From an uncultured delta proteobacterium (GTDB taxonomy: Bacteria > Desulfobacterota > Binatia > UBA9968), in the NCBI GenBank assembly GCA_963804165.1, contig CAWDPO010000024.1:174098-238097 (forward strand): a stretch of 64,000 nt of DNA, given 5' to 3'. This document shows positions 1 to 64,000 of this stretch, one piece after another. The notes under the pieces are model-generated. The model was not told where the DNA came from. It saw nothing but the letters and a program-made list of their open reading frames with translations, and did no database searches. Made by a program: the position numbers and the translations under genes. Numbering within the stretch: the first letter of the stretch is position 1; every line of letters starts with the position of its first letter.

Positions 1-510
1 CCGCGAGCCCAACGCTCCACGTCAGGATGACCAGGGATCGATCCTGCCACCGGCGCAAGCGCTCGCGCCGCAGCGCGAAATCATGCGGCGCCACGGATCA
101 CCCTTTGTTTGATCAGGCCAATCAGCGCATTGATAGCGATGATCACGAGCGCTGAGCAACAGCGCGGCAGCGAACAACGCGTGATATTTGGACGAGCCGG
201 CACCGGCCTCGCCTAATTCGGTGACGATGAGCGCCGTGATCGGCTGACCGCGATCGAGCAATGATTCCGGCGGCGCCACCGAGTTACCTGCCAGCATCAC
301 GACCGCCAGGGTTTCACCCAGAGCGCGGGCGAGCGCCAGAACCACAGCAGCGATCATGCCGCCGGCGCCGGCGGGAAATAATACGCCGGTCACGAGCTTC
401 CATCGATTGATTCCCAGCGCCAGCGCCGCTTGCTTCATGTCCCGCGGCACGGCGCGAAACGCCTCGCCGGAGGTCGTCGCAATGAACGGTAGGATCATCC
501 ACCGCGAAGC
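1..510 (-). pseudogene. pstC: 5'-truncated second copy of pstC (C-terminal half) running into the start of pstA at the window edge
   Basis: ORF 22..498 has the PstC segment MILPFIATTSGEAFRAVP...LARALGETLAVVMLAGN. The DNA is a diverged homolog of ~5420-5895, including the pstC/pstA junction. Homology stops near 510. Confidence 0.8.
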
Positions 511-581
511 GGTTTAGTCCAACGACGCTTCAGACAAATTTCGCAGGATTTGCGTCGAAGGAGAATTCAGTTCAATCCCGG

Positions 582-655
582 CGCTAACCGTTCAAGCTCA
601 CCGGCGGCAATTGAGCGCAGCGGAATTGCCGCCGGTGCAGCGCCATGTCTAGCCG
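582..655 (-). mobile_element. integron attC-like recombination site
   Basis: Minus strand reads GGCTA(g)AC ATGGCGCTGCACCGGCGGCAATTCCGCTGCGCTCAATTGCCGCCGGTGAGCTTGAAC(g)GTTAGCG. It has R''/R' cores, a perfect 14-bp inner inverted repeat (599-612/624-637) and one unpaired base in the L box. The upstream gene's stop codon lies in R''. Confidence 0.75.
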
Positions 656-1555
656 TCGCTACTTCGAGGCTCCGACCACTTCTGAATCATTCTTGAAATA
701 TCATCTTCCCCGTAGAAGTGCCTTGCATACTTTGTTGCATATGCGTTGGAAAGGAGATTTTTTCGAATCCGACTCGGTCTTGACATCTCGATATAGCTCT
801 CCGTCCTTCGAGTCCTGCCTCTCGTTAGCGTTGATAAGATCTTCGAAAAACTCCTCTCTGAGCAGTGCAGATAGGGCAGGCGATAGCGCCTTGTCTATCT
901 TTTCGAGCGATACGATCGCGACGACAAATGCTCTTTCCGAAATAACACTCCATCCTTCCGACGCGTTGAACTCATGCTGGAATACGTCGATTCCAGTAAA
1001 TCTGCAAAACTCACTGTCAAACCAATTTGAGATAAAATCATTATCTGGATCAAATTCTAAATAGTGTTTCGTAATATATTCCTGGACTAAAGTCTTAGTG
1101 AGAATTCCCTCATCCCCCAGGAGATGAGGTCTATGTACTTTCGGATTCTGGAATACATGAGACAGGAAGGTGGCCACAGGATCTCTCATGAGAGATACGA
1201 TATACCATTTCCGTGCGTGTGAGAGCCCGCTCAATGCGTTGCTGGCAGTAAGATGGTCCACGTTCCCCCGTAGCAACTGACCGAGTGTCATACGTGGGGC
1301 AGGTACGCCAGCGTTTTTGTACCTTGCGGAAATATGTGCAATATTCTCCCGTGTCAGGAAGTGCACATGATAAACAAGCTTTGACACATTATTCGATTGT
1401 ATTGTTTGGTGAACTGTGGATGACCCTACTTTGCCCATCGTATACACTAATATTGTTCTATGTCCCATAGCATCAAGTACGCGATGTCTACACCTAACCG
1501 CCAATCGTGGCAATAAAATGTGTCGGCTGCTCAAGTATCGCTTTAGACTCTTCAT
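650..1555 (-). CDS. NKWYS/putative capsular polysaccharide synthesis family protein (sulfotransferase-like), gene-cassette ORF, one frameshift near 765
   Basis: Motifs VYTMGKVGSSTV, HVHFL, SLMRDPVA and WFDSEF..TGIDVF. The alternative frame gives the C-terminus HFYGEDDISRMIQKWSEPRSSDG* with TAG at 652-650. Visibly more AT-rich than the flanks. Confidence 0.7.
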
Positions 1556-1659
1556 TTTGATTCTCGGCTAATTATTAAGTGACCTGCCGTAGGCGGCGAG
1601 AAAAGCCGGTCGGCCTATCTCGCCGAGACAGCTCCACGATCAAGCCATTAATTGGTCGC

Positions 1660-1689
1660 AATATCCTTCACTTACCCCAACCCTGTCAA
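1660..1689 (-). promoter_or_regulatory. candidate sigma70 promoter upstream of the cassette
   Basis: TTGACA (1689-1684), 18 nt, GATATT (1665-1660), about 90 bp before the cassette start. Confidence 0.35.
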
Positions 1690-2420
1690 TATCGTTCTGC
1701 TCGGCAAACGCTGCCAAACTCGGCAGCCTATCTCCCTAACGATTCGCAGCCTATCTACGTCCAGTCCACCGCAAAAAGCCGGTACGATTGAATTGAACGA
1801 CGCCTCAGTTGAATTCAACGCCAGATGGTTTAGTTGAGAATTCAATTCAATTGCAACGTAAGCTATTGCTGAATCCGCTCGTTTCTCGGTAAGCACAAAA
1901 ATAACTGGCAGGCCTCGGAGTCGGGCTCATTGTAGGAATTACAGAGTATACGACAAGTCCAAATCACCGATCTCTTTGATCGAGCGGCCTACGTTATTTT
2001 TTAGGAGAGCACAAATTTCAGAGCACAGACCAGGCTCGTCGAAATACATCGACCCCCAATAGCGGAATCCATTATATGTCAATGAATAGAAAAAGGCAGG
2101 TGGTCACGCGATCGTGCATCCACACTTGCTGAAGAGTTCCAATTTCGCCAGTCGGCCAATCGTCTCGATCTCGGCGCGTTGTCGTCCATCGAGGCGGCCA
2201 TGTTCTAACACCGCTCCTGCGCGTCAGTAGCGGGTGATCTCTGAGCCGCATAACGGAAACGTATATTGCGAAAAGCGCGCTGGTCAACGGGATCCTTGAA
2301 AATCTTCACCGATTGGCAACGGCGAAGCGCTATCACCGCTCGTCCCTATTTTTTCTCTAGTGTGGCGTCTCAGAAGTTCGTTTAAAAAGTCCAAACGATG
2401 GCAGCCTCTGAAGTCGAACT

Positions 2421-2510
2421 CAAATCCCCCTTTGTCCCCTTTTTCAAAGGGGGAATTTTCTCCGTGCGATTCTCACCCCTCTTTGCCAAAGAGGGGAAGG
2501 GGAGATTTTC
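2421..2510. repeat. REP-like palindromic element
   Basis: Two hairpins (cccctttttcaaaggggg and cccctctttgccaaagagggg) enclosed by aaatcccc...ggggagattt. Confidence 0.65.
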
Positions 2511-2569
2511 TGACGGAATGACGCGAGAATTATGTCGCGAACTTCTGGGACAGGATACTAGCATACGCG

Positions 2570-3703
2570 CTAAGTCAACAGATGACGCGTGAGGTCGAGA
2601 TTGGCGGTAAAGACTTCGGGCGCGGGGAGCTCCACCGAGAGAATTATAAATGATCAGTGGAATATCCGACTCGTGGAGCGAGCCATGGGATCGATAGCCG
2701 CGTTCGAGTTCTTCCATGGGCCCGTCGAGCTCGCCGAAAACCGTTTCAGCATCGCCGAATACTGCCAGCTCGCCGATGCGCTCGGGCATGAGGTCGAATT
2801 TTGCCGCGGCTTCACGGCGCGGCAGCACCGACTTCCACTCCTTTGAGATCCCATCAGGGTCGCGCGCGACTTTGCTCTCGTCCTTCGGTGACTTGAGCCA
2901 GACCCAGGCCGCGCCGCCAAAGGTCCGGTGATGCTTCACGTAGCGATCTTTTTCCGCGGAAAGCGCAAAGCGCACTTCGCTGCCGAGCTCGCGGCACGCT
3001 TTGAAAAGGTCCCAACAGCGCGATTTGTAATTCATGCCGTGGTCGGCGGTGAGTAAGAAACGCGGCGTCCGGGCAGCGGCTTTCGCTTCGCCCAGGAGCT
3101 GATCCAGAGTTGCCATATGTTCTTTCGATTCCTGCTCCGCCGGCGCCCAGGTATGCATCGGGAAAATCGGTGGTGTGAACATAGAGCAGACCGACGTCTG
3201 GGCGATGCTTGAGAATATCGACGGCGGCTCGCCACAGCCAATAATTGATTTCGCGAGCTGTAGATATTCGCCGGTTTGCCGTAGCGCTCGACCCACTCAG
3301 CAGGCGGCGCCTCGGCGGCAACGGCGATCTCCGCGCCGCGCCCGAGCAGATGAATGGTTTTTACTTTGCACGTCAGCAGCGCCGACTTTACGCCGCGCTC
3401 GGCGGCGCGTTGAATCATCGTCGGGACGCAAATAAAATCGGCGTTCTCCATGTAATCGGCTTCGCCGGTTTGCTCGTTGAAATAAGAATTGCCGGTAATG
3501 CCATGCTCTTTCGGCCACGTGCCGCAGCAGATCGACGCATTATTGGCGTTGGTTACCGTCGGGAAAACCGCGCTGACCCGTTTGAAAAAGCCATTGTTCC
3601 GCCATGAAGCGCAAGCGACGGCAACGGGCTGGCTTCCATGATAATCCATGCCGAAACCGTCATACATGCCGATAACAATCCGTTGTTTCCGATCAGTGCT
3701 CAT
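2570..3703 (-). CDS. phnA: phosphonoacetate hydrolase-like alkaline phosphatase superfamily enzyme (several frameshifts)
   Basis: Motifs [21 protein letters not shown]...[16 protein letters not shown] and RSHGSLHE are spread over ORFs 3032..3709, 2854..3321 and 2382..3296. RBS GGAGG before the ATG at 3703. Confidence 0.65.
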
Positions 3704-3723
3704 GAACATTTACCTCCAAGAAT

Positions 3724-4590
3724 CTAGCCGATCTCGTCCCGAGACAAAATCGCGGGTAAGTTGCGATTGCGGGTTCGTGAAAAATTTTCGCCGTGGGCCC
3801 TGACTCGACGATCTCTCCGTCGAGCATAAAGATCGCCTGATCGCAGACGCGTTTGGCTTGCGCCAGGTTATGGGTGACGATGACGATCGGTGTAGCGCGT
3901 CTTTGAAGCGCGAAGATCAGTTCTTCGATCTGCTGGGTTGCCGCCGGGTCGAGCGACGAGCAGGGCTCGTCCATGAGAATGACTTCTGGTTGGTTGGCCA
4001 GAGTGCGCGCCAGACAGAGGCGCTGTTGCTGCCCGCCCGACAGCCGATCGGCGCGATCGCTCAGCCGGTCTTTGATTTCGTTCCACAAGCCGACTTGTTC
4101 CAAATACTCGCGCGCATACTCCACCGGCGCCGCGACCGTCGAGGAGGCCGTGATAGCGCGCGCCGAACAGCACGTCGTCGAGGATACTCATCGGAAACGG
4201 CACCGGACGTTGATGGATAAGACCGATGCGCCGGCGGATCGCCGCGGGCTGAACGCGCTCCGTAGCAGATCTCTGCCGCGAAATCGACCGTGCCGCGAGA
4301 GCAGGCGCGCGCCGCGGGATCAGTTCCAGGGTGCGATTGAGCACGCGAAGAAAAGTCGATTTGCCGCAACCCGACGGGCCCAGGATCGCGGTGACCTGGC
4401 CGTTGCGCAAACGAGCAATCGATATTGCTGAGCACGACCGCTTTCACCATAGGCGACGGAAACGCCGGTGCACCGCAAAAACGATCGGCGCAGCGCAAAT
4501 CTTGCGGAGCGTAGCGCCGCAGCATCGCGCGCGCGGTGGAATCGCCGGGCGCCAGGTCAATCGCCGTGATGTTTGGCTCGAATCATTCAC
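3724..4590 (-). CDS. pstB: phosphate ABC transporter ATP-binding protein (frameshifted)
   Basis: [46 protein letters not shown] and VTHNLAQA in ORFs 3868..4410 and 3693..4124. Confidence 0.85.
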
Positions 4591-4598
4591 CGAATGTT

Positions 4599-5479
4599 TT
4601 ACCTTCCCGCGCGCCCTTGGATCAGCATGACCGGCAAGATTTGCCATGAGAGGAGTCGCGACGAGAATCAATGCGGTAGCGTAGGCTTGCTGCAGCGAGC
4701 TCGCCTCGCTGACCAAATAATACAGATGGGTCGGCAGGGTCATCACCGGCGAGGACAAATCGAGGCCGCCTTTGGACAGGACGATGCTCGCGGTCAACAG
4801 CACCGGCGCCGCCGAACCAAAGGCATGGCCCGCGGCGAGCACGACAGCGCCGAGCAGGCCGGACGCGCGCTTTGGGCCAGACGTTTTTGCGAAATGCATA
4901 GAGCCGGCTGACGCCGAGAGGCGAGCGCCGCTTCGCGATATTTTCCTTCCACCGCGCGCAATCGCCTCATAGGCGCCGATCATAACGATCGGCAGCATCA
5001 CCAAGCCCAAGCGTTATGCGCCCCGGCGAGCAAGCGACAATTCGCATTTTCAACGTACACCACAAGAAACGAATAACCGACAAAGCCCATAGATGATCGC
5101 CGGCACGCCGGCCAAGCACTGGCTTAAAAGACTCATCGCGCGCTGCAGACCGAACCGACGCGCTGTATTCGGTGAGATAGATCGCGCCGCCGAGCGCCGA
5201 GCGGCAGCGAGACCGACAAACCGATCGCGACCAGAGCGAGCGATCCTTCGATGGCCGGCCGAATGCCGCCCGAGCTGCCGAGCGGAAACCCCGTGGGGCT
5301 CTGCCACAGCAAGTCCCAGGTGATCGCCTCGGCGCCGCGATAGAAGAAAAACGGACGATGGACGATCGGCAATGATGAAACCCAACAAACCCAACACTCC
5401 ACGGCGATGGATGATAAATATTCGGTCCTGCCACGAGCGCATGCGCTCGCGCCGCAAGTCGCGAATCAAGCGCCGCCAT
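4599..5479 (-). CDS. pstA: phosphate ABC transporter permease PstA (frameshifted)
   Basis: Fragments GGIRPAIEGSL, LAGVPAIIYGL, LVMLPIV and SPVMTLPTHLYYL, located between pstC and pstB. Confidence 0.8.
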
Positions 5480-5482
5480 AAA

Positions 5483-6405
5483 TCACCTTTTGTTTGAGCC
5501 AGGCCGATCAGCGCATTGATAGCTATGATCACGAGCATCAACAACAACGCGGCGGCGAATAAAGCGTGCTGTTTCGGCGAGCCTGACGCCGGCTTCGCCG
5601 AGTTCGGTGACGATCAGCGCAGTAATCGGCTGGCCGCGATCCAACAGTGATGCGGGCACGCCACCGAATTGCCCGCGAGCATCAATACCGCCAGCGTTTC
5701 ACCCAAAGCGCGCGCCAACCCGAGCGCCACCGCCGCGAACATTCCGCCGGCGCGGCGTGGCGAATAAGTACCCGGCACGTAGCTACCAGCGATTGATTCC
5801 CAGCGCCAGCGCTGCCTCCTTCACGTCCGCGGGCACGGCGCGAAACGCCTCGCCCGAAGTCGTAGCAATGAAAGGTAAAATCATCACGGCGAAGATCAAG
5901 TCCGGCGACGAGCAGGGATTCGCCGGTCGGCATGTCGAAATACTGTTCAAACCAGGGAACCAAAGTGACGTAGCCGAAGAATCCGTAGACCACCGATGGA
6001 ATGCCGGCCAGCAACTCGAGCGCAGGTTGCAGCAATCTTCGCATCGTTGCAGGCGCGATTTCCGCGATGAAAACGCCGATGCCGAAACCGACCGGGGCGG
6101 CGAGCGCGAGGGCGATCAAGGTGACGATAATAGTCGAAAGCCACGCGTGCCGCAATGCCGAAACTCGCCGGCTCGACAGCGGCTCCCATGGGTCAGTGAT
6201 GAGCAGACCCCAGAGGCCGCCGCCGCTAAACAAAGCCGGCAAACCTTCGCGCGCCACCATCAGCGGCACCATCAGGAACGTGGCGACTCCCGATCGAGTA
6301 AGGAAGAACAGCAACGTGAGTTGCGCCAGCCGTTCCCGAAATCACCGTCCGTCGAATGCGGCGCGAAGCAACTTTCGCGACGAACGACTGTGAGCGAGGA
6401 ATAGA
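5483..6405 (-). CDS. pstC: phosphate ABC transporter permease PstC (frameshifted, start approximate)
   Basis: LELLAGIPSVVYGFFG in ORF 5682..6314. The C-terminal part matches the copy at 1-510. Confidence 0.8.
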
Positions 6406-6414
6406 CGCGCCAGA

Positions 6415-7318
6415 TCAACCGGTCGCGCGCAAAATCAATTCACGCTCCGGGAAGGCACATAGCCATGGGCGACGACCAGTCTTCTGACAACTGTTCAGCG
6501 CGTAATCGATAAAGTGGCGCAGCGTCGGCGCCGGCGCGCCCTTGACGACCATCAACAGCGGCCGTGCGAGCTGATAAGTGCCATCCGTAATGTTGGCATC
6601 CGTGGGCTCGACGTTGTCGAGCGCAAAGGCTTTGAGATGGTTGCTGTTAAGCGCCAAGCCGGAAGAAATGTAGGCGATCGCATTGTTGTTGCTCTGGAGT
6701 TTTTCCAGGAGCGCGCCCTGGGACGGCAGCTGGAGCGCTTTGGGTGAGATTTTTTTCTCGCCCAATGATTTTCTCTTGAAAGATCTCCGTCGAGCCGGCG
6801 CCGGCATCCCGTGTCAAAAGAACGATCGGCTTCGCCGGCAAGCGAACGATCCAACTCCTGGTAAGTCTTCACTTCGCCGGAAAAAATCGCCGCCAACTCC
6901 GCCGGCGAAAAGCCCTTCTTGCGGTTCGCCAAGGGATTGCGCGAGTTCACCGCAATGGCGACCGCGTCCTTGCCGACGAGATGGCTCTGATGCTCGCCAA
7001 GTGTCTTTTTCTCCGCGTCCTTTAATTCCCGCGACACCATGCCGATATCGATGACGCCGCTGAGCAGCGACTTGACGCCGAATCCTGAGCCGCCGCCCGT
7101 GACAAATACCGTCGTGTTTTTCTTCGGCAACGAAGCCGTCGACCCGGTCCCACGTCGGGAAATCGCTCCATGAACTCACTGCCGCAATTCGCCATGATCG
7201 GCAGCAGAGTCGTCGATCCGCCGGCGCGAATGGTCGGATCTTGCTCCTGCCCTGAGGCGAATCGTTGCGACAGGATCAGCACTCCGAGAATGACTGCGAT
7301 CGTCGAAATTGACTTCAT
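6415..7318 (-). CDS. pstS: PstS-family phosphate-binding protein (frameshifted)
   Basis: Signal peptide, then GGSTTLLP, GGGSGFGV...DIGMVSRELK, DAVAIAVN, TRDAGAGSTEIF and GTYQLARPL. Confidence 0.8.
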
Positions 7319-7418
7319 CGAATTCCTCCCCGAACGGCGCCGCCGGCGATAGGTCGGCGAGCCGTCAATAAGTTACTCAACGCTGAGCGCGACTCTGGCG
7401 TCGCTGTTTGACGGGAAA

Positions 7419-7445
7419 ATTACAAAGAGATGAATTCTATGTGAA
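7419..7445 (-). promoter_or_regulatory. Pho-box-like direct repeats
   Basis: Minus strand TTCAC-n6-TTCAT-n6-GTAAT: three half-sites at exact 11-nt spacing (7441, 7430, 7419) upstream of pstS. Confidence 0.55.
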
Positions 7446-7513
7446 CGATTCGAATCAAAAGAAATCCGTTACAACGATGTAGCCAGTGCGGCGGAGCAGC
7501 AACCCAATCGGAT

Positions 7514-7657
7514 TATCTCGCGCAAAGACGCAAAGGCCGCAAAGGAAAACAAGCTCTCATTTCGACCAAGGGGGAAAATTTTTCTTAGATCCCTCGCATT
7601 GGTTCGGGATGACACGCCTCGGCGTGTCACTTGGCGACTTTGCGCCTTGGCGGGAGG
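7514..7657. repeat. nested palindromic (REP/MITE-like) repeat
   Basis: Outer arms cgcaaagacgcaaaggccgcaaag and cttggcgactttgcgccttggcg enclose a tcatttcgacc...ttcgggatgac element. Confidence 0.6.
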
Positions 7658-7787
7658 AATTTCCGACTCCGATCGCTTTTCTCACGCGTCTGACTTTTTC
7701 GTTCACTGCAGGCTTGATTTAACCGGTTTTGTCCGAATACGTTACCGTAAAGGGCACGCGTTTCCTTATTTTATCCTGGAATACCCA

Positions 7788-7802
7788 TGGCACATCTATT
7801 GC
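7788..7802 (+). promoter_or_regulatory. sigma54 (-24/-12) promoter
   Basis: TGGCAC-ATCTA-TTGC is an exact consensus match, followed by RBS AAGGAGAGG and the ATG at 7831. Confidence 0.7.
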
Positions 7803-7830
7803 GTCTTGAAGGGACAAGGAGAGGTCCTGT

Positions 7831-7965
7831 ATGGGAAGGAATCTTAATACAAGCGGTCCCCTCATATCGCCTTACCGGTTCGCGAATATCGATTGGGCGT
7901 TCCACATTTTCTGGCTGACCTACTTCAGCACCGTACTCGGTTTTGTAGCGTACGTTATCGGTTGA
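7831..7965 (+). CDS. 44-aa small single-pass membrane protein (not in ORF track)
   Basis: MGRNLNTSGPLISPYRFANIDWAFHIFWLTYFSTVLGFVAYVIG*, with a strong RBS, a sigma54 promoter and a hydrophobic C-terminal helix. Confidence 0.55.
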   Translation: MGRNLNTSGPLISPYRFANIDWAFHIFWLTYFSTVLGFVAYVIG

Positions 7966-8308
7966 TTAGCGTTAAAGCCCGCGGTGCCTGTTGGCGCAAC
8001 GCCGCAGCATAAAAATCACTTGCCGACAAACTCCGATTTCGCGGCTAATACCGCAAGCTCGGCCGTGAGCCGATCGACTCGGCTTTCACAGCGGCATCGC
8101 TTGTTTTCCTAAAACGGCACTTCAGCTTTCTGCTTTGAGCTCAGAGCAGCTTCCGCACATCGCCATGGATATCGGCGAAACAAATCCGTAAGTTTTGTTG
8201 TTCACTGCCGGCGTGTCGACGCAATGCCTTTCAACAGCATTAAGTTGCATTCAGGATAAAGCCCGTTGGACTAAAGCGTCGGGTGAAGAATCCATGGGAT
8301 CAAATTAT

Positions 8309-8337
8309 TTGACACGATAAAAGTTTCTTCCTAGATT
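8309..8337 (+). promoter_or_regulatory. sigma70 promoter
   Basis: TTGACA, 17 nt, TAGATT, about 90 bp upstream of the ATG at 8425. Confidence 0.55.
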
Positions 8338-8424
8338 ACCCGCACCGAATGGCAATTTGCTGCCGCACCACATAAGAGATACTTCGACCGCCCGATCGTC
8401 GAAATCAACACACGGAGAACAGCA

Positions 8425-9555
8425 ATGAGCGTCATGACTACAATGCCGAGGCAAGTGGCCGTTGCGATCAATGACCTTTTAGACACCTGCGGACAAATTA
8501 AGACCGGACAGCAGGTATTAATTGTCGCGGCATCAGACGGTCTCACCGGCGGGGTCAACATCGTCGATGAAGCGACCATCGCTTGGATTCAGGCGGCCGT
8601 GCAGCAACGGGGCGCCTATGCATCCGTACTATGGACCGATATTCCAAGCCCAATCCACGCCTGGCGTGTGCCGCCAGTGATCAAAGCGGCCGTGGCGGGT
8701 ATCGATGTGATGATCAGCCACGCCTTTGACTTGCCGTTTGAAGAACTCTACGAGTTGCGCGACGTCATGACCGAGCATCGTGCTGTGTTTGTTCGCAACA
8801 TGGCGACCACGGCGGGCTTGCTGGCCAGCGATTGGGCGCAAACGCCGTATGAGCTTATATCGCAAATTCGTATTCGAACCGCGCGCTTGTTCCAGGAAGG
8901 CCTTGCCTGGACGCTGACACACCCGAACGGCACGCATTTGACAGGCAGGATTAGTGAGCCGAAACCGGCGGGCAGACGTTACGCGGATCTGCGCACCGAG
9001 GGTTTCTATCGTCCTTTTCCGGAAGGCGTCTTCAGCCCGATCAATTTGGCCGATACGGAAGGCACGCTGGTCTTCGATCGCACCTCGCCGTGGTGGGCGC
9101 GTTACATCAATATCCCGGCCCACTTTGCCGAGCCGGTGCGCATCACGATCACTAACAATCGGATTCGGAAATTCGCAGGCGGTGATGAGGCCAAAGCTAT
9201 GGAAAGTTTCATCGCTGCCATGGCGGATCGCGTCGGTGACATGATGTACGAAGCCTTTGCGCTGCATGGCGGAGTGCACCCGCATGCAAAGATTGGCCGG
9301 CATCAGTGCGTCAATGACAGCTATCGGGATTTCATCGAACATCACCATTCTAGCAATCTCCACCTCCACTTGGGTGTAGTTCCGAGCGAGCACCGCGCAA
9401 GCTATCCCTATTTCGTCCACATCACCGGGGATCTGCAGGGAGCGACCTTACAACTGGGAGACAAGCTGGTGTACGATCGCGGCAGGTTAACAACGCTGGA
9501 CCTTCCAGAAATCAAGGAGCTTGCCGCGCGCTTTCCGGAGCGTCCCGGGATTTGA
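8425..9555 (+). CDS. M29 aminopeptidase-fold / 2,5-dihydroxypyridine dioxygenase (NicX)-like metalloprotein
   Basis: 376 aa with THPNGTHLTG, PFPEGVF, EGTLVFD, EPVRITI, LHGGVHP, LHLHLG and HITGDL. The His-rich C-terminus resembles NicX more than peptidases. Confidence 0.55.
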   Translation: MSVMTTMPRQVAVAINDLLDTCGQIKTGQQVLIVAASDGLTGGVNIVDEATIAWIQAAVQQRGAYASVLWTDIPSPIHAWRVPPVIKAAVAGIDVMISHAFDLPFEELYELRDVMTEHRAVFVRNMATTAGLLASDWAQTPYELISQIRIRTARLFQEGLAWTLTHPNGTHLTGRISEPKPAGRRYADLRTEGFYRPFPEGVFSPINLADTEGTLVFDRTSPWWARYINIPAHFAEPVRITITNNRIRKFAGGDEAKAMESFIAAMADRVGDMMYEAFALHGGVHPHAKIGRHQCVNDSYRDFIEHHHSSNLHLHLGVVPSEHRASYPYFVHITGDLQGATLQLGDKLVYDRGRLTTLDLPEIKELAARFPERPGI

Positions 9556-9627
9556 GCCAGCAACCGTCATAACAAGGGATTACAGTTTACTAGCTCACCG
9601 GCTGCCGAAAAGATCGAGGGAACAGGC

Positions 9628-10662
9628 ATGTTTATGAAAGACGCATTAGCATGGAAACCGCTGACCGTGCTCGCCAACCGACACCGCGTGAATCGGCATA
9701 GCTTTACGTCCGTGCTATTACTGTTGTCATTTCTTTTTGCGCCGCTCCATTTGAACGCCGTCGAGAAAGTGACCATCGCGCATTCCGTTCAACTCTCGGC
9801 GACGATCGCGCCATTGCTTTACGGCATTCATCGCGGATTCTTCAGAGACGAGAATATCGAACTGGAATATCGGATGTTGCGGACCGACATCGGGGTCAAA
9901 GCAATAATAAACAATGAGATTGATTATCTTTACAGTGCTGGGACAGCCATTCGGGCTTCCATTAGAGGCTTGCCTATCCGCGCTCTTTCTTACGATTTGG
10001 AGAGGCTGCCGCATTTTCTAATGGGTCGACCTGGCGTTAAATCGGCCAATGACCTGCGCGGGAAGATCATTGGCGTGAGTTCCTTTGGCGCATCGGGTGA
10101 CGTGGCGGCGCGAGCTTGTCTGCGATCCATGGGCATCGACGTAAAGAAGGACGTCACAATCGTTTCTATGGGCTCCGATGCGGTCCGCTACAATGCCATC
10201 AAGGCCGGATCGGTCGAAGCCATCATCGTGCCCCTACCGCGCAACATTCAGTTGAAGAAAGAAGGTTTCGGCGAACTGTGTTACGCCGGGCGTATATTCA
10301 AGGGAGCGGTTTCCGGCGTGGTTGCAACGATGGATCGTATCCGCAATAAGCCGGACCAAGCCAGGGCGGTACTCCGAGGCATGTTGAAAACTTCAAGGTC
10401 ATTGAAAAAAGACCGAGGTGATTTTGTCGATTTCTTGGTTTCGCGCGTAAAGCTTGAACGCGATGTGGCCGAGGAGACCGCCACGGTGATGATCGACGGT
10501 CAGACCAAGAACGGGATTATCGAGGACAATGATCTCCAGGTCGTAATCGACGCTGAGCGCCAGATAATGCAAGTGGACAAACCGGTCAAAGTCTCCGATG
10601 TCGCCGACTATAGCTTGCTTCGGGAGATACTCAGCAAGGAAGAGAAAACTTCTCCCCGCTGA
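9628..10662 (+). CDS. ABC substrate-binding protein, NMT1/SsuA/TauA family
   Basis: Signal peptide, GFFRDENIELE, DLRGKIIGVSSFG and ADYSLLRE. Confidence 0.85.
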   Translation: MFMKDALAWKPLTVLANRHRVNRHSFTSVLLLLSFLFAPLHLNAVEKVTIAHSVQLSATIAPLLYGIHRGFFRDENIELEYRMLRTDIGVKAIINNEIDYLYSAGTAIRASIRGLPIRALSYDLERLPHFLMGRPGVKSANDLRGKIIGVSSFGASGDVAARACLRSMGIDVKKDVTIVSMGSDAVRYNAIKAGSVEAIIVPLPRNIQLKKEGFGELCYAGRIFKGAVSGVVATMDRIRNKPDQARAVLRGMLKTSRSLKKDRGDFVDFLVSRVKLERDVAEETATVMIDGQTKNGIIEDNDLQVVIDAERQIMQVDKPVKVSDVADYSLLREILSKEEKTSPR

Positions 10663-10675
10663 CTTTGAGAAAGAT

Positions 10676-11407
10676 CTAGACTGCTCTCAGAGTATGGCCC
10701 ACCGCTGCACGATAGGCGGCGTCTACTTTGTAAGACGCCGCGGCGCCTTCGAGGGCGGTACGAACGGCAAATTCGTCTGTGATATGCGGAACGATTGCAT
10801 CCCAAATAGCATCCGCGTGATCGACGTCCGCTTCCACGTGGACATTGGTTGAAGCGAGCCGTTCGCGCTCTATTCCAGCCTCGTTAACCAATTTCTCACG
10901 CCATCTTCGCGAAATCCCCCCACCAGGAACAATGCGATCACTATTCCTGCGCTCGAGCGCGTGAAATGCCGTCAGCACGCTTAACCAGGGAAAGGTCGCG
11001 GCGATATGCAGCCAACCATAGAATGCCGACACGATCAGTGGCGGCAAATCATACCCTTTAACATCATCCTCGGTAGCCCCGAAAGCACGGGCTTCACTTA
11101 GTTGTAGAGTTTGATGATCTGCGCCGCCCCGCAGGTCAAACGAAAGCTCATCCTTCTCATGCTCCCAAATAGTTTTTTTGACGCTGTAAGGGCACCGCGC
11201 CTGCACATATGCCCAACAATCTCGGCGGTTGATACCATAATAGACGGTGAGAATCGCATGAATCCGCGCGCGTTCACGGGTTAGCGGCGTCGAAAACATC
11301 AGCTTGAACTCGGGCGTGTCATATTGCGCGATCGCCATTTTGGTGAGTTGCCGATTCAAGTGATCAACAAAATCGTTGCGGCCGTCGCTTGTATTCGCAC
11401 CAGACAT
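10676..11407 (-). CDS. heme-oxygenase-like di-iron oxidase (PqqC/CADD/TenA superfamily)
   Basis: True start is probably the ATG at 11407 after GGAGGAG. Ligand pattern HEKDE...DH...LE...HVEADVDH. Confidence 0.7.
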   Translation of the reverse strand: MSGANTSDGRNDFVDHLNRQLTKMAIAQYDTPEFKLMFSTPLTRERARIHAILTVYYGINRRDCWAYVQARCPYSVKKTIWEHEKDELSFDLRGGADHQTLQLSEARAFGATEDDVKGYDLPPLIVSAFYGWLHIAATFPWLSVLTAFHALERRNSDRIVPGGGISRRWREKLVNEAGIERERLASTNVHVEADVDHADAIWDAIVPHITDEFAVRTALEGAAASYKVDAAYRAAVGHTLRAV

Positions 11408-11763
11408 GATCGTTCTCCTCCGAAGATCCTTCAATGACCATGGATAACACTCGCTAATTTGGCAAGTCAATGTGTGCGCTTCGTTTCCATCGCGCAGGTG
11501 TGTCAGCGCTCGCGCATTTTTCCACATGAAGAAAGCGAGTGCCAAACGAGTGTTTCGAACTGATTGAGCAACGCAGCGTGAATTGCACGAGCAACAACAT
11601 CCAAGAGCGAACAATGAAGAATTCGTCGCGCCGAAAGATATGCAGGCGGAGCATTGTGCTGTGCTGACAATCAGCACTTGACTCTGTCGTTACTTCCACG
11701 TACGAGATTTGCGGTGATCGGCGGACCAGCGTCTATGCCGATGGAAGGAGCTCTCAAACATAA

Positions 11764-12756
11764 ATGAAGCGGCACAAACAATTGATCGCTCAAAAAATCT
11801 CGAATATTTCTGCTCTACTGATCGTTTTTATTCTTAGTTCTATTCGACCAGCTCCGGCAGAAGTCGACTTTCCCATCGGCTATGTGTCGCGCGGCGGCAC
11901 CTATGCCTTCATCAGTCTTATCGAGCAACACAAACTGCTTGAACAGGAAGGTATCCGGCCCACTTTTGTCTACATTGGCGGGCCACAGGTATCGCAAGCG
12001 CTCATCTCAGGCGATATTCGCATGGCCATCGTCGCCGCGGCGAGCCCTATTCGCGCCGCGGCTCACGGTGCTGACCTGCGATTCGTCGGCGGAGTGACAG
12101 ATAAGGAAGTGGCCTCCTTTGTCGCCGCGCCAAATATCAAGACTCCTGCGGAGTTGAAAGGCACACGTTTGGCCATCGATCGCTTTGGCGACTATAGTGA
12201 TTTCCGCGCGCGCAAAGTTTTGGAGATGTTTGGCCTGCAGGCGCAAAAAGATGTAACGCTCTTGCAGATCGGCGCGCAGACGGCCCGTTTCGCCGCGCTT
12301 AGAAGCAATAACGTCCAGTCGACCTTTGTCGTGCCGCCCCTCACACTGGTGGCGCGAAAGGCAGGTTTACGCGAACTCGCAGATCTCGGCGAACTTGGGT
12401 TTCCCTCATCGTCGGGAGCATTCGTCGTCATGCAATCGACCGTGGAAAAAAATCCCAAAGAGATTTATGGCGTGCTGCGCGCATTTGTCAAAGCCATCCG
12501 CTTATACAAGGCGGACAAAGAGCAGGCGCTCGGCGCCATCGCTCGTTTCATGAAATTGAACGACCGCGAAGCGTTGGAAGAAACCTGGCGCATGAACGCC
12601 AAAGTGCTTAAGGATATTCCATCTCCGCCGTTGGCCGGCATCCGGGTCGTCAGAGATTTCTTGGCCCAGACCGATCCAGAGGTCAAGAAGATGAATCTCG
12701 AGTCCTTCATCACCACCCAGTTTACCGACCGCCTGCAGAGAGAAGGCGTGAAGTGA
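11764..12756 (+). CDS. ABC substrate-binding protein, NMT1/SsuA family
   Basis: Signal peptide, ALISGDI, ELKGTRLAIDRFG and ARFAALRS. Confidence 0.85.
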   Translation: MKRHKQLIAQKISNISALLIVFILSSIRPAPAEVDFPIGYVSRGGTYAFISLIEQHKLLEQEGIRPTFVYIGGPQVSQALISGDIRMAIVAAASPIRAAAHGADLRFVGGVTDKEVASFVAAPNIKTPAELKGTRLAIDRFGDYSDFRARKVLEMFGLQAQKDVTLLQIGAQTARFAALRSNNVQSTFVVPPLTLVARKAGLRELADLGELGFPSSSGAFVVMQSTVEKNPKEIYGVLRAFVKAIRLYKADKEQALGAIARFMKLNDREALEETWRMNAKVLKDIPSPPLAGIRVVRDFLAQTDPEVKKMNLESFITTQFTDRLQREGVK

Positions 12757-13748
12757 ACCGAAGAAACAGCATCGGCGGCGGGAAAAATCTCGTTCTGTTG
12801 CTCGGCGTTCTATCATTTACACTCACGACAAACTCCGAATGCAGTGCGGCGGAAAAGCCGTTGCAGAAAGTGCGCGCCGGCTACGTTAGCCCGAGCACGG
12901 ATAACGTCTTATTGCCCATCGCGCAAAAACGCGGCTTGCTTGCGCAGCATGGAATCGAAGTCGAGATTATCGCTCTACGCGGCGGTGTGCAGATGGCGCA
13001 GGCGTTGCTTAGCGACAGCTTACAGTTCGCGCAAATGGCAGGCTCCGTGGTGGTCCGCTCGGTTTTGGCCGGTAGCGATCTGGTCATGATCGCCGGTTTC
13101 GTTAATCGGATCAGTTACCTCATGGTGTCACGGCCTGGCATCAACAGCATGAAAGATTTGACCGGCAAGAAAATCGCCACGGCATCCATCGGCGGTTCAG
13201 TGGACTCCGTCCTGCGGCTCGGCCTAAGAGCTTCTGGGATCGATCCGCAGCATGCAACCCTGTTGCCCGCCGGACCGCCAAACGCGCGAATTGCCGCTCT
13301 GGCCAGCGGTCAAATGGATGCGACGATAGTGTTGCCGGAAAATCTCGGCGTTGCTGAAAAAGCCGGGCTCAAAGTTCTCAAAGATCTTTCAGAGGTCGAC
13401 CTACAGATTCAACACACGGGTCTGGTCGTCAGACGGAGCTTGATCAAGGAAAATCGCCATCTCGTAAAGTCGTTCCTCGCCGCGATCGCCGAGGCGATCA
13501 ATTTTTATCGTGACAACGAGCGCGAGACCATCGAAATCATGGGCGCATTTGCCGGCACTAAAGACGCCGGCCCGTTGCGGGACAGTTATCGGTTTCATAA
13601 ACGGCTTTTTCAGCAGCCGCCCTATCCCTCCGCGGAGGGATTCAAAACCGTGCTCGCCGAGATTCGCGATCCGGCGATCGATGAAAAGAAGATTCGTAGC
13701 GAGCAATTCTTTGATAGGACATTACTCGACGAACTTAGAGCGAAATAA
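12753..13748 (+). CDS. ABC substrate-binding protein, NMT1/SsuA family
   Basis: GTGA overlap with the previous gene; DLTGKKIAT, ARIAALASGQMDA and PPYPS. Confidence 0.85.
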   Translation: MNRRNSIGGGKNLVLLLGVLSFTLTTNSECSAAEKPLQKVRAGYVSPSTDNVLLPIAQKRGLLAQHGIEVEIIALRGGVQMAQALLSDSLQFAQMAGSVVVRSVLAGSDLVMIAGFVNRISYLMVSRPGINSMKDLTGKKIATASIGGSVDSVLRLGLRASGIDPQHATLLPAGPPNARIAALASGQMDATIVLPENLGVAEKAGLKVLKDLSEVDLQIQHTGLVVRRSLIKENRHLVKSFLAAIAEAINFYRDNERETIEIMGAFAGTKDAGPLRDSYRFHKRLFQQPPYPSAEGFKTVLAEIRDPAIDEKKIRSEQFFDRTLLDELRAK

Positions 13749-13817
13749 GGGGCAGTCAGGCTAAATCGCGATGACGAACAGGTCAGCGCGTTACCAAGGC
13801 GAATTTTTGAGGACACG

Positions 13818-14765
13818 ATGATGCATTCAAAGAGTCATTACTTCGGTCTTGTTCTCGCTCTCCTGGTTTTGTCCGTGCAATCTCTCCATGCTAAGGACAT
13901 CGTCATCGCGACGTCGTCAATGACTTTGACCAGCATTCCCTATCTTGTCGCGATTGAAAAAAAATACTTTGAAAAGGAAGGACTCGCCGCGCAATATGTC
14001 GTAATGCGTTCGGACCTCGCCGTAAAGGGATTGATTACCGGCGACGTCGACTACAATCAAAGCGTATCAAGTGTTCTACGTGCCGGCGTTGCCGGTGCTC
14101 CCTTAATCACCGTTGCCGGAATTTATAACCGAACTTTCTTCGAATTAATTGCCCGGCGTGACATCAAATCGCTCGCCGAACTGAAAGGGAAGACAGTCGG
14201 GATCAGTCGTTACGGCGCCTCTACGGAGTACGCCCTACGATTCGGGCTCAAGGCCAACGGGATCGATCCTGACAAGCAGATCAAGATGCTGGCAGTGGGC
14301 GAAGATGCCGCTAGAATAGCCGGACTGCAGAACGGAACGCTGGCAGCCATCGTATCGCAGGTGCCGGCGAATTTTTTTGCGCACAAAGTCGGCGGCCATA
14401 CGCTCCTTCCTTTGGGTGAGTATATGGAGACCCTGCTGGCGGGCGTGGGTGTCGGCCAAAAAAAATTGGAGCAAAACCGCGATGAAGCTAAACGAGTAAT
14501 TCGTGCGCTGCTTCGCGCCATGGATTTCATGCAGGCTCAACCTGTTGAAGTAAAAACCCTGATCCAGAAACGACTCGGTGTATCCGAGATGATTATAGTG
14601 GATCATATCTATGGTCTGATAACGAAATATGCCACGCGCAATGGCATTCCTTCACAGAAAGCGATCGAGAACACGCTTTTGGGAACGCCCTTCGAGGGCA
14701 AGGTAACAAACTTTGATAAGCTGGTCGATTTCTCGATGGCGCGGGAAGTCGCGGAAGGAAAATAG
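13818..14765 (+). CDS. ABC substrate-binding protein, NMT1/SsuA family
   Basis: Signal peptide, YFEKEGL, ELKGKTVGISRYG and VDFSMARE. Confidence 0.85.
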   Translation: MMHSKSHYFGLVLALLVLSVQSLHAKDIVIATSSMTLTSIPYLVAIEKKYFEKEGLAAQYVVMRSDLAVKGLITGDVDYNQSVSSVLRAGVAGAPLITVAGIYNRTFFELIARRDIKSLAELKGKTVGISRYGASTEYALRFGLKANGIDPDKQIKMLAVGEDAARIAGLQNGTLAAIVSQVPANFFAHKVGGHTLLPLGEYMETLLAGVGVGQKKLEQNRDEAKRVIRALLRAMDFMQAQPVEVKTLIQKRLGVSEMIIVDHIYGLITKYATRNGIPSQKAIENTLLGTPFEGKVTNFDKLVDFSMAREVAEGK

Positions 14766-14850
14766 CAGGTACGGGCAAGACCACGAAAGTGATTCATGAG
14801 CTTATACGCCCATAGGTAATGAAAACACGGTCACGCTGGACGGGCCACAC

Positions 14851-14929
14851 ATGTCATGCTGAGCGCCAGCGAAGCATCTGCTTTTCGAACAGAGAAAGCA
14901 GATTCTTCGGCTTCGCCTCAGAATGACAT
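14851..14929. repeat. palindromic REP-like element
   Basis: atgtcatgctgag...gaagcatctgctttt...aaagcagattcttc...ctcagaatgacat forms a long imperfect hairpin. Confidence 0.7.
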
Positions 14930-15027
14930 TCTGAGTAAGGGAAGGTTCTTCAGATCGTCCCGCAGTCGCCCTAACCTCAATCTACGAAGGAGCCGGCAAG
15001 GTAGATAGAAGCGAACCTAAGGGTGAG

Positions 15028-16446
15028 ATGATGGAGATTGGGCAGGAAGAGGCAGATGTCGTCATCGTCGGCTACGGCGGAGCAGGCGCGGCGGCCGCTA
15101 TTTCTGCTCACGATGCCGGCGTGTCTGTCATTGTCCTGGAGAAGGACTCCGGCGGCGGGAATACCCGCTTGGCCACCAACGCTTTTCTCTGCCCGATCAA
15201 CAACGCGAACGCTAAGGAACATTTGCGCGCTCTCTCTTCCGGAACCGTCACCGACGCAATTATCGATGCCTTTTTGGAATGGAGCTCGAAGAATGCCGAG
15301 TTCATAGAGGAGCTCGGCGGCGGCGTGGAGCGGGTCACTCCCGGTCCAACTTTCCCCAAGCTACTCGGCTCGGAGGCGATGACCCGCTACAGAGTGAAAG
15401 GTCCTCCAGGCGAGCGCGGCGGCGTTTCGCTTTGGAATCTACTTTCCAAGAACGTTCAACAAAGGAAGATCCGTGTCTGCCAGCAAAGCCCGGTGAAAAA
15501 ACTGCTGCGATCCGGAGACGAAGTTGTCGAGGTAGAAGCAGAAATAGAAGGACAATGCTTGCGAATCCGCGCAAAGAAGGCAGTGGTTTTGGCGACCGGG
15601 GGATTTGAGTTCAACGAGGACATGAAGAGAGAATATCTTTTGGGCTATCCCATCTATGCCTATGGACATAACGGAAATCGGGGAGATGGCATCAAGCTGG
15701 CGCAGGATCTTGGCGCGGATCTTTGGCACATGAAGTCGGTAGCGGCGCCCATGGGATATAAATTTCCCGAATACGAAGCGGCGTTCACTATGCAAATGCC
15801 GGCGAACGGCTATATCATCGTCGATCAGCACGGATGCAGGTTCTGCAATGAAACCGGTCTCGAGCATTACAGCATGTGGATGGAAGCGACTCGCCTTGAT
15901 ATGGAAACCCTTGGGTTTTCCCGAATTCCTTCCTATCTCATTTTCGATGATCGAACCCGTCTTTCCGGACCGATCACGCAGTTAGGCCATGGGGCCAACC
16001 GAGATTACAACTGGAGCGCCGACAATTCAGAGGAGCTTAGGCGCGGATGGATAACGAGTGGAAAGAGCGGCGAGCAGTTGGCGGTTGGGCTGGGAATAAA
16101 TTCTCCGGACCAATTGTCCAGAACTTTGAGCGCGTATCAGGCGTTCTGTAAGAAAGGGAAGGACGAGGAGTTTGCCCGATCCAGAGAAACCTTAATTGAG
16201 CTTCGCGGAGATTTATACGGAGTGCCTTTATGGCCGTGTTTGTTGAACACCCAAGGAGGGCCCAAGAGAAATAACCGAGGACAAATCCTGGACGTGTGGG
16301 GCCAACCAATAAAGCGGCTCTACGGCGCGGGTGAGTTGGGTTCCATTTGGGGATTTTTGTACCAGAGCGGCGGGAATCTCTGCGAGTGCCTGGCTTCAGG
16401 CCGAATGGCTGGATTCAATGCGGCGCATGAACCGCTTCAGTCTTGA
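15028..16446 (+). CDS. FAD-dependent oxidoreductase (fumarate reductase / 3-ketosteroid dehydrogenase flavoprotein family)
   Basis: DVVIVGYGGAGAAAA, VVLATGGFE, GDGIKLAQDLGA, NTQGGP and RLYGAGELG. Confidence 0.85.
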   Translation: MMEIGQEEADVVIVGYGGAGAAAAISAHDAGVSVIVLEKDSGGGNTRLATNAFLCPINNANAKEHLRALSSGTVTDAIIDAFLEWSSKNAEFIEELGGGVERVTPGPTFPKLLGSEAMTRYRVKGPPGERGGVSLWNLLSKNVQQRKIRVCQQSPVKKLLRSGDEVVEVEAEIEGQCLRIRAKKAVVLATGGFEFNEDMKREYLLGYPIYAYGHNGNRGDGIKLAQDLGADLWHMKSVAAPMGYKFPEYEAAFTMQMPANGYIIVDQHGCRFCNETGLEHYSMWMEATRLDMETLGFSRIPSYLIFDDRTRLSGPITQLGHGANRDYNWSADNSEELRRGWITSGKSGEQLAVGLGINSPDQLSRTLSAYQAFCKKGKDEEFARSRETLIELRGDLYGVPLWPCLLNTQGGPKRNNRGQILDVWGQPIKRLYGAGELGSIWGFLYQSGGNLCECLASGRMAGFNAAHEPLQS

Positions 16447-16558
16447 ATGCCAATCTGTCGGAGCTATTTGACACTATCGACGCAGCCAGAATATACCTGG
16501 TGCTCAAACTTGTTCCGACGGGCAACACACTGCTTGGGAAGAAGGGAGCCGGCAAACA

Positions 16559-17602
16559 GTGCCTATAAAAAAATATCCTCTAGAGGCCCGCCGGACGCCA
16601 AATTTCCGGCGCCTTTTTTTATTTGCAGCGTTAAGCCTCTTCCTCAGGGTCCCTGCTTGGCCGCAAGAATACAAGCCAAGCGAGGCCGCCAGAAAAGACG
16701 GCAAAGTGGTCGTGTATGGCTCACTCGAAGACGAGCAGTTCACACGCATCAAGAACAACTTTGAAAAGAAAACTGGAATCACGATCGACTACTGGAGAGC
16801 GTCCAATGCAAAAATCCTGGACCGGGCAATCACCGAACATCGGGCCCGAAAGCCGCTCTTTGACGTGATACTGAACAATGAAGACCCGATGCAAATCATG
16901 CTTCAAGAGGGAATCCTTGCCAAATTTGATTCTCCATCGATCAAGAATTTTTCCAAAGACACGATTCACCCTGAGCTGGGCGTGAGGTATCGCAATGTAA
17001 TTATCGGCATCGTTTACAACAACGAAGTCGTCAAGCCTGCGGAAGCTCCCAGATCGCTCGATGATCTGGTTAAACCTCAATACAGAGGAAAGTTGGTGAT
17101 GCCTGATCCGACACAACATTCTCTCACGACGCAGTGGCTCGCCAGCCTGCACAGGATCATGGGAAAAGACAAGGCGGACAGGTTCATACGCGATCTGGCT
17201 GCAGCCAGGCCGGCCCTGGTGGAATCCGTCAGTCCCGCGGCGGACCGCGTCGTCTCCGGGGAAACGCCGATCGCTATTGCGTTCGTGAAGTTTGCCTTTG
17301 AATACGGCAGAAAGGGTGCGCCCATCGACTATGTGCGTCTAGGCAAGATGCTGGGTGACGGCCATTATGTCGCCCTTAGCGCCAAGGCGGCGCGTCCGGA
17401 TGCGGCCAAAGCTTTTGTCGACTTCTTCCTTGGGGAAGAGAGCATGAAAATCATGGCTGAGATGGGCGAGTTCGTAAGCCGAAAAGGAATTTACCCGCCG
17501 CTGAAAGACGCAGACAAGATTGAATTCGTGCCAATGGATCATCTCGGGACCAAAGGTTTTGCGGAAAAAAAGCAAGAGTACAGGAAGCTCTTTCTCCAGT
17601 AA
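16559..17602 (+). CDS. ABC substrate-binding protein, iron/thiamine/AfuA-type family
   Basis: ARKDGKVVVYGS, YNNEVVKP..PRSLDDL..PQYRGK and VVSGE. TTGACA-18-TATACC lies upstream at 16468-16497. Confidence 0.8.
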   Translation: MPIKKYPLEARRTPNFRRLFLFAALSLFLRVPAWPQEYKPSEAARKDGKVVVYGSLEDEQFTRIKNNFEKKTGITIDYWRASNAKILDRAITEHRARKPLFDVILNNEDPMQIMLQEGILAKFDSPSIKNFSKDTIHPELGVRYRNVIIGIVYNNEVVKPAEAPRSLDDLVKPQYRGKLVMPDPTQHSLTTQWLASLHRIMGKDKADRFIRDLAAARPALVESVSPAADRVVSGETPIAIAFVKFAFEYGRKGAPIDYVRLGKMLGDGHYVALSAKAARPDAAKAFVDFFLGEESMKIMAEMGEFVSRKGIYPPLKDADKIEFVPMDHLGTKGFAEKKQEYRKLFLQ

Positions 17603-17669
17603 AAGCAGCCTGGAGCCCGGCGATAGGATCACAATCCCGGCACTATGAGGTCTTCCCAGAGGAAGCGAA

Positions 17670-18308
17670 ATGACCGACACACGAAACCCAACCAATGGGA
17701 AAAGCCAACGGGTTCGAAGGCAGGATATCCTCGTCCAATTGGGAACGTTTCTCAACGATCGTGACATACTGGTCGCGGCGCTCGCCGGCACGACCAATGA
17801 GTGTTTTCATACTTTGCACCGTCCAGGAAACCTCTATCTAGTCGGCATGGGCATGGTGACGCCGGTGGCCTTTGGGCTCGCGAAAGCTCTTCCCAACCGA
17901 CGAATCGTCGCTCTGGACACCGACGGCGGCCTGCTGCTCGCGCCGAGTATTCTTCCGGTGGTCAGCACCTACAAGCCGAACAATCTTTGCATTGTGGTAT
18001 TCGACAACGAGCAATTGTACGGCAGCCGCGGTGGGCCGTCGAGCCAAACCGCCCACGGCTCCGATCTGGCCGGCATTGCCACGGCCGCCGGAATCGGCAT
18101 GAGTTCGACGGTCGAGACCGTCGATGGGTTCGCCGCTGAGTTCTCGCGATTCACATCGGAGCGCGGACCGGCGCTGATTGTTTGCAAGATAGAGCCGATA
18201 TACGTCCGCGGCGAGGGGCCGAACTTCAACGGGCAGGAAAACAAGTTCCGTCTGGTTCGTTTCATCGAAGAAAGCGAAGGAATCAAGATATTGGAGGGAT
18301 CGAAGTAA
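17670..18308 (+). CDS. TPP-binding subunit, sulfopyruvate/phosphonopyruvate decarboxylase beta (ComE-like)
   Basis: NLYLVGMGMVTP, ALDTDGGLLL (variant of GDG) and VFDNEQ. Confidence 0.7.
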   Translation: MTDTRNPTNGKSQRVRRQDILVQLGTFLNDRDILVAALAGTTNECFHTLHRPGNLYLVGMGMVTPVAFGLAKALPNRRIVALDTDGGLLLAPSILPVVSTYKPNNLCIVVFDNEQLYGSRGGPSSQTAHGSDLAGIATAAGIGMSSTVETVDGFAAEFSRFTSERGPALIVCKIEPIYVRGEGPNFNGQENKFRLVRFIEESEGIKILEGSK

Positions 18309-18373
18309 CCGTCGGCTATTCTTCGACGCTGTCGATATCTGCTCATTGTTCGGCAAATCATCAAAGGAGCGAA

Positions 18374-18874
18374 ATGAAAAACGAAGCCGCGAAGGAAGCT
18401 CTCGACGCGCTCATCCAATCGGGTATCGACTTCGCCGCGTGCATGCCGGATTCGGCGTTCAAAGAGCTCTACGAGCCGTTGAGCGCAGAGTCAAAAATCG
18501 AATATGTCCAGGTCGCCAATGAAGGCGACGGCGTGGGCATCTGCATGGGCGCCTGGCTGGGCGGCAAGAAGCCGGCGCTGCTTATGGAGAACACCGGTTT
18601 TGGAGTGACCACCTACGCCCTGATGCGCGGCCCGGTCCCCTTCGGCGTCCCGATGCTGTTGCTGATCGCTCATCGCGGCGGCTTTCACGACCAGCGCTGG
18701 TTTTCGGTGCCCTTCGGTTGGGGAACGGAGCCTTTACTCGATGCCATGAGAATCAGTTACGAAACGGTGGTGAGGACGGAGGACGTTCGCGCCGCTGTAA
18801 CCGGTGCGGTGAAATCGATGAACTCCATGCAAGCTCCGGTGGCCGTGCTTCTCGCCGGCGGGACCCTATTTTGA
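18374..18874 (+). CDS. TPP enzyme N-terminal (Pyr) subunit, ComD-like
   Basis: RBS AAGGAG and ATG at 18374; GIDFAACMPDS, ANEGDGVGICMGAWLGGKKP and LLIAHRG. Confidence 0.75.
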   Translation: MKNEAAKEALDALIQSGIDFAACMPDSAFKELYEPLSAESKIEYVQVANEGDGVGICMGAWLGGKKPALLMENTGFGVTTYALMRGPVPFGVPMLLLIAHRGGFHDQRWFSVPFGWGTEPLLDAMRISYETVVRTEDVRAAVTGAVKSMNSMQAPVAVLLAGGTLF

Positions 18875-18940
18875 CACATCGCGGAAGGAAGCCGCACAGG
18901 GAAAATTTCCCGCGCCGCCGCGATGAAGGAGAAATGACTT

Positions 18941-19786
18941 ATGATGGCCTATCCTTACGACGATGCGCGGATAATTGTGGCGCTGCAGATCGACCACTCG
19001 CGGGTGGCAGGCTACTTCGCGGCTCATTGGGGCAACCGACACTTCGATCGGCCCGAGCCTTATTCCTCCGTCGTATTGGCCGCCACCGAACACGACATCG
19101 GCTGGTGGGAGTGGGAAATGAAACCGTCGACGCTCAACGACAAGGGGTTTCCTCTCGACTATCACGACGGCAGCCTCAAATATCTCGGGCAACTCCGGCT
19201 CGATTTCTATAAAAACTCGGTGGACCGCGTGCTCACCCGCGACCCCTACGCAGGGATGTTGATGGCGATGCACGGCGTCGCGCTGATGAACGCCGGCTAT
19301 GGCAAATATGCTTATCCACCTGACCGCACTTCAGACCCGCGGGTGAAGGCGTATGTCGATCATCAGGAGGAGCTGCGTCTAAGACTGCTCGAACAGCTGC
19401 GCCAATCCGAACAGTTTAAGCAGCATTGTTCAGACGAGCATATATGGACCAACTACGAGTACATGGAGGTCTTCGATCAGTTGGCGCAGTTTGTCTGCAA
19501 TCGTTATCCATTGAATAGCAAGGCGCGCAAACTCGGCCCGACCCATTCGTTGAACGACGTCGCTATACCGACGAAGCACGGCCAGCCGGCGGTGAAAATC
19601 GATATCGACACAGTCGGTGAAAACAAAGCTGTCCTGCGTCCCTATCCTTTTGATATCGATCCGCTACCGGTCTCATTTGCCGCGCGTCTGGTGCCGAACC
19701 GGACGTACAAAGACGGCGAAGACTTTCTCGGCGAATTTTACCGCGCCGAGCGCATCACCGTGAATCACACGCTGGCGTCGGCGTGA
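18941..19786 (+). CDS. DUF3891 family protein (HD-like)
   Basis: QIDHSRVAG..AAHWGN..F, EHDIGWWEWE, DPYAG..MAMH, FDQLA and PYPFD. Confidence 0.75.
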   Translation: MMAYPYDDARIIVALQIDHSRVAGYFAAHWGNRHFDRPEPYSSVVLAATEHDIGWWEWEMKPSTLNDKGFPLDYHDGSLKYLGQLRLDFYKNSVDRVLTRDPYAGMLMAMHGVALMNAGYGKYAYPPDRTSDPRVKAYVDHQEELRLRLLEQLRQSEQFKQHCSDEHIWTNYEYMEVFDQLAQFVCNRYPLNSKARKLGPTHSLNDVAIPTKHGQPAVKIDIDTVGENKAVLRPYPFDIDPLPVSFAARLVPNRTYKDGEDFLGEFYRAERITVNHTLASA

Positions 19787-19866
19787 TTCCGATCAACGAG
19801 ACCGAAACTAAAACGTTCGGACATGGCACATTAGCCGACAGCTCCATTCCGTCGTTCCGGCTCTGA

Positions 19867-19993
19867 TCCTCCCCCTCGACGGGGGAGGACAAAGAGCCTG
19901 CCCCGGACTTGATCCGGGGTGGGGTGCTCAATTATTTCAATAGCGTGCATAGCACCCCCATCTGAATCTTCCCCCGTCAAGGGGGAAGAAGGA
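19867..19993. repeat. palindromic REP-like element with nested hairpin
   Basis: cctccccctcgacgggggagg ... cttcccccgtcaagggggaag, with an internal ccccggacttgatccgggg. Confidence 0.65.
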
Positions 19994-20045
19994 AGTGGTT
20001 CGCTCTGCTCATTATTCCCACTCCGACTGAAATTTTGATTAGACC

Positions 20046-20771
20046 ATGACCCAGCCAAACGAACACCAAGGCCGCATTGCGGTCATCACCGGCGGCGGTG
20101 GCGCTATCGGCGGCGCGATCGCGCGCCGGCTGCACGATGAAGGCGCCGCCGTGCACGTGCTCGACTCGAAACTGTCGCCTACATCGGGATGGCGCTTTCA
20201 CACGGTCGATGTCGCCGATGAATCGGCGGTCGGCACAACCTTCGACGCCATCGGCAACTTGGCGGGCAGGATCGATTATCTCGTCTGCTGCGCGGGGATC
20301 TATCGCCCAATGCCTTTCTTGGAGCTTACTCTCGAAGACTGGCGGCAAACTCTACAAATTAATTTGACGGGCTACTTTCTCTGCTGTCGCGCCGCGCTCC
20401 GTTTCATGCGTCGGCAAAAATTTGGCCGGATCGTAATGTTTTCGTCGATGGCAGCGCGCACCGGAGGGGCGCAGGTCGCCCATTACGCCGCCTCAAAAGG
20501 CGGTATCCTCGGACTGGCGCGCTCTCTCGCAATGGAATCCGCCGCGGAAAATATTCGGGTCAACACCGTATCGCCGGTGATTACCGACACGCCGATGCCG
20601 CGGGCAGTATTATCCGATGAAGCAATGGAATCGCGAAAGGCACGCATTCCTTTGGGCCGCATCGGCCAAGTCGAGGACATGGCCGATGCCTGCATGTTTC
20701 TCTTGAGCGACGACAGCTCCTACGTGCTCGGCCAGGATCTCCGCGTCAATGGAGGCTCCACTTTGTGGTAG
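20046..20771 (+). CDS. SDR oxidoreductase (FabG-like)
   Basis: TGGGGAIG, YAASK and RVNTVSP. Confidence 0.85.
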   Translation: MTQPNEHQGRIAVITGGGGAIGGAIARRLHDEGAAVHVLDSKLSPTSGWRFHTVDVADESAVGTTFDAIGNLAGRIDYLVCCAGIYRPMPFLELTLEDWRQTLQINLTGYFLCCRAALRFMRRQKFGRIVMFSSMAARTGGAQVAHYAASKGGILGLARSLAMESAAENIRVNTVSPVITDTPMPRAVLSDEAMESRKARIPLGRIGQVEDMADACMFLLSDDSSYVLGQDLRVNGGSTLW

Positions 20772-21529
20772 AGCAGAGCAATCCACGCATAACGGTCATC
20801 ACCGGCGCCGGCAGCGGCATTGGACGCGCAACCGCGCTGCGCCTTGCCCGTAAAGGCGACAAAGTGTGTCTTTGCGATCTCAGCGAAGCCGGACTCGAGG
20901 AGACCGCGGCTCTCATTCAGTCGGACGGCAGCGCGGCATTCACTGGAATTGTCGACGTGCGCGATCAGGCGCAAGTGCAAGGTTGGATCGCAGAGATCAT
21001 CGGAAGATTCGGCAAGATCGATTGTCTATTCAGCAACGCCGGAGTGAACGCTCGTTCCACGGTCGCTGACATGACACTGGCGCAGTGGTCTTTGTTGATC
21101 GACACTCACGTCACGGGTACCTTCAACTTTTGCCAGGCGGTCCTTCGGAACATGGTTGAACGACATTGCGGATCGATCGTGATTACGTCATCCGATTTCG
21201 CGATTGTCGGCGTTCCCAACGCAGCGAATTACTGTGCGGCGAAGACGGCGTTGTATTCGCTGACGAAATCACTGGCGCTCGAATTCGCAATCCACGCCAT
21301 CCGCGTCAATGCGATCGGCCCCGGTCCCATCGATACACCGTTGCTTCGCGCCGGAAGGACGCCGGAAGAATACGCCAACGCCCGCAACGTTTTCGAAAGC
21401 CGACTGCCGATAAAGCGGCTCGGGCGGCCCGAGGAAGTCGCGGCGGTAGTCGATTTTCTGCTGAGCGACCGCGCTTCGTTTATTACCGGCCAGCTGGTCC
21501 AACCCAACGGCGGCCAGGTAATGTGGTAG
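20765..21529 (+). CDS. SDR oxidoreductase
   Basis: TGAGSGIG, SNAG, YCAAK and RVNAIGPG. Confidence 0.85.
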   Translation: MVEQSNPRITVITGAGSGIGRATALRLARKGDKVCLCDLSEAGLEETAALIQSDGSAAFTGIVDVRDQAQVQGWIAEIIGRFGKIDCLFSNAGVNARSTVADMTLAQWSLLIDTHVTGTFNFCQAVLRNMVERHCGSIVITSSDFAIVGVPNAANYCAAKTALYSLTKSLALEFAIHAIRVNAIGPGPIDTPLLRAGRTPEEYANARNVFESRLPIKRLGRPEEVAAVVDFLLSDRASFITGQLVQPNGGQVMW

Positions 21530-21632
21530 AAGCCCCCGCACTCCGCCGCTGCTTGGAAAACAGCGATTGATACGTGAAGCAATTGTTTCAGAAATAGGTT
21601 ATTTCATTGAAAGCCACATGAACTGAGCGAAT

Positions 21633-22520
21633 ATGAAACCGGCAAAATTTGACTATCACGATCCGACTTCCATTGATGAAGCCCTAGAATTGATGGCGCA
21701 GTTCGGCGATCAAGCGCGCCCGCTTGCCGGCGGTCAGAGTCTCGTGCCACTGATGAATTTTCGACTCCTGCGGCCGGCGCATCTGATCGATCTGAACGGC
21801 GTCAACGAGCTCAGCTATTTGACAGTGGACGATGCCACGCTGCGCATCGGTGCGACGACCCGCCAGCGTGAGCTCGAACGTTCGGCTGAGATCGCCAAAC
21901 GTTGGCCGCTGCTGCGCGACGCCGCTGCCTTTATCGGCCATATTCAAATACGCAACCGCGGCACGGTCGGCGGCAGTTTAGCGCACGCTTTTCCATCTGC
22001 CGAGCTGCCCGTGGCTATGGTGACGCTGGATGCGTCATTCGTTCTGTGCGACGAGGACAACCCGTCGCTCCGTGCGCGCTGAAGATTTTTTTCTTTCGTA
22101 CATGACCACCGCAATGCAGCCAGAAGAGCTGTTGTTGGAAATAAGCCGTCACAGCATTGCCGGCGAACACCGGTTGGTCGTACCAAGAAGTCAGCCGTCG
22201 ACATGGCGATTTTGCGCTGGCGGGAGCCGCCGCGGTCCTCGCTCTGGATGCAAACGGCTGCATCCACCATGCTCGCCTCACCCTCACCGGCACAACGCCG
22301 GTTCGCGCGACGCGAAGCGGAAGAGTTTTTGCTCGGACAAAAGCCTTCAGCAGCGCTGTTTCGCGACGCAGCGCGACGCGCAACTGACAACCTGGAACAG
22401 GATTCCGACATTCACGCCAGCGCCGAATATCGTCGCGCCGCCTGCACGGCGCTGGCTGGCCGCGCGCTCATGCAAGCGGCACAACGCGCAGCCGAGCCCA
22501 TGAAAGGAACGTCACAGTGA
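21633..22520 (+). CDS. Mo-hydroxylase FAD subunit (CoxM-like), frameshifted near 22070, 22180 and 22310
   Basis: MKPAKFDYH, LAGGQSLVP, QIRNRGTVGGS, RRHGDFA and SDIHASAEYR. Confidence 0.85.
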
Positions 22521-22996
22521 GCACCCGGCGGGTACGCCTAATTGTCAACGGGCACGAATACACCGGAGAAGTCGAACCACGCAAGCTTCTCACCGATTTC
22601 TTGCGCGACGATCTCGGACTCACGGGAACGCACGTTGGTTGTGAGCAGGGCGTTTGCGGCGCATGCACTGTTCTCTTGAACGGCGAGCCGGTGCGCTCAT
22701 GCTTGCTCTTCGCCGTACAAATGAACGGCGCAGAGTTAAAAACCGTGGAAGGGATCGCGCCCAACGCAACCGAGCTGCACCCGCTTCAGGAAAAGTTCTG
22801 GGAGCTGCACGGCTTGCAGTGCGGTTTCTGCACGCCGGGAATATTGCTCACCGCGGAAGCCTTATTGAAAGAGATACCGAATCCGAGCGAAGGGCAAATT
22901 CGCGAATGGCTTAGCGGCAATTTGTGCAGGTGCACCGGCTATCAAAATATCGTCACCGCGATCCAGGAAGCGGCAAAGACACTGGCGGAGACGTAA
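22517..22996 (+). CDS. Mo-hydroxylase 2x[2Fe-2S] subunit (CoxS-like)
   Basis: GCEQGVCGACTV, QCGFCTPG and NLCRCTGY. Confidence 0.92.
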   Translation: MSTRRVRLIVNGHEYTGEVEPRKLLTDFLRDDLGLTGTHVGCEQGVCGACTVLLNGEPVRSCLLFAVQMNGAELKTVEGIAPNATELHPLQEKFWELHGLQCGFCTPGILLTAEALLKEIPNPSEGQIREWLSGNLCRCTGYQNIVTAIQEAAKTLAET

Positions 22997-23025
22997 CATT
23001 CCGCAAGAAAGATATTAAGACATCC

Positions 23026-25332
23026 ATGGCGTACATCGGTTCGAGAGTTAAGCGCAAGGAAGACGTGAGGCTTTTGCGCGGCATCGGCAAATACGTCGGC
23101 GATATTCACCGCGCCGGCATGGTGCATGCAGCCATCTTACGCAGCACACATGCGCACGCGCGCATCGTCAAAATAGATGCGGCGGCGGCGCTGAAATTGC
23201 CTGGCGTTGTCGGCGTCCTCACGGCGGCCGACATGCCGGGACTGAAAACCATTCCGATGCGCACCGGAGTCATTCCCGGTTTAGAACGCTCGCAACAAAC
23301 TCCGATTGCGACGACAAAAGTCCGTTACGTCGGCGATCCGATCGCCGTAGTCGTCGCGGAAAATCGTTATATCGCTGAGGACGCTCTCGAATTGATCGAC
23401 GTTGAATACGCCGCGCTGGGAGCCGTCATCGATGCACGCGCGAGCATGCAACCGGGCGCGCCACAGCTCCACGACGCGACGCTGAACAACATCGCCGCCA
23501 ACTTTCAGGTCAATGTCGGCGATGTCGATAGCGCCTTCCGCGACTCCGACCTAATCATCGAAGAAGAATTCTCGACCCAGCGTCACTCCGCGGTGCCGCT
23601 CGAAAATCGCGGCTTGGTCGCCGAGTGGGACGATGGACGCGGGCTCCTGACCATGTGGGGTCCGACCAAGATGACCCATACCAATTGGCGCATTCTTTCC
23701 GAACTGATCGGTCTGCCACAGAGCTGTATTCACTTCATCGAGCCCGAAGTCGGCGGCGGCTTCGGCGCCCGCGGTGAATTCTATCCGGAAGATTTTCTGA
23801 TTCCCTTCGCCGCCATGCATTTCCATAAACCGATTTGCTGGATCGAAGACCGTTCGGAGAACCTCAAGGCGATGAATCAGTCGCGCCAGCAAAATCATCG
23901 AGTAAAAATCGGTGTAAAAAAAGACGGCACGATCATGGCGATGGACGCAGAAATACTGTTCGACATGGGCAGCTACACGCGCACCCACGGCGGCGTCCCG
24001 GCCATCGCCGCTTCGGCCATGCTGCGCGGTCCGTTTCGGGTAAAAAACTATCGCTGCAATGTTTTCTGCGTTCTGACCAACAAGACACCGTAGGCACCTA
24101 CCGCAGCCCCGGACGCTACGAAGCGAATTTCGTGCGCGAACGGTTAATGGATATGGTCGCGCATCGCCTAAAGGTCGATCCCGCGGACGTAAGAAGACGC
24201 AATCTGATCCGCCATGAAGAAATGCCCTATGATCTGGGCAAGCATCCTTTTCACTACATGGTTTATGACACCGGCGATTTGCCGGGTCAGTTCGAGCGCG
24301 CGCTCGAGCGCTTCGGCTATGAAGATCTCAAGGCCACCTGCGCCGCGGCAAAGCTCGAAGGCCGCGCCGTCGGCATCGGCATCGGCTGCTTCGTCGAAAC
24401 CAGCGGCATCGGCCCGTGGGAGTACGCCCGGATCGAAGTCGACAATGCCGGTCAGGTCGTTCTTTACTCCGGCTGCAACTCAGTCGGCCAAGGCATCGCG
24501 ACGGCGCTGAGCCAGATCGTTGCCGATGAGCTGCAAGTTGCCATAGAGAATGTGCGCGTCGTGCACGGCGACACGGCAAAAGTTCCCTATGGCAACGGCA
24601 GCAACGCCAGCCGTTCCACCGTGATGGCCGGCAGCGCCGCGGTCGGCGCGTCGCGCAAAGTCAAAGACAAACTCTTGCGGCTGGCATCGGCTGGTTTGGA
24701 AATCGACGCGGCGGATTTAATTTTGCGCGATGGCCACGTCATCGCCCGCGGCGCACCTGAGCGCGCTCTCAGCTTTAAAGAGCTCGCGCGCTTGGCGTTG
24801 CCCGGTCCGGCGCTCAAGAGCGGCATGACGCCCGGCATTTCCGAAGAAGATTTTTTCGCCACCGATAAGCGGCCTTTTCCTTACGGCGTGCACGTCGCGG
24901 CGGTGGAAGTTGACAAGGAAACCGGCAAAATCAAAATCCTCGATTATCTCGTGACTGAAGACGTCGGACGAAAAATCAATCCTATGATCATCGAAGGCCA
25001 AATGGCCGGCGGTCTGGCGCAAGGAATCGGCGGGGCGATGCTGGAAGAGTTCGTTTACGATGAAGACGGCCAACCGTTGTCGACGAACTTCATGGATTAT
25101 TTGCTGCCGACGGCGATGGAAGATGCCCAAAGCGCAGCTCATTTCGACCGAAGATTTTCCGAGCCCGCATAATCCGCTCGGCGTGAAAGGCGCGGGCGAA
25201 GGCGGCATCACCGCGGCGGGTGCGGCGTTGGCAAACGCCGTGTCCAATGCGTTGGGTGTCGAAGTCAAAAAATTGCCGCTCAAGCCGGACTACATTCTTC
25301 AGCTGATAAAAGACACAGAAGCCACAGGATAA
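23026..25332 (+). CDS. Mo-hydroxylase molybdopterin subunit (CoxL/xanthine dehydrogenase family), frameshifts near 24091 and 25122
   Basis: RKEDVRLLRG, VGGGFG, GTYRSPGR, GQGIAT, VHGDT, GQMAGGLAQGIG and GVKGAGEGG. Confidence 0.88.
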
Positions 25333-25370
25333 AATTCGAATTTCACCGATTGATCAAGAGTAAGATTGCG

Positions 25371-26336
25371 ATGACGGCTCACGAAATTATCGACGTCCAC
25401 GCTCACGTCTACCCCGAAGGCTGTTTGACGGAAGTCATCAAGAGCCGTGCCGACTTCAAGGTCATCGACAGTCCGCGCGGCCGGTCGCTCGTGTATCACG
25501 GCAGCCACGTCATGTCGGTGCCCATCGAGCAAGAGAATTTGCCGAGGCGCCTGGCTTCCATGGATCAAGCGGGCATCGGTATGGCGATACTTTCGGTGGG
25601 CGCGCTGAATATCGGTTGGGCCGGCGCCGGCGACGCAGCGGCAGCGCGCTTCGTCAATGACGGGCTTGCCGCCGTTTGCCGGCAACATCCAACTCGTTTT
25701 CGATTTGTCGCCGTGCTGCCGTGCACAAACCATGGCGAATTGACGAAGGAACTAGATCGCGCGCTCGGTCTGGGCGCCGTCGGAGTGGGCATCGCAACCA
25801 ATGTCGGCGACTTTCAGCTCCACGCGCCTGAGCTTCGAAAGTTCTGGCGTGAGATGAGCCGCCGTAAGCTTATGGTGTTGGTGCACCCCACCTGCCCTTG
25901 CGACGGGCCGCAGAACGATCCGGGAACTTTTCTATCCGTAGGATATCCGGGCGAAACCGCGATGGCGGCAACCAAGCTCGCTCTCTCCGGAATTCTCGAA
26001 GAGTGCCCCGACGCAAAAATCGTTTGGTCACACCTCGGCGGCGGTTTAGCGATGATCCTGGATCGCATCGATCGCGGCTATCAACGCTATTCGAATTGCC
26101 CGCACCCGCCCAGTTACTATTTGCGTCGCTGCTACTTCGACACGGCGTGTATTCATGGTCCGGCGTTGGAATGCGCTCGCGCGACTTGGGGCGTCGACAC
26201 ACTGGTTTTCGGCACGGATGCGCCGCATGTGCCGAACGCCGAGAGGGCCACCGTCGCCGCATTAAAAAATACCGGATGGCCGGCGTCTGAGCTCGATAAT
26301 ATTTTTGGCGGGATGGTGCGCAAATTGATGGTGTAG
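25371..26336 (+). CDS. amidohydrolase_2 family (ACMSD/LigW-like decarboxylase or hydratase)
   Basis: IIDVHAH, VLVHP, SHLGGG, YFDT and FGTDAPH. Confidence 0.82.
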   Translation: MTAHEIIDVHAHVYPEGCLTEVIKSRADFKVIDSPRGRSLVYHGSHVMSVPIEQENLPRRLASMDQAGIGMAILSVGALNIGWAGAGDAAAARFVNDGLAAVCRQHPTRFRFVAVLPCTNHGELTKELDRALGLGAVGVGIATNVGDFQLHAPELRKFWREMSRRKLMVLVHPTCPCDGPQNDPGTFLSVGYPGETAMAATKLALSGILEECPDAKIVWSHLGGGLAMILDRIDRGYQRYSNCPHPPSYYLRRCYFDTACIHGPALECARATWGVDTLVFGTDAPHVPNAERATVAALKNTGWPASELDNIFGGMVRKLMV

Positions 26337-26342
26337 CAGATT

Positions 26343-26408
26343 TGTTCAAGGTTCAATGTTCAAGCGTTCAAGGTCAGAATCCCATTTTGAACTTTTGAGC
26401 CTTTAAAC
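26343..26408. repeat. short tandem 7-8-mer (gttcaa) repeat with inverted copies
   Basis: gttcaag gttcaat gttcaagc gttcaag ... ttgaac ttttgagc ctttaaac. Confidence 0.6.
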
Positions 26409-26433
26409 GATAAGCAAGGAGAGCGCGCAATTG

Positions 26434-26544
26434 ATGGTTTGTCCCTATGATGACGAACGGTTGTTGCTATTTCTGCAAGTCGATCACTCGACGGCTGCTG
26501 GACTGGGAGATCAAGCCGCAGCTCAACGCGAAATCCGGGGCTAG
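26434..26544 (+). pseudogene. internally deleted remnant of a third DUF3891 gene
   Basis: RBS AAGGAG. MVCPYDDERLLLFLQVDHS matches MAYPYDDARIIVALQIDHS of 18941. The shifted frame LDWEIKPQLNAK matches WEWEMKPSTLNDK. Confidence 0.65.
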
Positions 26545-26633
26545 TTAAAAAGAGAAATTACAGTATAGAATAACGTAAGTACCCGCGCTCTCACTTGGTG
26601 ACTGAAACCTCTCTCGCTTACGGAGGATTGAAC

Positions 26634-27476
26634 ATGATTATCTCGGAAAACTCGGAACACTATCGGATGATCACACAGAACGATCATGGCGATCTCGCTG
26701 GGCAATTCGCCGCCCATTGGGGCAACGACCGATTCACCAAGCTCAATCCGTATCACTCGATGGTGCTGGCCGCAGAGACTCACGACAACGGCTGGTGGGA
26801 TTGGGACATTTATCCTTCCATCGATGACAGCGGAGCGCCCATACCGTTCACCCGCACGCCGCGCGAATTCCGGTCGAATTTCTACGGCAAGGGTATCGAC
26901 AATGTCATCACACGAGATCTCTATGCCGGTCTAATCGTAAGCATGCATGGCGTCGGATTGGGGCAGAAGCGCTACGGCACCATGCCCTCGATGGTCGAAC
27001 GCGACGATCCTTATTCTCAAAAATTCATCGCCGAGCGCGAGCCCACTCACAAAGAGATGATCGACAAGCTAAATAGGACGGAACAATACGCCGGGCTCAC
27101 GAGCAAAGAGCAGCTTTGGCATAACTATCTCTTGATGCAGGTATTCGACCGGCTGTCGCTTTTTTTGTGCTCTAATTTTGACATCACGACCGTGCCGGCC
27201 GCCGGCTCGCATACTAAAGAAGGTAAAGCTTATTACGGCTCGACAATTAAACCGGCGCCGATGAAACCCGATCACCAAGATGGCGAGATTCAACTTCGGG
27301 TCGTGGACCGGCAAACGATCAGCGTCGATCCTTACCCGTTCGATCAATCACCATTGCCAGTGAGCGTCCGCGGGAAGCTCATCCCGAAGCGCAAGTACAG
27401 TTCGCAGGAGGAATTTAGAGAAATTTACGGCAAAGCCCAACGGCAAGAGTTCACGTTTACTTTACTTAAGGATTGA
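26634..27476 (+). CDS. DUF3891 family protein (HD-like)
   Basis: RBS GGAGG; QNDHGDLAGQFAAHWGN, THDNGWWDWD, YAGLIVSMH, FDRLSL and DPYPFD. Confidence 0.8.
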   Translation: MIISENSEHYRMITQNDHGDLAGQFAAHWGNDRFTKLNPYHSMVLAAETHDNGWWDWDIYPSIDDSGAPIPFTRTPREFRSNFYGKGIDNVITRDLYAGLIVSMHGVGLGQKRYGTMPSMVERDDPYSQKFIAEREPTHKEMIDKLNRTEQYAGLTSKEQLWHNYLLMQVFDRLSLFLCSNFDITTVPAAGSHTKEGKAYYGSTIKPAPMKPDHQDGEIQLRVVDRQTISVDPYPFDQSPLPVSVRGKLIPKRKYSSQEEFREIYGKAQRQEFTFTLLKD

Positions 27477-27682
27477 ATTTTCAATTCGGCATCCCGGTTA
27501 ATGTTGCCATGAAGGCAATCAGGCACACATCCGTACAGATGCATAAGCGCATGTTGATCTTCAGAGAGAGGACGTGGCCGCAGCATTCGGAACCGGGCCG
27601 AAGATTGAAGTGGTACACAGGCATGGTAGACAGAAGGCTGCAGCGTCCCGCAGTAGACTCGCAAGCGCTTGATTTCACTTTT

Positions 27683-27777
27683 GGAGAAGGAAGGTGCCCG
27701 GTGGTGCCGCTGGTCTTCAAAACCAGTCTGGGGGCCGTAAGGTCCCCGGAGGGTTCGACTCCCTCCCTTCTCCGCCA
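27683..27777 (+). tRNA. selC: tRNA-Sec (anticodon UCA)
   Basis: 8-bp acceptor GGAGAAGG/CCTTCTCC, anticodon arm CTGGT-CTTCAAA-ACCAG, long variable arm, GGTTCGACTCC T-loop and encoded GCCA end; 95 nt. Confidence 0.95.
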
Positions 27778-27823
27778 AGAAAGTTTTTTTATATTCAGCA
27801 GTTAACTTTTGCGGATTGCGCTT

Positions 27824-27863
27824 GTAGCCCATCGGTAGCCCAAAACCACTTAAACGTAGCACC
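27824..27863 (+). mobile_element. integrase arm-site-like direct repeats (island att end)
   Basis: GTAGCCCA at 27824 and 27835 (11-nt spacing) and GTAGCACC at 27856, just 3' of the tRNA. Confidence 0.45.
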
Positions 27864-27926
27864 ATTATTATTCACGGCAGTATTCGCCGATGTCCCGATT
27901 TGTTCCTCGGTAATGACGGCGTCACG

Positions 27927-28058
27927 TTATTCCATTTTGAACAGATCGTCCGAGTATAGTTCTTCGAGCGCAACGTAGTTCTGGCTCTTGAGTGCGCCAT
28001 AGAAGACTTCGTTGCGGATCTTCAGGACCTCATCTGCGGTCAAGTGATTTGGCTCCAT
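27927..28058 (-). pseudogene. truncated NTF2/DUF4440-like fragment
   Basis: MEPNHLTADEVLKIRNEVFYGALKSQNYVALEELYSDD resembles the first helices of NTF2-like proteins and then stops. Confidence 0.4.
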
Positions 28059-28060
28059 GA

Positions 28061-28393
28061 TCATTCCCCTTTTAAGGTGCGCGCCACCAAGTCTGTAAAC
28101 AGACGAACAAACTCCTGCTGCTCGGTTGCTGTCCGCTGAGGCCAATATCGACCGAGCGCCTCTCGAGCAAACTCTTCCCGATCGAAATTGGCCAAAATCA
28201 CCTGCTCAGCTTTAGCGAGTCGTTCCTGGCGGCGAGCAGCGCCCTGGTAGGCGGTGTCCTGGAGGACGGTAAGCGTTTCCCGCACTGCAGCTCGAATCGT
28301 GGCCAGAGGAGAATCCGCACCCAATGCGCTGACAGACAGCAACAAGAGACTCATCGCGGCGGTTCCGCTGATCACTGACCTAAAACGATTCAT
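28061..28393 (-). pseudogene. truncated MlaC/Ttg2D phospholipid-binding protein
   Basis: Signal peptide and FDREEFAREALGRYW...EQQEFVRLFTDL; only 110 aa, C-terminal half missing. Confidence 0.65.
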
Positions 28394-28410
28394 TGCCTCA
28401 TCCTGATTCG

Positions 28411-28745
28411 TTAATACTCGCCTGTCTTGAGTCTATCGATTTCCCTCTGCTGTCGATTGATCTCTTGCTGCTGCTCGTCGATTCTGTGTTGCTGTTGGTT
28501 TTCTTCTGTCTCACGGCCTTGAAGCTGGTCGCAATCAGAGCGCCTGCTCCCAGGCCAAGCAAACCACCAATGGCGGCGCCGGCTCCGGCGTGTCCAACAG
28601 TGCTGCCGATGATCCCGCCCGCCGCCGCACCACCCAGGGTGCCGATCCCAGCTCCCTTTTCACGCGTGGTTAACGGCGTGGAGCATCCTGCCAAAGCCGC
28701 TGCTACAAGTGCTGAAGCGGAATATGCCACTATCTGTTTTTTCAT
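28411..28745 (-). CDS. glycine-zipper lipoprotein (one frameshift)
   Basis: Lipobox LAGC, REKGAGIGTLGGAAAGGIIG...GAAIGGLLGLGAGALI; the alternative frame gives a Q/E-rich coiled-coil tail. Confidence 0.75.
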
Positions 28746-29043
28746 AACTATTTCTCCTACTGGTTTATGCGTCATCCGACCTTTTTCCTGCAGCAAGACC
28801 GCGCGAGTGTACCCCGGTCGCCGGTGCGCCAATGGCTTTGGCCGCGCGATCGTTGAGATCCATACCGGCGTGGGTCTGTGCTAGAGCATTAGCCGTGATG
28901 ATCCACATAAATAAAACGATGAGTAAGACGGCTACTAGCGCAACTACGTCACTGCCGATGTTCATCACTCCTCCTCGACAATCTTGATTGAACCGAAACG
29001 GCTTTTTGTGCGCCGGCCAGGTATGTAGTAAACTTCTCAGCGC

Positions 29044-29538
29044 TTAGAGCTCGCCTCTGATCTCCGCCAAGAACCACGTCCGCTGCTCGCTCTCGTCGAT
29101 CCAAACCTCGATCAGATTCGCCGCGGCGACATCGTTGTGCCGGTCGCAAACTTCGTGTGCGGCTCGCAAGCTCCGCGTCAATTGCTGGTTGTCCTCGCAC
29201 AACTCGGCGATCATTTCATGCGGGCTCACGCCTTCTTTGTTGTTGTCTTTGAGCCGCTGATTGCGCGCAATATCGCTGATCGAACGAATCGTTGTGCCGC
29301 CGATCTTGCGCGCCCGTTCGGCGATCGTATCCGTCATCGCGAAAATCTGCGTCGCCTGCTCGTCGAGCAGCAAGTGATAATCGCGAAAGTGCCGTCCACT
29401 GATGTGCCAGTGAAAGTTCTTCGTCTTCAAGTAAAGTGCGAATACGTCGGCAAGCATTCTTCGTAAGTTGCTCGAAATTTCCTCGACTGCATCGCCGCCC
29501 AAATCGGACACCCTTCCCTTGTCATTGTTCTCTGTCAT
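29044..29538 (-). CDS. dps: Dps DNA starvation/stationary-phase ferritin-like protein
   Basis: LYLKTKNFHWH.SG.HFRDYHLLLDEQ...DTIAER and EQRTWFL. Confidence 0.93.
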   Translation of the reverse strand: MTENNDKGRVSDLGGDAVEEISSNLRRMLADVFALYLKTKNFHWHISGRHFRDYHLLLDEQATQIFAMTDTIAERARKIGGTTIRSISDIARNQRLKDNNKEGVSPHEMIAELCEDNQQLTRSLRAAHEVCDRHNDVAAANLIEVWIDESEQRTWFLAEIRGEL

Positions 29539-29553
29539 GGTCCTGTTCTCCTC

Positions 29554-29751
29554 TCAGTGATTTCGTTCCAACTCTTTGCTTTCCGTGCCATCTCGATTTA
29601 CTTGACCGACCAGTCGGCTCAGTACCTCGCTAGAATTTCCGCCAACTTTCGCTCGCTCGCCGGCGAGCGTCGATGTTCCGAGAAATGAAAAATCAGAAGA
29701 GACGTCTTTAAAAACAATCTGACGAACTTTCGGATGAAGATTTTTTTTCAT
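29554..29751 (-). pseudogene. truncated duplicate of ribosomal protein L31 type B
   Basis: [28 protein letters not shown] nearly matches the N-terminus of 45206..45451, including the RBS region, then diverges. Confidence 0.75.
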
Positions 29752-29899
29752 TTCGTTGTATCCTTCGATTGGCACTGTTCCTAGTGCTGAAACCGATGCT
29801 GTATCGGCGCGAGCGGCTGAGTCGACTCACGCGCGCGCGAACTGCCGCGCGGGGCTATCGTTCCTACCTTGCTGCGGCTTGACTGGCCCAATATCCTCG

Positions 29900-30302
29900 T
29901 CACGTCGGAAACTTTTCCCCGAACATGGGGAGTCCGCTCTTTGACTGTTGCTGGGTAGCCTCATCTTGTATTACGTCCCAGTGCTCCACCAGAATCCCGC
30001 TCTCGATGCGAAGAATGTCCGCCGCGATCCAGTTCACGGGCTGGCCAAAGCCCGAAAATCGCCCGTGCACGATCACGAAGTCTCCCTCAGCCACGATCGT
30101 TCCGGGTTCGTACTTCAACATTGGTGGGAGGCTCTTGATAAGATTGAAGAGACCCTCGCGGCCAGGCGCGATATGCGCGCTGTGCTGAATGTAGTCAGGA
30201 GACCAGAAGCGCTCAGCAACTGCATAGTCACGCTTGTTGAACAGCGTGTCGAAGGCGCCGAGTACCAGCGCCTTGTTCCGTTCCTGTACCGTCTCACTCA
30301 TA
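29900..30302 (-). CDS. SnoaL-like/NTF2 family protein
   Basis: NKALV..AFDTLFN, YIQHSAHIAPGREG, AEGDFVIVH and VEHWDVIQ. Confidence 0.8.
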
Positions 30303-30376
30303 ACAACCCCCTCCTCGTTTCGAGACCGCTGCGTTGGAGTAGTCATCTTAGGAGTACTCGCATTCACTCCGCACTC

Positions 30377-31164
30377 CTAAAGCTTTGATCCCCCGTCCAC
30401 CGGAATACTCGCACCAGTGATCCAGCGCGCGCCATCTGACGCCAGGAATACGACTACGTCGGCAACATCTTCCGGTTTGCCGATTCGCTTCAAGGCCTGC
30501 ATCCCAAGCGTGACCTCCCGCCCCGCCTCGGTTTTCGTGAAGTTCGACATGCCCGTATCGATCACGCCTGGCGCGACTGCATTCACGCGAATGCCCTGGG
30601 GCCCGAGCATGGCCGCCCAGTTCTTGACAAGAGTCTCGATTGCTCCTTTGGTCGCCGCGTAGGCAAGGATCGAACGGTTGTCCAAACCGGGTTTGCCAAC
30701 TACGGTGCGGGCCGCGGCAGAAGAGATCACAATAATGTTTGAGCCTTCTCCGAGAATAGGCAGGAGTTGTTGCAGCAGAAAGAATGGACTGCGCACATCG
30801 CAACGAATACCCCGCGGACGTTGATGCCGATCACGCGATCCATCTCATCGAGCGTGGTCTCCTCGAAAGTTTTCGGAATGGCCGTACCGGCATTGTTCAC
30901 AAGCACATCAAGTCGGCCGAAGCTCGCAACGGTCTTTTCGACCGCGGCTTCGACGGCGCCGGCATCAGCGGCGTCCGCCTGGATTGCGATCGCTTTCCGA
31001 CCGGCGCGTTCAATCTCCTTAACGACCGACGCGGCAGCGTCTACACCTTTCGTGTAGGTGATGGCCACGTTCGCTCCGTCCGCGGCCAGACGCTTAGCGA
31101 TTGCGGCACCAATACCGCGCGAGCCGCCAGTAATGAGTGCAATTTTTCCTTCGAGCTTGTTCAT
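30377..31164 (-). pseudogene. chimeric SDR: N-terminal half of one SDR joined out of frame to the C-terminal half of another
   Basis: The first part ends INVRGVFVA. The second begins at the equivalent (N)VRSPFFL and carries YAATK. Confidence 0.6.
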
Positions 31165-31363
31165 GTATTCCTCTCCTCTCATCAAAGCATGTTAGATTGT
31201 GAGGACGACCCTGGGTAACGCCGAGCATCAGCCGCTTCGGCCAGCGGCAAGGTCTTCAACCCCTTCATAACCACTAAATTGTTCCGCTCTCATCGCACGC
31301 ATATTATTAATAGTTCCCCGGTTTTTGTTCGTTGCAGATTCCTAAACATGCAAAGAAGTCAGA

Positions 31364-31378
31364 GCAACGGATGTGCCA
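31364..31378 (-). promoter_or_regulatory. sigma54 promoter
   Basis: Minus strand TGGCAC-ATCCG-TTGC. Repeated TGACGA(G/A)ATG(T/C)C motifs near 31450 and 31482 could be activator sites. Confidence 0.65.
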
Positions 31379-31597
31379 GTGTCGATTCGATATCGGGTCT
31401 CTGAAACCTAAGGATTATCCCGAATGTTGCACTCAGCTGCCGGCGGATGTGACGAGATGTCTTGGCGAGTTATCGGCACCCTGACGAAATGCCGGCTCTA
31501 AATTTCGGTTAAGTCACTTGCCATTATGATAGTTAATAAAGGAGAGTGATGGCCGACGCAGTAATTGCTTCGCGAGACTTCTACTTAGTCTTCCGGT

Positions 31598-31850
31598 TCA
31601 TGCCGTGACCTCGCGCTGAACTGCATTGACCACTGCCGCCGCGTGGGTCAGTGGAATCATGTGCGCCGCGCCGGGAACGGCTATGCTTTCTGCCTGCAAT
31701 GCGGCGGGGCAATCAGCGTCTTTTCGCCGATGAGTATCGTCGTTGGTGGCGGCGATTCGGCGAAGAACTCAACTCCGGTGGTATTCGGTTTCAAGCCGTG
31801 GCTGCTCGACACACAGGGCGGCGCATGGCGCTGGCGTCGAAACTGCGGAG
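31598..31850 (-). pseudogene. possible C-terminal fragment of an alpha/beta hydrolase
   Basis: Minus frame reads ...LQAESIAVPGAAHMIPLTHAAAVVNAVQREVTA*, which resembles the catalytic-His region. Confidence 0.4.
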
Positions 31851-31859
31851 GGTAACCGT

Positions 31860-32051
31860 TTATTTCGGTATCTTTTTCTCGAGCGCGAGCGCTTGAGCTT
31901 CTTCTGTTTCCGGCGAGTTCTCAGTGACGCTCCAACGCCGCTTCTCACGCCCTAATGTCCAGGCCGGCGGGTCACTCGCGGGAAAACTGTCCGCCAGTGT
32001 CGCATCAATTATATCTTCTGAAAGTTTCTCATCAATCGAATCATCCGCCAT
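31860..32051 (-). CDS. small acidic protein with SFPASDPP motif
   Basis: MADDSIDEKLSEDIIDATLADSFPASDPPAWTLGRE. I recognise this motif from short hypothetical proteins in many bacteria. Confidence 0.6.
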   Translation of the reverse strand: MADDSIDEKLSEDIIDATLADSFPASDPPAWTLGREKRRWSVTENSPETEEAQALALEKKIPK

Positions 32052-32087
32052 GGGTTTTGCTCCATCTATAGTCATAAAAGCTCGCAA

Positions 32088-32236
32088 CTCGAAATCCAAA
32101 TTCGAAACGAATTCAAATTATCAAGAAGGGCAATGTTCCAAACATGGTAGTTCGGATTAGCGTTTTGGATTTTGGCGGTTCGTGTTTATTTGACTATTGT
32201 TTGTTTCGGATATTCGAATTTCGGCTTTCGAGTTTA
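32088..32236. repeat. heptamer-based inverted repeat element
   Basis: tcgaaatccaaattcgaaac ... gtttcggatattcgaatttcggctttcga. Confidence 0.55.
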
Positions 32237-32279
32237 TTTCTATTTTGGTTTGTTTCGGATCTCCAGTTTCGAGTCTATG

Positions 32280-32890
32280 CTACTCTGTGCGAGATAATCC
32301 CACTTGGTTGCGGCTGAGTCTTCCCGGGCTCCTCGTATCGTTATATGCCATCCACACACTCTTGATGTTCATAAACTCCCGGATGCCGTATTCCGAAAGC
32401 TCCCTTCCATAGCCAGACCGCTTGATACCGCCGAACGGAAGGCGCGGATCGGACATCACGACTTCATTCACAAAAACGGAGCCGGCTTCAATCTGGCGAA
32501 CGATTCGCTCCGCGTGCTCGCAGTCCCGGGTCCAGAGAGATGCACCCAATGCGAACACCGAGTCGTTTGCCAGGCGGATGGCGTCGGCCTCGTCCCGGGC
32601 GCGGATTACCGCCGCCACCGGTCCGAAGGTCTCTTCGTCGAACGCCGGCATCCCTTTGTTGACGGCGGCCACCACCGTGGGCGGATAAAAGGCACCGGGG
32701 CTTTCCGGTATCCGTCCGCCGAGGAGTAGCTTGGCGCCGCGTCTCACTGACTCTTCCACCTGACGGTGCAGCGCCTCCCGCAGGTCGTGGCGCGCTTGTG
32801 GACCGATCTGCGTATCACGGTCAAGCGGGTCACCCATTTTTGGGGAGCGCATCTCTGAGAGGAAAAGTTCCACGAACGGATCCGCGATCT
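32280..32890 (-). pseudogene. gabD: 3' half of split succinate-semialdehyde dehydrogenase
   Basis: IADPFVELF...GDPLD...EETFGPV...PFGGIKRSGYGRELS...EFMNIK; continues 42650..43466 exactly. Confidence 0.85.
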
Positions 32891-33270
32891 AGTAAGGACA
32901 ATAAGCAGCCTAATTCCATTGATGGGTTTGGTTCTCGTCCCGAGGATTTCCGGCTTTTCAAACAGCGACGAAAGCAAGGATCAGAAAGCTAAACGGCGCC
33001 TCTTGCAACCGCATAATCAGCAGGATTCTTGAGCAAGTTGACGCGCAAGACAAGATTTTCAGACTTGTTGGGCTGCTACTTCAGAGGGCACTCGGCGACA
33101 AAGGATAATCCAATATGAGAATTGTAACGGTCAAATTGACTGAATGTCCGGATGGCTTTACTCATTACGCTTGGTTTTGCCCACGCCGGCGCCCCCTTTT
33201 TTGCAGGAGCGAAACTGTCATCACAGGGTCGTCCACCCGCGAGGTATGCTCCGCGCATTGCCTTGGACTG

Positions 33271-34698
33271 TCACTGCTGCCAGCCGCCGCCGAGCGCTCT
33301 GTAGAGCTGAACCAATGACAGCAACTCACCGAGCCGGATCTGAGCCAGGCTCAATTCGGAATTAAACAAGTCGCGGTCAGCATCCAGGGCATTGAGAAGC
33401 GTATCGACTCCGCCCCGGTATCTCATGTAGGCCAGCCGTTTTCGGTCTAGCAACGCTGAAACCAGCAACTCCCGCTGTGCGCGAATTTCTCTGACCCGTT
33501 GGTACTGGACCAGCGCGTTCGAGACATCGCGAAATCCCGCTTGCACCGCCCCTTCGTATTGCGCCAGCGCGCTGCGCTGCTGCGCTTCGGCCAACTGGAC
33601 GCCGGAGGTGATCCGTCCGCCGGCGAAGATAGGCTGGGTAATCTGAGGAATGAAACTCCATATTCTTCTTGAACCGGAGAACAAATTCGCCAGCGCCGTG
33701 CTTTGATAACCGAACTCACCGGTGAGAGTAATCTGCGGGAAATAAGCCGCCTTGGCAACGCCGATAATGGCGTTGGCCGTGATTAAGTTTTGCTCCGCCG
33801 CCTGGATATCCGGGCGCCTCTCCAAAAGGTTCGCCGGCAAACCGGCAGGCACTTCGGGCGGCGTCCGCTGATCCGTTAACAGACGAGTGCGCGATATGGA
33901 GCCGGGATGGCGCCCGAGCAGAAAACTGATTTGATTTTCGGTTTGCTCCAATTGGCGTTCCGCATCGGGTATCGCCTGCGACGCGTCATAAACCAATTGC
34001 TCTCCCTGTCGCACGTCCAAAAGCGTGCCCACCCCGCCCTGCAGTTGAAGCCGGATCAAACGGAGCGATTCTGCTCGCGTGGCCAAAGTGTTTTTTGCGA
34101 TCTCCAATTCCATATCCAGTTCGAGAAGACTGAAATAGGCAGTGGCCACGTCGCTGATCAGGGTCGTGACAACGGCTTTTCGGTTCCAATCCGCAGCCAG
34201 TAAATCGGCGCGTGACGCTTCAGTCGCTCGGCGTAACCGACCCCAAATGTCGATCTCAAAGGAAAAAAGATTGAGGAAGACCGAGCCAAAGGTGCGCTGG
34301 CGGCTGGTTCCCCTAGGGATGGTAAATTGTCCCTGCCGCGATTGCTCGGTCGAGGTAACATCGGCCCCGAGACCAATGTTCGGATACTGATCCGCTTGCG
34401 TAATGCCGAGGTTGGCGCGCGCCGCATCGACGCGCGCGACCGCATCCCGGAGATCGTAATTCTGCAGCATCGCCGTGCGGATCAATTCCTGCAACTGCTC
34501 GTCTTGGAAAACTTCGAACCATTTGAGCTCGGCAATGGATTGCTTGTCGGGAGTTATCGCAGCAGAAGCGCCGCGAAACGAATCCGGCGTTGTCACGGCA
34601 GGCCGCCGATAATCCGGGCCGAGCATGCAGCCGCTCAGAAGCAGGATCAATGCGGCGGCACCGCTCGCGCGCTTTTTCATCTCCGGCTGTCGAATCAT
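33271..34698 (-). CDS. RND efflux outer membrane lipoprotein (OprM/NodT family)
   Basis: LSGC lipobox, FEIDIWGRLR, LLERRPDI..AE and LYRALGGGW. Confidence 0.92.
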   Translation of the reverse strand: MIRQPEMKKRASGAAALILLLSGCMLGPDYRRPAVTTPDSFRGASAAITPDKQSIAELKWFEVFQDEQLQELIRTAMLQNYDLRDAVARVDAARANLGITQADQYPNIGLGADVTSTEQSRQGQFTIPRGTSRQRTFGSVFLNLFSFEIDIWGRLRRATEASRADLLAADWNRKAVVTTLISDVATAYFSLLELDMELEIAKNTLATRAESLRLIRLQLQGGVGTLLDVRQGEQLVYDASQAIPDAERQLEQTENQISFLLGRHPGSISRTRLLTDQRTPPEVPAGLPANLLERRPDIQAAEQNLITANAIIGVAKAAYFPQITLTGEFGYQSTALANLFSGSRRIWSFIPQITQPIFAGGRITSGVQLAEAQQRSALAQYEGAVQAGFRDVSNALVQYQRVREIRAQRELLVSALLDRKRLAYMRYRGGVDTLLNALDADRDLFNSELSLAQIRLGELLSLVQLYRALGGGWQQ

Positions 34699-34709
34699 CG
34701 TTGCCTCCC

Positions 34710-37700
34710 TCAGACCGCTGCCGGTGCGGGCTGCTCTGCGGCCGCCTCATGCTTCTGCCGGCGGCGCGCGAGTCGCTCTATCGCGTAGAACGAAACCGGA
34801 ATGAGTAAGCTCGCGAACAGCGTGTCGAAGGCCATTCCCATGATCACGACGGTGCCCAATATTCGCCGCGCCACGCTTCCCGCCCCCGAAGCGATCCACA
34901 ACGGCACGCATCCTAGAATGAACGCAAGCGATGTCATGAATAATGCCCGACGGCGTATCCTCATTCCTTCCAGCGCCGCGTCGATCAGACTTCGTCCCTT
35001 CTCGAACTCGATCTTCGCGAATTCGACGATCAGGATCGCGTTCTTCGCCGCCAGCCCGATGAGGACAATCAGACCGACTTGCGAGTAGGCATCGAAAGGA
35101 AAATGGCGCAGCCATAAGCCACTGAACGCGCCGAGGACTGCGATCGGAACCGTCAACAGAATTGCGAACGGCAGTGACCAACTCTCATAGAGCGCCGCAA
35201 GAATCAGAAACACAAAAAGCAGCGAAAACCCGAAAATGGCGACTGCGGACACACCCTTGTCTGCGGCCTGCTCCTGGAATGACATGCCCGAGTAGTCGAA
35301 GCCCATTTCCCGCGGCATAGTTTGAGCGAACACTTCTTCCAGCGCCTTCCTGCCCTGGCCGGAACTGTAACCCGGCGCTAGAATGCCGTTGATTTGCGCC
35401 GCCCTGTAACCATTAAAGCGTACCGTAAATTCCGGACCCGACGTCGTTTTCATCGTCACGACCGTCGAGAGGGGTACGGGGTTTCCGTCATTGTTCCGAA
35501 CCCGGAAGAGCCCGACGTTGTCAGCTTCCGTGCGAAATTCTCCTTCTGCCTGCACGTACACCTGCCACACCCGCCCGAAACGGTTGAAATAATTGACAAA
35601 GAGTCCTCCCATGAACGTCTGGAGCGTCTGGTAGACCGAATCCAGATCCACACCCTGTTTGAGGACCTTGTCACGATCGACATTTGCGAAAACTTGCGGC
35701 GCGTTTGGGATAAATGTCGTCGTCAGCGACGCAAACTCCGGCCGCTTGCGCGCCGCCTGAAGGAAGCGATCAGTGTTTTGCGCCAGGAACTCAACGCTCT
35801 GTCCCGATCGATCTTCAAGCATGAATGTCGCGCCGCCAGAGGTGCCGATGCCGGGAATCGCCGGAGGTGAAAACGCAAACACTTGCGCGTCAGGAACTGT
35901 TGCGAGCCGCTGATTGAGATTCCGCAAGATGTTATCAGCGGTCAATCCTGAGCCGCGCTCACCCCACGGCTTGAGCGTGACAAAATAAAATGCGTTGTAG
36001 GTCGTGTTGACAAAGCTCAAAAGGCTGAAGCCGACAATGGTATTGTACGACTGAACGCCCGGAGTCTCTTTGAGAATCGCTTCGATTTTTTTGGCGACAT
36101 CGTCCGTCCGCTGTAATGATGCCGCTGTCGGCAGTTGCACGTTGATGAAAAAGTATCCCTGGTCTTCTTCCGGCAGCAATCCGGTGGGGAGGCGCGAACC
36201 AAAAAAGCCCGCGGCAAGAGCGATCACAACCAGCAACAAAACCGAAAACACTACCTTGTGGAGCAGCACGTCGCTGCCGACGAGATAGACGTGCATGACT
36301 TTGCCAAATCCCGAGTTAAAACGATCGAAGAACCAGCCGAGGAGCCCGCGCGATTGCTTTCCCGGCTTCAGCAGCAGCGCCGCGAGCGCCGGTGAAAGCG
36401 TCAGGGCGTTGAACGCCGAGATCAGAGTCGAGATCGCAATGGTGACGGCGAACTGATTATTGAGTCGCCCTGTGATGCCCCCTACGAATGCGGCCGGTAA
36501 AAAGACCGCGGCGAGAACCAGCGCAATGGCGACCACGGGTCCGGAAACTTCTTCCATCGCTTTGAGCGTCGCATCGCGCGGCGAAAGCCCGTGCTCGATG
36601 TGTTGCTCGACTGCCTCGACGACGACGATCGCGTCGTCGACGACGAGGCCGATGGCGAGAACGAGGCCGAAGAGCGACAGCGTGTTGATCGAGAAACCGA
36701 GCAAGGGAAAAACAGCGAACGTGCCAACCAGCGAAACCGGAACTGCGAGGAGAGGAATCAGAGTGGCCCGCCAGTTCTGCAGGAAGATAAAGACCACGAG
36801 GACGACCAGGATCAACGCCTCGACGAGCGTGTGGACGATCTCGTTGATACCTTCCGATACAGCAAGAGTCGTGTCCAGCGAGATGTTGTAATCGAGGTCC
36901 TCAGGAAACCTGGATTTTAATTCTTCCATCAACTGCTTCGCGCTGTTCATCGTGTCGATCGCGTTGGAGCCTGGAAGCTGGTAGACGGCGATGATTGCGG
37001 CAGGCCTGCCGTTCAGCCGTCCAATCTGGTTGTAGCTCTGCGCGCCGAGCTCTACACGAGCCACATCCTTCATCCGCACAATCGAGCCATCGGGATTGGC
37101 GCGCACCACCACGTCGCCAAATTCCTCGGCGGTCAAGAGACGGCCTTGCGCCCGAACCGTATAGGTGAACTGCTGCCCACGCGGCACAGGCTCCGCGCCG
37201 ATCTGGCCCGCCGGGTTCACCTTGTTTTGGTTCGTTAGCGCCGCGACGATATCACTGACCGTAATACCGAGGCTCGCGAGGGTGTCCGGCCGTACCCAGA
37301 AACGCATCGCGTACTGGCCGGCGCCGAAGATGTTTACCTGCGCAATGCCGGGCACGCGGCTCATCGGATCGTTGATGTTGATGTACGCGTAATTGGCGAG
37401 AAAAGTCGCATCATAGGTTCCCTTGGGCGAGTAGAGAGAGAACAGCGCCAGAGGGCTCGTGGGCGACTTGCGGATCGTGACACCCTGGTTCCGGACGTCA
37501 AGCGGGAGCTGCGATTCGGCCTGAAGGTAACGCATCTGTGTGAGGATTTGGTCGGTGTTTGCGTCTGTGCCGACGTCGAAGTTCACCCTGAGCCGCATCA
37601 GCCCGCTCGCTGCGTTGGTCGAGTTCATGTAGATCATGTTGTCGACGCCCTGCATTTGCTGTTCGATCGGCGTTGCCACCGACTGCTCGACGGTTTCGGC

Positions 37701-37859
37701 ATCGGCACCGACGTAGGTCGCCTGCAAAAAGATTTCCGGCGGCGCGAGCTCGGGGTACTGAGCGATCGGCAGCCGCACGATGCTGACGATGCCGACGATC
37801 ACTATGAGGATGGAAATGACGATCGCAATGATAGGGTGGTAGACGAAGAATTTGGCCAT
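34710..37859 (-). CDS. RND efflux permease, HAE1 (AcrB/BepE) family
   Basis: 1049 aa with [26 protein letters not shown] and [14 protein letters not shown]. Confidence 0.95.
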
Positions 37860-37862
37860 ATT

Positions 37863-39185
37863 CTACCTCGGCTGCGAGTTGGCTGTGGGCGCGGTTTTGT
37901 CTTCGGTCATCGCTTTTAGCGGCTTAGGGTTGACCGGCATGCCTGCCTTCACTTGTTGGATTCCCTCTGCGACAACGTTCTCCCCCGGCTTCAACCCTTC
38001 ATCAATGATCCACTGCGTGCCAACGCGCTCGCCGACTTTAACCGGTCGGATGCTAACCTTGTTATCGTTGCCGACTACCGCCACTTGGTAACTACCTTGC
38101 AGCTCCGTCACCGCGCGCTGGGGAACAAGCAGAGCGTCTTTCTTCGTCGTTGTGATTGCCCTAACGCGGGCGAACTGGCCGGGACGAAGGATATTTCCAG
38201 GATTCGGAAACAGTCCCTCCAGCCGCAGCGTGCCCGTCCTTACATCCACCTGGCGGTCAGCGAAAGAAAAGCTGCCTTTGTTGGGGTAAAGCCTCCCATC
38301 AGCCAAAATCAGCTCCAAGACCAACTTTTTCTCTTGCGCAGCTCGTTTCGCTACATCGGGGTTTTCCCTGATATAGTTGAGGTATCCGCGCTCGCTTACG
38401 GGGAAATAGACCTTGATCGGGTCAAGCGTCGACACAGTCGTGAGGAGAGTGGTCTGGCTCACAAGGTCGCCAATCTGTGCTTGCGCGACGCCGGCAATAC
38501 CGTCAATAAGGGAGACGATTTTGGTAAAGCCCAGATTGAGCTGAGCCGCCTCAACCTGGGCCTTCGCCGCTTCTATTTGAGCTTTGGCCGCCCGGACTGC
38601 AGCCTGGGCGGCGAGATTGGTCTGCACCGCATTGTCGAGAGCCTGTTGGCTCACCGCCTGCTCTTTGGCGAGCGGAATGTAGCGATCCACGTCGAGCTGG
38701 GCCTTGACTTGATTCGCCTCCGCCTGCGCGAGCTGTTGCTCAGCATTGGCGAGCTGCCCTTTGGTTAGATCCAGCGCCGCCTGGAAAGTTCTCGGATCGA
38801 TCTCGAACAGCAACTCTCCTTTTTTAACGAAAGAGCCTTCTTGGTAGGTCCGGCGAATTAGATAGCCCGTCACCTGTGGCCTGATCTGGGCGTTGACCAA
38901 CCCCTCCAACGTGCCGATCCACTCATTCGGGATGGGCACGTCCCTTTGCTCGACCTGCACCACCTCGACTTGTGGCGGTGGCGCTTGCGGTTGCTCGGAT
39001 TTCCCACAGCCGAGTGAACTCAGCAGAATCATACTCGCAATGACCTGCCAGAGACTTGGCCAACGTTTCACGGAAGTGCCTATTTGAGGAAATCTAAAAA
39101 CCGACCACTCATCACTGCGTTTCATGCGCATGTAAATTCGCCACCTTTCATCAATCAGCCGGAGCGTTCCTTCACTCATGGTCAC
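37863..39185 (-). CDS. RND efflux periplasmic adaptor (AcrA family); true start probably downstream of 39185
   Basis: IRPQVTGY, EGSFVKKGELLFEIDP, FPNPGNILRPGQF and VPQRAV. Confidence 0.9.
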   Translation of the reverse strand: MTMSEGTLRLIDERWRIYMRMKRSDEWSVFRFPQIGTSVKRWPSLWQVIASMILLSSLGCGKSEQPQAPPPQVEVVQVEQRDVPIPNEWIGTLEGLVNAQIRPQVTGYLIRRTYQEGSFVKKGELLFEIDPRTFQAALDLTKGQLANAEQQLAQAEANQVKAQLDVDRYIPLAKEQAVSQQALDNAVQTNLAAQAAVRAAKAQIEAAKAQVEAAQLNLGFTKIVSLIDGIAGVAQAQIGDLVSQTTLLTTVSTLDPIKVYFPVSERGYLNYIRENPDVAKRAAQEKKLVLELILADGRLYPNKGSFSFADRQVDVRTGTLRLEGLFPNPGNILRPGQFARVRAITTTKKDALLVPQRAVTELQGSYQVAVVGNDNKVSIRPVKVGERVGTQWIIDEGLKPGENVVAEGIQQVKAGMPVNPKPLKAMTEDKTAPTANSQPR

Positions 39186-39342
39186 AGCCGCAAATCCGTT
39201 CCCGTGATGTCGGAATGCGAGAAATACGACAGTCTCGCGACCTCACCGGTGAGCGCAGTTTTTTTTCGAGCCTTCCCCATCTATTTCTTCTTCGTTCTCT
39301 GCCGCCACTGGTCTCACAGACTCGGCGAATTCCCGGAGCGTA

Positions 39343-40140
39343 TCAGATCGTCGGGATGTTTCCTCCGTCAATGATGTATTCGCTACCGGTGATCGAAGAA
39401 GCTCGGTCGGAAACGAGGAACGCAACCAACTCTGCGACTTCATCGGGGCGGCTGGGGCGGCCGAGCGGAATCCCGCCCAGCGAATTGATCAAACTTTGCC
39501 TCGCGGCAGCTACGTCAGTCCCTGCTTCCGCCGCCAACCGCTCAATCAATGCCTCGGCGGCCTTGGTTTCAGTGAATCCCGGGGCAACACTGTTCACCCG
39601 GACGCCGTGCGGGCCGACTTCCTTGGAGAGTCCTTTGCTGTAATTGGTGAGAGCGGCTTTGGCGGCGGCGTAGCCCAGGGTAGCTTCGAATAAGGGCAGC
39701 GTTCGCTGGATGGAAGAAACATGGAGGATGACGCCGGAGCGTTGCTTCAGCATCGGTGGAAGAAAGCCGCGATCCAGGCGCACCGCCGAAAACAGATTCA
39801 GCTCGAATTCCTGCTGCCAGATTTCATCGTTCAACGCCAGCACACCACCGCCCGGCGCGGAAGAGCCGCCAACGCTGTTGATTAGGATATCGAGGCCGCC
39901 GAGGCGTTCAAAGGTTGTCTTGATGATGTGATCCGCCCCCGCACGTGTGCTGACGTCCGCTTGAATGAACCCTTCGGGATTGGCGCCTGCAAGAATATTT
40001 CTAGCGGTACTGAGCACCGTCCCACCGCCCCTTATTAGACGGCTCACGACGGCCTCGCCAATTCCTCTGGTGCCGCCCGTGACCAGAATTCGCTTGCCAG
40101 AGAATTCGTTTGCGTCGTATGGGACGTTGGATGCGCTCAT
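39343..40140 (-). CDS. SDR oxidoreductase
   Basis: [13 protein letters not shown] and RVNSVAPG. Confidence 0.88.
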
Positions 40141-40237
40141 AGGTGCCCCTCCTCGCTCGCGTTCCTACTGCGGCCTGCTAATGGTCATCACCACATTCCG
40201 TTAAATTCACCCCAACCCTCTGTTTGCGGCGATTACG

Positions 40238-41735
40238 TCAACTCGGCACGCCGTTGATAAAATCGAGGATTGCCGGAATCACCGTCTGGGATGCTTCTTC
40301 CATCAGCCAATGACCCACGCCCGCGACAACCTGACCTCGGACATCGGATGCCACCAGCGTGGCTTGTTCGATGAGAAAGTTGCCGCTGGCCTTTTCGCCA
40401 GTTAGCACCATCACCGGCATTGCGAGACGGCTCGCGCCCAGCTGGGCGAAATCCTGCGCGTCGCGTTCGAGATTGCGGAAATACTCGAAGCCGGCGCGCA
40501 TGCCGCCGGGCTGCGAGTAGGCCTGCGCATAGATACAGCGATCGGCCTCCGGTACCGAGTGTTTCGGATCGGCGGCGAAGTCGTTCCAAAAGTGTTCGAA
40601 GTAGGTCCGCTCGCGCCCGTGGACCAGTGCGAGCGGCACATTGCCGTGGAAGTGAAAATGCCACAGGTCGCGCAGCAGCCAAACGTCTTTCCAGTTCCCG
40701 ATGCCAGGGAGAAACGCGTCCATCAGCACCACGCGCTCGGTAGACTGCGGAAACTGCGCCGCGAACGCGTAAGCGACCATCAATCCGATGTCGTGGCCGA
40801 CGATGCTGACGCGATCCAATCCTAACGAGGCGGTCAAATCGTGGATGTCGACGGCCATATTCTTCTTGTCATAGCCGCCCTCCGGCTTGGACGATCCACC
40901 AGCGCCGCGCAGATCGGGAACGATGACGGTGTGACGCTCGGCGAGCAACGGCATGATCGGCTGCCACATGTGACTGGTTTCGGCGTAACCGTGCAGTAAA
41001 ACCACCGGGCTACCTTTACCATGAAATAGCGCAGTCTAACTCCGTTGACCTCGGCGAAGCGTTCGGCAAAAGCGGAATCGACTGTGGCGACCTCGGCCCT
41101 ATGGGGAGAAGATGGCGTCGGCAATGCGGCGAGCAGTTCTTCAGTCACGAGAATCGCATGCGCGAACGTCGGTCCGTTCAGCTCGTGCGCCGCGTGCATC
41201 ATCTCGCGGCTGAACGCCGCCGTTGCGTCCTCACCAACGTGACGTGATAACCAAGCTCCATCGCGAAGCGGGACGTCGACTCGATGCAAGTATTTGCGAG
41301 TAGACCGATCACGATGACGTTTTCTATGTCATGCTGTTTGAGCTGCTGATCGAGATCGGTGTTGGCGAAGCCGCTCTGGGCCCAATGCTCCTTGATGATG
41401 ACGTCGCCTTCGTGGGGTGCGAAGTCCGGATGCCATTCACCGCCCCAGGTTCCTTTGGCAAAGGTTTGCCGTTTACCCGAAGCAATCTGGCTCGGGTTCG
41501 CGTGTTTCCATTTGACGTAATCACCGGGTTCCCAGCGATGATGCGGCACGATGAAGATCTGAATCTTTGCAGCACGCGCTGCTGCAACGATCTGGCGCAA
41601 GTGATCGAGGAGGTGTTCTTCCTCGGCGATATCTTTGAGCAAGGGCCAAAGCTTGCCACCTTCGCTGAGAAAATCATTGTACGGATCGACGAGCAGCAGA
41701 CCGGTGGTGTCTGAAGAATAGTTGGTTGTAGTCAT
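40238..41735 (-). CDS. probable fusion of isochorismatase-family cysteine hydrolase and epoxide-hydrolase-like alpha/beta hydrolase (frameshifts near 41230 and 41020)
   Basis: VDPYNDF, K..AQSGF and ANTCIEST, then an open linker into NGVRLRY, LLHGY, VGHDIG and GHWLMEE. Confidence 0.65.
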
Positions 41736-41804
41736 GTGATTCTCCGAGGCCCCATCATGTCGGTTTTGCAATGAGCAGCGCCGCTCCTTATTCCTAGATC
41801 ACCT

Positions 41805-42497
41805 AGGCCGCCAAATCGAACACAAGAACTTCAGCGTGATCGAGACCTTTGACCTCGAAGATGCTTTCTTGACCGATAGCGGCGCCATCGCCTGCACCAA
41901 GCGCGGTTCCATTCAGAGTTACAGTTCCGCGCGCGGCCAAGCAGCCCGGCCGCGCTTTAAAGAATAACTAATGGCGTGACCTTGAGGCAGAACGGCAAGC
42001 GAGATCTCAGCATCCTGATGGACCTTGACCGCTCCATCGCGCGCATCCGGCGCGGCGACGAGAACCAAGCTCCCACTAGTTTTCTCGAGCTCGAACGAGC
42101 GTTGTTCATATCCTGGCTTCAATCCCGATTGATTGGGCAGGATCCAGATCTGCAGAAAGTGTACCGGCTCGGTTTGCGATGCGTTGTATTCGCTGTGGCT
42201 GATTCCTGTTCCCGCGCTCATGCGCTGAACGTCCCCGACCCGAATGACCGAGCTCGTTCCCGTGCTGTCTTTGTGCGCCAGCGCGCCTTCCAGGACATAG
42301 GTGATGATTTCCATGTCGCGATGCGAATGAGTCGGAAATCCCGCGCCCGGGGTGACTCGATCTTCATTGATAACTCTAAGATCGCTGAAACCCATGTGTT
42401 GCGGATCGCGGTAATCGCCGAAGGAAAAACTATGGCGGCTGTCGAGCCAGTTGAATCTCGTACGTCCCCTTTCATCGCCATGGCGCACGGTGATCAT
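41805..42497 (-). CDS. pirin family protein (YhhW-like), frameshift near 41930
   Basis: [36 protein letters not shown] and FLQIWI. Confidence 0.88.
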
Positions 42498-42649
42498 TTT
42501 GCCTCCTTATTCGCCGGCTGAAATAAAATCCGCGACAACCGGCGGTCGCTCACCGATGTGAAAGCCTACACTTCTTCGGCCTCGTGATCCGCCACCGTGA
42601 CCCGCTCTTGCTTGCGCATGTACTCCGCCCGGGATCTCCTTGTTTCCTT

Positions 42650-43466
42650 TGTCGACGACGATGAAGCGCTTAGCAGCGATACAGCTCTGCCCGCTGTTAA
42701 TCAGGCGCGCCTCTGCCGCCATCTTCGCCGCTTTCTTAAGATCAGCGTCCCCGAGGACAATGAACGGGTCGCTCCCCCCTAGCTCGAGCACGGTTTTCTT
42801 GAGCTCACGGCCCGCCTGCTCTGCCACCTTGCTCCCGGCGCGATCGCTGCCGGTTAAGGTGACTGCCCGAATACGCGGATCCGCAATTATGGTGGGGACG
42901 CGATCGGTCGCCACGAGGGCCACGCGGAAGAGGCCCTCTGGAAACCCGGCCTCGCGAAAGACTTCCTCAATCTGAAGCGCGCAGCGCGGAACGTTGGAGG
43001 CATGCTTCAGGATTCCGGCGTTACCCGCCATGAGCGCTGGAGCGGCGAAGCGAAAGACCTGCCAGAAGGGAAAGTTCCAAGGCATGATGGCCAGCACCGG
43101 CCCGATGGGTTCGAACCGTACATAGCTGCGGGAAGCGTCGGTTTGTCGAGGCTCGTCCGCAAGAAAAGCCTCGGCGTGCTCAGCGTAATAGTCACAGACC
43201 CACGCGCACTTCTCCACTTCCGCTTCACCCTGGACAATCGGTTTCCCCATCTCGAGGGCCATGGTCCTTGCATACTTTTCCCTGTTGGTTCTCAGAATGC
43301 GGGCCGCTTCGCGCATCTTTTTTGCGCGATCCGCGAATGGACGGCTATGCCAGTCGCGAAACATCGTGTGTGCGGCTTCCAGAATCCGATCGATTTCGCT
43401 TGTTGTCGTTTCCTGAAAACTCTCCAAGACTTCACCCGTGGCTGGATTGATGGATTGGATGCTCAT
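42650..43466 (-). pseudogene. gabD: 5' half of split succinate-semialdehyde dehydrogenase
   Basis: SINPATGE, IMPWNFPFWQ, LTGSDRAG, LELGGSDPF and GQSCIAAKRFIVVDK, then unrelated sequence. Confidence 0.85.
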
Positions 43467-43481
43467 TTGACGCCTCCTAAC

Positions 43482-45131
43482 TCAAATAGGGCAGACCCAA
43501 GCCCCCAATTTTTCGGTCAGCCTCAAGTTCTCACTATAGTCAACGGGGCAAGCCACCACCGCCGGCACCCGCTGGCGGAACGCCTCATCGAGGATCCGCA
43601 GAAGCTCCCCTGCGACGCTAACCCGGTATCCCTTGCACCCAAAGGACTCGGCCAGGGCGACAAAGTCCGGGTTACTGAAATTTACGAAGGCGGGCCGCCC
43701 GTAGCGCTTTAGCTGCTTCCATTTAATTACGCCGTAACCCAAGTCCTCGAAAATGAGTGCGACAAAACTCGTCCCTGCCCGAACGGCCGTCTCCAGTTCG
43801 TGCGCGGTCATAAGGAATCCCCCGTCACCGCAGGCCGCCAGCACGCGCCGCTCTGGATAGAGGAGCTTAGCGCCGATCGCTCCAGGGAGGGCAATTCCCA
43901 TGCTGGCAAACCCGTTGGAGATGATACAGGTGTTGGGGCGAGCGCACCCATACATACGCGCAATCCAAAGTTTGTGTGCGCCGACATCGCTAATCAGGAT
44001 GTCATTTTCGCCTAGTACTTCTCTTAGGGCACGGACCACCTGCTGCGGCTTCAGAGGGAACGCGTCACCCTCAGCCTCGGCGCGAAACTCCTTTTGGATA
44101 ATCTCTTTTAGCGCGCCGGCACCGCGGCTCGAGCCGGAATCCGCACGCGCCGAGGCGCGTTGTGCAATTCGCGTCAGCGATTCGGCAATCTGCCCTTGGA
44201 CACCGACGGCTACCTGATAGGCAGCGTCCACCTCGGCCGGCGATGGATCGATGTGCACGATGCGCTTGTCCTGCCTCGGATTCCACCGTTCCGGCGCGTA
44301 CTCGACGAGGTCGTAGCCGACGCAGATGATCACGTCTGCCCGATCGAGCCCACATGAAACGTAATCGTGCTCCTGGAGACCCACGGTCCCCAAACACAGC
44401 GCGTGCGCGTCGGGGACGCTCCCTTTTCCCATGAATGTTTCCACCACCGGGATGCCGAGCGTATCAATGAAATGGCGGAGAGCGTCGCTCGCACGGCCTC
44501 GCGCCACCCCATTACCGGCGAGGACGAGGGGATCTCGCGCCTCCGAAATGATCTTCGCTGCCCGCACAATCTGCTGGTCAAGAGGTTCAGTCGGAAAAGC
44601 TTGTTGCGGCAACAGCGGCTCAAGACCCGAGGGCGTCTCCGCATCCGCCACATCTTCAGGGAGGTCTAGATGAGTAGCCCCCGGCTTCTCTGTCTGCGCT
44701 ACCTTGAAGGCCTTGCGCACCGCTTCCGGCACAACCTGAGGGCGGACGAGCTGCGCGTTCCACTTCACCGCCGGTCGATAGAGCGAGATCAGGTCGAGAT
44801 ACTGATGCGACTCCTTATGAAAACGCTCGGTCCCTGCCTGCGCAGTGATCGCGACGAGAGGTGCCCGGTCCATGTTCGCATCGGCGACGCCCGTTAGCAG
44901 ATTCGTTGCACCTGGGCCGAGGGTCGCGAGGCAAACGCTCGCCTTCCCGGTGAGCCGGCCCTGGACGTCGGCCATGAAAGCCGCGCCCTGCTCGTGGCGC
45001 GTCTGGAGAAAGCGAATTTTGGAATCAAGAATGGCCTCCAGCACGGCGAGGTTCTCTTCGCCTGGCACGCCGAACATGTGCTCGAGCCGCTCGTTCTCGA
45101 GACAGCGGACTAAGAGCTCTGCTCCTGTCAT
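43482..45131 (-). CDS. acetolactate synthase large subunit-like TPP enzyme
   Basis: FGVPGEEN, RHEQGAAF, LGPGATN, SDVGAHK and GDGGF. Confidence 0.88.
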   Translation of the reverse strand: MTGAELLVRCLENERLEHMFGVPGEENLAVLEAILDSKIRFLQTRHEQGAAFMADVQGRLTGKASVCLATLGPGATNLLTGVADANMDRAPLVAITAQAGTERFHKESHQYLDLISLYRPAVKWNAQLVRPQVVPEAVRKAFKVAQTEKPGATHLDLPEDVADAETPSGLEPLLPQQAFPTEPLDQQIVRAAKIISEARDPLVLAGNGVARGRASDALRHFIDTLGIPVVETFMGKGSVPDAHALCLGTVGLQEHDYVSCGLDRADVIICVGYDLVEYAPERWNPRQDKRIVHIDPSPAEVDAAYQVAVGVQGQIAESLTRIAQRASARADSGSSRGAGALKEIIQKEFRAEAEGDAFPLKPQQVVRALREVLGENDILISDVGAHKLWIARMYGCARPNTCIISNGFASMGIALPGAIGAKLLYPERRVLAACGDGGFLMTAHELETAVRAGTSFVALIFEDLGYGVIKWKQLKRYGRPAFVNFSNPDFVALAESFGCKGYRVSVAGELLRILDEAFRQRVPAVVACPVDYSENLRLTEKLGAWVCPI

Positions 45132-45205
45132 GCTTCATCTCCCTTCGTGGGGAAAGAACTGTGTACCTCGATCAACTCTCTCATGTAGCGTTATCGTCGC
45201 GATGT

Positions 45206-45451
45206 TCACTTCTTTCCGTATTTTTTCTTGAAACGATCGATGCGACCTCCCGTATCGAGAACACGCTGTTTTCCAGTGAAGAATGGATGCGACGCCGATG
45301 ATATCTCAAGCCTTATCAGCGGATAGCTCTTGCCGTCTTTCCACTTGATGGTCTCTTTTGAATCCATCGTTGATGTTCCAAGAAAGGAAAAATCTGAAGA
45401 GATGTCTTTAAAAACAACCTGACGAACCTTCGGATGAATATTTTTTCTCAT
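45206..45451 (-). CDS. rpmE2: 50S ribosomal protein L31 type B
   Basis: MRKNIHP...VFKD...[28 protein letters not shown]; no CxxC. Confidence 0.93.
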
Positions 45452-45499
45452 TTTGTTGGATCCTTCGATTTCGCTGGGCTTTTCATTCGTTTTTTCAAA

Positions 45500-47567
45500 T
45501 CAAATACCCGCAAAAAACATGACCACCGAGCGCGCCTCGGCGCGGTAGGAGTAGCCGGGAACCGATTCTGCGGTCTCCCAAGATAGGATGTCGTGCGGGG
45601 AGTCAAGGGCTGTGTCGATCCAGCGGCGCCATGCAGTTTCACTCGTGTTTTTCACCTGCGGCAGCTCGAAATCGAGCGCCTCCCAATAAGCGTTCAAGAT
45701 CATGTGAAAGAGCATCTTTTCTCTCCGGATTTCCATGGTGAACGCAACGCTGTGGGAAAACTCGCCCCAGTCGGGCTGGCTCAGTTTCACGCCGTGCCAG
45801 ACTACGTTGGCTCTGCGGAGGAGCTGGCACAAGCTTACGCGCTGGCCATCGGTTTCCAAGTCTCGTAAGAGGCGTCGCGTATTGAGCAGAGTCACGAACC
45901 GATGAACATCTGCGTGCTTCGCGAGTAGCGTCCAGTCGAACCAACTGGTTTCGTTGTCCTGGCAGTAGGCATTATTGTTGCCGTATTGTGTGTGCCGCGC
46001 TTCGTCACCCATGAGAAACATGGGCAGACCCGCAGACAACATCGTTACGGCCAAAAAGTTCTTCACCTGCCGGTTTCTGAGCTTTTCCACAGCGGGATCA
46101 TCGGTGGGACCTTCGACGCCGCAGTTCCAGCTCCGATTGTCGTTGGCGCCGTCGCGATTGTTTTCGCCATTCGCTTCATTGTGCTTTTGGTCATAAGAGA
46201 CGAGGTCGTTCAATGTAAAGCCGTCATGACACGTCACATAGTTAACACTTTGCTCAGCCTCGCGTTCTTCATGAGCGTAAATTGCGGGGCTACCGAGCAA
46301 GCGGTCAGCAAACCGTCCGACAGACCCGTCTTCCCCACGGAAAAAACTCCGCACGTCATCGCGGAACCGCCCATTCCATTCCTTCCAACAATCGCCGATG
46401 AAGCTGCCTACCTGGTAGAGGCCGGTCGCATCCCACGCCTCCGCGATGAGCTTGGTGCCGGCGAGCACAGGATCCGATTCAATGTCCCACAATACAGGCG
46501 GGTTCGGGATCAATTGGCCTGACTCATCCCGCCCGAGGATCGCCGCCAGATCGAATCGGAAGCCGTCCACGTGCATCTCCTCGACCCAATAACGAAGGCT
46601 GTCGACGATCATTCGGCGAACGATCGGTTGATTAGCGCTGAGCGTATTGCCGGTGCCGCTGTAATCGGCATAGCGTGCGCGGTCCTTGTCGAGAATGTAA
46701 TAAGTGCTGTTGTCCAAGCCACGCAAACTCAAGGTCGGGCCATTATGGTCGCCTTCTGCTGTGTGGTTGAACACAACGTCGAGAATAACCTCGATACCTG
46801 CCCGGTGCAGCGCCTTGACCATATCGCGGAACTCATCGATCGGTCCGAGCGAGTCTCGGCGCGAACTGTACGCCTGGTGCGGCGCAAAAAATGAGACCGG
46901 CGCATAGCCCCAGTAGTTGACCAGCCCCAGCGGGGAATCCTGAGGGTCAAACTGAAACACCGGCATCAGTTCGACTGCCGTTACACCGAGCTCGTGCAGG
47001 TACGGGATTTTCTCGATCAGCCCCGCAAAGGTGCCGCGTGTTTGCTCCGCGACACAGGAACTCGGATGACTCGTAAAGCCGCGCACATGCATTTCATAGA
47101 TGATAGTCCGGGACGAGGACCGGTTGAGCGGCATGTCGCCTTCCCAGTCGTACGCACATGGATCCACCACAACACTCTTCATCGCCGTCGCGCAATTGTC
47201 GCCTTCCTTCTGGGCCGCCTCGCGACTGTAATTCTTCGGAACAACGGTGCCGCGTCCATATGGATCCAGGAGGACCTTGGCGACGATCGAACCGCATTCC
47301 ACTCGAAAGATCGTATGGCCCCTCAGCTCGATAGCCGTAGATCTGCCCCGCTCTCACGCCCGGCACGAATACATGCCAGTAGTGATACGTGCGGTTGGTT
47401 GAAGCATCGATGCGGATCACACGTGCAGGCGCGGCGTCATCGACGCAATCAAAGAGGAGGAGCTCGACTGCCGTTGCATGCTTTGAGTAGACGCTAAAGT
47501 TTGCCCCTTCAACAGAAAGTGTCGCTCCGAGAGGAGAACTCCGGCCTTCGGTGGTTTCTTGTGTCAC
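45500..47567 (-). CDS. glgX: glycogen debranching enzyme (isoamylase), frameshift near 47285
   Basis: PLGAT, IIYEMHVRGF, NYWGY, DVVFNHT, DGFRFDLA and CHDGFTL. Confidence 0.92.
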
Positions 47568-47608
47568 TGTGCTCGAAAGTTTTCGCGGCTTACACGAGTT
47601 TCGGATAT

Positions 47609-47781
47609 CTCACCACAGAGACACCGGTCATGAGAAAAATCAAAAATCATCAAAAATTGCAAATTCTGCCTGAACGAAATCAAGTACTTGCAACTGCTGA
47701 TTTTTGCGAAAAGGGATTTCATCACCGAGGACACGGGGAAGAGAAATAAGAGACGCTGCATGCTCTGCGCTTCTGTGGTCA
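47609..47781. repeat. palindromic repeat remnant
   Basis: caccacagagacac ... caccgaggacac ... ctctgcgcttctgtggt. Confidence 0.45.
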
Positions 47782-47823
47782 ATTCTATTCTCCTATTGTC
47801 GTTGCGGATCTGCCGCGTACCAT

Positions 47824-49887
47824 TTTAATTCCTGCCCGAGCAATTCCGTTGCAGCCGTCACCACTTGGTCCGGTTCGAATCCAAACTTTCTCTGCAAGTT
47901 CTTTTAGCGGCGCCGATGCTCCGAACGTTTTCATGCCGATCATACGCCCCGACCTGCCGATGTATCGCTCCCATCCGAAAGTCGATGCCTGCTCCACCGC
48001 GACGCGCGCCGTCACCTGCGGCGGTAGCACTTCATCCTGATACTCCTGTGTCTGATGCTCGAATATGTCCCAGGATGGCATCGATACAACACGCGATCGG
48101 ATGCCCTCGGCAACGAGCTTCTCGTGCGCTTCCACGGCAAGACTCACCTCACTGCCCGATGCGATGAGAATCACTTCGGGGTTCCCGCGCGAAGCGTCAG
48201 CGAGCACATAGGCGCCGCGCGCGACTCCAGATGCCGGCGGCGTACTTCTTCCGATCCAGTGTCGGCAACGGCTGGCGCGACAGCACCAGAACAGCCGGCT
48301 GGTGACGTAGCTGCATAATGTAGCGGTAGGCTTCAACGACCTCGTTGGCATCGCCGGGCCGCAGAGTGACCAACCCAGGGATCGCGCGCAACGATGCCAG
48401 ATGCTCTACCGGCTGATGAGTCGGGCCGTCTTCACCGTCACCCATCGCGTCGTGTGTGAAGATAAATATGGTTGGGAGTTCCATCAAAGCCGATAGCCGG
48501 ATCGCCGGCCGCGCGTAGTCGCTGAAGATGAAGAACGTCGCACCGAAAGCGCGGAGCTTGGATAGCGAGAGCCCGTTCACCGTTGCGGCCATCGCATGCT
48601 CGCGGATGCCGAAGTGCAGATTTTTCCCTGCCCGGTTATCGGCCTCGAAGTCTCCCGCGTCCTTGAACGTCAGAGTGGTCTTATTCGAAGGCCCAAGATC
48701 GGCGGAGCCACCAAGAAACCAAGGAATGTTCTGGGCAAGAACGTTCAGCACTTTGCCTGAGGCGTCTCTGCCTGCGATGCCTTTCGGATCTGCCGGGAAC
48801 ACCGGTAGATCGCGGTCCCACCCGGCAGGCAGTTCGCGCCGCTGCATCTGCTCGATCTCGGTTGCCAGTTCAGGATACCTGGCTTCGATAGGCGGCGAAG
48901 AGTTCCGTCCATTGTTGCCGGGACTTCGCGCCGCGCGCGCCGACGCCGGCGGCAAAGTGTTCATAGACGCCGTCGGGCACAAGAAACTTGGCATCCTCGG
49001 GCCAGCCGTAGAACTTCTTAGAGAGGCGGATCTCATCATCACCGAGAGGCTCGCCGTGGGCGGCAGCAGTGTCCTGTCTATGCGGGGATCCATAACCAAT
49101 GTGACTGTCCAGCACGATGAACGTGGGGCGGTCTTTGGTCTTGTGAAAGATATCGAGGGCGTGCTCGATGCGCTCGATATCGTTGGCGTCGCCGACGCGC
49201 AAAACGTTCCAGCCGTAAGCCAGAAAGCGCGCCTCGACGTCCTCCGTAAAGGTGATGCGCGTCTGCCCCTCGATGGTGATGTGGTTGTTGTCGTAGATCC
49301 AACAAAGGTTGTCGAGGCCCAAATGACCCGCTAGCGACGCTGCTTCCGACGCGACGCCTTCCATCAGGCAGCCGTCTCCGCAAACCGCATAAATATTGTA
49401 GTTGAAAATCTCAAAGCCGGGCCGGTTGTAACGGTTGGCGAGCCACTTCTCGCCAATGCCCATCCCGACGCTCGTAGCAACGCCTTGCCCGAGTGGACCG
49501 GTCGTGGTTTCAACGCCTGAAACCCAATGATACTCGGGATGCCCCGGGGCTTTGCTGTCGAGTTGCCGGAAGTGGCGAATGTCATCGAGCGAAACCGATG
49601 GATGACCGAGGCTTTCGTATTCAGCGTTGACCGCCTGCGTGCGCGTGAGATGGAGCACCGACCAGAGCAGCATCGAGGCGTGGCCGTTTGAGAGCACGAA
49701 GCGATCGCGGTTGGGCCAGATCGGGATCCTGCGGATCGAAGCGCATGACGCGATTCCAGATCGTATAAACCAGCGGCGCAAGCGCCATCGGCGTGCCGGG
49801 GTGCCCGGACTTGGCCTGCTGTACCGCATCCATTGAGAGCGTGCGAATTGTATTGATCGCCAATTGAGTCATGTTTTCGTCTGTCAT
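47824..49887 (-). CDS. tkt: transketolase (several frameshifts)
   Basis: SGHPGTPM, RDRFVLSNGH, GDGCLMEG, HFGIREHAM, THD..GEDGPTHQP and TFGASAP. Confidence 0.92.
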
Positions 49888-49983
49888 GGATTTCTCCTAT
49901 GCCTTGATTGCGACCCGGTTAATTTTTTATTCACCACGAAAGTGGGTCTTGATCTTACGCTCACCCGCTGGCGGTCTCAGTTT

Positions 49984-50063
49984 CGTCATTCCCGCATGCT
50001 TTTAGCGGGAATCCAGGCGAATTTCGGACTGGACCCCCGATTAAAACGTTCGGGGGTGACGAG
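49984..50063. repeat. dRS3/REP-like palindrome
   Basis: cgtcattcccgc-atgctttta-gcgggaatcca ... tggacccccga-ttaaaacgt-tcgggggtgacg. Confidence 0.7.
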
Positions 50064-50103
50064 CTGAGATTTCGGATCTCATTTTCTGTGCGCGAGTGTA
50101 AGC

Positions 50104-50834
50104 TCATGCATCACTTCCTCGCTCAAACTTGTTTTTTGCCTTCAAGTGTCCTGCCGCCGCCTGGTCGGCGAGAACCAAGGCGTTATCGCGCTGAATCCGG
50201 CCGGCTGGAATCGTCACATCGCCGTCGCGCAAGCGCGCTAGCGCTGCAACTTTGTCCTTTCCGGTCACGAGCCAGAGGATGCTGCGTGCGCGGTTGAGAA
50301 TCGGATACGTCAACGTCATCCGGCGCCTGCCCTGGTAGAATCCAGTCAGTCGCGACATCTGAGTCGGTGACATTCAGAACCGGATCTCCAGGTACCAGGG
50401 ACGCAGTGTGGCCGTCCGGGCCGAGACCGAGATGGACAAGATCGAGCACCGGCGGCGAGCCGGCGATCTCTTTGAGAATGTCCGCATAGCGTTCGGCCTG
50501 CGCTCTCCAGCTCCGGCGACTTCCACCGGCATTGCATGGATCTGGCCTCGCGCGCAGCGGCGCATGCTCAAGCAAGCTTTCATACAAGTGCGTGAGGTTT
50601 CGATCGGAGTGTCCCCCAGGCGCGACGCGCTCGTCCACTTGCACTACATGTACGGCTTCCCAGGGAACATCTTCGTTCGCTAGGGCGCGCAGCATTTGCC
50701 ACGGCGTGTGGCCGCCGCTGACGGCGACAATAAAACGGCCGCGCGCCTTCACTGCCGCTCGAGCCTCTACGGCGATGATCTCGGCAGCCCTTTCCGCGCG
50801 ACAGCATCGGCATCGGGAAGTATTTCAATTTTCA
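50104..50834 (-). CDS. pgl: 6-phosphogluconolactonase (frameshifted)
   Basis: AVSGGHTP, VDERVAP, LGLGPDGHTASL and RMTLTYP. Confidence 0.88.
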
Positions 50835-50899
50835 TGATTCTCACTGAAATGGAGTGATGGCTTCCACTAATACTCGAAGCTACATCACTCCTTCATCCG

Positions 50900-52264
50900 C
50901 TACCTCGGATTATGCCATCCCCCAACCGGCGAAACTCTCTCGTCGACCTCATGCGGTCCCCAGCTACTTGGCTCGTACCCGTAGACCGGAGTGCCAGCCT
51001 TCAGCACCGGATCAACGATCCGCCATGCCTCTTCGACATAGTCCTCGCGGGCGAACAGGCTCGCGTCTCCGGCCATGGCATCGCCGAGCACCCGTTCGTA
51101 AGCATCCATTTCGTCTGCAGCGGGGCAATGGCTCGCCAAAAGTTCCACCGTCTCGCCATTGTCTTCAGCCGGCGCCAGAACATTCATGCCGAACGCAAGC
51201 GTAACATCCGGACTGATCCGAAAACGACAATAGTTCGGCTTGAGATCGAATCCTCGCAACATTGTTGGAGGCTGATGCAATTGTACAAGAATCTCAGTGC
51301 AGGTAACGGGCAACGATTTTCCCGCCCTGATATAAAAGGGGACTCCTCTCCAGCGCCAGGAATCGATCTCCAGTTGGAGCGCCACAAACGTATCAACCTC
51401 CGAATTTGGAGCCACGCCGTTTTCGTTGCGATAGCCGCGGAACTGCCCGCGAACAACATTCCTCGGCTCCAGTGGATGAATTGAGCGGAGAACCTTGACC
51501 TTTTCGTCACGCACAGACTCGCTGTCATTTCTCGCCGGCGGCTCCATCGTCAGGTTCGCCAAGACTTGGAAAAGGTGGTTTTGAACGACGTCACGGATAG
51601 CGCCCGTCTGATCATAAAAAGCGCCGCGTCCCTGGACGCCGAAATTTTCCGCCATCGTCATTTGCACACTCTCGATATGATTGCGATTCCAGAACGGTTC
51701 CAAAAATGCGTTGGCGAAGCGCAGAAACAACATGTTCTGCACTGGCCTTTTTCCGAGATAGTGGTCGATGCGGAAGATTCTCTTCTCGTCGAAAGTGCCG
51801 AGCAAAGTTTCGTTGAGCTGCTGCGCAGACAGGAGGTCGTGACCGAATGGTTTCTCGATGATGACACGCGCGCCGTTCTGACATCCAGCTTTGGCGAGTT
51901 GTTGCACGACTGCGCCGAACAGCGAAGGCGGGATCGCGAGATAGTATGCTGGCTGCCGCGCGGAACCCAACTCCTTACGAAGGACCTGAAAAGTCGCAGG
52001 GTCTTGATAGTCGCCGGAAACGTAGCGCAACAACGTGCACAATTTGTCGAACGCGGCGGGATCGATCCCTCCGTGTTTCTCGAGGCTGTTCCTGGCCCGC
52101 TCGCGGAACTGGTCGAGACTCCAACCACGTCTCGCCACACCGATGATCGGCACATCAAGGTGGCCGCGCTTTAGCATCGCCTGCAGCGCCGGAAAAATTT
52201 TCTTGTCAGCAAGATCTCCAGTAGCGCCGAAGAAGACCAGGGCATCCGAATGGGAATTGTTCAT
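50900..52264 (-). CDS. zwf: glucose-6-phosphate 1-dehydrogenase
   Basis: [23 protein letters not shown] and RDVVQNH. Confidence 0.95.
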
Positions 52265-52274
52265 ATCTTGCTCC

Positions 52275-53297
52275 TCATTTGGTGGGTTTTTCCAGGTGCC
52301 CGCCGAACTCATAGCGCATCGCCGAGAGCAGTTTATCCGCGAAATCTGCTTCGCCGCGCGAGCTAAAGCGCTCATACAGAGCGGCACTCAGGACATGAGC
52401 GGGCACGGACTCGTCGATGGCCGCCTTAATGGTCCAGCGCCCTTCGCCGGAATCGGAGACACGCCCTGCGAACTTCGATAGGGCCGGATCCGCAACCAGG
52501 GCGGTCGCAGTTAGATCCAGCAGCCACGATGCGATTACGCTGCCGCGACGCCAGACCTCCGCGATATCAGGCAGATTGAGGTCGTATTGATAATGCTCAG
52601 GGTTGCGTAACGGCGTCGTCTCGGCATCCATCTCATGTGTTTGCTTTCCTACGTTGGCGCTATGCAGCACTCCCAGCCCCTCGGCATAAGCGGCCATGAT
52701 GCCGTACTCGATCCCGTTGTGAACCATTTTGACAAAGTGGCCGGCACCGTTTGGCCCGCAATGCAGATAACCTTGCTCCGCCGTGCCGCCAGCCTTTTCA
52801 CGCCTGGGTGTGCGCGGGATATCGCCTCCGCCGGGAGCCAAGGTCGCAAAGATTGGATCGAGGTGCTTGACTACGTTCTGCTCGCCGCCAATCATCATGC
52901 AGTAACCGCGCTCCAGCCCCCAAACCCCACCGCTCGTCCCCACGTCTATATAATGGATGCCTTTCGAGGCGAGTTCCCTCGCACGCCGGATATCGTCAAT
53001 GTAATAGGAGTTGCCGCCATCGATTAGGATGTCCTCCGTCTCAAGATGAGGCAGGAGATCTGCGATACTCTGATCCACGACCGCTGCCGGAACCATCAAC
53101 CAGACGGCCCGCGGCTTTGTAAGCTTCTTCACAAAATCGGCTAGCGAGGATGAGCCAACAGCCTTTTCCGCAGCCAGCTCCTCAACCGCTTTTAGCGATC
53201 TGTCGAAGACCACGCATTGATGGCCTCCTTTAAGTAATCGCCGCGCCATGTTCGCGCCCATTCTGCCAAGACCAATCATTCCGATTTGCATACTCAA
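52275..53297 (-). CDS. gnd: 6-phosphogluconate dehydrogenase (short, YqeC type)
   Basis: [29 protein letters not shown] and DSGEGRWT. Confidence 0.95.
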
Positions 53298-53318
53298 CTC
53301 CTCTTTCCGCGTGTTTTT

Positions 53319-54026
53319 TTAAACTTCGTGCTCTTCGCGTCTTTCGTCGTGAGTATTTCTGCTCTCAACGGCACTGCGAATTCGCTCCATCGCTGCAGCG
53401 ATATTTTCCTTTGCGCTAAAAATTGCCGAGCCTGCCACCAACACGTTGGCCCCGGCATCAACGACCAGTGGCGCAGTCACCGGATCGATGCCACCATCGA
53501 CCTCAAGGTCGCAGCCGGGCATGATCTCGTCGATCATCTGGCGGACCCGGCGAATCTTGGGCAAGGTCGTGCGGATGAAACGCTGATCGCCAAATCCCGG
53601 GTTGACCGTCATGACTAACACCTGATTCACGTCCTGGATAATCTCTTCCAGCACTGCGGCTGGGGTTGCCGGATTGATGGCAACTCCGACGCGTTTGTCG
53701 AGCGCCTTCACGCGCTGTACGGTGCGATGCAGATTGTTGTTGCCCTCCCAGTGGACTAGAAATGAATCAGAACCAGCTTCTACAAATTCTTTCACGAAGA
53801 AATCGGGATCCGCGATCATCATGTGGATTTCCAACGGCAAGCGGGTTATCCGCCGGAGGGATTCGACGATCGGTGCCCCCATCGAAAGGTTCGGCACGAA
53901 GTGCCCATCCATCACGTCAATGTGAATCCGATCGGCTCCTGCCCGTTCGGCCTCAGCCACCTGTTCGCCCAGACGGGCGAAATCGGCCGCGAGAATGGAA
54001 GGGGCAATTTTGATGATGTTGGTCAT
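53319..54026 (-). CDS. rpe: ribulose-phosphate 3-epimerase
   Basis: IAPSILAADF, HIDVMDGHFVPN, MTVNPGF and VDGGI. Confidence 0.95.
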   Translation of the reverse strand: MTNIIKIAPSILAADFARLGEQVAEAERAGADRIHIDVMDGHFVPNLSMGAPIVESLRRITRLPLEIHMMIADPDFFVKEFVEAGSDSFLVHWEGNNNLHRTVQRVKALDKRVGVAINPATPAAVLEEIIQDVNQVLVMTVNPGFGDQRFIRTTLPKIRRVRQMIDEIMPGCDLEVDGGIDPVTAPLVVDAGANVLVAGSAIFSAKENIAAAMERIRSAVESRNTHDERREEHEV

Positions 54027-54067
54027 ATTGTAGTGACGTTCTGGGACACGACACCAGAATGAGCCCT

Positions 54068-54970
54068 TCAGGTGTTGGATGCCTCGTAAATCTTCTGAAT
54101 CGATTCGTCGAGGAGCGCGTTGAACTCGGTATCGGACTGCTCGACCGACAGCCCTTCCACCAGCGCCCGCGAAAAGCTCGCCACCACACCGTGATTCCTG
54201 CGCAGGCGGTCGTTGGCTTCTTCCCGCGTAAATCCGCCCGACAGCGCAACCACTCTCAAAACTTTCGGATGTCTGACGCAATCAGCATAGAAGTCGTCCC
54301 GCTCCGGTAGCGTGAGCTTGAGCATAACCAGCTGCCCGGCCGGCAGTTCGTCGAGTTCCCTCAAGATGGCGGCTTTGAGGAATTCTTCCGCCTTCGCTCT
54401 TTCCGGGCAGTGAATGTCAACTTCCGGCTCGATGATCGGCAAGAGGCCGGCGGCGATGATCTGCCCGCCTACTTCGAACTGCTGACTCACGATGTCCTTG
54501 ATACCGGCGGCATTCGCTTGCTTGATGACCGAACGCATCTTGGTCCCGAAGATGCCCTTCGCTTTGGCTTTATCGAGGAGCCCGGCAAGCCCGGGCATGG
54601 GCTTCAACAACTGAACCCCGTTCTTCTCGGCCTCAACGCCTTCGTCCACTTTTAGAAACGGCACCACATGTTTCACGTTCCAGAGATAGTCCGCCGTAGG
54701 CCGCCTCTCGATGTCCCTGTCCATGGTGTTCTCGAACAGGATGGCGGCAATAATCCGTTCGCCGGTGAAGCTCGGGCTGGTCATGATGCGCGTGCGCATC
54801 TGATGCACGATCGCAAACATTTCATCGTCGCTGGACCAAGGACCTTCTTTAATTCCGTACAGACGCAGGGCGCCGGGCGTGCTGCCACCGCTTTGATCCA
54901 GCGCAGCGATGAAACCGCAACCTGTCGTCATCTGCTGCAGTTGCTGTTGGTTGGCGCCGAGCATTTTCAT
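54068..54970 (-). CDS. fda: class I fructose-bisphosphate aldolase (staphylococcal type)
   Basis: [36 protein letters not shown] and ASFSRAL. Confidence 0.9.
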
Positions 54971-56611
54971 GACATCTCCTTAGATTTTCGGTAGCGCCGA
55001 ATCAGGTTGTTCGTTGAACTGTCGTGCGTGAGAGCGGGGTCAGCTTTGCTCTCGAGTTCGGCGATAATGCGCTGTGCCAACACTTTGCCGAGCTCGACCC
55101 CCCACTGATCGAAGGAGTCGATGTTCCAAATGACGCCCTGGGTGAAAACCGAGTGCTCGTAGAGCGCGACGAGCTTGCCGAGTGTTTCCGGCGTAAGCCG
55201 TTCGGCAAGGATCGTGTTCGACGGGCGGTTGCCCTCGAAAACCCGGTGCGGCACGAGCCAATCCGGCGTGCCCTCCGCCTTGACTTCCTCGGCTGTCTTG
55301 CCGAATGCCAGTGCTTCGGTTTGAGCGAAGACGTTTGCCAGGAGCATGTCGTGGTGCCGGCCGAGCGGCTTGAGCGTCTTGTTGAACGCGATGAAGTCGC
55401 ATGGAATGAGTCTCGTTCCCTGATGAATCAACTGATAGAACGAGTGCTGGCCGTTGGTGCCCGGCTCGCCCCAGTAGATCGGCCCGGTATCGTAGGCGAC
55501 TTTGCTGCCATCGACGGTGACGTGTTTGCCGTTGCTCTCCATCGTCAACTGCTGCAAATAGGCTGGAAATCGGTTCAGGTATTGCTCGTAGGGCAACACC
55601 GCAACAGTCTGGGCGCCGAAGAAGTCGCTGTACCAAACCGCCAATAGCCCCATGAGGACCGGCAAGTTGCTCTGGAAGGTCGCCGTACGGAAGTGCTCGT
55701 CCATCTGATGGAAACCATCCAGCATCGCGCGAAAGTTATCCGGGCCGATCGCCAGCATCGTCGAAAGACCGATGGCCGAATCCATCGAGTAGCGGCCGCC
55801 AACCCAATCCCAGAAGCCGAACATGTTGTCCGTATCGATGCCGAACTTGGCGACTTCAGCCGCGTTGGTCGACACCGCGACAAAGTGCTTGGCGACGGAC
55901 TTTTCGTCGCCGCCGAGACCTGCGAGCGACCAGTCGCGCGCCGTATGCGCGTTGGTCATGGTTTCAAGGGTCGTGAAAGTCTTTGAAGAAATGATGAAGA
56001 GAGTTTCCTCCGGGTCGAGATCCTGAACCGCCTCAGCAAAGTCGGTCCCGTCAACGTTAGAGACGAACCGAAACGTCATGGCGCGCTCGCTGTAATGCTT
56101 CAGCCCTTCATAAGCCATCACCGGCCCCAGATCGGAGCCTCCGATGCCAATATTGATGACATTGCGAATGGGTTTGCCGGTGTGACCTTTCCAGGCGCCG
56201 CCTCGAACCCGCGTGGAAAAATCGGCCATCTTATCGAGGACAGCGTGGACCTGTGGTACCACGTTCTCGCCATCGACGATGATCGATGTTCCTCTCGGCG
56301 CGCGTAGGGCCACATGCAAGACCGCGCGGTTTTCCGTGACGTTGATCTTTTCGCCGCGGAACATGGCGTCGATGCGTTCGCGCAGGCCGGATTCATCGGC
56401 GAGCTGCAGGAGCAGCTTGAGGGTTTCGTCGGTGATGCAGATTCTTGGAGTAATCCAGGTATAAACCTACCGCTTCGGCCGTCATCCGCTCGCCGCGTTC
56501 CGGGTCGTCTGCAAAGAGCTTGCGCAGATGCAGCTCACGAACCTTCTGATAATGGGCTGCGAGACTCTTCCATTCCTGACGTTCCGCGAGTGGTTTTATT
56601 GAAGGGTTCAT
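54967..56611 (-). CDS. pgi: glucose-6-phosphate isomerase (frameshift near 56400-56440)
   Basis: [33 protein letters not shown] and [10 protein letters not shown]. Confidence 0.94.
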
Positions 56612-56699
56612 CTTTGAGTTCCTTTCTCCGTTCTAGTCGTCTTTCCCCGCGCTTTTTCTTTCCTTGCGCACAAAAAAAGATCCACGTTCGTCGTGTCTC

Positions 56700-58159
56700 C
56701 TACATTTGTTCCAGCGTTTTGCCTTTTGTCTCCTGCACAGCGGCCCACACGAAGGGCAGCGAGAGTACGGCGCCGATGGCGTAAAGCGCGTAAGTGCCTG
56801 CGAGACCGAGCGCGTTCAACAACGGTAGGAAAGTGACCGTAACGGCAAAGTTAGCGGACCAGTTGGTGGCACCCGAGACAGCCAGAGCCGCGCCGCGCAG
56901 CTGGTTGGGGAACATCTCGCCGAGCAGCACCCACATCACCGGCCCCCACGACACACCGAAGGCCACGATGTACAGATTCGCCGCAATAAGCCCCGCCAAC
57001 GCGGCCAAGTGATCGAGAATTGGTTTGCCGTCAACCGCTACTCCGGCTGTGGCGAATACGACGGCCATGGCGCCCAGAGTCAGAGCCATGCCGACCGATC
57101 CCGCTAGCAGCAACGGTTTGCGCCCCGTGCGGTCAATGAGCATGATGGCCGGGATCGTGGCGAGAATGTTGACGAAGCCCGTCAGCAGGTTAATGCGCAG
57201 GGCCCATTGTTCCGTCGCCCCCGCTGCCTTCCACAGGATCTCACCGTAATAAAAGATGATGTTGATACCGACGAACTGCTGGAACGCCGCCAGCCCCATT
57301 CCCACCCACACCACCGAGGCAAGCCTCGTGCCTGGAATAATCAGATCCGACAGGCGCGGTTGGTGTTCGGCCTTGAGGCTTTGCTCGACTTGCCGCACCA
57401 GTCCTTCGGCGTCGCCACCGATGCGCGCGAAGATTTGGCGTGCTTGCTCGTACTTGCCTCGGAAAATAAGAAAACGTGGCGACTCGGGAATGAAAAGGAC
57501 ACCCAACAGAAACGCGGCCGACGGCACCGCCTCCGTCCAGAACATCCAACGCCAGGCCGGCGCCCCCAGCCAAAAGACTGCGCCGGCTCCGCCAGCAACC
57601 GTCGCGAAAATGTAATTGCTCAGGAAAGCGCTGAACAGCCCCAGCACAATGGCCATTTGCTGTAGCGAGGCCAGTCGGCCGCGTAAATGTGCAGGGGCCA
57701 CCTCCGCAATGTACATTGGCGCCAGCACACTCGCCGCGCCGATGGCGAGCCCACCCACGATCCGCGCAGCGATGAAGAAGCCAGCCGATCCGGCCGCGCC
57801 GGTAGCAAATGCGCTGGCCAGAAACAAAACGGCATTCAGCAGCATGGTCGGGCGCCGACCGTGAAGGTTGGCGATTGTCCCCGCGACGAAGGCGCCGACA
57901 GCACAGCCGACCAGCACTGAAGCGACGGCGAAACCGGTGCCTGCCGCCCGCGTGCCGAAAGTGTTCGCCAAGGCATCCACGGCTCCGTTTATGACGCCGC
58001 TGTCGAAACCAAAAAGAAAGCCGCCGATCGCGGCTACAGAGCTCAGCATGATCACATAAGCAGAGCTAGCAGGGACGGCGTTAAACATCGCGGGAGCGCC
58101 CGTAGGCGGAGATACGCGACCGGTTAGTTCAGCTTGGATACCTTTTGTTGTTTCATTCA
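56700..58159 (-). CDS. MFS sugar porter (GlcP/XylE family)
   Basis: GGFLFGFDSGVI, GRR, PMYIAEVAP..RG, PESPR, QQFVGIN and ETKGKTLE. Confidence 0.92.
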
Positions 58160-58198
58160 TAGAAAAGTCTTTCCAACAAGGTCTCCCGTACGCCTCGT

Positions 58199-59530
58199 TC
58201 AAAAGTTGATCCCGGTCTGGAAGCCGATCACGACTGCGTTTGAAGTGCGGCCCGTGCCGCCCGGCCGGATGATGTACTGCAAGTCGGGCTGCAAAAAAAA
58301 CGAGTCTCCTCGAAACCGTAGGCGGTAAGTCGCCTCCAGCGCCGTCTCAAACCGCTGCACCGGCTGCCCCGCGCGCCGCTGAGAGTCTTGCAGGTCATTG
58401 CTGAAGTGGCCGAAAACGACGCCGAACCCACCCACATCCGTGGGGCGCGACGGGAAAATGCCGCGAACTAGGAAGCCGGCCGTGGAAAAGAAAGGCAACT
58501 GACTTACGGACTGATCGGGAGAAATCATTAGCGAGCCGGTTACGCCGAAACCACGGTTGCTGCCACGCTCGCCAAACCGAACCAGCACTTGGTCGAACAG
58601 ACCATACAAGCCCCAGTTACCTCTATTGGAGTGGGTGGAGTGGACGCGCGCGACGGTTTTGAAGTCAGTGAAGCGGCTGTTGTCATACCAGACCCCGGCC
58701 TTGTAGTTACCGAGCAGCCCTTGGTCGCCCGGGAGCCCGTTGGTTTGGTATCCAATTTCCCCAATGGTGAATAGCGGCCCTGTCATTGACCAATCCAGGC
58801 CATGATGTCTGTCGTCGCGGATGGCGGGATCTCCGTTATACCAACCGCCCATGATGTAACTGCGCTCGGTTGGTCTCCCCTTGACGAGAGCGCCCCAGGT
58901 AGCGTTGGGATAGGCGGTCATGCCAGGAGAGTTGAAGAAAATACCTACCGGATTGCCGTCAAAGCCGTTTTGCACGAACACGTAGTTGTACGGTGACACG
59001 AGGAAATCGTCGCCAGCGGCGATACGGCCGACGCGGAAACTAAGGCGGTCATCAAATAGCTGCTGGCGGTAGGCGACATCGACAACCCGGAACGTTGCGC
59101 CGCAACAGACCTGCTGCACGTTGAAAACGTTGCCAATATATTTTTGCGAAAGGCTGGAGCCAAAGCGGTATGAAGTCGAGATCTCGAGTGACCCGCCGTT
59201 GGGCCCGTAGAGTTTCTCCAAATTGAACAGCAGGTCCACGCCCAAGTTGTTGAACGCTGTGAAGCTTTGCCGCTTGCCACCAGTCGGATTGCCGAGGGCG
59301 TCAGTAACGAACGTCACGGTCGGGGTGATACCGCGATCCTCGAGCCAGCTGCGCATGCCGTACCAGTCTCCCAGCAGGTGCTCTCTCGGCAGGATTAGTT
59401 GGAAGGGCGTATCTGCTATGGGCCGTGTTCCCCCGGGCGCCTGGGAAGTGTCCTGGGCCTGGGCTAAAGCCGGCGAGCAAAAAATTACGACGATGACAGT
59501 AGAAACGCGAATCTGGGACTTTGTGCTCAT
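58199..59530 (-). CDS. oprB: carbohydrate-selective porin, OprB family
   Basis: LLGDW.G.R..L.D.GI, NPTGG, LQPDLQYI..PG and a C-terminal F. Confidence 0.85.
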   Translation of the reverse strand: MSTKSQIRVSTVIVVIFCSPALAQAQDTSQAPGGTRPIADTPFQLILPREHLLGDWYGMRSWLEDRGITPTVTFVTDALGNPTGGKRQSFTAFNNLGVDLLFNLEKLYGPNGGSLEISTSYRFGSSLSQKYIGNVFNVQQVCCGATFRVVDVAYRQQLFDDRLSFRVGRIAAGDDFLVSPYNYVFVQNGFDGNPVGIFFNSPGMTAYPNATWGALVKGRPTERSYIMGGWYNGDPAIRDDRHHGLDWSMTGPLFTIGEIGYQTNGLPGDQGLLGNYKAGVWYDNSRFTDFKTVARVHSTHSNRGNWGLYGLFDQVLVRFGERGSNRGFGVTGSLMISPDQSVSQLPFFSTAGFLVRGIFPSRPTDVGGFGVVFGHFSNDLQDSQRRAGQPVQRFETALEATYRLRFRGDSFFLQPDLQYIIRPGGTGRTSNAVVIGFQTGINF

Positions 59531-59540
59531 GAGAATTTGC

Positions 59541-60248
59541 TCAAGATTTCCAGTGGCTATCAAAACGAGCCTTTCCGGAAGTCGAAGCATTGCGCCGGCT
59601 CGTTTTCTGCCACAGGCGAAAGCCGCCCACGAACGCATTGGCGTTCGCCCCCGCGCGAGTTCCTTTAGGTAGCTCTTTCAGGTTTTTTACGTTGCCGCCG
59701 CCAATAACCACGTCGTCCGGCTCGAGAGCGGCGATCAGAAGCTGCACCACGTCCGCGACATGCCGCCGCCACTTCTTCTTGCCTCGTTTTTCCAAACCGC
59801 GCACGCCGACGTAATCTTCATAAGTTCCTTTCTTGTAAGGTAGATGAGCCAGTTCCATCGGCTCGATGATATTATCGACGATCATCGTGGAACCCAGACC
59901 AGTCCCAAGCCCGAGGAAGAGCATCTTCCCACGCTTGTAGCTCCCTAGCGCTTGCATCGCCGCGTCGTTCACGACTTTAACCGGTCGTTTGAATGCAGCC
60001 TTAAAGTCAAATCCCACCCAGCCGCGTCCGAGGTTATGCGGTTCGGCAAGCGGGCAATTTTTAACAACCGGACCCGGGTACCCGATCGACACCGCGCCAT
60101 ACTTCCAATCCTCGGCGAGCTTCTTGACTCCGGCAACCATACGCTTCGGCGTGAGTGTCGGCCCGGATGGAAATTCGCGCATCACTTCTTGTCCGCTAGC
60201 GAGAATCTTCACGTGAGTCCCGCCAACATCGATCACCAAAACATTCAC
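59541..60248 (-). CDS. ROK-family polyphosphate/ATP glucokinase-like protein
   Basis: IDVGGTHVK, IGYPG, NDAAMQALG, GLGTGLGS and GGGN. Confidence 0.85.
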   Translation of the reverse strand: MNVLVIDVGGTHVKILASGQEVMREFPSGPTLTPKRMVAGVKKLAEDWKYGAVSIGYPGPVVKNCPLAEPHNLGRGWVGFDFKAAFKRPVKVVNDAAMQALGSYKRGKMLFLGLGTGLGSTMIVDNIIEPMELAHLPYKKGTYEDYVGVRGLEKRGKKKWRRHVADVVQLLIAALEPDDVVIGGGNVKNLKELPKGTRAGANANAFVGGFRLWQKTSRRNASTSGKARFDSHWKS

Positions 60249-60321
60249 ATTGCATCCCTTTGTGCGAAAGGTTCTTCTTCGTGCCTTCGTGCGCTTCGTG
60301 GTGTGGACCGACTACGCTGCA

Positions 60322-61407
60322 TCAGCTCGCTTTCGCAAGGCTGGCGCTCTTCGACGCGATAACACCCATGAGATCGTTCCACGAATTGACGAAGGACTTG
60401 GCCCCTTCGTCCTGCAGCGTCGCTGCCAATGCAAAGACGTCAACACGGGCCGCGCGGAACTGGTCCAATAACGATTCGCAATCGCCGCCATCGGCCGACA
60501 TGATTTCGTTGACCTCACCGTGATCGGCGAGGGCTTTCAAAGTTCCCTCGGGCATCGTGTTCACGGTGAACGGTGCAGCGAGCTCCTTGATGTAGAGGAC
60601 GTCAGAGGCCTTGGGATCTTTGGTTCCCGTGCTCGCCCACAGCAGACGCTGCGGACGGGCGCCGGAGTTATAGATGCGCTGCCACCGAGGCGAGCCCAGC
60701 AACTCGCGGTACGCTTTGTAGGTGCGCTTAGCGATAGCGATACCGAGCTTGTTCTGAAGCGCGGCAGGCACCTTGCCGCCGACGGAAGCGTCCCAACGGC
60801 TGACAAAAACCGAAGCTACGGAACCGACTTCGGGCTTGAGTCCGGCGTCGATGCGCCGCTCGATGCCGCGCAAGAAAGCCTCGGCCGCCGCAACGTAGTG
60901 CTCGCGGGAAAACAAGAGCGTCACGTTGATAGGGATGCCGGCGAAAATCGCCTCTTCGATGGCAGGCAATCCCTCCTTGGTGCCTGGAATTTTGATTAAT
61001 AGATTTGGACGGCCCGCCCGGGCGTGCAGACTCTTGGCCGCAGCGAGAGTGCTAGCCGTGTCGTGAGCCAGCAGTGGTGAAACCTCCAACGACACCCAGC
61101 CGTCGACGCCGTCGGTCCGGTCATAGATGGGTCTGAACAGATCGGCGGCTCGCGTGAGATCCTCGAGTGCCAGCTCGAAGAACAGATCCTCTCCCGACTT
61201 ACCCTCGTCGAGCTTTTTCCGGATCGCGACATCGTAGGTGCTGCTGTTTTTGATCGCGTGATCGAAGATCGTCGGATTCGAAGTGAGCCCGGTTACCGAG
61301 AGCTCGTCAATGTAGCGTTTCAGTGTCCCGCTGTTGAGCAAATCGCGCGTGATGTTATCGAGCCAGAGACTCTGGCCCAGGTTGTGGAGCAATTGGGTCG
61401 CCTTCAT
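60322..61407 (-). CDS. tal: transaldolase
   Basis: GQSLWLDNI, GLTSNPTIF, IKIPGT, NVTLLFS and RLLWASTG. Confidence 0.94.
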   Translation of the reverse strand: MKATQLLHNLGQSLWLDNITRDLLNSGTLKRYIDELSVTGLTSNPTIFDHAIKNSSTYDVAIRKKLDEGKSGEDLFFELALEDLTRAADLFRPIYDRTDGVDGWVSLEVSPLLAHDTASTLAAAKSLHARAGRPNLLIKIPGTKEGLPAIEEAIFAGIPINVTLLFSREHYVAAAEAFLRGIERRIDAGLKPEVGSVASVFVSRWDASVGGKVPAALQNKLGIAIAKRTYKAYRELLGSPRWQRIYNSGARPQRLLWASTGTKDPKASDVLYIKELAAPFTVNTMPEGTLKALADHGEVNEIMSADGGDCESLLDQFRAARVDVFALAATLQDEGAKSFVNSWNDLMGVIASKSASLAKAS

Positions 61408-61411
61408 AATT

Positions 61412-62110
61412 TCACCTCCGGAGAGATTTGGATTGATTGTTGTCCGCGAGCAGTGCTGCCAGATCATAGTCAAGTAGGTCGCCGATGCGCTCCACGGTCA
61501 GGTCCGCGGGCGGACATGCGGCGACAACGCTCGGGTCGTGAGCATACTGACCTTGACGCGGGAATACGGTAGTTACGCGGCCACCCCAGATTTTCTTGAC
61601 CGCGGCCAGAATACGCGGCTTGTCGTCCACGAGGACATAGTGCTCAGCCGGGTAACGCTGCTCGACGTCATCCAGCGCCTCTTCTTTGTGAATGTAGACG
61701 AGCACGTGGCCTTCTACAGCTTCGAAGATGCCGGAGCGTTCGATCTTGCGCGGTTGAAAAACCACGTCGCCGTCCGAGAGGATGACCGTCTGCCCCCATG
61801 AGCGGAACCGCTCAAGGACATCGAGCGAGCCGGGATAGAGACGATTGGCGAACGGATAGTCCACCTGGAACGATGACATAGTGAGCAGGTGAGGATCTCT
61901 AGGGTGCTCGACCCGGTAGCGCTGAAGAGCGCCGAGATAATCGCGGTAACCAAGATCAGTCAAGAGCTGTTCGAGGATCGCCCAGTACCGGTCGCGGCAG
62001 GCAACGCCGAACTCACGTTCAAGGTGGCGCTTCAAGTCGTTCTGGATATGGTCGTTGTTGAGTAACGTGTTGTCGACGTCAACCAGAAATACTATTGGGC
62101 TCGGAATCAT
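61412..62110 (-). CDS. HAD-family hydrolase
   Basis: DVDNTL, LSDGD and VDDK motifs. Confidence 0.8.
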   Translation of the reverse strand: MIPSPIVFLVDVDNTLLNNDHIQNDLKRHLEREFGVACRDRYWAILEQLLTDLGYRDYLGALQRYRVEHPRDPHLLTMSSFQVDYPFANRLYPGSLDVLERFRSWGQTVILSDGDVVFQPRKIERSGIFEAVEGHVLVYIHKEEALDDVEQRYPAEHYVLVDDKPRILAAVKKIWGGRVTTVFPRQGQYAHDPSVVAACPPADLTVERIGDLLDYDLAALLADNNQSKSLRR

Positions 62111-63690
62111 GGCGTGGCCTCCGCCATTTCTCTTGTCAGCGGAGTTGAAGCAGTCAACAGACGGTTCGAGCTTCCTGTCAGGGCCCGCAGTGAGTGAAAG
62201 TCCGCAGCCGCCAACATCTTTTCAGTGCAGCGCCACATCCAGTTCCCGTCCGCACGACCCGGAACATTCATTCGGCCCTCGGGTCCAAGATTGAGCAGAT
62301 CCTGGAGAGGAGCGATGGTGAGCGCTGACACCGAGGACCACGCCAGGCGCATCAAGTCCCAGGCGACATCCCGGCTTTCACCCTGCGGCGATTTGAGATA
62401 GCGCCACAAGTTTTGCCGTTGGTCCGTTGGCAGTTCTTCATACCATTCGCGGCTCGAGGGATTGTCGTGCGTGCCGGTATATACCACTGTGTCATAGACA
62501 TGATTGTGAGGAAGATGCGGGTTATCTGAATGGCCGTCGAAAGCAAACTGCAGCACGCGTGTGCCCGCCAGATGGAACTGGTCACGCAGCGCATGCACGT
62601 CCGGCGTGATCAATCCCAGATCCTCAGCGATAAACGGTAGTACGCCTAACTCTCTCTGAACTGCGCTGAAGAAATCAGCGCCCGGACCTGCCTGCCAATG
62701 CCCGGACTTCGCTGTCGTTGCTCCGGCCGGTACATGCCAGGCTGCCGCGAATCCTCGAAAATGATCCAGCCGAACCATATCCACGTGGGCGAGCAGCGCA
62801 CGTAGGCGATCGATGCACCAGCGATAACCGGTCTGACGCAGCGCCTCCCAGTTGTAGACGGGATTGCCCCAGAGCTGTCCATTGGAACTGAAATAATCGG
62901 GAGGCACGCCGGCAACGAACCGCGGCCTGTAACGTTCGTCCAGTAGAAACAGCTCCGGGTTGGCCCAAACGTCGCTCGAGTCACGAGAAACAAAAAAAGG
63001 CAGATCACCAATCAGGCGCACACCCTTAGCCCGGGCGTGCCTCTTTAGGCGTTCGCCCTGGCGAAACAGCAGGAATTGAGCAAAGCAAACTTGATCGATT
63101 TCGCTTGCCAGATCGCGGCGGGCCCGGGCTAAAGCTTCAGGCACGCGCGTCACCAACTCCACTGGCCAATCGAGGTAGTAAGCGTCGCTATATTTGGCTT
63201 TTAACACTCGAAACAGCGCGTAATCTTCTAGCCAGTTCCTTTGGTCTTGGCAGAACTCCTCGAAGTCATCTTTTAATACTGAAGGCGCGCCGGCACTAAA
63301 GTTGGTCCAAGCTCTGGCCAGCAACCGGCGTTTGAAAGTGATCACCGCTGGATAATCGACAGCAGTTTCCGAAAACGAAACTGGCGCACAGTCGCTTGCG
63401 CGCAATAACCCATCTTCGATCAGCCAGTCTGGGCTGATTAGAAGTCCATTACCGGCGCAAGACGATAGCGACTGATACGGAGAGTTGCCATAACCCGTTG
63501 GGCCTAGCGGCAACGATTGCCACCACCTTTGTTCTGCCTCATTCAGTTGATCGATCCACTTGATCGCAGTCGGTCCCACGTCGCCGATCCCGTATGATGA
63601 GGGCAACGATGTAACGTGCAAAAGCAAACCGGACGCGCGGTATTGCGGCGGAAACGACGACAGGCTCACCGGGCGAATATCGTGACTCAT
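62107..63690 (-). CDS. malQ: 4-alpha-glucanotransferase (amylomaltase)
   Basis: RASGLLLH.TSLP, GVPPDYFS..GQLWGNP, RLDHFRG, AEDLG and YTGTHDN. Confidence 0.95.
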   Translation of the reverse strand: MSHDIRPVSLSSFPPQYRASGLLLHVTSLPSSYGIGDVGPTAIKWIDQLNEAEQRWWQSLPLGPTGYGNSPYQSLSSCAGNGLLISPDWLIEDGLLRASDCAPVSFSETAVDYPAVITFKRRLLARAWTNFSAGAPSVLKDDFEEFCQDQRNWLEDYALFRVLKAKYSDAYYLDWPVELVTRVPEALARARRDLASEIDQVCFAQFLLFRQGERLKRHARAKGVRLIGDLPFFVSRDSSDVWANPELFLLDERYRPRFVAGVPPDYFSSNGQLWGNPVYNWEALRQTGYRWCIDRLRALLAHVDMVRLDHFRGFAAAWHVPAGATTAKSGHWQAGPGADFFSAVQRELGVLPFIAEDLGLITPDVHALRDQFHLAGTRVLQFAFDGHSDNPHLPHNHVYDTVVYTGTHDNPSSREWYEELPTDQRQNLWRYLKSPQGESRDVAWDLMRLAWSSVSALTIAPLQDLLNLGPEGRMNVPGRADGNWMWRCTEKMLAAADFHSLRALTGSSNRLLTASTPLTREMAEATP

Positions 63691-64000
63691 CAGCGCGCCT
63701 CCCGCTGCCGGTGAGGTGAACCAGCGGACTCCAGTGCCTCGTTCACGATCTCCTGAGCTTCATTCACGATAGCCGTCAGGTGGTGCTGATCCTTAAAACT
63801 CTCCGCATAGATCTTGTAGATGTTCTCCGTGCCGGACGGACGGGCGGCGAACCAGCCATTGTCGGTCACAACCTTGAGGCCGCCGATCGGTGCGCCGTCA
63901 CCGGGGGCACAAGTCAGTTTATTTCTGATCGGCTTGCCGGCAAGGCTCGAAGTCGCAACCGCCTCCGGTGATAATTTTTCCAGCCTTGCCTTCTGCTCCG
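63690..64000 (-). CDS. pgm: phosphoglucomutase, C-terminal part (runs off window)
   Basis: Minus frame [12 protein letters not shown]...[31 protein letters not shown]; the TGA overlaps the malQ ATG. Confidence 0.9.

Follow-up and report, generated by a model that had tools for sequence, protein, structure and literature searches.

Background

The skin element in sigK of Bacillus and the nifD and fdxN elements of Anabaena interrupt genes and excise to restore them; they encode their own site-specific recombinase and are bordered by short direct repeats. Elements of the IS91/ISCR and IS200/IS605 groups insert without target duplication, feature a transposase or defined subterminal hairpins, and are present in multiple copies.

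Kilobase-sized insertions are also described where chromosomal breaks have been healed. In Streptomyces ambofaciens, five endogenous fragments ranging from 30 bp to 18.8 kb were inserted at break-healing sites (PMC5869714), and in Sinorhizobium meliloti non-homologous end joining (NHEJ) captured DNA into a chromosomal break (PMC6379672). Among the events described in these two reports, the inserted DNA sometimes originates from near the break. A 2-oxoglutarate decarboxylase/succinate-semialdehyde dehydrogenase (SSADH) bypass of the TCA cycle is, in turn, outlined for cyanobacteria (PMC10418658).

The locus presented here lies in a 64-kb window (the whole stretch of DNA which was analysed, whose positions are used throughout) of the assembly G000, from an uncultured soil-type bacterium, and consists of an SSADH gene whose two parts are separated by an insert of 9,759 bp (32891-42649). 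As in the sigK, nifD and fdxN elements, a multi-kilobase insert occupies a coding sequence and its precise removal would rebuild the frame; unlike in those elements, the insert carries no recombinase and at most 1 nt is shared between its borders. The absence of a target-site duplication recalls IS91/ISCR and IS200/IS605, and such transposases are encoded elsewhere in G000, but the insert lacks a transposase, hairpins and extra copies. The closest resemblance is to the Ku/LigD captures of Streptomyces and S. meliloti (PMC5869714, PMC6379672), with which the locus shares a kilobase insert without mobility gene, derived from the cell's own genome, little or no junction homology, and a host genome encoding Ku and LigD. 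The events described there were nuclease-induced in the laboratory, whereas this one is natural, known from one assembly and lossless for its target, with Ku/LigD presumably involved. As in the cyanobacterial bypass, a Sad-type SSADH adjoins a thiamine-diphosphate enzyme of the acetolactate synthase (ALS) family, 55-58% identical to its counterpart at 11 cyanobacterial loci; here, the ALS-like enzyme has a putative substrate, and the order is reversed, with the ALS-like gene first instead of the SSADH gene.

Two complementary halves of one SSADH gene

The interrupted gene is represented by two features:

42650..43466, minus strand: SSADH 5' part, codons 1-272 plus one base, with the ELGG and GQSCIAAKR motifs
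32280..32890, minus strand: SSADH 3' part, two bases plus codons 274-475 and the stop

In the sequence, the 5' half runs from an ATG at 43466 to GTCGTCGACA at 42650, and the 3' half begins with AGATCGCGGATCC at 32890 and reaches its stop at 32280. The frame of the 5' half continues into the insert up to a stop at 42507, which results in a chimeric ORF of 319 aa. Residues 3-277 of this ORF correspond to positions 9-284 of the Pfam Aldedh profile (length 461); positions 281-461 are covered by residues 1-178 of the 3' piece. Similarly, the NCBIfam model NF006915 (NADP-SSADH) is covered from 1 to 273 at 382 bits by the 5' half and from 277 to 457 at 219 bits by the 3' half, the summed bits falling under its cut-off of 730, which is meant for whole proteins. 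Taken as two halves, the split gene matches the full-length ALDH fold and the SSADH equivalog model; among proteins of solved structure, it is closest to the SSADH chains 4it9 and 3vz1. The translated 5' half contains ELGG and GQSCIAAKR, and the 3' half EETFGP, so that the motifs of the catalytic Cys and Glu are present.

When joined, the halves (817 and 611 nt) encode 475 aa with a single terminal stop. Alignments of this protein to 15 homologs, picked from 80 loci, are free of gaps at the junction in all 15 cases. Identities of the 5' and 3' halves are matched, at 72.1/71.4% for L013, 68.0/65.2% for L014 and 69.9/67.9% for L015, and the same homolog is the best one for either half (about 72/71%). 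One of the 15 (L030) has a divergent C-terminal half of its own, at 23.8%. The two pieces are complementary halves of one Sad-type SSADH. The initial annotation had described an aldehyde dehydrogenase gene split exactly and with nothing lost, and the complementary profile coverage and gapless alignments bear this out. Its complete protein of about 475 aa is correct for the joined frame but not for the native protein, of about 454 aa: in the alignment to L123 the original stop, a TAG there, is a TAT at 32343-32345, and because of this lost stop the last 21 codons of the 3' part are read-through. The SSADH gene is inactivated, its 5' part ending in the chimeric ORF.

Flanking genes and the uninterrupted site in relatives

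Four features of the flanks are relevant for the comparison with other genomes:

43482..45131, minus strand: ALS-family thiamine-diphosphate enzyme, 549 aa, intact (Pfam TPP_enzyme_N/M/C), upstream partner of the split gene
32076..32240, no strand assigned: MITE-like repeat, within about 230 nt absent from L123, just 3' of the SSADH gene
31872..32057, minus strand: small conserved ORF, 62 aa, found after the SSADH gene in L123 and L120 (60% aa identity over 63 residues)
29044..29538, minus strand: Dps/ferritin-like gene (Pfam Ferritin), used as a linkage marker

The metagenome contigs L123, L120 and L124 contain an uninterrupted SSADH gene, 80-82% identical at the amino acid and 78-81% at the nucleotide level. 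In L123 it is preceded by an ALS-like gene, whose product is 84% identical to that of the window, and in both L123 and L120 it is followed by the small ORF, which matched no Pfam or NCBIfam family. Because the uninterrupted gene is found together with the same flanking genes, the empty site exists among relatives; the intact ALS-gabD arrangement which the initial annotation had proposed to look for is therefore present, with the ALS-like neighbour in L123. The ALS-like gene matches NCBIfam NF006187 at 749 bits (cut-off 509) and the best NCBIfam model for the enzyme bears the name acetolactate synthase; its product is likely a 2-oxoglutarate decarboxylase. The MITE-like repeat has many matches of 70-81% across the genus, and four matches in G000 including the window's own copy. 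An island integrated at the tRNA-Sec gene (27683-27777) was considered and rejected, as neither a repeat of its 3' end nor an integrase was found in the window.

Gene content and ends of the insert

All genes of the insert have the same orientation as the host SSADH gene:

42507..42649, minus strand: remnant of an MFS transporter gene at the left insert end, last ~45 codons, decayed, with a 4-nt deletion
41919..42497, minus strand: pirin gene, 192-aa ORF (Pfam Pirin, Pirin_C_2), C-terminus out of frame
40238..41771, minus strand: isochorismatase/alpha-beta hydrolase fusion (Pfam), read here in more than one frame
39343..40140, minus strand: short-chain dehydrogenase, SDR (Pfam adh_short; NCBIfam NF005095)
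33271..39185, minus strand: RND efflux operon, with adaptor (37863-39185), permease (34710-37859) and outer-membrane factor (33271-34698) (Pfam, NCBIfam)
32891..33270, minus strand: gene-free spacer of 380 nt at the right insert end

The ORFs and Pfam matches agree with the pirin, double hydrolase, SDR and RND pump initially reported, and the 3' tail of another ORF, with which the insert had been said to begin, can now be assigned to an MFS transporter gene. The latter is intact in G043 (C58:8202-9836, 544 aa). In an alignment with the intact genes of G043 and G046, a paralog of G000 on C42 and the remnant of G018, a deletion of 6-7 nt and the word GAGATSCC are common to the window and G018 remnants and absent from all three intact genes; the remnant is older than the insertion event. 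At the opposite end, the 380-nt spacer occurs once in G000 and has no match at E < 0.001 in 30 other genomes of the genus.

Native origin of the insert and linkage in sister genomes

Both the insert and the flanks resemble sister genomes to a similar extent, the insert being 83-89% identical. The stretch from pirin to hydrolase is 83% identical at the nucleotide level to G043 and G003, the RND operon 88-89% to G003:C5:1-5881 and G043:C58:14181-20068, with the similarity starting exactly at the stop of the outer-membrane factor, and the conserved flank segments 84-91% to G043. The G+C content of the insert also resembles that of the flanks. The insert is therefore the bacterium's own DNA. Its parts occur in relatives as ordinary chromosomal genes, in varying combinations and in no unit with fixed ends; for example, the isochorismatase/hydrolase fusion is a single ORF of 500 aa in G043 (C58:10619-12121).

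Two relatives place the block close to what now flanks it. In G018 the order is Dps, 1.75 kb, MFS remnant and pirin, with a pirin protein 93% and a Dps gene (C14:887288-887811) 86% identical at the nucleotide level to those of the window, in which Dps is found beyond the other side of the insert. In G043:C58, the block is about 32-37 kb away from four segments which belong to the left flank in the window. The link between Dps and pirin is solid in G018 only, a Dps match in G012:C224 covering just 68 nt. Another contig of that genome, G012:C52, has Dps at one end and a 93% match to 45205-45401 at the other, and was rejected as a case of synteny, as the 18 kb in between consist of unrelated genes.

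Searches of G000 revealed no donor site or scar. The sole counterpart of the intact MFS gene of G043 is the paralog on C42, at 65%; the MOSC and isochorismatase genes which lie between Dps and the MFS remnant in G018 have only 37-41% matches elsewhere; and nothing informative was matched by the spacer of G018, by the 380-nt spacer or by the 211 nt that follow Dps. The state before the event is not displayed by any close relative (>95% identity).

Probable capture of a neighbouring segment by end joining

The explanation we favour, and consider fairly probable, is that the SSADH gene was broken and received a neighbouring segment in a single event of illegitimate end joining. A double-strand break would have arisen inside the gene and been healed by illegitimate, homology-independent end joining, with a 9.76-kb piece of the neighbouring own chromosome ligated into it. 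Equivalently, three breaks within about 15 kb may have been rejoined with two adjacent segments swapped. The genes from pirin to the RND pump now follow the promoter of the ALS-like gene and share its strand.

The junctions at the SSADH gene are blunt, with an overlap of 0-1 nt and no target duplication, and the insert lacks element ends, as end joining would predict. Two Ku-LigD loci are present in G000, each with a Ku gene (C25:15218-15745, C40:192988-193539) beside a LigD Prim-Pol domain (C25:18693-19454, C40:190246-191004); a third such domain is found on C27. The illegitimate block translocation preferred by the initial annotation is thus strengthened by the MFS tail, the native insert, the neighbourhood in sister genomes and the minimal overlap, while the shared core of 1-2 nt (A or AG) it had allowed for is reduced to at most 1 nt, with no core of 2 nt or more. 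The exact split, the native insert, the missing transposon signature and the Ku and LigD genes are observed; that end joining was the agent, that a single event was involved and that the insert derives from adjacent DNA is what we infer, the first from the anatomy of the junctions, which would look much alike after replicative template switching. For end joining, by which ends are often trimmed, it is unusually clean that both junctions are blunt and the target has lost nothing. As G000 is 81% complete, another copy of the block may also have escaped assembly.

A replication-based or multi-step origin without break capture, through template switching (FoSTeS/MMBIR-like), nested inversions, or deletions after a tandem duplication, is rather unlikely. 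Gene order in the genus is shuffled at a scale of 2-10 kb, truncated genes are common, and in G018 the block adjoins the Dps side, all of which would suit such a history. Duplication and deletion, or several inversions, would nevertheless have to reuse the same nucleotide of the SSADH gene twice to leave exact halves, microhomology on that side does not exceed 1 nt, and both the block and the SSADH gene are single-copy in the assembly.

It is improbable that the split is an assembly artefact, in which a mixed-strain join, chimeric reads or a wrong path united what was never on one molecule. A misjoin creates one breakpoint; it does not create an insertion after which the gene resumes in frame at the nucleotide directly following; moreover, neither junction contains a repeat capable of misleading an assembler, and no other contig has a copy of block or gene. 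In favour of an artefact, G000 looks like a metagenome bin (46 contigs, 81% complete, 5% contamination), and multi-frame genes, namely a transketolase (47785-49829), a debranching enzyme (45500-47567) and an SDR (30348-31185), follow a pattern also seen in relatives which suggests an indel-prone consensus. The split is known from one assembly, with no read or independent contig behind either junction: the best public sequencing run contained a fraction of 0.14 of the sampled words, and four public runs covered only pieces of the pump genes of relatives (90-99% alike) and not the locus. Among the contigs from these four runs, none crossed a junction and none connected 42650 to 32890, which weighs neither in favour of the junctions nor against them. 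Repeat collapse was rejected separately, given the lack of a second block copy in G000.

Very unlikely, in our assessment, is a non-autonomous cargo block moved in trans without target duplication, perhaps reversibly, by an HUH Y1/Y2 transposase, a serine recombinase or another enzyme, so that excision would restore the gene as in the sigK or nifD intervening elements. In favour of such a block, the gene is divided with nucleotide precision and without target duplication, the genes of the block are all oriented like the host gene, and G000 has 18 Y1_Tnp and 11 Y2_Tnp (IS91-type) matches elsewhere. Yet the block lacks defined termini, ending in the decayed remnant of a gene on one side and in a unique spacer on the other, and relatives hold its parts as ordinary genes. 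The absence of transposase, integrase and terminal repeats noted initially holds: a scan of 59 ORFs over the whole window yielded no member of a transposase or integrase family, and the insert ends showed neither terminal inverted or direct repeats nor subterminal hairpins, with only weak folds at both ends. The end sequences had no matches beyond chance hits of 12-19 nt and are not multi-copy. A DDE or composite transposon is contradicted by the missing transposase gene and terminal repeat pair and the 0-1 nt target overlap; an HUH element (IS200/IS605, IS91) by the single-copy block without hairpins or defined ends; an intervening element, island or prophage by the lack of an integrase or recombinase and of an att-type repeat of at least 2 nt. 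The lost stop codon and the adjacent MITE-like insertion look like decay and not like a maintained switch. The precisely excising element with a trans-acting recombinase, which the initial annotation had offered as an alternative, gained no support, as a shared core of 2 nt or more, repeats, hairpins and further copies were all absent. A circular element opened within the SSADH gene and then integrated was discarded, since its topology would place the halves at the outer ends and not facing inward. Least credible of all is a new kind of non-autonomous cargo element moving in and out with nucleotide precision, with no target duplication, terminal repeats or enzyme of its own, and driven in trans, for example by one of the many Y1/Y2 HUH transposases of the genome or by another recombinase. 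Such an element would switch the 2-oxoglutarate bypass reversibly and, at the same time, put an efflux pump under a metabolic promoter.

Significance for annotation and genome evolution

The split gene is most likely a tidy but fairly ordinary rearrangement, a break-and-rejoin accident instead of a mobile element. If the junctions hold, the end-joining capture would be a clean natural example of how bacteria with Ku and LigD patch a break with kilobases of their own DNA, so far known from induced breaks in the laboratory. One such event can kill a gene, rewire an operon and give rise to a chimeric ORF; in this case, an RND pump cluster sits behind the promoter of a metabolic operon. The locus would also illustrate how shuffled gene order and gene remnants may build up without transposons in large soil genomes. 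For annotation, it serves as a warning that a gene "split by cargo" does not necessarily indicate a mobile element.

The genus as a whole is fluid, which also favours the end-joining reading: gene fragments and shuffled order are common, and contig C73 of G043, for example, contains an ALDH fragment which abuts an ALS-like gene.

A succinate-semialdehyde dehydrogenase gene in two exact halves

Within the assembly, the aldehyde dehydrogenase (ALDH) gene, a Sad-type succinate-semialdehyde dehydrogenase (SSADH), is truly and exactly split. The features concerned are as follows (w, window coordinates).

Features at the split gene
w43482-45131, minus strand: ALS-family gene upstream of ALDH (749 bits to model NF006187, acetolactate synthase large subunit; cut-off 509)
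w42650-43466, minus strand: ALDH 5' half, directly after the ALS-family gene, from ATG at w43466 to ...TTCATCGTCGTCGACA at w42650
w32891-42649: insert of 9,759 nt; in transcription order, a 143-nt gene remnant, pirin, hydrolase fusion, SDR, RND adaptor/permease/outer-membrane factor and 380 gene-free nt
w40238-41771: isochorismatase / alpha-beta hydrolase fusion within the insert, in several frames here and a single 500-aa ORF in the sister genome G043
w32280-32890, minus strand: ALDH 3' half, AGATCGCGGATCCGTTCGTGGAA... from w32890 to the stop at w32280

The two pieces are halves of one gene with no part missing, and chance is excluded, since they cover complementary parts of the profiles, align without gaps once joined, and share nearest relatives at matched identities. 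Pfam Aldedh (461 positions) is covered at 9-284 by the 5' piece and at 281-461 by the 3' piece, and NCBIfam NF006915 (NADP-dependent succinic semialdehyde dehydrogenase, 457 positions) at 1-273 and 277-457. Joined by script, the pieces (817 + 611 nt) give 475 codons and a single terminal stop, and the product is gap-free across the junction against all 15 homologs aligned, chosen from a set of 80 loci; the initial annotation, which had read an exact split with an in-frame product of ~475 aa and no loss, was thus correct. Identities of the 5' and 3' halves to the same nearest relatives are 72.1/71.4% (L013), 68.0/65.2% (L014) and 69.9/67.9% (L015); one of the 15 homologs, L030, has a divergent C-terminal half of its own (23.8%). 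Among solved structures, those of succinate-semialdehyde dehydrogenases stand nearest to the 5' half (4it9, 3vz1, then Sad 8qmq).

Comparison with L123, a metagenome contig carrying an uninterrupted ALDH, shows apparent decay beyond the split: the TAG stop codon of L123 is replaced by TAT (w32343-32345), and ~230 nt absent from L123 follow the window gene and contain a MITE-like repeat. This repeat (w32076-32240, ~160 nt, inverted ends) has dozens of matches of 70-81% genus-wide, and four matches in the host assembly, window copy included.

The ALS-like partner gene

Among the closest ALDH relatives, an ALS-like gene lies directly beside ALDH in 18 of 80 genome loci; 11 of these 18 are cyanobacterial, with ALS-like genes 55-58% identical to that of the window. 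A cyanobacterial study describes a ThDP-dependent 2-oxoglutarate decarboxylase which, together with SSADH, converts 2-oxoglutarate to succinate by a bypass route (PMC10418658), and by analogy the window pair is a putative 2-oxoglutarate bypass module. The pair is rare in the genus, for which the tallies include the unpublished genome G005. The best protein match to the ALDH 5' half among 40 relatives (24 from the same genus) is 35% identical, and among 30 other genus genomes an ALDH homolog is recognisable at the DNA level only on contig C73 of G043 (L109, 16405-19012). It retains only residues 1-303 (62% aa), is frameshifted at about residue 42 and lies immediately next to an ALS-like gene (50% aa), in a gene order opposite to that of the window. 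Between the ALS-like gene and a debranching enzyme, the spacer (w45205-45401) is 93% identical to the final 196 nt of contig C52 of sister genome G012, which has a Dps ortholog at its start and 18 kb of unrelated sequence in between.

Empty site and junctions

A query of 23 nt, taken from the end of the ALDH 5' half, retrieved 30 loci from metagenome contigs, all of which encode ALDH relatives; the reading frame continues across the site in all 11 of the 30 that were inspected. The closest known relatives (L123, L120 and L124; 78-82% aa, 78-81% nt) all carry the gene uninterrupted, and an empty site therefore exists in contigs from relatives. In L123 the same ALS-like gene (84% aa) precedes ALDH, so that the intact ALS-gabD locus which the initial annotation proposed as a comparison is found; in L123 and L120 the same small ORF, at w31872-32057 in the window, comes after ALDH. 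At the insertion site L123 reads GTCGTCGAC AAA GTC GAA, and the two window junctions read GTCGACAAAG|GAAAC and CTTACTAG|ATCGCG, respectively. Homology common to both junctions is 0 or 1 nt for either possible lost codon (AAA or AAG); of the shared core of at most 1-2 nt (A or AG) previously suggested, the lower value fits and 2 nt is not borne out. Neither target duplication nor deletion is seen when the window junctions are compared with L123.

Content and local origin of the insert

Pirin, a double hydrolase, an SDR and a full RND pump, all named in the initial annotation, are present by Pfam/NCBIfam, and the ORF tail which it saw opening the insert derives from an MFS transporter gene (3' end), which is intact at 8202-9836 of G043 contig C58 (544 aa, ending ...ESWAEHMRQHERVTVADHEAEEVSRAFHIGDQPPVVAHFIAAND). 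The window remnant has a 4-nt deletion; moreover, it shares with the remnant in sister genome G018 a 6-7-nt deletion and the word GAGATSCC, both absent from the intact MFS genes of G043 and G046 and from the paralog on host contig C42. These common changes indicate that the MFS gene decayed before the rearrangement, so the break point would have fallen inside an already-decayed gene. Upstream of pirin the remnant (w42498-42640; L105 9418-9560; L103 9709-9836) is preserved at 80-90% identity in G018, the gene itself being lost, and it may now serve as pirin promoter or leader.

The insert is native DNA. The RND pump operon shares 88-89% identity with G003:C5 and G043:C58, and the pirin-to-hydrolase part 83% with G043:C58; conserved segments of the window left flank are 84-91% identical to G043, comparable to the insert, and G+C does not differ from the flanks. 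The 380-nt end has no match at E < 0.001 in 30 other genus genomes.

A local origin is indicated by the linkage of Dps and pirin in G018, and by the block and left flank lying together on G043:C58. The order in G018 is Dps, MOSC, isochorismatase, MFS remnant and pirin, with 1.75 kb from Dps to pirin, and the window Dps ortholog (w29044-29538, 86% nt) lies ~3.7 kb past the opposite end of the insert. G043:C58 holds the block at 9709-20068 and four left-flank segments at 51896-57193. On G012:C224 a 68-nt Dps match lies ~4.7 kb from pirin, a weaker pointer to the same origin. The block thus probably remains in its former neighbourhood, the change being in the order of two adjacent segments. No donor scar was found with the G043 MFS gene, the G018 MOSC and isochorismatase genes and spacers as queries. 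Another truncated gene lies near Dps, an MlaC-like ORF (w28061-28393, 110 aa) covering only profile positions 3-74 of 166.

Mechanism and alternatives

Illegitimate translocation, favoured in the initial annotation, gains support from the 0-1 nt overlap, the lack of element signatures and the linkage, and narrows to a short-range move of native DNA by illegitimate end joining, which we consider reasonably probable. A single break in the SSADH gene would suffice at the target, because the halves are exactly complementary; either a nearby native fragment would have been captured at the break, or three breaks would have been rejoined with two segments swapped. End joining fits the blunt junctions, the ends at random points in ordinary DNA and the local origin. 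The host assembly has two Ku genes, each adjoined by a LigD polymerase domain. Among the results reported for Streptomyces ambofaciens are five own-DNA insertions of 30 bp to 18.8 kb at break-healing sites, two short ones among the five deriving from near the break (PMC5869714); in Sinorhizobium meliloti, a chromosomal break was shown to take up a DNA cassette in a Ku/LigD-dependent manner (PMC6379672). The event type is already known, and the SSADH split is a further instance.

As a consequence of such a move, SSADH would be inactivated with the ALS-like gene still intact, the ALDH 5' part would continue into the MFS remnant as a 319-aa chimeric ORF, and the promoter of the ALS-like gene would now have the pirin-to-pump genes downstream of it in the same orientation.

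Replication-based or multi-step routes are unlikely; if a duplication were followed by deletion, or inversions were nested, the same ALDH nucleotide would have to be hit twice. Slightly less likely still is an assembly artefact, in which the split would not exist as one molecule. No public sequencing run was found to contain the locus. The host assembly resembles a metagenome bin (46 contigs; completeness 81%, contamination 5%), and the many genes in several frames, in the window and in relatives alike, suggest an indel-prone consensus; yet a misjoin would not pick the gene up again at its very next nucleotide, and neither junction has repeats. The multi-frame window genes (2-3 frames) are transketolase (w47785-49829), debranching enzyme (w45500-47567), SDR (w30348-31185) and the hydrolase fusion. 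Other genes are affected likewise in G043, G003 and G018, a pattern pointing to consensus indel errors rather than pseudogenes.

A reversible element mobilised in trans is highly improbable and has no positive support. A scan of 59 ORFs spanning the 64-kb window gave no transposase or integrase, as the initial annotation had noted for the insert, nor any recombinase family, and the insert has neither terminal inverted or direct repeats nor convincing end hairpins. No second copy of the block, its ends or ALDH occurs in the host assembly, where HUH transposases (18 Y1 and 11 Y2 matches elsewhere) have no tie to the block that could be found. The tRNA-Sec 3' end is not repeated anywhere in the window; this gene (w27683-27777; ARAGORN; Rfam RF01852) lies 1.3 kb from Dps and has matches of 86-100% identity in five sister genomes, in other contexts.

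Other features of the window

A 78-nt repeat (w49984-50061), neither tRNA nor Rfam family, has very many copies of 85-98% identity in sister genomes, with dozens in G012, often near contig ends. Another short repeat, of ~85 nt (w14852-14935), is present in sister genomes in many copies of 80-89% identity. Two DUF3891 paralogs (w18941-19786 and w26595-27476), less than 8 kb apart, flank a xanthine-dehydrogenase-type cluster.
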